DNA of 64,000 bases. Origin: an uncultured Gammaproteobacteria bacterium (lineage in GTDB: Bacteria; Pseudomonadota; Gammaproteobacteria; UBA6002). Both the position numbers and the translations under genes were made by a program. The notes below the pieces were generated by a model. The model did no database searches. It was not told the DNA's origin and was given only the letters and a program-made list of their open reading frames with translations. The stretch is taken from positions 25,862-89,861 of the forward strand of contig CAVPKM010000013.1 in the NCBI GenBank assembly GCA_963705725.1, given 5' to 3'. This document shows, piece by piece, positions 1 through 64,000 of the stretch (position 1 is the first letter of the stretch; each line of letters opens with the position of its first letter).

Positions 1-381
1 ATTTTTACCTGGACGCCCCCTCATTTTTGGGCTTTATCCATCGCCCGTTTTGAGGATTATAAAAAAGCAGAAATTCCCATGCTGCCGGTAACCTATGGCA
101 TTCCTTTTACCAAGCTTTGTATTCTGCTCTATACCATACTCATGGTTATCACCTCCATCTTACCTTTCGCGATTAATATGAGCGGCGGGATTTATTTAAT
201 TGCTGCCATCGTACTAGGGTTTGGCTTTTTATTTTATGCATGGCAACTCTATCGAAACAATAGTGTCCAAATCGCAATGAAAACTTTTTCTTATTCTATT
301 TTTTATTTAATGTTGATGTTTTTATTTTTGTTAATTGATCATTATTATATTCTGATGTCGGGGAAGGAAATTTATGTCTAA
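1..381 (+). CDS. cyoE: protoheme IX farnesyltransferase (heme O synthase), 5'-truncated at window edge
   Basis: Frame 1 is open from nt 1 and reads IFTWTPPHFWALSIARFEDYKKAEIPMLPVTYGIPFTK, which is the conserved CyoE/CtaB C-terminal region. Hydrophobic tail. Confidence 0.8.
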   Translation: MFTWTPPHFWALSIARFEDYKKAEIPMLPVTYGIPFTKLCILLYTILMVITSILPFAINMSGGIYLIAAIVLGFGFLFYAWQLYRNNSVQIAMKTFSYSIFYLMLMFLFLLIDHYYILMSGKEIYV

Positions 382-1042
382 ACGCAGCAGCATACAGAAA
401 CCAGTTATTTTTTCTGCCATTGCATTTTGTCTAATTGCCGTCCTATTTGGTGCGTGGTCACAATACAATGTTCATCCCACCCATGACCAAGCGCTTAATC
501 TCCAAAGTGGCACTGCATTTAAAACGCCTCGTGCGTTAAAACCATTTGAATTAAAAAATGCGCCGACTGGAAGCACATTTTCCAATCAACAGTTGAAAGG
601 GCATTGGAGTCTATTGTTTTTTGGTTTTACACATTGCGCCTTGCTTTGCCCAACTACTTTAACCAGCTTAAATCATTTTTATCAAAACTTAGTAGATGAT
701 CAAGTTTCTCCCTTGCCACAAATTTATTTCGTTTCAATCGATCCGGAAAGGGATTCATTGCAACGCATTAATTCTTATGTCACTTCATTTAATAAAGCAT
801 TTAAAGGGGCAACTGGGTCAGAATCACAAATCGAGCAGTTGACACAAGAACTGAATATTCTTTTTGCAAAAGTTAAATCCAATCAAGAGGATGAGGATTA
901 CCAAATCGATCACAGCGGAACGGTATTGCTTTTCAATCCAAATGGCGATTTAGCCGCGCTTTTCTCTCCACCCATTGACGCCAAGCTGATGGCTGAAGAT
1001 TTTAAGGCTATACTTAAGCAAGCGGCAGCTGCGGCCCATTAA
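374..1042 (+). CDS. SCO1/SenC family copper chaperone (cytochrome oxidase assembly)
   Basis: CxxxC thioredoxin-like motif (HWSLLFFGFTHCALLCPTTL), N-terminal TM segment, synteny with cyoE. Confidence 0.8.
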   Translation: MSKRSSIQKPVIFSAIAFCLIAVLFGAWSQYNVHPTHDQALNLQSGTAFKTPRALKPFELKNAPTGSTFSNQQLKGHWSLLFFGFTHCALLCPTTLTSLNHFYQNLVDDQVSPLPQIYFVSIDPERDSLQRINSYVTSFNKAFKGATGSESQIEQLTQELNILFAKVKSNQEDEDYQIDHSGTVLLFNPNGDLAALFSPPIDAKLMAEDFKAILKQAAAAAH

Positions 1043-1057
1043 TCATTTTTCTGGGGA

Positions 1058-1561
1058 TTGGTTATGCAAATAGGGAAGTTACATCTATCTAATGCTGTGT
1101 TGAATAACTACGGCAAGTTAATTATTGCCACCCTGACCTTCCTGATATTAACCGCTTGCCGTCCCGATGCTGTGGATACAAAAAATCATCCTGTTAACAT
1201 TTCGGATTTCAAAGGAAAATGGGTTCTCATTCAATATTGGACTACCTGGTGCCCGCTTTGTATTGAAGAAATCCCGATGCTTAATACGTTAGCCAAGTAC
1301 TATCCTGATCAAGTTGTTGTTTTTGCGGTTAACCCAAGCCACCTAACTAATGCCAGATTAAATCATTTAAAAAATGCTTATCGCATTCAATATGTTTTTT
1401 TACAAAGTTTTCCAATTGAAAAATGGGGGGGGAAGGTTAAACAGCTGCCTGTCATTTTTATTTTAGATAAAAAAGGGAGACTAGATAAAACGCTGCTGGG
1501 GTTACCCGCTTTTTCAACCTTGCAGAAAATCTTAAAATTACCCAATGTAGTTTATGATTGA
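1058..1561 (+). CDS. TlpA/ResA-like thiol:disulfide oxidoreductase lipoprotein
   Basis: WCPLC redoxin motif; lipobox LTAC after a hydrophobic leader. Confidence 0.65.
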   Translation: MVMQIGKLHLSNAVLNNYGKLIIATLTFLILTACRPDAVDTKNHPVNISDFKGKWVLIQYWTTWCPLCIEEIPMLNTLAKYYPDQVVVFAVNPSHLTNARLNHLKNAYRIQYVFLQSFPIEKWGGKVKQLPVIFILDKKGRLDKTLLGLPAFSTLQKILKLPNVVYD

Positions 1562-1844
1562 GAAAATTATGACTGATATTTGCAAACGCTTTAGGGTATT
1601 TGGTGAAGTTCAAGGTGTCTTTTTCCGTTATTCCACACAAAAAAAGGCCGTGGAATTGGGTTTGATAGGCTGGGTTAAAAATCAAGATGATGGCAGTGTG
1701 GAACTTATCGCCTGCGGTGATCAAGAACGTTTGGCGATTTTAGAACAATGGCTTTGGCAAGGGCCACCTGCCGCAAAAGTTGAATTGGTTCGCGTAGAAG
1801 AGATGGAGTGGGAAGCCTTTTCCAAATTTATAATTAAACATTAG
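1554..1844 (+). CDS. acyP: acylphosphatase
   Basis: VQGVFFR...GWVKNQDDGSVE signature of acylphosphatases; 96 aa. Confidence 0.8.
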   Translation: MIEKIMTDICKRFRVFGEVQGVFFRYSTQKKAVELGLIGWVKNQDDGSVELIACGDQERLAILEQWLWQGPPAAKVELVRVEEMEWEAFSKFIIKH

Positions 1845-2365
1845 GCTAAAATTGCGGTTACTGCCGCTGCTAAATTGGGGAAAACCAGACACTTTTCTTT
1901 TAATTGACTCGCTGTTGCTTGCCCATTGCCTGTCAAGACTAAGATGGGTTTTGCGCCTACTTGCATTGCGGCTGAAATATCTCTTTGGGAGTCTCCAATA
2001 TAAATTGCGCTTGTCATTGGGACCTTAAATTTTTTACTTATCGCCATTAACAGCCCGGGTTTGGGTTTGCGGCAGTCACAGCTATCATCGGGATGATGAG
2101 GACAGTAGAAAATTCCATCAAGTTCTGTTCCCAATTTTCTTAATGCATTTTGCATTTTTTCATGAATTTGTGTCAATGTTTCTTCAGAAAAGAGTCCTCG
2201 CGCGATGCCTGATTGGTTTGTCGCTACCACGACTTGATGGCCTGCTTGTTTTAACCTGGCAATGGCTTCTAAACTTCCTGGGATGGGGCGCCATTCTTCC
2301 GGGGACTTGATATAGGCAAAAGACTCCTCATTGATCACGCCATCTCTGTCTAAAACAACTAACAT
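1841..2365 (-). CDS. gmhB: D,D-heptose 1,7-bisphosphate phosphatase (HAD family)
   Basis: N-terminal DRDGVIN HAD motif and CPHHPDDSCDCRKPKPG Zn-binding loop typical of GmhB/HisB-N. Confidence 0.8.
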   Translation of the reverse strand: MLVVLDRDGVINEESFAYIKSPEEWRPIPGSLEAIARLKQAGHQVVVATNQSGIARGLFSEETLTQIHEKMQNALRKLGTELDGIFYCPHHPDDSCDCRKPKPGLLMAISKKFKVPMTSAIYIGDSQRDISAAMQVGAKPILVLTGNGQATASQLKEKCLVFPNLAAAVTAILA

Positions 2366-3324
2366 GCTGAATGGGTACTTCCTAAGTAAGCTTGACTAGA
2401 AAACAATTCTTTTCTGGAATTTAAAAACTCTTTAACAGATAGCGGTTTGCCGCCAGCAAGCTGGAGTTGAGTAATCCGAAAAAGCCCTTTTTTAGCCGCC
2501 ACATCTATCCCGGTCTCATCAGCGCTGACGATCAATCCAGGTGGATAAGCATGTTCTTCAGTGGAAAGAATGCATCCTTGCCAAACTTTAAGTAACACGC
2601 CGTTTAAGTGAGAATAAGCAACAGGCCAGGGGTTAAATGCCCTTACTTGGCGATCGATGTAAGAGACATCTTCTAACCAGTTGATGTGCGCCTCTTTTTT
2701 ATCAATTTTTGCGGCATAAGTAGCCAAATCCGAATTTTGTGGGTTTGGTTTGGTTTGGTTTCTAATTATATTATCTAAAGCTCCAATCAAGGATTTTGCA
2801 CCTAGAATGGAAAGTGATTCATGAAGGCTGCCCGCTGTTGCTCCTGGTTCAATTTGATATGGCGTTTGCTGCCACATTGCACCGGTATCTAAGCCTTCAT
2901 CAATTTGCATAATTGTAACCCCTGTTTCTCTATCTCCTGCCAATAAGGCACGTTGTATGGGAGCGGCTCCTCGCCATCTTGGCAGCAATGAAGCGTGAAC
3001 ATTAATACATCCATATCGAAATAGCGAATATAAAGATTTTGGAATGAGATATCCGTAAGCAATGACGACCATTATGTCAGCATTCAATTCATTTAGTTGC
3101 TGGAGGACATCAATATTTTTTAAGTTTGAAGGTTGAAAAATTGGCACTAAGGGGTAATGTTCTTTCGCATATTGTTTGACAGGGCTTTGCACCAGCTTTT
3201 GTCCTCTACCAGATGGGCTATCTGGTTTTGTATAAATAGCGCAAACCTCATAGTGAGTCATCAAGGCAGAGAGGGAAGGGATGGCAAAATGTGGCGTACC
3301 AGCAAAAACAATTCTTAAATTCAC
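2359..3324 (-). CDS. fmt: methionyl-tRNA formyltransferase
   Basis: IVFAGTPHFA, HASLLPRWRGAAPIQRA formyltransferase motifs; 321 aa. Confidence 0.9.
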   Translation of the reverse strand: MNLRIVFAGTPHFAIPSLSALMTHYEVCAIYTKPDSPSGRGQKLVQSPVKQYAKEHYPLVPIFQPSNLKNIDVLQQLNELNADIMVVIAYGYLIPKSLYSLFRYGCINVHASLLPRWRGAAPIQRALLAGDRETGVTIMQIDEGLDTGAMWQQTPYQIEPGATAGSLHESLSILGAKSLIGALDNIIRNQTKPNPQNSDLATYAAKIDKKEAHINWLEDVSYIDRQVRAFNPWPVAYSHLNGVLLKVWQGCILSTEEHAYPPGLIVSADETGIDVAAKKGLFRITQLQLAGGKPLSVKEFLNSRKELFSSQAYLGSTHSAC

Positions 3325-3379
3325 TTATTCAATCCATTTATTGTCTTGAGGCTGCGAAATAGTTGGCTGAAAGGTAAAA

Positions 3380-3456
3380 TGGTGGCTATGGGTGGACTCG
3401 AACCACCGACCTCAGCATTATGAGTGCCGCGCTCTAACCGGCTGAGCTACATAGCC
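3380..3456 (-). tRNA. tRNA-Met (CAU), elongator type
   Basis: Reverse complement reads GGCTATGTAGCTCAGCCGGTTAGAGCGCGGCACTCATAATGCTGAGGTCGGTGGTTCGAGTCCACCCATAGCCACCA, a cloverleaf with CAT anticodon and encoded CCA. Near-identical in form to E. coli elongator tRNA-Met. Confidence 0.85.
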
Positions 3457-3521
3457 ATAATGATACGCAATAGAATAAGAGGGAAAATTTTCCTGTCAAA
3501 GCTGGAAAATGTCAAGGTTTC

Positions 3522-4613
3522 TTACACATTAAAGAGAAAATGTACCACATCACCATCTTTTACGATATAGTTCTTACCTTCAAGACGTAATTTGCCAGCA
3601 TTTTTTGCTCCTTGCTCTCCATTGCAAGCGATGTAATCATCGAAAGCCACCACTTCTGCTCGAATGAAACCGCGTTCGAAATCGGTATGTATCACTCCTG
3701 CGGCTTGGGGGGCCGTTGCGCCTATGGGGATAGTCCAAGCGCGAACCTCTTTTACTCCTGCTGTGAAATAAGTTTGTAGTCCTAATAGGTTATAACCTGC
3801 ATGAATTAATCGATCTAACCCTGGTTCACTCAAACCCATTTCAGTTAGAAATTCTTGTTTATCGGCCTCATCTAAGCCTGCAATTTCAGCTTCAAGCGCT
3901 GCTGAAACGGGTACGACAGCAGAGTTTTCCTTCGCTGCATAGTGCCGCACTTTCTCTAAAGAGGGGTTGTTGGCAAAATTATCCTCATCCACATTTGCAA
4001 TATAAAGTGTGGGTTTGGCGGTGAGCAGGTGTAAAGATTTGAGCAACTCTTTGTCTGATTCAGGCAAATCAAGGCTTCTCACGGACAAACCTTGGTCTAG
4101 CGTTTGTTTGATTTGTTCTAATAGGTTTTTTTCGGCAAGTAGCGCTTTATCTCCCGTTTTTGCTTGTTTAGTGAGTTTGCTTAAGCGTTTTTCAACGGCT
4201 TCTAAATCAGCTAATGCAAGTTCAGTATTGATTGTTTCAATATCAGAGAGGGGATCGATGCTTCCTGATACATGCGTGACATCAGGGTCATGAAAGCAGC
4301 GAACAACATGCGCAATCGCTTGGGTTTCGCGAATATTTGCTAAAAATTTATTACCCAACCCTTCACCTTTTGAAGCGCCTGCGACCAAGCCAGCAATATC
4401 TACAAATTTCACCGTTGTTGGGATAATTTGTTGCGGTTTAATAATGCTAGCTAGTTGCGTTAAGCGTTGATCGGGAACAGGCACAATTCCAATATTCGGT
4501 TCAATTGTACAAAATGGATAATTTTCAGCCTGAATGCCAGCCCTAGTTAATGCATTGAATAATGTAGATTTGCCAACGTTAGGAAGGCCCACGATTCCGC
4601 ACTTAAAACCCAT
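3522..4613 (-). CDS. ychF: ribosome-binding ATPase YchF
   Basis: [24 protein letters not shown]-loop and C-terminal TGS region; 363 aa if started at the conserved Met. The ORF track start at 4709 is an upstream extension. Confidence 0.9.
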
Positions 4614-4677
4614 ATAATCTCCTGCCTCTGGACGTTTTTGCCTTCTTTGGTTATCTGCTAGATAGAAGGTATTTCTA

Positions 4678-5250
4678 TTAATTATGCAAAATTTGCATGG
4701 CTTTTTCAAAATTTCCGCTTAAAAGAGTGGGGATGACATCGATGGCAGCATGAATGGCGGTGAGGATTAATTCATGCTCTTTTTTAGAGGGGGGATGTAA
4801 TACGTAATCTGTTACAAGATCGCGATTACCCGGATGCCCGATGCCGATTCTGAGGCGTTTAAAATTTTTGCTTTGCAAATGCTGGATGATATCTTTAAGT
4901 CCGTTATGTCCGCCATGCCCGCCATGTTGCCTTAATTTTGCAGTTCCGGCAGGGAAATCTAAGTCGTCGTGAGCAATTAATATTGCTTCTGGCGGTATTT
5001 TGTAAAAATGACAGAGCGCTTTTACCGCGCGGCCGCTATGGTTCATGAAAGTGGTGGGAATAAAGAGCCAATAATAATCAGATGCTTGGACACGTGCTGT
5101 TCGGCCGAGAAATTTTGCTTCAGAAGTGAGCGAAATATGATTTTTTTTTGCAAGCAACTCAACAAACCAAGCTCCGGCATTATGTCTTGTTGCTTCATAC
5201 GTGGCGCCTGGATTGCCCAGGCCCACAATCAATTGAATTTTGTCTAGCAA
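4678..5250 (-). CDS. pth: peptidyl-tRNA hydrolase
   Basis: LIVGLGNPG...HNGLKDI motifs; 190 aa. Confidence 0.9.
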
Positions 5251-5264
5251 TGTTGACTCCTCAC

Positions 5265-5906
5265 CTAGGTATTGTTTTCTGGTGATGGGGGCGATTCTTC
5301 TGTCACAGAAGTTTCTAGGGGTACGGTAGGTTTATGAATGCTGGCAACGGGCTGGTCATGGCCTTCGCCTTGAGGTATGGCAACAATATCTACGCCTTTT
5401 GGAAGCTTGATTTCAGATAGGTAAACCGATTCGCCAACTGACAGATGGGAGAGATCAACTTCAATAAATTCTGGAAGTGAATCAGGTAGGCAGCGAATTT
5501 CTATTTCGTTCATTAAATGGGCAACTACACCAGCTTGATCTTTAATGCCGGGAGAATTATCTGCACCGATAAAATGCACTGGTACTTGTATAGTAATTTG
5601 TGTATTTGGACTGACCCGTTGAAAATCCGCATGAAGTATTTGAGGCTTGCTGGGATGCCGATGTAAATCTTTTAGCACCACTTTTTCTTTTTTGCCGTCA
5701 ACATTTAGCGTAAGAATGCGAGAATAAAAACCCTCATTTTCTAAAGCTTTTGAAAGCACATTATGATCAACTTGGATCATGTGAGTAGGCTTTTTGCCGC
5801 CATAAATAATGGCCGGAATTTTATTTTTTAAACGACGCAAACGGCGACTGCTAGCCTTGCCATTTTCTATTCGCGCTTCAACAGAAAGCTCGTAGACTTC
5901 AGACAT
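5265..5906 (-). CDS. rplY: 50S ribosomal protein L25 / general stress protein Ctc
   Basis: N-terminal L25 fold sequence, acidic Ctc-type C-terminal extension; conserved pth-rplY-prs synteny. Confidence 0.85.
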   Translation of the reverse strand: MSEVYELSVEARIENGKASSRRLRRLKNKIPAIIYGGKKPTHMIQVDHNVLSKALENEGFYSRILTLNVDGKKEKVVLKDLHRHPSKPQILHADFQRVSPNTQITIQVPVHFIGADNSPGIKDQAGVVAHLMNEIEIRCLPDSLPEFIEVDLSHLSVGESVYLSEIKLPKGVDIVAIPQGEGHDQPVASIHKPTVPLETSVTEESPPSPENNT

Positions 5907-5985
5907 TATAGTGTTTCTCCAATAGACATGCAGATAAAGTGAATCGCGAATTATACATTATTTTTTTGACTGGCGAAAGCGGTTC

Positions 5986-6939
5986 TTAAACACGATCAAC
6001 GAATAATGAGCTGACCGATTCTTTATGATTCACTCGGTAGATGGTTTCTGCAATAAGATGGCTTAAATCAATCTGCCTAACCTTAGGGCAACTTCTAGCC
6101 TTGTCGGTAAGGGGGATGGTATTACCAACGACAACCTCATCAATAGCAGAATTCATAATGTTTTCAATTGCAGCGCCAGAAAAAATGGGATGCGTGCAAT
6201 AAGCAGTAACGGTTTTCGCGCCATGATCTTTAAGTGCGCTGGCGGCGTGGGTCAATGTTCCAGCTGTATCTACCATGTCATCGACAATAATGCAGTTTCG
6301 ATTTGCCACTTCGCCAATGATATGCATCACTTCAGCCTGGTTGTGGCAGGGTCTTCTTTTGTCGATGATAGCAAGATCGGCATCATTTAATTTTTTTGCA
6401 ACTGCGCGAGCGCGTACCACTCCTCCTATGTCTGGTGAGACAACAGTTAGATTAGTGAGCTGCTTTTTTACCATATCTTCAAGCATGGCGGGTGTGGAGT
6501 AAACATTATCTACCGGCATATCAAAAAAGCCTTGAATTTGATCGGCATGCAGATCTACCGTGATGACTCGATTGTAGCCGACTACCGCTAGCATGTCGGC
6601 AACCACCTTTGCAGAGATGGCTACCCTTGCAGAATTTGGGCGTCTGTCTTGGCGAGCATAGCCAAAATAGGGGATGACAGCTGTCATACTTGCAGCAGAA
6701 GCGCGACGTAATGCATCGCCAAGAAGAATAAGTTCCATTAAATTATCATTTTGAGGCGCGCTCGTAGATTGCAGGATAAAAGCATCGCGCCCGCGAACAT
6801 TCTCATCGATTTGAGCTCTAATTTCACCATCACTAAAGCGATCTACCGTTGCTCTTCCTAAAGGGATCTGTAAGCGATTGGCGATTTTATTTGCTAGCAC
6901 GGGGTTAGAATTGCCGCTAAAAATTTTTACTTCATGCAC
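5986..6939 (-). CDS. prs: ribose-phosphate pyrophosphokinase
   Basis: PRPP synthetase motifs ([22 protein letters not shown]); 317 aa. Confidence 0.9.
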
Positions 6940-6994
6940 GACGTGTTTCCTTCGGCTCGCGAATTATTTTTTAGATATTGAGTAATTACAAATT

Positions 6995-7069
6995 TGGCTG
7001 GGGTGCTAGGATTCGAACCTAGGTATGCAGGGATCAAAACCCTGTGCCTTACCGCTTGGCGACACCCCA
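6995..7069 (-). tRNA. tRNA-Gln (UUG)
   Basis: Reverse complement reads TGGGGTGTCGCCAAGCGGTAAGGCACAGGGTTTTGATCCCTGCATACCTAGGTTCGAATCCTAGCACCCCAGCCA, nearly identical in form to E. coli tRNA-Gln. Confidence 0.85.
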
Positions 7070-7908
7070 AATAAATGATTCATTGTTTCATGCAAGGGTG
7101 AATTATTTAGCCCTTTTACAAGGATTCCATTCAATGGTTTTGGTAATTGAACTGCTACTCTTTCAGCGGTTTCTTTGTCTTCAAAAGTAGCAAAAACAGC
7201 GCTGCCCGTACCTGTCATCTTAGCTGCAGAATACTGATTAAGGCATTCAAGTGCATAAGCTATTTCTGGAAAGTGTTTTTTTGCAATAGGTTCGCAATCA
7301 TTTTTTCCGCCATTTGCAAAAAACTCATCTATTGTGATCGCTCGGGTGTTACGTGTCAATTGAGAATCGGAAAAAATTTTTGAAGTGGGGGTATTGCAAT
7401 GAGGAAGCACTAATAAAACCCAGGGCTCCGATAAAGCGAGAGGGTGTAATATTTCTCCTATGCCTTCTGCAAAAGCCGCCTTTCCTAATATAAAAATGGG
7501 GATATCAGCGCCAAGCGTAAGCCCAATCTGTGCCAAGCGCTCCTTGGATAAATGGAGCTCCCAAAGCTGGTTTAAAATAAGTAATGTTGTTGCGGCATTG
7601 GAACTGCCGCCACCTAACCCAGCGCCGATCGGAATTTTTTTTTTAAGTTCAATCGTGATCCCGCAAGGTGATTGAGTCATTTTTTGTAATAAGCGAGCAG
7701 CTTTCGTGATGAGATTGTCTTCAGAAGTCAGGTTAGGTAAATTGGTTTTTAGCGCTATAAGGCTGTCTTTTCTGGGTTCGAAAATCATTTCATCGCAAAA
7801 ATCAATGAATTGAAAAGCCGTTTGTAGTAAATGGTAACCATCAGAACGGCGTCCGATAATATGTAAAAATAAATTAATTTTTGCAGGCGAGGGGACGATA
7901 AAAGACAT
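7006..7908 (-). CDS. ispE: 4-diphosphocytidyl-2-C-methyl-D-erythritol kinase
   Basis: GHMP kinase motifs (PIGAGLGGGSSNAA); lolB-ispE-tRNA-prs synteny. The reading frame stays open through ~60 nt of the tRNA-Gln gene (see findings). Confidence 0.85.
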   Translation of the reverse strand: MSFIVPSPAKINLFLHIIGRRSDGYHLLQTAFQFIDFCDEMIFEPRKDSLIALKTNLPNLTSEDNLITKAARLLQKMTQSPCGITIELKKKIPIGAGLGGGSSNAATTLLILNQLWELHLSKERLAQIGLTLGADIPIFILGKAAFAEGIGEILHPLALSEPWVLLVLPHCNTPTSKIFSDSQLTRNTRAITIDEFFANGGKNDCEPIAKKHFPEIAYALECLNQYSAAKMTGTGSAVFATFEDKETAERVAVQLPKPLNGILVKGLNNSPLHETMNHLFGVSPSGKAQGFDPCIPRFES

Positions 7909-8513
7909 TAATTACTATTCCAATGATTAATCACCAGCTTAATACGGAGAAGAGAATTTTCCATCCAAATTTTATGAGGCAAGCTATGGTCAGTCAAGGA
8001 TTGATAGTTTGCATAGCGAATAGTCCACCCTTGCTGCTGCAGATAAATCAAATGGTGATCTTCATCCTGTTTTTGCGTTTTAGCAAGACCTGGAGCAGGA
8101 AGGCCTTGTACCCAGTAGTACAGGTTCGAGACGGGAAGGTACCAGCCTAGCTCCTGCCGCATCAAATACTCGCCGGTGCGAGCGGAAACGCTTTTGGTTG
8201 GAGTATTTAAAGTCACCTTACCCGGTTGCCCGGCAATGCCTATAGCGCCTATGTTTAACGGACCATAAAAATTGATCGCATAACGAGGACCCACTTGCTC
8301 CCAGCTAAAACTTCCCATTTGAATTTTGTTTTGATTTTGTATACTGATCGCACCTTGAATATTCCAATTTTTCATATTGGCAGGCGCAAAGCGCTTAACA
8401 ACCCCGGCTTTTGATTGAGGAATGGAATGGGCAAAAGGCGGGGCAATTTGGTGAGCACAACCGGATAAAATGACTAAAAGCAGGCAACAGGTGATAATTA
8501 AACACTTATTCAT
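7908..8513 (-). CDS. lolB: outer-membrane lipoprotein LolB
   Basis: Lipobox LSGC; ~200 aa; conserved position upstream of ispE. Confidence 0.7.
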   Translation of the reverse strand: MNKCLIITCCLLLVILSGCAHQIAPPFAHSIPQSKAGVVKRFAPANMKNWNIQGAISIQNQNKIQMGSFSWEQVGPRYAINFYGPLNIGAIGIAGQPGKVTLNTPTKSVSARTGEYLMRQELGWYLPVSNLYYWVQGLPAPGLAKTQKQDEDHHLIYLQQQGWTIRYANYQSLTDHSLPHKIWMENSLLRIKLVINHWNSN

Positions 8514-8603
8514 AATAATCCTCGTGTTTTAAGATTCGTAAAGCGGTACAATTGGTTCCTAACGAAGGGTATACATCATTTTTTAATAGAAAAGCAATTT
8601 TTT

Positions 8604-9839
8604 ATGACGTTATTAGTCTGTGGCATTAATCATCTGACAACACCGCTCGAGATACGTGAACGTTTAGCCTTCTCCAAGGAGCGAACAAAATCCGCCCTTA
8701 AAGAGCTCGTTACCTTATCCAGCGTGAATGAGGCAATGATTGTATCGACTTGCAACCGGGTTGAAATTTATTCCCATGCGCAAAGGTCTGAAGAAATCCG
8801 TCATTGGTTAGAGATGAATTTAAAACAACCCGTTGCGCCTTGCTGGTATTTTTATCAAGAACAGGAAGCCATCACCCATATCATGCGTGTTGCGAGCGGC
8901 TTGGATTCCATGGTGTTAGGAGAACCGCATATCCTGGGTCAAATAAAAGATTTTTTTTGCTTGGCAAAAGAAATGGGTGCGATAGGAAATCACTTGCATC
9001 AATTATTTCAACGAGTATTTAACGTTTCAAAACAAGTTAGAACGAGCACACAAATCGGTGCAAATCCAGTGACGCTTGGCTTTGCAATTGTGACCCTGGC
9101 TAGACGTATTTTTACCCATCTTTCAACCAAAAAAACTTTATTAATTGGTGCGGGAGAAACCATTGAATTAATTGCATTACATTTGCAAAAGCAAGGGGTC
9201 AAGCATTTTACCCTTGCAAATCGTTCTCCACTTAAAGCCAAGCAATTAGCTGAAAAAATTAAGGCCCACTGTATTTCTTTGGCTGAGATCCCAGATTATT
9301 TAAAAGAATCAGATTTAATTATTACCGCGACGGCTAGCGAACTGCCTATTTTAGGAAAGGGTGCACTCGAGCGCACGATAAAAGCAAGAAAGCACCAACC
9401 GATTGTCATAGCAGATTTAGCTGTTCCAAGAGATGTAGAACCTGAAGTGGGAAGCTTGGAAGATGTTTACCTTTATAATATCGATGATTTAAATCTCATC
9501 CTTGAAGAGAACCGTCAGGGACGGCAGATTGCTGCCGCTGAAGCAGAAAGTCTAATCGAACTGCAAGCTAAACATTATCTATCAGACTTAAAATCGCGTG
9601 AAGCGGATCACTTGATTACGCATTTTAGGCAAAAAATAGCGGATACCTTCCAGCTTGAGTTAGCTAAAGCAAAATCTAAGTTGCACCAAGGAGTCGATCC
9701 AGAAATATTACTAGAGCAAATGGCATATAACTTAGTGAATAAAATTTCCCATGGGCCCTCAATTAAAATGAGACAAGCCGCTTACGAAGGGCGAATAGAC
9801 CTGTTAGATGTGGCGCGCCAGCTATTAGACTTAGCGTAA
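8604..9839 (+). CDS. hemA: glutamyl-tRNA reductase
   Basis: STCNRVEIY, GEPHILGQ, NAD-binding GAGE motifs; 411 aa; hemA-prfA-prmC synteny. Confidence 0.9.
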   Translation: MTLLVCGINHLTTPLEIRERLAFSKERTKSALKELVTLSSVNEAMIVSTCNRVEIYSHAQRSEEIRHWLEMNLKQPVAPCWYFYQEQEAITHIMRVASGLDSMVLGEPHILGQIKDFFCLAKEMGAIGNHLHQLFQRVFNVSKQVRTSTQIGANPVTLGFAIVTLARRIFTHLSTKKTLLIGAGETIELIALHLQKQGVKHFTLANRSPLKAKQLAEKIKAHCISLAEIPDYLKESDLIITATASELPILGKGALERTIKARKHQPIVIADLAVPRDVEPEVGSLEDVYLYNIDDLNLILEENRQGRQIAAAEAESLIELQAKHYLSDLKSREADHLITHFRQKIADTFQLELAKAKSKLHQGVDPEILLEQMAYNLVNKISHGPSIKMRQAAYEGRIDLLDVARQLLDLA

Positions 9840-9894
9840 TTATTTAGCTACGATTAAAAATAAAGATATTGAACATTTATAGTGAAAAAAAGAT

Positions 9895-10980
9895 ATGAAA
9901 GATTCCATTCAACGAAAACTCAATTACCTTATTGAGCGATTTCAAGAGGTAAGTTTATTACTCAATGATCCTGGAATTATTGGTGATCAAAATCGCTTTA
10001 GAGATTTGTCTAAAGAATATGCGCATTTAGAACCACTGGTTACCTGTTTTAATGAATATCAGCATAGTCAAGAAGCCATTGCCTCTGCACTCGCTCTTCG
10101 TGAAGACGAGGACCAAGCATTACGCCAGCTAGCAGAAGAGGAGTTAGTCGAATTATACCCCAGACTCGAATCCATTGAGTTAACACTTCAATGTTTGTTA
10201 ATTCCGCCTAATCCAGAAGACGAAAGCAATGTGTATCTTGAAATTAGAGGAGGAGCGGGGGGAGATGAAGCCGCCATTTTTGCAGGCGATTTATTTAGAA
10301 TGTATGCAAGATATGCTGAAAATCAAGGATGGAAGATTGAAATCGTTTCTGAGCATCTGGGCGAACATGGAGGTTACAAAGAGCTCATTAGTCGTATCAG
10401 CGGTAAGGGAGTTTATTCAAGGTTAAAATTTGAATCAGGTGCACATCGAGTTCAGCGCGTACCCACAACTGAGTCGCAAGGAAGAATTCATACTTCAACC
10501 TGTACCATTGCGGTTATGCCAGAAGTAGATGAAGTCGATGCAATTCAAATTAATCCAGCAGAATTAAAAATAGATACCTATCGCGCATCAGGTGCGGGCG
10601 GACAGCATGTGAATAAAACAGATTCAGCCATCCGAATTACCCACTTGCCCTCTGGTATTGTGGTGGAATGCCAAGATGAAAGATCACAACATAAAAATCG
10701 CTCACGTGCGATGGCGTTATTGCAATCTAAATTGCTAGATCAGGAGCGTACCAAGCAGCAAAAAGAACAAGCAGAAACCAGACGAAATCTAGTCGGAACG
10801 GGAGATAGATCGGAGCGTATTCGTACTTATAATTACCCGCAGGGGCGAATAACTGATCATCGAATTAATCTCACGCTTTATAAGCTCGATGAAATTATGG
10901 AAGGCAGCTTAGATCAAGTGATTGATCCATTAATCAGTGAGCATCAGGCAGACCAACTTGCCACCCTTGCCGATATTTAA
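9895..10980 (+). CDS. prfA: peptide chain release factor 1
   Basis: [11 protein letters not shown] motif (GGQ); 361 aa. Confidence 0.9.
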
Positions 10981-11875
10981 CGAATTGCCTGTGTCCTCTC
11001 AAGTATTAACTATTGAAAGTGCTCTTAATGAGGCAAGTCAGCGCTTAAGCCAATTTGACGAAGCTCGGTTTGAAGCTCAGCTTTTGCTTAGTCATGTTTT
11101 GCAAGTTTCTAGAACCTACTTATATGCACACGCTAATCAACTTCTCAGCGTTTTTCAGCAAAAAAAATTTTTAATGCTTATCGAAAGGCGATGTGAAGGG
11201 GTACCGATTGCTTATTTGCTCGGTCATCGAGCATTTTGGTCGATGGACCTTGAGGTTAATCCCAGCACGCTCATTCCGAGGCCAGAAACAGAATGTTTAA
11301 TTGAAATAGCCCTAAAAATTTTACCGAAAGAGCCGATTTCAATTTTGGATTTAGGAGTAGGTAGCGGAGCAATTGCCATTGCCCTAGCTTTGGAAAGACC
11401 TGGTTGGAAGCTGACTGGCACAGATATTTCATGCGAAGCCTTAGCGATAGCTGAAAAAAATATGAGAAAATATGGAATAAAAAATTTGGAGCTCAAGCAA
11501 TCAAATTGGTGTTTATCGCTCCCAGTGCAACAATTTGATGCGATTGTAAGCAATCCACCCTATATCGCTGAAGGAGATGCGCATTTGCAAGCGTTAAAAT
11601 ATGAGCCACTAGCAGCATTAGTGGCAGGTCCTGATGGCCTGTCTGCCATTAGAACTATCATTCATCAAGCTAAACGCTATTTAAAAGATAACGGGTGGTT
11701 ATTGTTAGAGCATGGTTACAATCAGGCAAAAAAAGTACAAAATTTATTGAAGGTGAATAGTTATAAAGAGATCGCGACTTTTGCTGATTTAAATCAGGTC
11801 ATGCGAGTGACAATAGGACGAAATTGTCATTATTTCGGGAGGAACAGCAATGAAGCTAGTATTTGCAAGCAATAA
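10937..11875 (+). CDS. prmC: release factor glutamine N5-methyltransferase
   Basis: [20 protein letters not shown] motifs. The true start is probably a GTG/TTG near 10985-10991 rather than the overlapping upstream start. Confidence 0.85.
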
Positions 11876-12470
11876 TCTTGGCAAGATAAAAGAAATAAAA
11901 CAACTTGTTCTCGGTAGTCAAATCGAGATTATTCCTCAAAGTGAATTCAATGTGCCAGAGGCTGAAGAATCGGCCACCACCTTTGTTGAAAATGCGCTTT
12001 TAAAGGCAAGACAAGCCACAGCCTTGACCCATTTGCCAGCAATTGCAGATGACTCTGGACTCGTGGTGCCAGGCCTTGGCGGAGAGCCGGGTGTGTTTTC
12101 AGCGCGTTATGCAGGAAAAGGCGTGACGATGCAAAAGCATATCGAAAAACTCTTAAATCAAATTGAAATAAATGCTGTTTCTCGAGATGCTTATTATTAT
12201 TGCGTAATAGTGCTTTTGCGACAAAAAAATGATCCTTGCCCAATCATTTGCGAGGGAAAATGGCAGGGTAAAATACTAACCGCCCCTATTGGCTCTGAAG
12301 GCTTTGGCTATGACCCAATATTTTATGATGAAACCTACCGATGCTCTGCAGCAGAATTGCCAGCTGAGATAAAAAATCAAATTAGCCATCGTGGGCAGGC
12401 GATGAAAAAATTAATACAATCGATTATCAGGCTTGGAGATGAAGGGTTTGTTGATCTTAACAAACCCTAA
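11850..12470 (+). CDS. rdgB: dITP/XTP pyrophosphatase (Ham1/RdgB family)
   Basis: [16 protein letters not shown] ... FGYDPIF ... SHRGQA motifs. Confidence 0.85.
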   Translation: MKLVFASNNLGKIKEIKQLVLGSQIEIIPQSEFNVPEAEESATTFVENALLKARQATALTHLPAIADDSGLVVPGLGGEPGVFSARYAGKGVTMQKHIEKLLNQIEINAVSRDAYYYCVIVLLRQKNDPCPIICEGKWQGKILTAPIGSEGFGYDPIFYDETYRCSAAELPAEIKNQISHRGQAMKKLIQSIIRLGDEGFVDLNKP

Positions 12471-12485
12471 GAAATAGTTACAAAA

Positions 12486-14012
12486 TTACTTGGGAGAAGC
12501 AGGACCCTTTGTTACGTCTTGCTCTTCTTGTCGTTTATCAAAATCTTGTTTATTAGTTTGCGTCATGCCGGTCACTGTTAACCCGGTTTTTGCGGCGATT
12601 AATGCGGCTTCAATTTGATGAGGATCGCGTATGGCGCTTACGTCAACTGAATTGCCAGTGAGTGCCATCAGCTGTGCAATTTTTTCATAAGCTGTGGGCT
12701 CAAATTTATTCATCATCCATTGGTCCTTTTCTTCATCATAATAAAGCTGCGTGGAATTAACAGAGGTTTTGAATCCGCTTGAAGTAGTGGCGATATTCTC
12801 TTCGCTAAATACCTGTTTTGCCATTTCGAGGTAGGTTTGAGGATCAATTTTCTGAGTAGATTGACCAGGTGTTAACGTAATGGTAGAGACATTTTGTGTC
12901 CAGCTGGGGCGACCTACCTGTTGTTTGGTGAGATAACGTGCTGTCCATTTGTCTAAAAATTGAGCAGCATCATGGAAGACTGGCTCTCCTTTCAAGGTGC
13001 CTAATGTTTCTCGAACGGCTTGAGAGATAAATTTAGTTTCTGCTGGATTTCTCCTTGCCATTAAAGAGGAGTCAAGTAGACCACTTATTTTTGCTAAAGC
13101 GACTGATCGAGTCGACTGTATTAGAAATTCTGCTTCGTGCCCGGTTAACACTCGATCAATAGCGGCATTCAACCCATTAGATAGTCGATCATACCGTGAA
13201 GCTTTAGATAGGGATTTTTCTTGGCGAGGCGCGTTTTCTGGACGCTGTAATCTAACTTTCATTCGATTAAATGTTTGCGCATAAAGGGATTCATGTAATA
13301 AATTTTTATCTAGCATGCGATGCATGCCGCTCGCCCCTTCTGGAAAAATATCATGTTTCTCAAGTGTATTGACTAAGGTATCAACAGCAGATTGTTGAAG
13401 ATGATTGTCATAGTTATCAAGATGAGATTGTACTGCCTGTTTTTGTTTGATCGACAGTAACGGATTTGCTAATTCTTCTTTAAGCATTTCTCGGTTTTTT
13501 TCCGCCTGTTTATACTTACTTTCAATGGTCAGCCGGGCTTTATCTATATCCTCTCCATTTGAAAAGTATTTAATGAGAGAATTCAAATCCTGGACTTTAA
13601 AAGCTTTTAGGTTAATTCCTTTATCTAAGCTTTTTAAATCTCCTTGCAAAAGCAATAAATTTTGGACAGTTTCGAGTTTGTGCATGGCTTTAGTGGGGAG
13701 TTTTTCTTGTTTTTCTATATAGAGCGCATACTCTTCTTCATTAAGCTTTTCTCGTTCTTGACTGATTCTCTGTTGTATCCAATTTCGTTGTGCCGCTTCA
13801 TCGGCTGCCGCGTAGCTTAGCATAAGACTGTTAAAATATTTTGACAGTGGACTGTTCGGATTTTTTAATTGTAAAGCAACATCATTAGCGGAAAAGAAAG
13901 AGTTTTCTTCGATTTGCTGCGCCAGTCTATTAACGGTTCCCTCATTGCTGGGGTTGGCCATTGCAGCCTGGAGTAGTTGAATATCATCAGTATTAAGTTG
14001 ACCACCTATCAC
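12486..14012 (-). CDS. hypothetical 508-aa coiled-coil protein (orphan; candidate secreted effector)
   Basis: Long uninterrupted ORF with no recognisable enzymatic motif. Low-complexity polar or acidic C-terminus (…KRQEEQDVTKGPASPK). Flanked by housekeeping genes. Confidence 0.5.
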   Translation of the reverse strand: MIGGQLNTDDIQLLQAAMANPSNEGTVNRLAQQIEENSFFSANDVALQLKNPNSPLSKYFNSLMLSYAAADEAAQRNWIQQRISQEREKLNEEEYALYIEKQEKLPTKAMHKLETVQNLLLLQGDLKSLDKGINLKAFKVQDLNSLIKYFSNGEDIDKARLTIESKYKQAEKNREMLKEELANPLLSIKQKQAVQSHLDNYDNHLQQSAVDTLVNTLEKHDIFPEGASGMHRMLDKNLLHESLYAQTFNRMKVRLQRPENAPRQEKSLSKASRYDRLSNGLNAAIDRVLTGHEAEFLIQSTRSVALAKISGLLDSSLMARRNPAETKFISQAVRETLGTLKGEPVFHDAAQFLDKWTARYLTKQQVGRPSWTQNVSTITLTPGQSTQKIDPQTYLEMAKQVFSEENIATTSSGFKTSVNSTQLYYDEEKDQWMMNKFEPTAYEKIAQLMALTGNSVDVSAIRDPHQIEAALIAAKTGLTVTGMTQTNKQDFDKRQEEQDVTKGPASPK

Positions 14013-14089
14013 AGCATCTTTCTCCTAATTTATCAAAGATGTACTAATTATAGCTCATCGATTATATGACAGTTTTCGTGTTGCAGAGC

Positions 14090-15418
14090 TTAGAGTATAT
14101 AACGGCTTAAATCTTCATCTTTAATAAGATGAGTTAGCTGTTTATTGACATATTTTTTATCAATCATGACTTGATCGCCCGCTCGATCCGGTGCCTCAAA
14201 AGAAATGACTTCGAGTAATTTTTCCATTATGGTATGTAGTCGCCTTGCGCCGATATTTTCAGTGCGTTCATTAACATGATAAGCGATTTCCGCTAGACGT
14301 TTAATACCGTCTTGGGCAAAAGCAAGATCCAAGCCTTCGGTCTTCATCAGCGCAACATACTGTTCGGTAAGTGAAGCATTGGGTTCAGTCAAAATGCGAA
14401 TAAAATCTTCACTTGATAATGCGCTTAACTCAACGCGAATAGGGAGCCTGCCTTGTAATTCAGGAATCAGGTCAGAGGGTTTAGCGAGATGAAAAGCGCC
14501 AGATGCAATAAATAAGACGTGATCGGTTTTTACCATTCCATATTTAGTAAAAACAGTACTTCCTTCGATAATAGGTAATAAGTCTCTTTGCACGCCTTCT
14601 CTGGAAACATCACCCCCACCTTCGCGTTTAATAATTTTATCTAATTCGTCAATAAAAATAATGCCATTTTGTTCAACGCTTTTAACGGCACGGGTTCTGA
14701 TTTCATCTTCATTGAGCATTTTGCTGGCTTCATCTTCAGTGAGCTGCTTGAGCGCGTCTTTAATAGTCAGCTTTCGAGATTTAGTTCGGTCGCCGGCAAT
14801 ATTTTGAAAAATATTCTGAAGATGCGTGGTCATTTCTTCAATGCCGGGAGGTCCCATTATCTCCACTCCGACAGGCGGCAAGGAAACCTCTACTTCAATT
14901 TCTTTTTCATCTAATTCCCCTTCCTTGAGTTTATTGCGAAAAACTTGTCTAGCTGAGGATTCGCTTTCTTCAACTGCCTTTGCGCTTTTTGCTTGCGGTA
15001 ATAGAATATCGAGAATTCTATCTTCGGCAGTTTCAGCGGCTCTTTGTTTGACCTTTTCAATCTCCATTTCTTTAATCATTTTATAAGCTACTTCAACCAG
15101 ATCTCTAACCATTCCTTCTACATCTCGTCCCACATAGCCTACTTCAGTATACTTGGTGGCTTCTACCTTGAGAAAAGGAGAGCGAGTGAGCGCGGCTAAA
15201 CGGCGCGCAATTTCAGTTTTTCCTACCCCGGTTGGACCAATCATTAAAATATTTTTTGGAGTGACTTCTTTAGCGAGTTCAGGATCGAGCTGTAAACGAC
15301 GCCATCTATTGCGAAGGGCATTTGCGACTGCACGCTTAGCATTATTCTGACCAATAATGTAGCGGTCAAGTTCGTGGACGATTTCTTTGGGAGTCATGGT
15401 CGAATCTAGATTAGTCAT
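14090..15418 (-). CDS. hslU: ATP-dependent protease ATPase subunit HslU
   Basis: [16 protein letters not shown]alker A, DEIDKI Walker B region; 442 aa. Confidence 0.9.
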
Positions 15419-15475
15419 AGGTATCTCAAGGGTAAATCGAGTTGATAAGTGCAGAATAAAACTCGGATTAAATAG

Positions 15476-16030
15476 TTACTCAAGCTCTTCAATAGTTAAG
15501 TTGTGATTGGTATAAACACAAATATTGGCGGCAATTTCCAGGCCTTTTTCAACAATCTTTTTAGCGCTAAGCTTGGTATTTTCTAGCAATGCTCTTGCTG
15601 CTGACTGCGCGTAAGGCCCTCCTGATCCAATCGCCATGATGCTATTTTCAGGTTCAATAACATCACCATTGCCAGTGATCATCAAGGAAACGTGACGATC
15701 TGCAACCGCTAATAATGCTTCAAGGCGCCTTAACATTCTATCTGTCCGCCAGTCTTTAGCGAGTTCGACAGCCGAGCGCATAAGGTTACCTGAATGTTTT
15801 TCAAGCTTTGCCTCAAAAAGTTCAAAAAGCGTAAAAGCATCTGCTGTTGCACCTGCAAAACCCGCGATGACTTTATCGCCGTATAATCGTCTCACCTTAC
15901 GGGCATTGCTTTTCATGACAATTGCATTGCCCATAGTCACTTGGCCATCGCCACCAATCACCACCTTGCCATCACGGCGAACCGATAAAATAGTCGTGCC
16001 TCTAAATTGTTGCAATTCTTTTATCCTCAT
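15476..16030 (-). CDS. hslV: ATP-dependent protease subunit HslV
   Basis: [22 protein letters not shown]-terminal Thr protease signature; 184 aa. Confidence 0.9.
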
Positions 16031-16112
16031 TTTGAAAATCGAGATGGTAAGATCGAGTTAAACAGTATATTTATATATGGGGATAAGCGACAAGTTTTCA
16101 AGTCAAAAGCCT

Positions 16113-16666
16113 TTAAAGCGTTTTTTTAATAACGACCACACTATCAATTGCATTTTTTTCTAATTTTTTTTGCATTTCATCTGCCAAAGTTCGTGACAGG
16201 TAGGGACCCATATAAAGCTTATAATGAGTTTTTTGTTTACTAACGAAAACCTTTTCAAAACCCATTAATACCAGTTGAGCTTTTCGTTCATCTGCCTCTT
16301 GGTAATGAGTAAACTTACCGAGTTCAAGTTGAAAGCGGGGTTCGGCTTCATTAATGCTTATATCTTTCGCTTCTTCCTTAATTGACGTTTTTTCATCTGG
16401 CGCAAGCAGGTCGTAGAAATCATAGTTTGGTGAAGCTTCTTTTTTCAAGCGGTTGAGTTTAAGTCTTGTATGATCATGATGCTTGAATGGGGTAACCTTG
16501 TGGGTAGCAATTTGATCCGAGTTTAATGAATGATGTAGATAGAATCGTAATAAAAAAAGCTTGGTATCGCAAGTCCAATAATCATGCCCACTCCGAGCCA
16601 GGCAAGGGGAGAAGATTTTTTTTGCGCTCTTTTTTTATAGGCAGTTTTCGATTTTCGTTTAGTCAT
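16113..16666 (-). pseudogene. SPOR-domain (DedD/FtsN-like) cell-division protein, apparent -1 frameshift at an A7/T7 run
   Basis: N-terminal part reads MTKRKSKTAYKKRAQKKSSPLAWLGVGMIIGLAIPSFF (basic cytoplasmic tail plus TM) from ATG at 16666. The C-terminal SPOR domain (ORF 16113..16448) is in the other frame. One extra T at the T7 run (plus-strand A7, 16552-16558) would fuse them into one ~184-aa protein. Confidence 0.6.
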
Positions 16667-16682
16667 AAGAAAAGTTCTATGT

Positions 16683-18434
16683 TTACATCACATTTGGAGC
16701 AGATACCCCGATAATTTGCAGGCTATTTGCTAGTACTATTTTAATCGCAAAGATTAATCCTAATCTTGCATTTCTCATTGCCTCATCTGAAACGATAAAT
16801 TTGCAAGCATTGTAATAGGCATGAAAGCGATTGGCTAAATCTTGCAGGTAGTGTACCAGAATATAAGGCTCGTAATTGATGGCTGCTGCTTCTATCGTTT
16901 CTGGATATTGTGAAAGCAAGCGCAATAAATCTTTTTCATTATCAGTAGTTAATAGATGAGAAAAGCGAGAGAGTGATACACTTTCAAAAGCAATCGCTTG
17001 ATGTTCGAGCTGGCGCATGACGCTGCAAATTCGAGCATGAGCATATTGAATATAAAAAACGGGATTTTCGTTCGTTTTTGATTTTGCTAGTTCCAGATCA
17101 AAATCTAAATGTTGGTCCACTTTTCTTGTTAAATAAAAAAAGCGTGTGGCGTCATTACCCACTTCCTTGCGTAATTCGCGCAAGGTCACAAATACTCCGC
17201 CGCGAGTTGTCATTGGGATTTTTTGCTTGCCGCGATATAGTGCAACAAATTGCACGAGTTGAACGGTTAATTTACGCTCATCTTTGCCTACTGCTCGTAG
17301 AAAAGATTTAATTCGGGGAGCGTAACCATGATGATCAGCGCCGAAAATATCGACCATCAAGTCAAACCCTCTTTCGAATTTATTTAAATGATAACCAACA
17401 TCTGAGGCAAAATAGGTGGCTTGACCATTGTCCCGGATGACAACTCGATCTTTTTCATCGCCATAGGACGTCGCTTGAAACCAAGTTGCGCCATCGCGTA
17501 CATAGATGCAGTGGTTCTGGTGTAGCTGATCAATGCCATTTTGAACATCACCATTGTTCTCAAGGCTTTTCTCCGAGAACCATTCTTGAAAAGTGATGCC
17601 AAATTCAGCTAGATCTTCATGGATGTCAGTTAAAATTTGTTTAAGGCCAAGATTAAATAGGATTTCGTAGTCATTGCCTAGCAAGTTTTTAGTACGCGAA
17701 ATCAAGGCATCGATATAAATTTCTTTATCGCCCTGACCATCTTCAGTTTCATCAAGAGGCAGATCTTGAAAAATTTGGTGAATAGGTCTTAAAAATTTTT
17801 CTTGATGCAGAGATTTAACTACTTTTGCAACATCAATGACATAGTTAGCAACGTAGCCATTTCTTGGAAAAGTAATCGACTCACCGAGTAGCTCAAGATA
17901 TCTTAACCAAATACTGATGGCCAAAATATGCATTTGGCGCCCAGCATCATTCACGTAATACTCACGATGAACTTTATAGCCAACCGCTTCAAGTAAATTG
18001 GCTACGGTGGCTCCATAAGCTGCGTGCCTTCCGTGCCCAACATGTAGCGGGCCAGTTGGATTGGCAGAAACAAATTCCACAATGGCTTTTTTCCCTGCGC
18101 CTAAGGAAGATTGACCATAGATACCATCCTGCTTAATGATTTCAGCAATAATTTGTTGCAAAGCCTGATCTGTGAGATGAAAGTTGATAAAACCTGGCCC
18201 AGCCATTGCAACTTGTTTGATTTCTGCAGTAACCGGAAGATGAGAAATAATTTTTTTGCCAAGGTCTTGGGGATTAATTTTTAATGTTTTTGCTAGAGCC
18301 ATAGCCGTGTTGCAGGCAAAATCACCATGCTTGCTATCCCGAGTTCGTTCGATATGAATTTTCTCAGGCATATCCGATTCATTTAAAAATTGATGTAAAC
18401 TTGCTCGTACTAAGCTTGCAATTTTTGCTTTCAT
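16683..18434 (-). CDS. argS: arginine--tRNA ligase
   Basis: HVGH (PTGPLHVGHGR) and KMSK-like motifs. Start placed at the conserved MKAK…; the ORF track has a longer upstream extension. Confidence 0.9.
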   Translation of the reverse strand: MKAKIASLVRASLHQFLNESDMPEKIHIERTRDSKHGDFACNTAMALAKTLKINPQDLGKKIISHLPVTAEIKQVAMAGPGFINFHLTDQALQQIIAEIIKQDGIYGQSSLGAGKKAIVEFVSANPTGPLHVGHGRHAAYGATVANLLEAVGYKVHREYYVNDAGRQMHILAISIWLRYLELLGESITFPRNGYVANYVIDVAKVVKSLHQEKFLRPIHQIFQDLPLDETEDGQGDKEIYIDALISRTKNLLGNDYEILFNLGLKQILTDIHEDLAEFGITFQEWFSEKSLENNGDVQNGIDQLHQNHCIYVRDGATWFQATSYGDEKDRVVIRDNGQATYFASDVGYHLNKFERGFDLMVDIFGADHHGYAPRIKSFLRAVGKDERKLTVQLVQFVALYRGKQKIPMTTRGGVFVTLRELRKEVGNDATRFFYLTRKVDQHLDFDLELAKSKTNENPVFYIQYAHARICSVMRQLEHQAIAFESVSLSRFSHLLTTDNEKDLLRLLSQYPETIEAAAINYEPYILVHYLQDLANRFHAYYNACKFIVSDEAMRNARLGLIFAIKIVLANSLQIIGVSAPNVM

Positions 18435-18506
18435 GAGGTTTCTTCTTAATTCGGATAGACAGGCTGAAGCAAAGATTCTAACAGATAAAGCCAATAAATG
18501 GTGTAA

Positions 18507-19442
18507 CTATTCAATATCCGATCCTGGGTGAATGGATTTTAGGCGAGACCTTGCCCAATCATAGGGTGTTAAATAAACCTCATAAAGTTTTGCCTCTTGG
18601 CTGCCAGGGGTGGGTTGCCAATTATACTCCCAGGAAACCATGGGAGGGAGGGAGATTAAAATAGATTCGATTCTGCCTGCTGACTGCAAGCCAAATAACG
18701 TGCCTCTATCATAAAGTAAGTTAAACTCCACGTAGCGACCCCTGCGATAATGTTGAAATGCTTTTTGCGCTTCTCCATAGCCTATATCTTTGCGTTTATC
18801 AACAATTGGGAAATAAGCTTTGATAAAATGCTCCCCTGCGCTTTGCAAAAAATGAAAACAAGTTTCGAAATCCCAGCAATTAAGGTCATCAAAAAAAATT
18901 CCGCCAATTCCTCTTGGTTCATTGCGATGTGTTAAAAAGAAATAGTCATCGGCCCATTGTTTATATTGAGGATAAACGGCTTTGCCAAAAGGATCGCATG
19001 CCTGCTTTGCGGTTTGATGCCAATGAATACAATCTTCATCAAATCCATAATAAGGCGTAAGATCAAAACCGCCACCAAACCACCAATCCGCGTTGTCGCC
19101 TGTTTGAAAGAAACGAAAATTGGCGTGGCAAGTCGGCACATAAGGATTTTCAGGGTGAATAATAGTAGAGAGGCCGACAGCGTGAAAGCTGGTGCCTTTA
19201 AGAGCAGGGCGAAGCTTCGAAGCGGAGGCAGGAAGCTCAGTGCCCCAGACATGAGAGAAATTAATGCCGGCTTTTTCAAATAGACTGCCTTTTGTAATTG
19301 CAAGAGTTTTTCCGCCTCCACCTTGCGCTCGTTGCCAGTCTTCTTCGCATATTTGAACTTGTTCATCTCTTTGTTGGATTGAGCTTAATATTTCCTGTTG
19401 TAGTTTCAATAAATAATTTTTGACTGCTTCTACCTTAACCAT
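18507..19442 (-). CDS. hemF: oxygen-dependent coproporphyrinogen-III oxidase
   Basis: Conserved HemF core ([15 protein letters not shown]); 311 aa. Confidence 0.9.
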
Positions 19443-19443
19443 C

Positions 19444-21822
19444 CTAAAATAACTCCTCTCCTTCTTCTTGTGTGTCCTTTTTTTCTGTTGTTAGAGCGGG
19501 TTCTTCAGCGTTTTCCTTTTTCTCAAGATTGGGTTTATCGAGTTCAAGTGAAGTATTGATATCCTCATCTGTATTTTCCGATGCCTCGCTTGGCGGCTCA
19601 ATTTTTTCAACAGGGGCTTCTTTCTTTGTAGGTGGTGCATTATCGTCATTGGGTAAGTGCGCTTTATCGAATAATTCATCAATACCAATTGGGTTGGTAT
19701 CATCAGTAAAGCCATTTCGATTAAGACGAATTTTTATAATATTAGGCGGTTGGCTGAGTGTATGTTCTGGCTTGCCACTTAATGCTGCTCGCATGAAATC
19801 AATCCAAATGGGCAAGGCCGCATCTGCACCATATTCAGCGAGCGAACGTTGCTGGTCAAAGCCCACCCAAACTGTGGTTACAATATCGCTATTATATCCC
19901 GCAAACCAACCATCCATTTGATCGTTTGTTGTGCCTGTCTTGCCCGCAATATCCTGACGATTTAAGACTGAGGCTCGTCGTCCAGTGCCTTGGCGAATCA
20001 CATCTTGTAGCGCGCTGTTCATCAAATAGGCATTTTCAGGAGTGATAGCCCTTTCTAAAGAAGGAGGATTAGCATGGTAGACTTCCATGCCATTATCATC
20101 ATCAATATGATCGATGAAATAAGGTTTTATGCGATAACCGCCATTAGCAAAAGTGGCGTAGCCAGATGCAAGTTGAATAGGAGTGGCGGAATTTGTTCCC
20201 AATGCTAAGGTTAAATTTTTTGGCATATCATTAGGGTCAAAACCAAACAAGCTGGCATATTGAATAGCGTAAGGCACGCCAATTTCTTGCAGCAAGCGAA
20301 TAGAAACCGTATTGCGAGAATGCACCAGGCCAAAGCGTAAGCGCGTTGGACCGTAAAATTTCAGATTTGAATTTTGAGGTCGCCAGGCAGTATTTGAGCC
20401 TGTGGTATAAAGCTCAATGGGCGCGTCGTCAATAATGCTTGCCCAAGTGAATCCTTTTTCTAATGCGGCAGAGTAAACGAATGGCTTAAAACTTGATCCA
20501 GGTTGGCGCTTGGCTTGGGTGGCTCGGTTATAGGGGCTTTGATTAAAAGAAAAACCACCGGTTAGCGCAAGAATCATACCGGTAGAAGGATCAAGTGAAA
20601 CAAGGGCAGCTTCAGCTCTAGGTATCTGCGTGAGCGCCCAGCCGTTTGGTAGGCGCTTGACTCGAACAATGTCTCCTCTTGAGAGTTTATTCTTTGTCCA
20701 GTCGGTTGCTTCAATTGTTATTTTCATGCGGTTAGCCAGCATTCCGGTGATGCTATGCTGGGTGGTGATAATCACTGCAGGAATCATCCCGTTGATGGTT
20801 GGCGTTTTTCTTAATTTAACTAGCCATTGAGAAGGCTTGGCGATATGTCTTTCAACGCCATGAAAGCCATGGCGCTTATCATAATTGATCAAACCATTTT
20901 TCAGTGCTTCATTTGCTGCAGTTTGTAAGCGTGAATCGATTGTCGTATAAACTTTTAATCCACTTGTGTAAGCGGCGTCCCCGTATGCTTCAAGCATGGC
21001 CGCTCTTACCATCTCGCCGACATAAGGCGCTTCCATCGTTTTGTTGCGATTATGTAATTTTGCATTGACGGGAGAGGTGATCGCGGAATCAAATTCCCGC
21101 TGGCTAATGTAGCGATTAGCTAGCATGCGCTCTAAAACATGATTGCGTCTTTCAAGAGCACCTTTGGGATTGTCGATCGGGTTATCTCGAGAAGGGGCTT
21201 GTGGCAAGCCAGCAAGCAAGGCAATTTCAGAAAGGTTCAAATCCTTTAAAGATTTGCCAAAATAGACCTCTGCCGCAGCTGCAACGCCGTAAGTTCGCTG
21301 ACCCAGATAAATTTTGTTTAAGTAAAGTTCAAGTACCTTTTCCTTGCTGAGCGTCGCATCAATTTTTAGCGCTAATAAAATTTCGTTTAACTTTCTGCCA
21401 TAGGTTTTTTGTCTCGAAAGAAAGAAGTTTCTTGCTACCTGCATGGTGATGGTGCTGGCACCTTGCGATTTGCGACCGGTGACAAGCAACTCTCGAGTAG
21501 CGCGTACCAAACCAATTAGGTCTACACCAGGATGCTCGTAGTAACGTTGATCTTCGGTAGCTAGGACGCCCTGGACAAGGCGTCGTGGTATTTCGTTAAG
21601 ACTGACAGGGATGCGATGATTTTCTCCATATTCTGCGATTAACTTGCCATCTTTGGTAAAAACGCGTAGCGGAACCTGCAATTGCATATTTTTTAAAGCG
21701 CTAACATCGGGTAACTGAAGGTAGATAAAGAAAATAATGCAGCCGATTGCTAGGACGCTGGTGATTAGCAGGCTAAAGAAGGTAAGAAAGCTACTTTTTA
21801 TTATTTTTTGTATTATTTTCAT
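19444..21822 (-). CDS. mrcA: penicillin-binding protein 1A (bifunctional transglycosylase/transpeptidase)
   Basis: Glycosyltransferase motifs ([17 protein letters not shown]), transpeptidase STxK/SxN/KTG (KTGTTN); 792 aa. Confidence 0.9.
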
Positions 21823-22024
21823 GTTAATTTTAGCTTTTTACTCGTTTATATTTAGGGATTTTTGAAAGATTTGTTTTTGTAGCGCTTGCGAATTAATACG
21901 CTATTTATTTTATTAATTAAGGACAATCATTTTAACATAAAAAATATTCTTTCACTAAGAAAAGCATGTAGGTTACCCCGTATTTTTAGCGAGTTGTTAT
22001 GAGTGTTTAATGGAATAAAATAAG

Positions 22025-22879
22025 GTGATGTATGCAATAGAGCTGAGCCAGATGAAAATAGGAACGCGCAAAGAAAATACCATAATAGGCATGAGCGTGA
22101 ATAAAACACATTTGTTTTATTCACTAGTCGGACATCATAAAAATGAACAAGTGCTGCTCAATCAAGGATCAGTCAAGATAGAAGAAACAGAAAAATTACT
22201 CGATCATATTAAGTCTTCATTCGATTTTCCTTGTTACTTAGCGGTCCCTCATTCGTTCATGATGTCAAAAATTTTGCATTTCACAGAGGAGTTTAAGGAA
22301 GCGGAGATTTTAAATCTTCTGACTTTTAATGCTGAGCAGTATTTTTCTTGTCCTAGAGAAGAAATTTGTTTCGACTTTGAGTTTATTAATCATACAAAAA
22401 AAGACATTCGAGTAATAGCGGGTAAAAAAGAGTACATTGCAAACTGGAAAAAATTATTTTTAAGTAAAAAACTTAAGTTAAAAGTGATAAGCATTGATTT
22501 TATTGCAGTAGAGCGCTTGTTATTAAATTTGAAACTGAATGACAATCAGGTTTACGCGATTTTTTTATGGCAGAATTTTGAGTTGGTGCAAATAATATTC
22601 GCAGAAGGGCGAGCGCTTTTTTATCAAAACTGTCTCATTCCAGAAGGCAACATGCAAAGCTTAGCACAGGAAATAACTCAATTTCTGCGTTTATATGAAA
22701 TGAAAAAAATAAAAGTAAATGTTGTCTCACAAATAGTATTGTTAGGCTTTGATGAAGAAATGATTGAAAAATTTCAAAATCAATACGCCTTAAATATTCT
22801 AGATACTTCAAAATTCAAAAAAAAATTTTTTATTGGCGCTTCGTGTCTTTTGTCAATTGGTATGGTGATTAAATGTTAA
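22025..22879 (+). CDS. pilM: type IV pilus assembly protein PilM (short form)
   Basis: Position at the head of the pilMNOPQ operon. Actin-like ATPase-fold length is reduced (284 aa). Overlaps the pilN start. Confidence 0.7.
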   Translation: MMYAIELSQMKIGTRKENTIIGMSVNKTHLFYSLVGHHKNEQVLLNQGSVKIEETEKLLDHIKSSFDFPCYLAVPHSFMMSKILHFTEEFKEAEILNLLTFNAEQYFSCPREEICFDFEFINHTKKDIRVIAGKKEYIANWKKLFLSKKLKLKVISIDFIAVERLLLNLKLNDNQVYAIFLWQNFELVQIIFAEGRALFYQNCLIPEGNMQSLAQEITQFLRLYEMKKIKVNVVSQIVLLGFDEEMIEKFQNQYALNILDTSKFKKKFFIGASCLLSIGMVIKC

Positions 22880-23391
22880 ATCTATTGCCTTGGCGAGAAG
22901 AAAAGCAAAAAAAAATTAAAAAAGTTTTATGGATGGGATTGGTTATTACCATAATGCTATCTGCTATAGCGACGCATTGTGTCCGAAAATCGTGCGAAGA
23001 AAAAACCGAAAAACTAAAACAATCAAATGAAATTTTAAAAACAAAATTACAGGCATGCCGTATTAGTAATGAAAATTTTTCAAAAGAATTAATCAAGTAT
23101 CGCAGGCCATTAATTAAGGAAAAATTAAAAAATAGGCAGATCGAGGTTTCGCGTTTGCTCACTTTAGTTACTGCAGCTTTTCCTGAAAATGGAAAGGCGG
23201 AATATGTCTTATTTACTGATAAAGGGTTGGTGGTAAATGGGGTGTTAAATAATGCGAATCAAGAGTCATTAAACAATTTTGTGAAAAAACTTCAGATTAA
23301 CTATAAAAAAAATATTGCCATTATAAAAAATATTAAACATGAGGAAACGGTGTGTTTCACGATAGGGTTTAGCTTAAAAGGAACGACTTAA
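22873..23391 (+). CDS. pilN: type IV pilus assembly protein PilN
   Basis: MLNLLPWREEK N-terminus, single TM, coiled coil. Confidence 0.75.
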   Translation: MLNLLPWREEKQKKIKKVLWMGLVITIMLSAIATHCVRKSCEEKTEKLKQSNEILKTKLQACRISNENFSKELIKYRRPLIKEKLKNRQIEVSRLLTLVTAAFPENGKAEYVLFTDKGLVVNGVLNNANQESLNNFVKKLQINYKKNIAIIKNIKHEETVCFTIGFSLKGTT

Positions 23392-23855
23392 TGACCAAAT
23401 CCTTCTTTTCTAATAAATTATGGATGTTCGCTATCCTTATTTTATTTCAATGGCTGGTTGAATATACGTTGCTGATTTCAAAATACAAAAATTCTCTTGC
23501 GGAGAATAAATTAATCAATGGTCAATTGAAGGAAAAAATAACCGTATTAAATAAGGTTAACAAAGAAAAATTTAATCAATTATTAGCGTGTAGCCAAGCT
23601 AGAGTATATGAAAAATTTCATAGGGATTCAAAAAAAATTAAATTATTGTTGCAAGAGATGGCAAGAAATTCAGGCTTATCAATGGAGGAATTAAATAAAA
23701 ATGAGCAAGGTTATTTTATGTTAATGAGAGGGAGTTGGAATCAATTTTTAGATTTTTATCATCGCTGTGGTAAGGAAAGCATCCTTATTTCAGATTTTAT
23801 TGTAAGTGATGGTGAGCAAGATTTATCTATCTATCTGAAAATTGATCAACAATGA
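23391..23855 (+). CDS. pilO: type IV pilus assembly protein PilO
   Basis: Size, TM plus coiled-coil architecture, operon position. Confidence 0.65.
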   Translation: MTKSFFSNKLWMFAILILFQWLVEYTLLISKYKNSLAENKLINGQLKEKITVLNKVNKEKFNQLLACSQARVYEKFHRDSKKIKLLLQEMARNSGLSMEELNKNEQGYFMLMRGSWNQFLDFYHRCGKESILISDFIVSDGEQDLSIYLKIDQQ

Positions 23856-24157
23856 AATGGTTGGTGAGTTTGTCATTATTAATCGCCGCCTGTCCTGGAT
23901 TTTCGATGAGAAATATTTTTAAGCAAGAACGGCAAATGATTTTCAAATCAATTATAGAAATTTCTCCAGATCACTTACATATGATCGGTTATTTAAAATC
24001 TGAAAATCTGCTATGTGCGTTTTTGGAGGATAATATGGGTAGCATTTATCCTGTAAAATTAGGTCACGCAATTGGTGGAGAAAAGTATCAGGTAATGAAA
24101 ATTGAAAAACAGCGAGTCCTACTTTTTAATGGTCAACATTTTACTGTTATCCAATGA
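23852..24157 (+). CDS. pilP: type IV pilus lipoprotein PilP (short)
   Basis: Lipobox LIAAC; operon position before the secretin gene. Confidence 0.55.
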   Translation: MKWLVSLSLLIAACPGFSMRNIFKQERQMIFKSIIEISPDHLHMIGYLKSENLLCAFLEDNMGSIYPVKLGHAIGGEKYQVMKIEKQRVLLFNGQHFTVIQ

Positions 24158-25362
24158 TAAAAACTCTGCTAGCTTTATTTTTATTTTTTATCATTTCTCA
24201 ATCGCTGGCCCTTGAAAATCAAGCTCATTTAGTTGATATGGATTTTCAAAAAATTTCTGTGCGGGAGTTGTTGCAATTTCTTGCAGAATCAATGAATAGT
24301 AATTTAATTATGAGTGAAAATGTATCTGGATTCATTTCCATCCATCTTAAAAATGTGACTTGGAAACAAGCTTTCGACGGTGTTTTAGAAATGATGGGGC
24401 TGGTTAAGAGAGAACTTGAAAATTTGTTATTGGTTGGCACCCCCAATGAATTTTTATTAAGACAAAAACGTTTAGCAGAAGCGGTTCCTGTTACCTTTTT
24501 TGAATTTAGTCTTAAACATGTTGATGTCATGTTAGCGGAAACTTTGCTTCGTTCTCAGAGTGACATATTTTCGACAAATTTAAAAATAACTGCGATGCCA
24601 CTTACTAATAAGTTGATAATTAAAGATACCGTAAACAATATTCCGCAATTAAAAACTTTATTGAAAGAAATTGATCAACCAGTTAAGCAAATTATTATTC
24701 AGGCAAAAATCATTAATATTGATAACAGCAAGGTTCAAGAGCTTGGCTTGCATTTCAATGAAAAATCTTCAAAAAAAACTAAGAAGTCAATGCCGCTTTC
24801 CTTGCCTACATCCGTGGTAAGTGGATTACATTTTGCTGTTGCATCAGCTGCCCAAAACCCCTTGCTGAATTTACAATTAGACGCATTGCAAGCAGCGGGT
24901 CATAGTGCGCTAATAGCTGACCCAAAAATTATTACACAGAATAGAAAACAAGCGTTAATCGAATCAGGTGAAGAAATTCCTTATCAAGAAAGTACTTCAA
25001 GTGGTGCAACCAACACTACTTTTAAAAAAGCCGTGCTTTGTCTAAAAGTTAAGCCTTTGCTCTTGCCAGATGGAAGAATTAACATGGAGCTCGAAGTTAA
25101 TCAAAATAAAGTTTCTACCCTCGCGGTGAATGGTACTCCAGCAATTCAAACACAAGAGGTAAAAGCAGAAGTCACGATTAGGGAAGGAGAAACAGTGGTA
25201 TTGGGAGGGATTTTTGAAAAAGCTGCAACCTTAAATAAAAATGAACTGCCATTTATATCCAGACTGCCTGTTGTTGGTGTGTTATTTTCTCATCAGCATG
25301 AGAGCATCAAGACTAAGCAGTTGTTAATTTTAATTACACCTACGATAATGAATAACGATTAG
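24154..25362 (+). CDS. pilQ: type IV pilus secretin PilQ (compact, no AMIN domains)
   Basis: Secretin C-domain (…GETVVLGGIF…LPVVGVLFSHQHESIKTKQLLILITPTIM). 402 aa only. Confidence 0.8.
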   Translation: MIKTLLALFLFFIISQSLALENQAHLVDMDFQKISVRELLQFLAESMNSNLIMSENVSGFISIHLKNVTWKQAFDGVLEMMGLVKRELENLLLVGTPNEFLLRQKRLAEAVPVTFFEFSLKHVDVMLAETLLRSQSDIFSTNLKITAMPLTNKLIIKDTVNNIPQLKTLLKEIDQPVKQIIIQAKIINIDNSKVQELGLHFNEKSSKKTKKSMPLSLPTSVVSGLHFAVASAAQNPLLNLQLDALQAAGHSALIADPKIITQNRKQALIESGEEIPYQESTSSGATNTTFKKAVLCLKVKPLLLPDGRINMELEVNQNKVSTLAVNGTPAIQTQEVKAEVTIREGETVVLGGIFEKAATLNKNELPFISRLPVVGVLFSHQHESIKTKQLLILITPTIMNND

Positions 25363-25386
25363 CAGGTAAGATCAATTGGTAATAAT

Positions 25387-25913
25387 ATGCAAGATTCCCA
25401 AACTAATAATATATTTCTAGTGGGCCCGATGGGGGCAGGTAAAACCTCTGTTGGAAAGTTGCTCGCAAAAATATTGAATGTTCCTTTCTTTGATTCAGAT
25501 CAGGTGATCGAAGCACAAACAGGTGCCGATATCCCTTGGATTTTTGATGTGGAAGGTGAGGAGGGGTTTCGGAAGCGAGAAGAGAAAATCGTCGATGATT
25601 TAAGTAAAAAAAAGGGATTGTTCTCGCAACGGGGGGTGGAGTGGTACTTAAGGCTGATAATCGTCGTCATCTTGCTGGGCGAGGAACAGTTATTTATTTG
25701 CATGTCAGTATCGAGGAGCAACTGAATCGTACTTATCGTAGTCGAAATCGGCCGCTCCTATTAAAGCAACCCAACCTCAAAGCCATTCTTGAAAAGTTGC
25801 ACTTAGAAAGGGATTCGCTTTATGAGCAAATAGCAGATCATATCATTGACACGGATCATGGTTCTCTTAAGGGAATTGTTGATTCCATTTTAACTCGAGT
25901 GAAAAAAACATGA
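25387..25913 (+). CDS. aroK: shikimate kinase, interrupted by a frameshift at an A8 run (25606-25613)
   Basis: [14 protein letters not shown]alker A. Downstream frame (ORF 25641..25913) carries the rest of AroK (GRGTVIYL…). One extra A in the A8 run restores [15 protein letters not shown]. Confidence 0.8.
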
Positions 25914-26997
25914 TCACACCAATTAAGCTAATAGTGAATTTAGCAGGGCAAACTTATCCTGTTTATATAGGAGAGGATCTATTCAATCGAAATTTGCTCC
26001 ACCCCTATATTTTAGCTGAGCAAGTATTAGTCGTGACGAATGAGAAGGTCGCGCCCTTATATTTAGCCAAATTAAGGCAGGCGCTTTCCCATTATCAATA
26101 TAATGAAATTATTCTCCCTGATGGAGAAGTTAACAAGACCTTGCCAGTTGCTAATCAAATTTTTGACCAACTTGTTGAGCTTGCATATCGCCGGTAATGC
26201 TACATTAATTGCATTGCGGAGGCGGAGTAATCGGTGATTTGACAGGATTTGTGGCTGCTTGCTACCAGCGTGGTGTTAACTATATTCAACTCCCTACGAC
26301 CTTACTTAGCCAGGTGGATGCGGCCATCGGTGGGAAAACCGCGGTGAATCATCCCTTGGCAAAAAATATGATTGGGGCATTTCATCAGCCAAGGGCTGTG
26401 TTAATTGATATTCATACCTTGCAGACCCTTCCATTTCGTGAATATAAATCAGGCATTGCGGAAATTATTAAAGCGGCATTAATCAGTGATGAAGAATTTT
26501 TTTGTTGGTTAGAGTCTAATTTGGAGAGAGTGCTTAATCGAGAAACCTCTGCCTTGATTTATGCGATTCAACAAGCTGCTGCAATCAAAATAAAAATAAT
26601 TACCGCCGATGAAAAGGAAAAAGGGGTAAGAGCTTTTTTGAATTTAGGTCACACCTTTGCGCATGCAATTGAAAATTCTCTTGGCTACGGAGTGTGGTTG
26701 CATGGAGAAGCAGTCGCCGTGGGATTAGTTTTGGCGGTAGATTTGTCAATACGTTTAGGCTGGATTAATCAGTCAATAGGGGATCGAGTCAGAAAAATTT
26801 TGATGTCGGCAGATTTACCGATTAACTTACCAAGCGAAATCTCAGTCGATCAGCTGATTGCGGCTATGAATAAAGATAAAAAGAAAGAAGCAGAAGCCAT
26901 AAAATTTGTATTACTTAAAGAAATTGGACAGCCTATATTAAGTGCCAATCTAGATCAATCCTTGCTTGAGCGCATCTTGACTGAAAATCAAATTTGA
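25910..26997 (+). CDS. aroB: 3-dehydroquinate synthase, interrupted by two close frameshifts (~26185-26225)
   Basis: N-terminal ORF (25910..26197) and C-terminal ORF (26209..26997) together cover AroB. The intervening NATLIALGGG glycine motif is readable only in the third frame. Confidence 0.8.
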
Positions 26998-27020
26998 ACG
27001 TGAGAACGGAAAAGAGAAAA

Positions 27021-27659
27021 ATGTTATCCACTAAAGTATTGATCGATAATGGGCCTGTTGGGAACATTGAGGCGGTAATTGAGGCGCCGAGCTCCAAAAA
27101 AAAATTAGTTGGAATCATTTGCCACCCTCATCCCTTGCATGGCGGAACCATGAGCAACAAGGTGGTGACAACCGTTGTTCGTGCTTTTCAGCGATTGGAC
27201 ATTGTTCCCATTCGTTTTAATTTTCGTGGCGTCGGTCAAAGTGAGGGTAAGCACGACTATAGTCATGGGGAGCAGGATGACCTAAAGTCAGTGATTTCAT
27301 GGGCAAGACAAAATTTTGAAGATTATCAGCTAATCTTGGCTGGATTTTCATTTGGAGCTTTTATTGCGGCTAAGGTTGCAAGTGAAATTCCTCCAAAAGC
27401 GCTGATTACCATTGCTCCCGCAGTGAATCATAGCCCGTATGAAAATCTCCCTGCATTTGATTTTCCTTGGATTGTGGTTCAGGGAGAGGCAGATGAGGTG
27501 GTGCCTGCTTCTACAGTGTTTGACTGGCTAGCAAAACTTCACCCTCAGCCAATCACTATTCGTATGCCAGGGGTGAGCCATTTTTTCCACGGCCATCTAA
27601 TCGAACTACGCGATAGTTTAATTGAAAAGCTTGCGCCGATTATTGACCCTCGCGCCTAG
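27021..27659 (+). CDS. alpha/beta-hydrolase (esterase YqiA-like)
   Basis: GFSFGAF nucleophile elbow (GxSxG); ~210 aa. Confidence 0.6.
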   Translation: MLSTKVLIDNGPVGNIEAVIEAPSSKKKLVGIICHPHPLHGGTMSNKVVTTVVRAFQRLDIVPIRFNFRGVGQSEGKHDYSHGEQDDLKSVISWARQNFEDYQLILAGFSFGAFIAAKVASEIPPKALITIAPAVNHSPYENLPAFDFPWIVVQGEADEVVPASTVFDWLAKLHPQPITIRMPGVSHFFHGHLIELRDSLIEKLAPIIDPRA

Positions 27660-27731
27660 CTAATCAGAAAAGATTTTGTGTTCGTTAAATGTAAAAGCTA
27701 CAATCAATAAAATAAAACATGAGAGTAGTTT

Positions 27732-28328
27732 GTGCCTAAAGATGACGATACTTTATTAACGGATTTTGCGAAAGTAGTGTGGGGTAAAAGAGCAGAAGGG
27801 TTGCCCGTGCCAGAGCTCAGACTAGATTCAGAAATCGGTCCTCAAGAAATGGAAAATCTTAAGCTGCGCTCTGCGTTTGTTCAAATCTTAAATCCCAAAA
27901 AAGTCGACGAATTTGAGGCTGCTAAATTAGTAAAGCCACAAACTGGCTGGATAATAATAGATTATCGGTGTGCGCTTTCTGCCTCTGCTGGTGATGAGCT
28001 TCCATCGCATGGCAAGTATACGCGTGAGGCGGATGGATCGTTAATTCGGCTTTGTACCGGCAAGGGAACCCTAATCAAACAAATTGTGGATACTGCCACC
28101 GAGATGGTACGTTTGGTTCATGACAGAGGTTGGGATGTGGTACACATGGTAGATGGTCACCCGCTCATGATGTGGGCAATTTGGAAAGCCTGCCAAGAGT
28201 TGCAGATTTTGGTATCAGGTTATGTGCCTTCACTTGAAGAAGAAGAGAAGTATCGGCGCATCAAACGATATTGCGCCAATACACTGCTCATGCAATCAGA
28301 AAAACCCGCCGTTAAACCGCAATTTTAA
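27732..28328 (+). CDS. hypothetical 198-aa protein (orphan)
   Basis: ORF with no recognisable motif; convergent with the 677-aa orphan. Confidence 0.4.
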   Translation: MPKDDDTLLTDFAKVVWGKRAEGLPVPELRLDSEIGPQEMENLKLRSAFVQILNPKKVDEFEAAKLVKPQTGWIIIDYRCALSASAGDELPSHGKYTREADGSLIRLCTGKGTLIKQIVDTATEMVRLVHDRGWDVVHMVDGHPLMMWAIWKACQELQILVSGYVPSLEEEEKYRRIKRYCANTLLMQSEKPAVKPQF

Positions 28329-28351
28329 GGCATTCTTGCGCGATGATGGTC

Positions 28352-30385
28352 TTAGCGGCGGCGAGGAAAGATATTCCCATCGGGGTCTAAGTCATCGTCT
28401 TGACTTTCATCGCTCAATTCAACCGCATTTTCGTCAAATTCTATCCCTTTTTTAGATAAAATATTCTTGAATTTTACAAAAGCTGGCGAGTTTTCATCTT
28501 GTATTGAGCTAGCTATCCTTGTAAGATAGCTCCCAAGGGCATCATCTGAATAAACATCTACTCCTTCCAATACTCCATGCTCAATTTCTTTTTCAAAATC
28601 ACCCTGATCAAATTTAGACAAAATGGGGTTATTTTTTTCATATTCTTGTCTTTCTTGTAGTATTTTTAAAATGATTGCTGCCCTAAGTGCACTTGCATGG
28701 TCTACGTCCAATTGATCGATCTTTTCATATATCCGCATTCTGATTTCAGGTGTATACGTCGTCAATATCGTGTCGGCAGCCCTATCAACATCAAGCTCCT
28801 TTTCAATGTCGTTCCAAAATTTTCTGTCTGCTTTGTCATCAGCATAATTATACTTGTTGGTACTTTCGAATGCTTTGCGCACAGTTTCCTTTAGTGGACT
28901 GTGCTTTTCGTAATTAATTCCTTCCATTATTGTTGTTAATTCATTTTCCTCGCAGCGCGACAGTACTGCACGTAATTCTTTTTCAAAATTTCCTCTTGGA
29001 TGCGTGAAATTTGAAAGCATGGGTGCATTCTGTTCCACTAATTTTTGCTGATTAATTAATTGCTCGACAAGTATTGTTTTCACGTCAAGATCAACAGCCA
29101 TCTTGGAAAAAAGTGCCATCCTAGTGTGATGGTTTTCTCCTAAAAGTGCTTGAGCTTTCCCTTGTGGATCCGCTGCTTTTTCAACTTTTTCTAAAATTCT
29201 AGTTGCAGCAATACGGTTATATTCAAAGTCAAAAGCGACTTGTCCGCCATAACCTGTCAATAAACTATCAAATTCTTTGACGAATTGCCTGATGTATTCG
29301 TGACCATTGTAGTGTTTGTCGCCAACATCAAACTGCTGATCTCTTAATTCATAGGCAAGCTGTGCTCTTTCTTTTTCATTCATTCCCTTCAGCATTTGTC
29401 TGTGTCCAGGCTGATTCGCGGAAATAAGATTGAATTCTTGAGCTTGTGGCGATAAATCTGGGGATTGATTGAATACTGCATTTTCTTTTGTTTTACGAGT
29501 AACAGATTTTGCATGCATGATATTAGTCAGCGCTTCCCATTCTTTTTGGTAATGCACATACTGTCTTGGGCTTGAAAATGATCTAGGGTTGTTAAGCTTC
29601 TCTAGCGTAGCCTGGTCCAAAGCTACTGTTTCAACACCAGAAATTAGCGCCGCCTTGGCCGCCTTAATCGCATTTTGTGGCGTGCCGGAAAACTCAGCCC
29701 GCTTAAAGCCTGATGAAGCCATGGCATAGCCGAGCGCCTTAGGGTCATCACTGGTCAACGTATTCCCGCTCACATGAATATATTTGTTTTTACCATTCTT
29801 GAGGGAGGGAGGATTCTTACCTTCTAATTCTTTCATGAGGTTGTAGGTTCCGGGTAAGGGATTTTGGGCGACGGAAACTACATTTCCATTTTCATCGAGC
29901 GGAAACCGCCTTCTAAAATTGTTATAAGCTGCTAATTCATCATCTTCATTCTTTTTATTCAGGGATTGGTTAAGTAATTTTGTTGAGGATTCATGCATGG
30001 CAAGCAGCGCGGCTTCAATATCGCGAGTGCTATCATCTCCTTTAGGTAAGTCTTTAGTAAAAACTTTACGAGTATTATCTTGATAATCTTTTAAACTTTT
30101 AAAGTGGGGCGAGAATAAAGTTTGTGGCGTTTTTTCGTCCAGTGCCTCGAGGCTTGATTGACGTTTTAGACGAATTTCTTCATCTAAAAGGCCTAGTAAT
30201 TTTTGCTTAGCCGCGTCCTCAAGCACTGTTCGCTCAATAAGAGTCTTTAAGTCGCTTTCTTTTGCTTCAACTTCTGTGAGTTGAATTTTGGGAGCCGCAG
30301 GGTCAAGATTGTCAGGTCTTGGTTCGTTTCCAACAGCTCTCAGGTTCGCCTCGATTTCTGGTGGCACTTCTCGTCTATCTTGCAT
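28352..30385 (-). CDS. hypothetical 677-aa protein (orphan; candidate secreted effector)
   Basis: Long ORF, largely alpha-helical and acidic, no catalytic motif recognised. Inserted between a hydrolase gene and rplM. Confidence 0.5.
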   Translation of the reverse strand: MQDRREVPPEIEANLRAVGNEPRPDNLDPAAPKIQLTEVEAKESDLKTLIERTVLEDAAKQKLLGLLDEEIRLKRQSSLEALDEKTPQTLFSPHFKSLKDYQDNTRKVFTKDLPKGDDSTRDIEAALLAMHESSTKLLNQSLNKKNEDDELAAYNNFRRRFPLDENGNVVSVAQNPLPGTYNLMKELEGKNPPSLKNGKNKYIHVSGNTLTSDDPKALGYAMASSGFKRAEFSGTPQNAIKAAKAALISGVETVALDQATLEKLNNPRSFSSPRQYVHYQKEWEALTNIMHAKSVTRKTKENAVFNQSPDLSPQAQEFNLISANQPGHRQMLKGMNEKERAQLAYELRDQQFDVGDKHYNGHEYIRQFVKEFDSLLTGYGGQVAFDFEYNRIAATRILEKVEKAADPQGKAQALLGENHHTRMALFSKMAVDLDVKTILVEQLINQQKLVEQNAPMLSNFTHPRGNFEKELRAVLSRCEENELTTIMEGINYEKHSPLKETVRKAFESTNKYNYADDKADRKFWNDIEKELDVDRAADTILTTYTPEIRMRIYEKIDQLDVDHASALRAAIILKILQERQEYEKNNPILSKFDQGDFEKEIEHGVLEGVDVYSDDALGSYLTRIASSIQDENSPAFVKFKNILSKKGIEFDENAVELSDESQDDDLDPDGNIFPRRR

Positions 30386-30718
30386 AGCAACCTCTAATCT
30401 AAAAATTAACTGGATTTAATAACCATTCTATCAACATCACCTTAAGAAATCCTTACCGGATTTTGCGTCCTACTTAAGCGAATTGGTTAAATTGGCTAAA
30501 ACGTGCAAACGCCGCCCCGCGGACAAGCCCTAGGGCGACAGAAAAGCAAGCTTTCATCTGCGCTGAATCATTTTACTAATTATTTTACATTAATTATAGT
30601 AATAAATTATCAATAAAAAGGATTGAGCTGATGTCTCAATGGTGAAAAATTTCACACGAGTAACCTTGCGCCCCAATAAAATTCTCATTCCACTGCTTAA
30701 AACATGCTGTTTGTCTTG

Positions 30719-30724
30719 TATAAT
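30719..30724 (+). promoter_or_regulatory. candidate -10 box (TATAAT) for rplM-rpsI
   Basis: ttgtcTTGTATAATct lies 50 nt upstream of the rplM ATG; GGAG RBS at 30765-30768. Confidence 0.35.
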
Positions 30725-30774
30725 CTACGGCTTTATTGTAAGATTTTTCACTTTTCATTTCTTTGGAGCCTGTA

Positions 30775-31206
30775 ATGAGTACATATAGCGCTAAGCCAGC
30801 TGAAGTACGCCGAAAGTGGTGTGTGGTTGATGCAACAGATAAGACCTTGGGTCGTTTAGCTACTGCGATAGCTGTTCGATTGCGAGGAAAGCATAAGCCA
30901 GAATTTACTCCGCATGTGGATACGGGCGATTATGTCGTGGTGGTCAATGCTAAAAAAGTCAAAGTAACGGGCAATAAGTCCTCCGACAAGCTTTATCACC
31001 ATCACACGGGTTATCCAGGTGGGATAAAATCGGCAACTTTTGAAGAAATGCTTAAAAAAGCACCTACGCGTGTCATAGAGCTAGCCGTCAAGGGAATGTT
31101 GCCAAAAGGACCGCTCGGGCGCGCTATGTTTCGTAAATTAAAAATTTATGCTGGTGCTGAGCACCCACATGCTGCTCAACAACCGGAGCTTTTAGATAAT
31201 ATTTAA
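30775..31206 (+). CDS. rplM: 50S ribosomal protein L13
   Basis: [29 protein letters not shown]… typical L13; start taken at ATG 30775, not the upstream TTG. Confidence 0.9.
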
Positions 31207-31218
31207 CGGGGTTTTTTC

Positions 31219-31617
31219 ATGCCACAAGCAATAGAACAAAATTATGGAACGGGCCGTCGTAAATCGGCTGCTGCTCGTGTTTTTATTCGTCCCGGAAAAG
31301 GGAATATCACCGTCAATCATCTACCTTTAGATAAGTACTTTTTAAGAGAAACGTCTCGCGTGATGGTAAGGCAGCCATTAGTCGTGGTGGGAGCTGTTGA
31401 AAAATTTGATGTTTATATCACGGTTCGAGGCGGAGGAAGCACGGGACAGGCTGGAGCGATTCGACATGGCCTTGCTCGAGCATTAATAGATTATGATGTT
31501 GCTTTGCGAGGTGAATTAAAGAGTCAGGGATTTCTGACACGTGATGCGCGTGAAGTTGAGAGAAAGAAAGTAGGATTGAAAAAAGCACGAAAAGCTCCTC
31601 AGTTCTCTAAACGTTAA
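31219..31617 (+). CDS. rpsI: 30S ribosomal protein S9
   Basis: …[19 protein letters not shown]…[13 protein letters not shown]-terminus. Confidence 0.9.
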
Positions 31618-31741
31618 TATTCCAAGTTATCTTTTATTATTAGATGGTCTCAAGATGGTCTCAGGTTTGGGCATCCGTTCTGTTTGTTGATTCTTGACAA
31701 GAATAATTATATTTTTGAGTTTTTTGAGTAAGGAGTGTTTG

Positions 31742-32359
31742 ATGAGTGTTCTCAAACGATCAGTGATGACCCTATATTCTGGTTCTCTTTGCCCATATAG
31801 CCATCGCGTTAGAATCGTATTGGCTGAAAAAGGCGTAAGCGTAGATATCATCCATGTAGACCTGAATAATCCTCCTGAAGAACTGATTGAACTTAATCCT
31901 TATCAAAGTGTTCCGACATTGGTTGATCGTGACTTAGTTCTGTATGAAGCGGGTATCATTATGGAATACCTGGATGAGCGGTTTCCTCATCCACCCCTTC
32001 TGCCCGTGTATCCCGTAGCAAGGGCAAAGAGCCGTTTGATGATGTATCGCATTGAAAAAGATTGGTATAAGCTAATGAACGCCATTCTAACTAACCAACC
32101 AACGAAGGAGACGGCTAGGAAGGAATTGCGTGAAAACTTAATTGCACTGGGCCCTGTATTTGGCAATATGCCTTATTTTATGAATGAAGAGTTTTCTCTA
32201 GTCGATTGTTACCTGGCGCCTTTATTGTGGCGCTTGCCACAACTTGGAATAGACCTTCCTCCTGCAGCGAATATGATTAAGCAATATGCGAAGCGGGTTT
32301 TCAGCCGAGAAAGTTTCCAGGTTAGTTTAACAGAAGCAGAACGTGAGATAGCGGAATAA
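31742..32359 (+). CDS. sspA: stringent starvation protein A (GST-like)
   Basis: MSVLKRSVMTLYSGSLCPYSHRVRIVLAEKGV… aligns along the full length with SspA. AAGGAG RBS at 31730. Confidence 0.85.
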   Translation: MSVLKRSVMTLYSGSLCPYSHRVRIVLAEKGVSVDIIHVDLNNPPEELIELNPYQSVPTLVDRDLVLYEAGIIMEYLDERFPHPPLLPVYPVARAKSRLMMYRIEKDWYKLMNAILTNQPTKETARKELRENLIALGPVFGNMPYFMNEEFSLVDCYLAPLLWRLPQLGIDLPPAANMIKQYAKRVFSRESFQVSLTEAEREIAE

Positions 32360-32360
32360 C

Positions 32361-32756
32361 ATGACTTCTAGCCGTCCTTACTTAATTCGCGCTCTCTATG
32401 AGTGGATTGTTGATAATAGGCTTACGCCATACATTATTGTTGATGCTGAGCTACCGGAAGTTTTTGTTCCCAGGCAGTATGTGAGTAAAGGACAGATCGT
32501 TCTTAATATCTCTCCTGATGCCGTTTATGATCTGCTCATTAGTAACATCGCTTTACAATTTCATGCTTCTTTTTCAGGTATTTCTCATCATGTTAAAGTC
32601 TCGATTATTTCCATTAAAGCAATCTATGCACAGGAAAATGGTGAGGGCATGTTTTTTGGAGAAGAGCCAGGCGGTGATACTCCTCCTGATAATAGTAAGT
32701 TTGAGTCTCCTAAAGACAAAAGTGCAAAAAAACCGCAGTTGAAAATAATCAAATAA
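32361..32756 (+). CDS. sspB: stringent starvation protein B (ClpXP adaptor)
   Basis: MTSSRPYLIRALYEWIVDNRLTPYIIVDA… conserved SspB N-domain; acidic tail. Confidence 0.85.
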   Translation: MTSSRPYLIRALYEWIVDNRLTPYIIVDAELPEVFVPRQYVSKGQIVLNISPDAVYDLLISNIALQFHASFSGISHHVKVSIISIKAIYAQENGEGMFFGEEPGGDTPPDNSKFESPKDKSAKKPQLKIIK

Positions 32757-32913
32757 CGCCAGTCTCTGCCCTTAAATAGGGCATCACATGTCATAATCTA
32801 ACATTTAATTTACAAATGCATTAAAATTATATAAAATTGTGCTTGCTAACAGTCTGATAGGATGAACAGGAGGAAAACATCTTTAATTATTTTGGGAAGG
32901 TAGTGATGCGAAG

Positions 32914-53964: not shown

Positions 53965-55641
53965 ATGGTAAATAAAGCAACTACTTACTGGCGATATTAT
54001 TTTGTGCTTATCGGGTTATTTCTGGGTGGGTTATTGTTACTTTGGCGAATGATTGATTTAAATTTTTTGCAGCGGTCATTTTTGTTGCAACAAAGTAATG
54101 CCAGAATACTGAGAACCCTCAACATTCCTGCTTATCGAGGAATGATTACCGATCGTTTTCAGCAACCACTAGCCATTAGTGCACAAGTCGATTCTATCTG
54201 GATAAATCCACAACTATTTGAACCCACCCCTTTGCAAGTCTTAAAACTTTCGCGCTTATTAAAAATGCCCGTGTCTAAAATTTATGATAAAACCTCAAAA
54301 CGTTCAGCTAAAGAATTTCTTTATTTAAAAAGAGGAGTCTCGCCAGCGATCAGCCAGAAAGTCAATTCGTTGATGATTCCAGGATTATTTTCTCAACATA
54401 ATTATCATCGTTTCTATCCGCAAAGTGAGGTGGTGGCTCATATCATTGGTTTCACGAATATTGATGATCAAGGACAGGAAGGTTTGGAGTTGGCCTATGA
54501 CAGTTGGTTAAGAGGTATTCCTGGCAAAAGAAAAGTATTCAAGGATAGGCTTGGGCACATAATTACGGATTTGGGTATTATTCAGCAGCCAAAACAGGGG
54601 CATAACCTTGTATTAAGTATTGATAACCGTGTTCAATATCTCGCTTATGAAGAATTGAAGGAAAGCATTAAAACATTTAATGCTAAGTCTGGTTCCATTA
54701 TTGTGCTTGACACTCAAACAGGTGAAGTGTTAGCCATGGTGAATCATCCTTCTTATAATCCAAATCGTATAGAAAATAACACAGATGGTCGATATCGTAA
54801 TCGAGCTGTGACAGACGTCTTCGAGCCAGGTTCAACGCTTAAAGCGTTCAGTGTGGCCAATGCTTTAGAATCCGGCATTTATTCTCCCAATACTCAGATT
54901 GATACTAATCCAGGATGGTTGAATGTAGTCGGTAGCTCAACCCCAATTCGAGATGAAAATAATAATGGCATCATCAGTGTGGTGCGAGTTTTACAAAAAT
55001 CCAGTGATGTGGGTGTGGCTAAAATGACCTTCTCCCTTCCTCCGGATCGTTTGGCTGAAATGTTGCATCGCGTTGGTTTTGGAGAGCGCACGAGCACGAT
55101 GTTCCCTGGAGAAGCTTCTGGAACATTGGCATATCGTACCAAGTGGCGACCGATTGAGCTTGCAACGCTTGCCTTTGGTTATGGCATTTCAGTGACAACC
55201 GTGCAGCTTGCCCAAGCCTATTCAATTATTGCTGAAAATGGCATCCAAAAGCCCGTATCTTTATTGAGAGTTGATAAAACAATTGCCGGCAAGCGAGTAT
55301 TGTCAAAAAAGATAGCAAATCAAATGCTATTAATGCTAGAGGCCGTAGTACAAGGCGGCACGGGGTCGTTGGCTAAAGTTGCAGGATATCGAGTGGCGGG
55401 CAAAACGGGTACCGCTTATATAGCAACGAAGGGGGGGTATGATAAACAACGCTATGTTTCTTCATTTGTCGGTATTGCGCCTGTCACTCGACCGCGCTTG
55501 GTTGTCGCTGTGATTATTCGAGAACCGCATGGACAGAAACATTTAGGTGGTTTGGTTGCTGCGCCGACTTTTTCAAAAGTGATGTCGGGGGCGCTTCGAT
55601 TGCTGAATATTCCTCCTGATGATTTGGCGGTAGAAGATTGA
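53965..55641 (+). CDS. ftsI: peptidoglycan D,D-transpeptidase FtsI (PBP3)
   Basis: STLK (FEPGSTLKAF), SSDVG (SxN-like) and KTGTA motifs; 558 aa. Confidence 0.9.
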   Translation: MVNKATTYWRYYFVLIGLFLGGLLLLWRMIDLNFLQRSFLLQQSNARILRTLNIPAYRGMITDRFQQPLAISAQVDSIWINPQLFEPTPLQVLKLSRLLKMPVSKIYDKTSKRSAKEFLYLKRGVSPAISQKVNSLMIPGLFSQHNYHRFYPQSEVVAHIIGFTNIDDQGQEGLELAYDSWLRGIPGKRKVFKDRLGHIITDLGIIQQPKQGHNLVLSIDNRVQYLAYEELKESIKTFNAKSGSIIVLDTQTGEVLAMVNHPSYNPNRIENNTDGRYRNRAVTDVFEPGSTLKAFSVANALESGIYSPNTQIDTNPGWLNVVGSSTPIRDENNNGIISVVRVLQKSSDVGVAKMTFSLPPDRLAEMLHRVGFGERTSTMFPGEASGTLAYRTKWRPIELATLAFGYGISVTTVQLAQAYSIIAENGIQKPVSLLRVDKTIAGKRVLSKKIANQMLLMLEAVVQGGTGSLAKVAGYRVAGKTGTAYIATKGGYDKQRYVSSFVGIAPVTRPRLVVAVIIREPHGQKHLGGLVAAPTFSKVMSGALRLLNIPPDDLAVED

Positions 55642-55666
55642 TAATAATTCGCATTGAGCAGAACAA

Positions 55667-57154
55667 ATGAAAAAAACATTGAAAATCAGCGAGCTATGTC
55701 AAGGGTTGGCGGTTGTTTCAGAAAAAGAAGACCGAGAGATAACTGGAATTGGTTCCGATAGTAGAGAAATCCAGCCAGGTGGATGTTTTGTTGCCTTGCC
55801 TGGATTAAATCAAGATGGTAGTCATTTCATTATGGATGCCATCCAAAGAGGAGCAGCAGCGGTTTTAATAGATGACGGAATACCTGCTTTGCAAGGAATA
55901 TCTGTACCGCTTATCCGGATTTCAAGGTTAACAGAAAAAGTGGGTGAAATTGCATCGCGTTATTATGATCATCCCAGTGAAAAAATTTCGCTAATTGGGG
56001 TTACCGGTACGAATGGAAAAACTTCGACCACGCAATTTATTGCGCAAGCAATGATGCAGCATGCTATGCCATGTGCAGTAATGGGCACCTTAGGTTATGG
56101 TTTCCCGAACCAGTTAACTCCTTCCTCCCACACGACTTCCACGAGTTTTGCATTATATCGTCAGCTAGCCGAGCTTGCTCAACAGGGCGCAAAAACGATT
56201 GCGATGGAGGTATCTTCTCATGCAATTGATCAAAAAAGAATTGCTGGGTTAACTTTTGACAGCGCTATTTTTACCAATTTATCTCAAGATCATCTTGATT
56301 ATCATTTAACCATGGAAAATTATGGTGCAGTCAAAAGGCAGTTGTTTTATACCCGAGGATTGAAGCAAGCCATCATCAACCTAGATGATAATTTTGGATT
56401 TTACTTGGCTAAGGAACTTCAAGATATTTTGCCTGTATACGGTTATGGTTTAAAACATCATGAGATAAATATCCCCTCTGTCTTGGTCAAACGCGCTTAT
56501 TTTAACGGTAAAGGAATGGCTGCTCAAATTTCTTCACCATGGGGAGAGGGTCAACTGCGATCTCGACTGCTAGGTAGATTTAATTTAAGCAATTTGCTTG
56601 CTGTAATTACTGCATTACAGTTACAAGGAGTAGATTTTCACCAGGCATTAAAATATGTAGATCAATTACAAACGGTACCCGGAAGAATGCAGGTATTAGG
56701 TGGGGGTAAGTTACCTTTAGTAGTGGTAGATTATGCTCATACGCCCGATGCCTTACTGCAAGTTTTGCTTGCGCTTAGGGAGCATGCGCATGGAGCATTA
56801 TGGTGTATATTTGGTTGTGGTGGCGATAGGGATAAGGGTAAAAGACCGATTATGGGACAAATTGCAGAAAGATATTCTGATCATCTTATTATTACAGATG
56901 ATAATCCACGAACAGAGCATGCTGGGGAGATCGTGAACGATATTATGAACGGTTTACTTTGCCCCTGGGCGGTGGAAATTGAGCATGATCGCGGCGCCGC
57001 GATTGCTCACGCGATTAATTGTGCTAGTCCAGGAGATGTGGTGCTAGTTGCAGGAAAAGGTCATGAGGAATATCAAATTATTGGTCAGGAAAAAATACCG
57101 TTTAGTGATGTTTCGCATATACAATCGCAATTACGTTTAAAGCAGAAGATGTGA
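55667..57154 (+). CDS. murE: UDP-MurNAc-tripeptide synthetase (meso-DAP adding)
   Basis: GVTGTNGKTST P-loop; DNPR (DDNPRTE) motif characteristic of MurE; 495 aa. Confidence 0.9.
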   Translation: MKKTLKISELCQGLAVVSEKEDREITGIGSDSREIQPGGCFVALPGLNQDGSHFIMDAIQRGAAAVLIDDGIPALQGISVPLIRISRLTEKVGEIASRYYDHPSEKISLIGVTGTNGKTSTTQFIAQAMMQHAMPCAVMGTLGYGFPNQLTPSSHTTSTSFALYRQLAELAQQGAKTIAMEVSSHAIDQKRIAGLTFDSAIFTNLSQDHLDYHLTMENYGAVKRQLFYTRGLKQAIINLDDNFGFYLAKELQDILPVYGYGLKHHEINIPSVLVKRAYFNGKGMAAQISSPWGEGQLRSRLLGRFNLSNLLAVITALQLQGVDFHQALKYVDQLQTVPGRMQVLGGGKLPLVVVDYAHTPDALLQVLLALREHAHGALWCIFGCGGDRDKGKRPIMGQIAERYSDHLIITDDNPRTEHAGEIVNDIMNGLLCPWAVEIEHDRGAAIAHAINCASPGDVVLVAGKGHEEYQIIGQEKIPFSDVSHIQSQLRLKQKM

Positions 57155-58509
57155 GGATGAAAATGAACCTTCAATTAAGTGAGTTGGCAGAGATTGTAGG
57201 TGGAGAATTGCTGGGTGAGAATCAAATTATCACTTCACTTTCAACCAATACGCGAGAATTAACAGCAGGACAGCTCTTTATCGCGCTAAAAGGTGCACAG
57301 TTTGATGGGCATGACTTTTTGCAGTCTGCCTATGAAAAAAAAGCCGCAGGGGTAATTATTTCGAAGAGACAGTCATTGCCCATTCCAAGTATTACCGTTG
57401 AAGACACCAAGCTAGCCTTAGGTAAAATAGCTGCATTTCATCGACAACAATTTCCAATTCCGGTCATCGCGATAACCGGCAGTTGTGGTAAAACCACCAC
57501 GACGGCTATATTGGCAACTATCCTAAATTGTATGGCCCCAACCCTGGCTCCAATAAAATCATTCAATAATGATATTGGTGTGCCACTCACGCTTTTGCAG
57601 TTAACTTCCAAACATCGCTATGCGGTAATTGAAATGGGAGCAAACCATCCTGGTGAAATTGCATACCTAAGCCGCCTGGCTGGTCAACAGTTTTCTATCA
57701 TTACAAACGTGGCGCCTGCTCATCTTGATGGCTTTAAAACTTTAGCAGGAGTGGCAAGTGCAAAGGGAGAAATTTTTGAGGCTTTAGCTGACGAGGGTAT
57801 GGCTGTTATTAATGCAGATGATCAGTTTGCAGACTATTGGCGAAAATTAATCAAAAATAAAAAAATGATCACTTTTGGAATTAAAAAAACTGCAGATGTT
57901 TATGCCAAGAACATTGGTTTAACAGAAACAGGAAATCCACAATTCGAGTTGTTTTCTCCTCATGGCAAATGTGAAATTAGGCTTCCTTTACTCGGGGAGC
58001 ATAATGTAAAGAACGCACTTGCGGCGATAGCTGCGGCCATTGCCGTAGGAGCAACAAAAGAGGCGATTCAACAAGGATTGGCCAGTGTTCAACCGGTTAG
58101 CAGCCGACTCAACAATTATAAAGGTTTGGCTGGAGCGGTGGTGATTGATGATACTTATAATGCCAATCCTTTATCTGTTGAGGCGGCATTACAAACCCTT
58201 GCTCATCGCAAGGGGGAGAGATTTTTCATTTTTGGCGACATGGCAGGGCTTGGCCAGGATGAAGCGGATTTTCATCGCGAAATTGGTTTACTCGCTAAGC
58301 GTTTAGGTATTGATAAATTATTGGCATGTGGCAAGCTCTCCGAGCTAGCTGTCAATCAATTTGGAAAAAACGGTTATCATTTTGAGAGTCAAGCAAGTTT
58401 GATCGAAACCTTGAAATCACAATTGCATGACGATGCTATCGTGCTCGTTAAAGGATCGCGTTCATCACAAATGGAAAACATCGTACAAGCTATTATCCAG
58501 GAAAAATAA
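57151..58509 (+). CDS. murF: UDP-MurNAc-pentapeptide synthetase
   Basis: [12 protein letters not shown]-loop; Mur ligase domains; 452 aa. Confidence 0.9.
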
Positions 58510-58510
58510 A

Positions 58511-59592
58511 ATGTTACTTTGGCTAACAAAATATCTTGAAAAATTTTGGCATTTTTTTCATGTTTTTCACTATCTGACATTTAGGTCTATTTTGAGTACA
58601 TTGACGGCATTGGTGCTCTCATTGCTAATTGGTCCTTATATGATTCAAAAGCTTACAGATTACCAAATTGGTCAGACCGTTCGTAATGATGGTCCAAAGA
58701 CCCACTTGAAAAAAAAGGCACCCCAACCATGGGTGGGGGGTTAATTTTAATTGCGATTGCATTTAGTATTTTTTTATGGGGGGATTTAACCAGCAGCTAT
58801 GTTTGGATAGTGTTGCTGGTAACCCTATGTTTTGGTGCAATTGGTTGGGTGGATGACTATCGGAAATTAATTAAAAAAGATACACGTGGATTGCCAGCTA
58901 AATGGAAATATCTTTGGCAAACAGTGGTTGGATTGCTCGCAGCTATTTTACTTTACCATATTGCAAAATTGCCTGTTGAAACACGCTTAATCGTTCCCTT
59001 CTTTAAGAATATATTTATACCGCTTGGAATAATGTACATTCCTTTTGTCTATTTTGTCATTGTTGGTGCAAGTAATGCAGTAAATTTGACAGATGGATTA
59101 GATGGCTTAGCGATATTGCCAACCGTGATGGTGGCGGGTGCATTAGGGGTATTTGCCTATACCACGGGGAATTCTCAATTCGCGAATTACCTGGGTATTC
59201 CTTATATTGCAGGCGTAGGTGAGGTCGCGGTCTTTTGTGCGGCCTTAGTTGGAGCCGGACTTGGCTTTCTATGGTTCAATACTTATCCCGCTCAAGTCTT
59301 TATGGGAGATGTGGGGGCGCTGGGTTTGGGAGCGGCCTTGGGTGTGGTTGCTGTTGTCGTGCGACAAGAATTAGTGCTGCTAATTATGGGCGGAGTTTTT
59401 GTCATTGAAACCATTTCTGTTATTTTACAAGTTGCGAATTACAAGCTGACAGGCAAACGTATTTTTAGAATGGCTCCTCTTCATCATCATTTTGAGTTGA
59501 AAGGTTGGCCTGAGCCGCGCGTTATTGTTCGATTTTGGATCGTCACCTTTGTGCTGGTGTTGTGTGGTTTAGCTACCTTAAAACTTAGGTAA
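58511..59592 (+). CDS. mraY: phospho-N-acetylmuramoyl-pentapeptide transferase, interrupted by a -1 frameshift at an A8 run (58709-58716)
   Basis: [29 protein letters not shown]…[13 protein letters not shown] | [14 protein letters not shown]… Both halves match MraY; A9 instead of A8 gives one continuous ~360-aa protein. Confidence 0.85.
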
Positions 59593-59627
59593 TCTGAACG
59601 GTTGGGCACTTTAAGAGGAGAACGATT

Positions 59628-60971
59628 TTGATTAAACGTGATGGTAAAGTCATCGTTGGACTTGGAAAAACAGGTCTCTCATGTGTCAACTTTTTGAAAT
59701 CGAGAGGAGTGCCGGTAGCAGTTACCGATAGCCGCCTAGCACCGCCTGGATTAGAAGAGTTGGTAGCGGCTTTTCCAGATATTCCAGTGGAAGTGGGCGG
59801 ATTTAATGAAAAACTCCTGCAGGCTGCAACAGAGTTAATCGTGAGTCCCGGTGTTTCCATTAAAGAGCCGCTTATTGCAGCTCAGCAAAAGCGCGGGATA
59901 TCAGTGATTGGAGATATTGAATTATTTGCAAGGTATGTTGAAAAACCTGTTGTCGCTATCACGGGATCAAATGGTAAAAGTACCGTGACGTCCTTGGTGG
60001 GTTTTCTTGCAGAACAAAGCGGCAAGAACGTAAAAGTTGGAGGCAACCTTGGTATTCCCGCACTTGATTTGTTAGGCAATGAGTTAACAGAGATGTATGT
60101 GTTGGAGTTATCTAGCTTTCAGTTAGAAACCACTTACACACTTAAGACAGCCTCGTCGGTGAATTTGAATATTTCTGCTGATCATATGGATCGATATGAT
60201 AGCCTGCTTGATTATGCTAAAGCTAAATTGCGTATTTATCAGCATTGTGAGCTTCCAGTAGTTAATTTAGATGATCCTTTAAGTTATCAGGGATTTCATT
60301 TCTCCACAGAGCCTGCAGGTTTTACTCTCAATGAACCAACTGGAAATAATTATGGATTGAGAACCCTAGCTGGAGAAAAATATCTGTTTCGTGGTCAGGA
60401 AAAATTACTGCCAGTTAATGCGCTGGGGCTTCGAGGTCGGCATCAATATGCAAATGTTCTGGCTGCTTTAGCGGTGGGCGAACAAATTGGGCTTTCCTTA
60501 CCATCCATGCTTAAAAATATTGTCGAATTTAAAGGTCTATCTCATCGCTGCCAATGGGTTGCAAATATTGACGGGGTAGATTGGTATAATGATTCTAAAG
60601 CAACAAATATTGGTTCTACTGAAGCCGCTCTTTCAGGAATTGGTCCTGAGATAAATGGAAAAATTGTTTTATTGGCAGGAGGTCAAGGTAAGAACGCGGA
60701 TTTTAGTGAGTTATATCAATCGATTTCACAATTTGTAAAAACCCTCATTCTATTCGGGGAAGATAAGTCTCTGATTGCACGAGATGTAGAGGGCGCAACA
60801 AGCATTCAGTTCACAGACGATTTAGAATCGGCGGTGATGATTGCAAAAAAATTAGCCGTTGAAGGAGATGTGGTGCTGTTATCGCCTGCTTGTGCAAGTT
60901 TTGATATGTTTAAAAATTTTGAACATCGAGGAGAAATGTTTATGTGCTTCGTCAGGAGGCTAATCGCTTGA
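59628..60971 (+). CDS. murD: UDP-MurNAc-L-Ala--D-Glu ligase
   Basis: N-terminal Rossmann (VGLGKTGLSCV), AITGSNGKST P-loop; 447 aa. Confidence 0.9.
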   Translation: MIKRDGKVIVGLGKTGLSCVNFLKSRGVPVAVTDSRLAPPGLEELVAAFPDIPVEVGGFNEKLLQAATELIVSPGVSIKEPLIAAQQKRGISVIGDIELFARYVEKPVVAITGSNGKSTVTSLVGFLAEQSGKNVKVGGNLGIPALDLLGNELTEMYVLELSSFQLETTYTLKTASSVNLNISADHMDRYDSLLDYAKAKLRIYQHCELPVVNLDDPLSYQGFHFSTEPAGFTLNEPTGNNYGLRTLAGEKYLFRGQEKLLPVNALGLRGRHQYANVLAALAVGEQIGLSLPSMLKNIVEFKGLSHRCQWVANIDGVDWYNDSKATNIGSTEAALSGIGPEINGKIVLLAGGQGKNADFSELYQSISQFVKTLILFGEDKSLIARDVEGATSIQFTDDLESAVMIAKKLAVEGDVVLLSPACASFDMFKNFEHRGEMFMCFVRRLIA

Positions 60972-62122
60972 TTCTAAAAAAAAACAAGCAACAGCAAATA
61001 TTTCTCGATCCGTGGATTTTAACTGCCAGCCTATCGATAATGATGATTGGCCTATTGATGGTAACTTCCGCATCGATGGTAATTTCAGAACAGATTTTTA
61101 ATTATCCTTTTCACTTTCTTTTTCATCAGTTGGCCTATTTGGCGCTAGGTGGTATGCTCGGCATCCTCCTCTTCCGGGTCGATCTTCATCGCGTGCGAGT
61201 GGTTGGAAACTATTTATTTATTGCTTGCCTATTTTTCTTAATGCTGGTGCTGATTCCTGGCATTGGTCATAAAGTGAATGGCAGTACTCGGTGGATTGGG
61301 TTTGGTCCATTAACTTTACAAGTATCCGAACTTGCTAAGTTCAGCGTTATTCTCTATCTGTCAGGATATTTGGTCCGCAGAAATGAAGAAATTCAAACCA
61401 AGATAACAGGTTTTATCAAGCCCTTATTCCTTCTCTCTATTGTTGCCTTTTTTCTTTTGCTTGAACCCGATTTTGGTGCGACCACTGTTATCATGGTGAC
61501 GGCACTGGGCATGATGTTTTTGGCAAGAGTAAAATTATCACAATTTGTGGCTTTATTTGTGATAGTGGCAGGTGCTTTAGTCTTGCTTGCTGTCACCTCT
61601 CCTTATCGTTTACAGCGAATTACCACTTTTTTACATCCTTGGGAGAATCCATTTGACAGCGGATACCAGTTGACGCAATCCCTTATTGCTTTTGGGCGCG
61701 GAGGGGTAACCGGTGTGGGGCTCGGGAATAGTATTCAGAAATTGTTTTATTTGCCTGAAGCGCAAACCGACTTTCTATTTGCTGTGCTTGCAGAAGAAAC
61801 AGGATTTATCGGCGAATTCATTGTCATTGCGTTATTTGCATTATTAGTGGGAAGAATTTTTTATATTGCTAAGCAAGCGCTTGCCCAAGCTAAACCCTTT
61901 GAAGCATATTGTGCATTTGGCTTTGGATTATGGCTTGGAGTTCAGGCCATGATAAATATTGGCGTTAACTCGGGATTATTGCCAACAAAAGGGCTCACAT
62001 TGCCCTTCATGAGTTATGGCGGGAATAGTTTATTAGTAAACTGTGTAGTGCTTGCCATCTTACTGCGAATAAGCCACGATTGTCGGCAGCTGACAAATGT
62101 CAGAGTAGTAAAAAGAGTATAA
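60944..62122 (+). CDS. ftsW: peptidoglycan glycosyltransferase FtsW (SEDS family)
   Basis: 10-TM SEDS protein with …PEAQTDF…FGRGG… conserved blocks; 392 aa. True start probably a little downstream of the overlap with murD. Confidence 0.85.
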   Translation: MLRQEANRLILKKNKQQQIFLDPWILTASLSIMMIGLLMVTSASMVISEQIFNYPFHFLFHQLAYLALGGMLGILLFRVDLHRVRVVGNYLFIACLFFLMLVLIPGIGHKVNGSTRWIGFGPLTLQVSELAKFSVILYLSGYLVRRNEEIQTKITGFIKPLFLLSIVAFFLLLEPDFGATTVIMVTALGMMFLARVKLSQFVALFVIVAGALVLLAVTSPYRLQRITTFLHPWENPFDSGYQLTQSLIAFGRGGVTGVGLGNSIQKLFYLPEAQTDFLFAVLAEETGFIGEFIVIALFALLVGRIFYIAKQALAQAKPFEAYCAFGFGLWLGVQAMINIGVNSGLLPTKGLTLPFMSYGGNSLLVNCVVLAILLRISHDCRQLTNVRVVKRV

Positions 62123-62181
62123 ACACGTACGTTTTAGAAAAATTCTACTATAACTAAAGAATTAGGTATTTTGGAGAAGAT

Positions 62182-63594
62182 ATGAACTTAAGTTCCAGCA
62201 TGGAAAATTTCAAAAAAATTCATTTCATTGGGATAGGCGGCGCTGGAATGGGTGGCATTGCAGAGGTTGTGGTTAATCAAGGCTATGAAGTATCGGGATC
62301 TGACCTGAGTGAAAATAATGTTACCCAGCATCTTGAGAAACTGGGTGTAAAATTTATTAAGGGTCACCATGAAAATAATATCACCGGCGTTGATCTGGTT
62401 GTTTATTCCAGTGCAATTCCCAATAATAATCCTGAACTAACGGCCGCCATAAATAAAAATATTCCCCATATTCCTCGAGCCAAAATGTTGGCGCTGTTAA
62501 TGAGACCTAAATATGGAATAGCAATTGCAGGAACCCATGGTAAAACCACTACGACAAGTTTGGTGGCGAGTGTGTTAGCTCAAGGAGACCTTCAACCCAC
62601 TTTTGTGGTAGGCGGGCGACTTGAAAGCGTTGGGACGAATGCACAACTGGGTGCGGGTAAATATTTTGTCGCTGAGGCAGATGAAAGCGATGCCTCCTTT
62701 CTTTTCCTGAAACCCAAAATTGCAATTATTACCAACATCGATAGCGATCACCTTAATACTTATAATGGAGAGATGTCAGCGCTGTGCGATTCTTTCTTAC
62801 AGTTTGTTGCTGAGATTCCACCAGACGGCTTAGTAGTAATTTGTGCTGATGACGAAATTGCTATAAGTTTACAAAAAGACATTAAGGCCCCCACCTTGAC
62901 CTATGGTTTTAATCCGCAAGCAGATATTCAGATTACTGCTTTTTCCCAGTGTGGCTTGGAAAGTTGTTTTCATATAGTCGATAAGATCAACCAATCAGAA
63001 TCCGATGTTCGTCTAAGTTTGGCAGGAAAACATAATGCGCTTAATGCTTTAGCGGCAATAGCGGTGGCTCGTAAGCTTGAAGTCCCAGAAGAAAAAATAA
63101 ATAAAGCCTTGTCCAATTTTATGGGCATAGGAAGACGATTCCAAATTTACGGAGAGGTTGCCATCCCTGATGGAGAAGTAACCGTGATTGATGATTATGG
63201 TCATCACCCAAGGGAAATTGCAGCAACCCTTGATGCAATTCGCTTAGTTTGGCCAGATCGTAGAGTAGTGATGGCTTATCAACCGCATCGCTATACGAGA
63301 ACCTTTGCCTTAATGCAAGAGTTTGCCAATATATTATCAATTCCTGATGTATTATTGCTGCTTGATGTTTATTCTGCAGGAGAAGAACCTATCCAGGGCG
63401 CAGATAGCCAATCACTTTGTCAGCAGATTAAAAAAATTGGAAAAATTTCACCCTATTTTGTTCCAAGCATTGATCAATTGCCTGATGCAGCAAAACAAGT
63501 ATTAAAAGATGGAGATATTTTTTTAATTCAGGGGGCTGGAAGTATCGGACAGATGGCGGCTAAATTGTTTTCAAAAAAAACCGAGCAAAAATAA
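62182..63594 (+). CDS. murC: UDP-MurNAc--L-Ala ligase
   Basis: IHFIGIGGAGMGGIAE, AIAGTHGKTTTT motifs; 470 aa. Confidence 0.9.
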   Translation: MNLSSSMENFKKIHFIGIGGAGMGGIAEVVVNQGYEVSGSDLSENNVTQHLEKLGVKFIKGHHENNITGVDLVVYSSAIPNNNPELTAAINKNIPHIPRAKMLALLMRPKYGIAIAGTHGKTTTTSLVASVLAQGDLQPTFVVGGRLESVGTNAQLGAGKYFVAEADESDASFLFLKPKIAIITNIDSDHLNTYNGEMSALCDSFLQFVAEIPPDGLVVICADDEIAISLQKDIKAPTLTYGFNPQADIQITAFSQCGLESCFHIVDKINQSESDVRLSLAGKHNALNALAAIAVARKLEVPEEKINKALSNFMGIGRRFQIYGEVAIPDGEVTVIDDYGHHPREIAATLDAIRLVWPDRRVVMAYQPHRYTRTFALMQEFANILSIPDVLLLLDVYSAGEEPIQGADSQSLCQQIKKIGKISPYFVPSIDQLPDAAKQVLKDGDIFLIQGAGSIGQMAAKLFSKKTEQK

Positions 63595-63603
63595 GACTAA
63601 AAC

Positions 63604-64000
63604 ATGCAACAATTTCGTGGCCAACTCAAAGAACATGAAAATTTAGCGAGATATACTTCTTGGCGTGTTGGCGGCGTAGCTAGACGTTTTTATAAGCCTG
63701 TTAATGTGGAAGATTTATCCTGTTTTTTACGTAGTTTGCCAGAAAATGAATCGGTAACGTGGTTAGGACTAGGTAGTAATGTCTTGATACGAGATGGGGG
63801 TTTGCCAGGTACAGTCATTTTTACTTTAAATCGATTAGGCAAGATTGAGCTCATTGAAAAATGCAATCAAATTCGAGTAGAGGCGGGAGTCACTTGCGCC
63901 AAGCTGGCGAAATTTTGTGCTAAACAAGGCTTTGCAAATAGTACATTTTTTGCAGGCATTCCTGGAACGGTCGGGGGTGCCTTGATGATGAATGCCGGCG
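63604..64000 (+). CDS. murB: UDP-N-acetylenolpyruvoylglucosamine reductase, 3'-truncated at window edge
   Basis: MQQFRGQLKEHENLARYTSWRVGGVARRFYKP…LGLGSNVLIRDGG… FAD-binding MurB N-terminus; not in the ORF track because it runs off the end. Confidence 0.8.
   Translation, partial: MQQFRGQLKEHENLARYTSWRVGGVARRFYKPVNVEDLSCFLRSLPENESVTWLGLGSNVLIRDGGLPGTVIFTLNRLGKIELIEKCNQIRVEAGVTCAKLAKFCAKQGFANSTFFAGIPGTVGGALMMNAG

Follow-up and report, generated by a model that had tools for sequence, protein, structure and literature searches.

The stretch of DNA analysed here, referred to as the window, covers 64 kb of a genome with 40% GC. The lineage is a deep-branching gammaproteobacterium. By identity, the closest homologues reach 65% for AroB, 72% for AroK and 67% for ArgS, and 10 of 10 window proteins in one tested batch were singletons at 90% identity. 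Downstream of a pilMNOPQ cluster, in which PilQ (24154-25362) scores 305 bits against TIGR02515, lie two genes of the shikimate pathway on the plus strand: aroK (shikimate kinase, 25387-25913) and aroB (3-dehydroquinate synthase, 25910-26997). They are adjacent, and the aroK stop and the aroB start overlap as ATGA at 25910-25913. An earlier note on this DNA had described both neighbours as frame-broken, and the profile matches given below bear this out.

aroK is one gene read in two frames. The open reading frame 25387-25725 (frame 1) matches positions 3-77 of the 173 positions of the NCBIfam AroK profile NF003456 (E 4e-34, 117.9 bits), and the open reading frame 25641-25913 (frame 0) matches positions 85-171 (E 1.5e-21, 77 bits). 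Each of these deposited fragments is below the equivalog cut-off of 195 bits. The frame switches at a run of eight A residues (A8, 25606-25613, plus strand), where the upstream frame reads TTA AGT AAA AAA AAG GGA; in this frame, the run forms the slippery heptamer A_AAA_AAG, and the remainder of the gene continues in the -1 frame. After addition of one A, the gene gives a single match over positions 3-171 of 173 with 228.4 bits. The profile halves and the repaired score therefore agree with the split at A8, and with the restoration of the frame by A9, that had been proposed earlier.

The repaired AroK shows no further stops. In an alignment of 16 sequences, it has the expected residue at all 55 invariant columns, 23 of which follow the shift, and its ratio of downstream to upstream conservation (identity) is 0.85, compared with 0.72-0.97 in intact homologues. 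By stops, invariant residues and downstream divergence, aroK lacks the secondary decay that would mark a pseudogene. The repaired protein was absent from a collection of 15 billion proteins in an exact look-up, and no sister strain was found with it as query, the best match having at most 72% identity.

In the window, aroB is broken as well. The part 25910-26197 corresponds to positions 1-81 of TIGR01357 (31.9 bits) and the part 26209-26997 to positions 89-337 of 344 (E 9e-98, 327.6 bits). The bridge between them, GNATLIAL, is readable only in the remaining frame, which gives two +1 shifts. This bridge of eight residues carries no statistic of its own and is confirmed by the intact sequence of a second assembly. 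For aroK and aroB, the profile E-values on either side of the breaks exclude chance.

The second assembly, Logan, is derived from the reads of run ERR10755948 and represents the same strain as the window. It overlaps the window at six loci from four contigs (L001-L004, L087, L088) and covers positions 3381-7027, 7636-39862, 54157-58997 and 60740-64000, in total 43,976 nt. As to the ends of these contigs, 7635-7644 is a T10 run in ispE, and 3381 and 7027 lie at the two tRNA genes of this region (3383-3456 and 6998-7069), which suggests that the k-mer graph breaks at repeats or at a homopolymer of variable length. The ends at 39862, 54157, 58997 and 60740 coincide with no obvious feature.

In the overlap, 43,972 of the 43,976 bases are equal, and the four differences comprise three indels and one substitution. 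Three of the four are located within 40 nt in aroB. Comparison with Logan places the first +1 shift at 26193-26194 (plus strand), where the window has GG and Logan a single G, and the second, 24 nt further on, at an extra C at 26217 (plus strand; window TTGCGGA, Logan TTGGGA). The third difference, at 26232 (plus strand), is synonymous (window C, Logan T; ATC and ATT both encode Ile); it is the sole substitution in the 44 kb of overlap and lies 15 nt from the second shift. The two frame changes within about 40 nt around GNATLIAL, as the earlier note had read them, are thus confirmed and positioned.

Without these differences, the Logan aroB encodes YRRNATLIALGGGVIGDLTGF where the family consensus is HRRNTTLIALGGGVIGDMTGF; over a longer stretch, it reads ...LVELAYRRNATLIALGGGVIGDLTGF..., and the nearest homologues read HRRNTTLIALGGGVIGDMTGF. 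The Logan protein (P0122, 361 aa) scores 383 bits against the TIGR01357 cut-off of 305 and matches positions 1-336 of 344. The public protein collection also includes the truncated products, from a contig of 243,247 bp present in NCBI and ENA; P0122 falls into the same 90% cluster as these and has Logan as its source. Each of the three aroB differences yields NCGG in the window (GCCGT to GCCGGT, TTGGGA to TTGCGGA, ATTGG to ATCGG), which may be a coincidence or a context-specific bias of basecalling or polishing. No paralogous donor of the variant 40-mer was found within the window.

The fourth difference is in argS, at a run of four G residues (17315-17318; argS is on the minus strand, so the run is C4 on the coding strand). 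Here, the window is intact and encodes ArgS with its HHGYAPRIKS motif, and Logan has GGG (L001, position 1406), which splits the gene into 381 and 190 aa. With the essential argS broken in Logan and intact in the window, sporadic indel errors are probable in both assemblies, and Logan probably has one of its own in argS unless the population is heterogeneous. Given this probable error, Logan provides strong evidence, not absolute proof, that aroB is intact.

Such heterogeneity would mean that intact and broken alleles of aroB and argS coexist, as could happen in a polyploid bacterium living inside cells, and that the assemblers chose different paths through the same bubbles. Over the 44 kb, the assemblies do disagree at no more than two loci, with one intact and one broken version at each, and the three aroB changes would fit into one k-mer-sized bubble. 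However, a broken argS allele is hard to sustain at appreciable frequency, the aroB allele requires three linked changes in 40 nt, and no substitution-type polymorphism is seen elsewhere in the 44 kb. We regard coexisting alleles as very improbable. Differences that are dominated by indels, each of which destroys an open reading frame, fit technical error better than strain divergence, and natural mutation would not place three changes in 40 nt and a single one in all the rest of the 44 kb. Judged from the two sequences, the aroB lesions are very probably a consensus error of the deposited contig, or at most a minority allele.

Frame breaks in the rest of the window were searched by lengthening and shortening each homopolymer by one base and testing for fusion of open reading frames, followed by family scans. 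Together, these scans revealed exactly one further broken chromosomal gene, the essential cell-wall gene mraY (58511-59592, plus strand), whose split parallels that of aroK. Its fragments match positions 1-40 and 38-321 of the 321 positions of TIGR00445, and the frame breaks at an A8 run (58709-58716, plus strand) with the same geometry of A_AAA_AAG and -1 continuation; A9 would give a KKKG context, as in aroK. After repair, MraY reaches 452.6 bits (cut-off 192), and it was likewise absent from the 15-billion-protein collection in an exact look-up. Unique flanks of both A8 runs, in aroK and mraY, gave 0 matches in the JGI metagenomes scanned.

The neighbours of mraY, namely ftsI, murE, murF, murD, ftsW and murC, are intact. 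murF, murD, ftsW and murC each exceed the cut-off of their best NCBIfam family model, and murE is an intact open reading frame with Mur-ligase domains. ftsI is supported by the E-values of spoVD/PBP models, the cut-offs of which are not reached. In this dcw cluster (60944-63594; L004), ftsW is followed directly by murC and then, in L004, by murB and ddl. murG is absent from its usual position between ftsW and murC and may sit elsewhere in the genome.

Several other pairs of open reading frames were considered as split genes and rejected. ychF/pth, prfA/prmC, resA-like/acylphosphatase and gmhB/fmt are separate intact genes, and cyoE at the window edge likewise proved not to be a split gene. The open reading frame downstream of the M50 peptidase starts at its own Met, as does the OspF-like gene with respect to the open reading frame upstream of it.

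The A8 runs of aroK (L001) and mraY (L002) are identical in both assemblies, and Logan is among the listed sources of the truncated products, the 112-aa AroK (P0123) and the truncated MraY (P0125). Logan thus reproduces the aroK run and not the aroB disruption, with the reservation that its read data are possibly not independent of the contig. Absence from an alternative assembly, the mark of an artefact, is accordingly found for aroB and not for the two A8 runs. About 30 other A or T runs of at least 8 bases, including six A9, one T9 and one T10, lie in open frames, and the assemblies agree at every such run in the overlap, which indicates that these data are mostly reliable in the length of homopolymers.

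Taken together, we lean towards reading the aroK-aroB breaks as single-base consensus errors in a draft contig rather than as gene decay. The two genes would then be an ordinary, coding-competent pair of the shikimate pathway. The double shift in aroB with the nearby C/T change would be a cluster of local errors found in the deposited contig alone, and the true aroB would be the intact 361-aa gene of the Logan assembly. In aroK, an A9 tract encoding KKK-G would have been under-counted by one base, mraY would carry the same error, and the A8 common to both assemblies would reflect a systematic or shared under-call, not the real state of the DNA. For the two A8 runs, the evidence is roughly balanced and tips slightly towards an artefact. 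That mraY is essential, that decay is missing and that indel errors occur in both assemblies favours the artefact; that the second assembly reproduces A8 and that other homopolymers are well called favours a real lesion. If ERR10755948 consists of accurate short-read data, it independently confirms A8 as the real DNA state. The indel-error pattern that the earlier note had offered as the artefactual reading thus holds directly for aroB, where the lesions are absent in Logan, and is plausible, not proven, for aroK, where Logan has the A8 too.

Several features of the breaks resemble the indel consensus errors of draft and metagenome-assembled genomes. They are single-base changes in length, two of them in A8 tracts; essential genes are affected (mraY here, argS in Logan, rpsI in the relative described below); the differences between the assemblies are dominated by indels; secondary decay is lacking; and the contig contains a filler run in a repeat. 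Unlike such errors, both A8 calls recur in the second assembly, the reading frame is kept at roughly 30 other long homopolymers, and two of the three differences in aroB are of a kind other than a wrong homopolymer length.

A second reading, which we consider possible but doubtful, accepts the aroB lesions as assembly error and takes the A8 runs of aroK and mraY as real, recent replication slips from A9 to A8 in genes that stay partly functional. Full-length protein would come from spontaneous -1 slippage of the ribosome, from an extra A inserted by slipping RNA polymerase, or from the two together. The presence of A8 in both assemblies in both genes, the consistent and in-frame state of the other long homopolymers and the missing decay downstream of the aroK shift agree with it, and a simulated -1 slip after AAG gives canonical AroK and MraY proteins. 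The IS66 and IS256-like transposases and the ankyrin and OspF-like genes of the window agree with a genome in flux and associated with a host. A_AAA_AAG is the classic bacterial slippery site. The deletion of one A from AAA AAA AAA G automatically places A_AAA_AAG in the zero frame and the remainder in -1. The heptamer is hence a by-product of the deletion and no independent evidence of programming.

In the dnaX/IS911-type of -1 frameshifting (general topic in PMC5009743), A_AAA_AAG stands in the zero frame with a -1 continuation, and both sites here share this arrangement. Unlike that type, neither has a downstream hairpin or an upstream stimulator resembling a Shine-Dalgarno (SD) element. 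Folds of 60 nt downstream, compared with shuffled sequences, gave z = +2.0 for aroK and -1.6 for mraY, neither significant, and the 25 nt upstream of the A8 sites contain no SD-like motif. A -1 frameshift would be inefficient in the absence of such structures or elements. The site is also not conserved in the closest syntenic relative, L085 (ENA ERZ25039546, contig_169076), which has the gene order mrcA-pilMNOPQ-aroK-aroB...rplM-rpsI. Its aroK is intact (177 aa) and has an in-frame A8 at the equivalent place, ACA AAA AAA ACA. With neither stimulators nor conservation, programmed -1 frameshifting was rejected; the sites would nevertheless permit leaky rescue. No relative closer than L085 (about 70% amino acid identity) was found in the collections searched. 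The gene for ribosomal protein S9 (rpsI) of L085 is itself split (17843-18261) into 56 and 71 aa, here outside any homopolymer, which adds a further frameshift in an indispensable gene on a metagenome contig.

For unprogrammed rescue, the closest precedents are the poly(A) frameshifts of Buchnera and Blochmannia. In insect endosymbionts, RNA polymerase slippage on poly(A) corrects 12-50% of the transcripts of frameshifted cell-wall and histidine genes (PMC5009743), and in the genome papers on Blochmannia, a gene with one homopolymer indel is still classed as intact (PMC3017870). As in those cases, aroK and mraY are conserved genes that are intact apart from a single indel within poly(A), one gene belongs to the cell wall (mraY) and the other to biosynthesis (aroK), and the downstream evolutionary rate is not raised. 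The differences are that the tract is A8 here, whereas the endosymbiont tracts with documented efficient transcriptional slippage have 9-12 A (PMC5009743, PMC3017870), that the genome has 40% GC and is not extremely AT-rich, whereas those genomes exceed 70% AT, and that no other population or species is seen to share the frameshift, the aroK of L085 being in frame. That the A8 runs are real and that adventitious recoding serves aroK and mraY in this host-associated gammaproteobacterium with 40% GC is a claim we would put forward only tentatively. If the A8 tracts are real, they would allow frameshift rescue to be tested, on a small scale, beyond the classic insect endosymbionts; with such recoding, the 'savior indel' phenomenon of extremely AT-rich endosymbionts would reach a lineage of moderate AT content and tracts of only 8 A.

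Returning to consensus errors as the favoured explanation, it remains to be weighed against pathway loss, which the earlier note had named as the meaning of the breaks if they are real. In that case, aroK, and aroB in at least part of the population, would be new pseudogenes, and the bacterium would be turning auxotrophic for aromatic amino acids, like many host-dependent bacteria. It resembles host-dependent loss of the shikimate pathway in that two neighbouring genes of one pathway appear inactivated and in that IS elements and eukaryote-like effector genes, which suggest a host-associated lifestyle, are present; the aroK A8 is found in both assemblies, and an intact AroK of this organism is absent from the assemblies in the collection. 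It differs from it in other respects. aroB is intact in the read-derived assembly, and its three changes crowd into 40 nt with one in the other 44 kb. aroK has one lesion, no stops, all invariant residues and normal downstream conservation, and the ATGA coupling of its stop to the aroB start is preserved. Equivalent lesions occur in indispensable genes, mraY in the window and argS in Logan, so that single indels in homopolymers are here no guide to whether a gene is dispensable. The suggested loss of aromatic amino acid biosynthesis is thus not supported by these results, and we consider it quite improbable.

If the lesions were accepted as they stand, the genome would be credited with auxotrophy for aromatic amino acids and with an inability to make lipid I, and conclusions about the metabolism and lifestyle of a poorly sampled lineage would be distorted. 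In view of the second assembly, the aroB break, at least, should not be trusted.

Positions 40800-52100 form an island that has no long housekeeping open reading frames and lies outside the Logan contig coverage. It contains a homologue of the OspF/VRP3-like phosphothreonine lyases (41937-43031), a Mutator/IS256-family transposase (44897-46129) that occurs as an identical protein on 3 contigs, a ParE toxin (49100-49444), an IS66 transposase and many small open reading frames with no Pfam match. Within the IS66-family transposase gene, 108 A residues follow each other uninterrupted (43758-43865), flanked by the zf-IS66 and DDE_Tnp_IS66 domains; the minus-strand frame stays open across the run, with about 36 Phe codons. 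The run has the look of a gap or filler that assembly left in a repeat, perhaps some 100 placeholder bases extended by neighbouring A residues, and such a filler marks the contig as being of draft quality.

The ankyrin-repeat and OspF-like genes and the IS elements suggest that the bacterium is host-associated. Candidate host-interaction genes are those for a 677-aa protein with no family match (28352-30385), an 803-aa ankyrin-repeat protein (32914-35325) and a 286-aa product (35333-36193) that has no Pfam match. The last reads TWNI...LQE...NAHL...GDLN, which by eye resembles the endonuclease/exonuclease/phosphatase fold. A complete class A bacterial RNase P RNA lies at 40239-40578 (336 bits).

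Follow-up and report, generated by a model that had tools for sequence, protein, structure and literature searches.

A frameshift at an A8-GG tract in mraY of an uncultured gammaproteobacterium is probably a base-calling or consensus artefact

The heptamer A_AAA_AAG is the most shift-prone one in Escherichia coli, and the frameshift in dnaX yields an additional, shorter product and does not mend a broken gene. Heptamers that lack a stimulator shift in E. coli at only 2-10 times the background of 0.055% (PMC4066793). Corrective recoding of frameshifted genes is documented for poly(A) tracts of bacterial endosymbionts: in an aphid endosymbiont, 12-50% of the transcripts of frameshifted cell-wall genes are corrected by poly(A) slippage (PMC5009743), and each Blochmannia genome carries 4-8 such frameshifted genes, essential ones among them (PMC3017870). 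The slippage tracts documented in these studies are 9-12 nt long, contain at least nine A and belong to AT-rich, reduced endosymbiont genomes (PMC3017870, PMC5009743). Homopolymer indels also arise in the consensus of long-read data, where genes become fragmented, above all when coverage is lower than about 40x (PMC9262707). Here we compare with these systems a one-base frameshift that splits mraY in an uncultured gammaproteobacterium and conclude that the split is most likely not a real biological feature.

The DNA analysed here, referred to as the window, is a stretch of 64,000 nt (GenBank assembly GCA_963705725.1, contig CAVPKM010000013.1, positions 25,862 to 89,861 of the forward strand), and all coordinates are positions within it. 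The mraY gene starts with the ATG at 58511 on the plus strand and contains a run of eight A (58709-58716) that opens at codon position 1 and is directly followed by GG (58717-58718). An earlier note on this DNA had placed a -1 frameshift in this run, and both its coordinates and its frames proved exact. Frame 0 reads CAC TTG AAA AAA AAG GCA CCC CAA CCA TGG GTG GGG GGT TAA and thus ends at a premature TAA (58742-58744), giving a 77-aa product (P0132) that is recorded by NCBI, ENA and Logan. There is no single uninterrupted reading frame through the gene; the frame switches after 58716. The 5' segment (58511-58716, frame 0) comprises codons 1-68 and two bases of codon 69 and ends on the last A of the run, and residues 1-69 can be aligned with 28 relatives. 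The 3' segment (58717-59592, plus strand) lies in the -1 frame, in which GGC ACC CCA ACC ATG GGT encodes the GTPTMGG motif from G70 (GGC) onwards, and stays open until the stop codon at 59590-59592. Mechanical ORF calling begins this segment at ATG 58729, corresponding to M74; the resulting 287-aa C fragment is identical to a database protein (P0026) and covers positions 38-321 of the 321 in the TIGR00445 profile.

Insertion of a single base into the A8-GG tract (58709-58718, plus strand), which is one base short of an intact A9GG or A8GGG, yields a protein of 360 aa. No gap is needed to align this protein with the 28 relatives, all of them 360 aa long, with K68 and G70-G76 invariant, and it matches the equivalog TIGR00445 (PF00953) over positions 1-321 of 321 with 452.6 bits (cutoff, 192 bits). 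No second lesion was found inside mraY beyond the tract. The proposal that the two halves join perfectly if the run were A9 is therefore upheld with respect to the protein, but another repair would serve as well: in the closest relative (L081; 87% amino acid identity), the in-frame sequence is TTG AAA AAA AAG GGT, with A8 followed by G3. The missing base may be either A or G; extension of G2 to G3 yields the identical protein, and a change from G3 to G2 would be as parsimonious as one from A9 to A8.

The frameshift is conserved in none of the 25 nearest relatives, whose MraY proteins are all intact and 360 aa long. We also searched the JGI metagenomes for mraY in which GTPTMGG is closely preceded by a run of eight or nine A; of 120 such genes, 119 have the tract in frame. 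The lone exception, an unrelated metagenomic mraY (L146, Ga0256317_1001016), has A9, as opposed to A8 in its relatives, and is frameshifted there. When the exact mraY site was sought in the JGI metagenomes with variable tract length, there were 0 matches; as the nearest MraY is 87% identical, the species was thus found in no other sample. The lysine-run tract is thus a common feature of mraY and probably an indel hotspot rather than a recoding site. The dN of mraY against its relatives is 0.10-0.11, compared with 0.08-0.09 between intact relatives; dN/dS is uninformative in these comparisons, with dS saturated.

The gene lies between murF (57151-58509) and murD (59628-60971) within a dcw cluster of the order mraZ-rsmH-ftsL-ftsI-murE-murF-[mraY]-murD-ftsW-murC (52118-63594, plus strand, by NCBIfam profile coordinates), and its position between these two genes is kept in the relatives L081-L083. 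The matches of mraZ, ftsI, murE, murF, murD, ftsW and murC to NCBIfam profiles extend end to end; that of rsmH stops about 30 profile positions early (3-280 of 310), and the putative ftsL matched no NCBIfam family. Just past the window edge, murB and ddl are intact, as is mrcA within the window. Full-length or almost full-length NCBIfam matches were obtained for at least 38 other ORFs in the window, and the full-length housekeeping genes, about thirty beyond dcw, include fmt, ychF, pth, prs, ispE, hemA, prfA, hslUV, argS, mrcA, rplM and rpsI. Because the other dcw genes are intact, MraY is needed and must be made, and the intact cluster together with the at least 38 intact ORFs implies that selection for cell-wall synthesis is ongoing. 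A dead mraY is thus implausible, with peptidoglycan synthesis clearly under selection, in agreement with the earlier judgement that a real inactivation would be hard to accept.

In the classical dcw gene order, murG is located between ftsW and murC. Here, it is missing from this interval (60944-63594), and the same is observed in the closest relatives L082 and L083.

The window as a whole has a GC content of 39.8% and contains pilus genes, transposases and a toxin gene. The stretch from 40000 to 52000 is gene-poor and fragmented, with many short ORFs that match no family; it includes an IS66 transposase, an intact Mutator-family transposase (44897-46129) and a ParE toxin (49100-49444), as well as a weak VRP3/SpvC-like match at 41937-43031. 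An ORF of about 800 aa (32914-35325) carries ankyrin repeats, annotated on the Logan contig, and its presence along with the transposases and the toxin gene suggests a host-associated lifestyle. Candidate ORF fusions across A runs were noted at 40836 and 50592, neither with a Pfam match, and at 49055. The tRNAs in the window are tRNA-Met and tRNA-Gln only; tRNA-Lys was sought and none was found. A candidate truncated heme o synthase at the window start was rejected, the gene merely running off the window edge.

A second assembly of the same reads is available from Logan, a k-mer assembly that retains exact 31-mers seen at least twice and discards singletons (PMC12424806). The Logan contigs of run ERR10755948, found by exact-protein lookup and belonging to this organism, cover 37,464 bp of the window, and the A8-GG tract of mraY is repeated in one of them (L086; 100% identity over 4,841 bp). 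Exact lookups aimed at the source record, with the 287-aa fragment and some neighbouring products (murF, pilQ, rsmH), gave no match. Over the 37,464 bp, the two assemblies differ at four positions, namely three 1-nt indels (17315, with G3 in Logan as opposed to G4 in the window, 26193 and 26217) and one SNP (26232). In argS (16683-18494), the gene is split in Logan only (L087:1407, L088:9680), and aroB is broken twice in the window only. Because each indel breaks a conserved gene in one assembly but not in the other, the broken copy represents in every case an error or a minor variant of its assembly; the rate is about one spurious indel per 12 kb. Furthermore, a 32-kb Logan contig begins exactly inside a T10 run (7635-7644), which on the sense strand is an A10 run in the full-length ispE, in frame. 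Because Logan drops k-mers seen only once, a contig end at a homopolymer suggests differing homopolymer lengths among the reads.

The deposited contig, 243 kb long, passes through the IS66 and Mutator transposase genes. Inside the ORF of the IS66-family transposase (43267-44340, minus strand) lies a run of 108 A (43758-43865) that encodes about 35 Phe and replaces positions 67-112 of DDE_Tnp_IS66, part of the catalytic core. Such a run is almost certainly artificial, produced in assembly or processing, or it may mark a chimeric join. Taken together, the read-through of the transposases and the A108 run point to a long-read assembly with artefacts; a literature search for ERR10755948, for the prefix ERR107559 and for the sequencing platform found nothing. 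With a single set of reads behind both assemblies, a systematic miscall is not excluded by their agreement on A8-GG.

A scan in which one base was added or removed at every homopolymer flagged a second A8 run (25606-25613), located in the shikimate kinase gene aroK (25387-25913). With the GGG that follows it (25606-25616, plus strand; AGT AAA AAA AAG GGA TTG), the tract is again one base short. The two halves of aroK match positions 3-77 and 85-171 of the 173 in the AroK profile, and once repaired, the protein reaches 228 bits (cutoff, 195 bits). The lesion is of the same type as that in mraY, with an A8-GG context and an in-frame A_AAA_AAG, and is likewise present in a Logan contig of the same run (L087). 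The adjacent aroB (25910-26997) is disrupted as well. In the deposited assembly only, this gene contains an extra G at 26193 and an extra C at 26217, neither of them in a homopolymer, so that two frame changes are needed, and a synonymous SNP at 26232, all three within 40 nt (26193-26232, plus strand). The same Logan contig is free of these changes and encodes an intact 361-aa AroB (P0131). The possibility that aroB is a sign of general genome decay was therefore rejected, given that both frameshifts are absent from the second assembly.

Inside ORFs of the window, there are 24 sense-strand A runs of eight or more. In 21 of these, the next base is T or C, and none of the 21 breaks the frame; the remaining three are followed by G. 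The runs of mraY and aroK are the only two followed by GG and are also the only two out of frame (exact test on the GG context, about 0.004-0.01, post hoc). This association of the lesions with the GG context is suggestive only. It fits a context-specific miscall at the boundary between an A run and a G run, and it fits equally a tolerance of frameshifts only at A_AAA_AAG. Longer runs, seven of A9 and one of A10, keep the frame in the same assembly.

The mraY site also contains a perfect A_AAA_AAG heptamer in the 0 frame (58711-58717, plus strand), which did not figure in the interpretation given by the earlier note. Ribosomes might slip by -1 at this heptamer, which might also form part of a transcriptional slippage tract. 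No stimulatory element was found there: no downstream stem-loop exceeded shuffled controls (folding z = -0.2 for mraY and +1.0 for aroK), and no SD-like motif was seen within 20 nt upstream of either heptamer. With respect to programmed -1 frameshifting, then, both sites possess an in-frame X_XXY_YYZ heptamer but neither a stimulator nor conservation among homologues.

We consider it probable that the mraY frameshift is a base-calling or consensus artefact of an indel-prone dataset. The earlier note had offered a homopolymer error and rescue by slippage as the two possible causes, and both the pairing and the case for it stand; the 1-nt indel noise between the two assemblies of one run favours the error branch. 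The lesion is located at a long homopolymer of a gene that is otherwise intact and under evident selection, and other spurious indels occur in the dataset (three in 37,464 bp). Under this explanation, the real mraY would probably read A9-GG or A8-GGG and encode the normal 360-aa MraY; the reads of ERR10755948 would be indel-prone, probably originating from a long-read platform that under-calls the purine tract where an A run meets a G run. Both the deposited and the Logan assemblies would then have inherited the error from their shared reads, and the lesion in aroK would have arisen from this systematic miscall as well. The lesion with its repair, the intact neighbouring genes, the indel disagreements between the assemblies and the shared sequence context are observed, and only the platform and the direction in which it errs are inferred. 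Against an artefact, an assembler that relies on exact 31-mers gives A8-GG at both sites, and should the reads be Illumina, the deletion would be real. Moreover, the longer A runs called in frame indicate that under-calling is not general, and the A8-GG context would be equally expected if only A_AAA_AAG sites tolerated a frameshift. Several observations speak for a genuine 1-nt deletion with full-length MraY produced by recoding, either through RNA polymerase adding one A on the A8 run or through a -1 ribosomal slip on A_AAA_AAG, and with aroK rescued likewise: the two assemblers concur at both sites, which are the only A8-GG sites among the 24 sense A runs, and at both, the exact protein would be recovered by a -1 slip or by an mRNA with one A more. 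There is also the precedent of poly(A) frameshifts in endosymbionts, cell-wall genes included, and here, too, the gene is intact but for a single indel within sense-strand poly(A). We nevertheless regard such a rescue as unlikely. The tract is A8, shorter than the documented tracts of nine or more A; the genome, with its GC content of 39.8% and its pilus, IS and toxin genes, is not of the reduced, AT-rich endosymbiont type; the frameshift is not maintained in the 25 closest relatives or in 119 of the 120 tract-bearing mraY genes; and indel noise is proven in the dataset. Given the tract length and the type of genome, the analogy with endosymbiont slippage drawn in the earlier note is weak. Spelled out in full, the recoding scenario would require a gammaproteobacterium that is free-living or facultatively associated with a host, and whose genome is unreduced at 40% GC, to carry true 1-nt deletions in mraY and aroK at A_AAA_AAG-G, rescued by a mixture of RNA-polymerase slippage and unstimulated -1 ribosomal slippage, which we find doubtful.

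Compared with the artefact that we favour, a dead gene and a split protein are, even jointly, very improbable. If the deletion were genuine and mraY a very recent pseudogene, only some of the population might carry the defective variant, or peptidoglycan synthesis might be in the first stage of being lost in a host-associated lifestyle. The repetition of the lesion in two assemblies, the breakage of aroK and such hallmarks of host association or decay as the ankyrin-repeat protein, the transposases and the stretch of short ORFs at 40-52 kb speak for this scenario, but mraZ, rsmH, ftsI, murE, murF, murD, ftsW, murC, mrcA, murB and ddl are all intact, mraY itself has no second lesion, and its dN is similar to that among intact relatives. 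In addition, the reproducible lesions in housekeeping genes occur only at A8-GG; nonsense mutations and larger deletions are lacking, and genome decay would be expected to show a different spectrum. A pseudogene is therefore quite improbable. It is harder still to credit a split MraY, in which the 77-aa N fragment and the 287-aa C fragment translated from ATG 58729 would act together. Both ORFs are present and the C fragment does begin with an ATG (M74), but the invariant G70-T71-P72-T73 is missing from both pieces, there is no convincing ribosome-binding site 5' of 58729, and the arrangement occurs in no relative compared.

If the frameshift is an artefact, the record should list mraY and aroK as intact genes or flag them as low-quality sequence instead of calling them pseudogenes, and a reading should not count as confirmed because two assemblies of one read set agree on it. 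If, conversely, the deletion is real, an essential cell-wall gene would be sustained by slippage on eight A's outside the tiny-genome endosymbionts. That would be no new mechanism but a modest extension of known corrective recoding, reaching a short tract in a genome that is not degenerate.

Among the known systems, frameshifting of the dnaX type shares with the mraY site the identical 0-frame A_AAA_AAG, and a -1 shift is the move that restores the protein; however, the mraY site has no downstream stem-loop and no SD-like stimulator and is not conserved. The poly(A) rescue in Buchnera and Blochmannia (Tamas et al. 2008, cited in PMC3017870 and PMC5009743) resembles the present case in that a one-base indel affects a sense-strand poly(A) tract of an otherwise intact housekeeping gene, here one for the cell wall, and one additional A in the mRNA restores the protein. 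In contrast to these endosymbionts, the tract here is A8 rather than 9-12 nt or more, and the frameshift is not conserved; furthermore, the Buchnera and Blochmannia genomes are smaller than 800 kb and exceed 70% AT, whereas the genome analyzed here has 39.8% GC along with mobile elements and pili. The homopolymer errors of long-read (Nanopore or PacBio) data (Sereika et al. 2022, PMC9262707) differ from the present case in that seven A9 runs and one A10 run are in frame here, the two errors share A8-GG and do not affect the longest runs, and the platform is one that we infer. With these errors, nevertheless, the mraY lesion has in common a single-base length error at a homopolymer of eight or more within an otherwise intact essential gene, and it is accompanied by other 1-nt indel disagreements and by a k-mer contig that ends at a T10 run.
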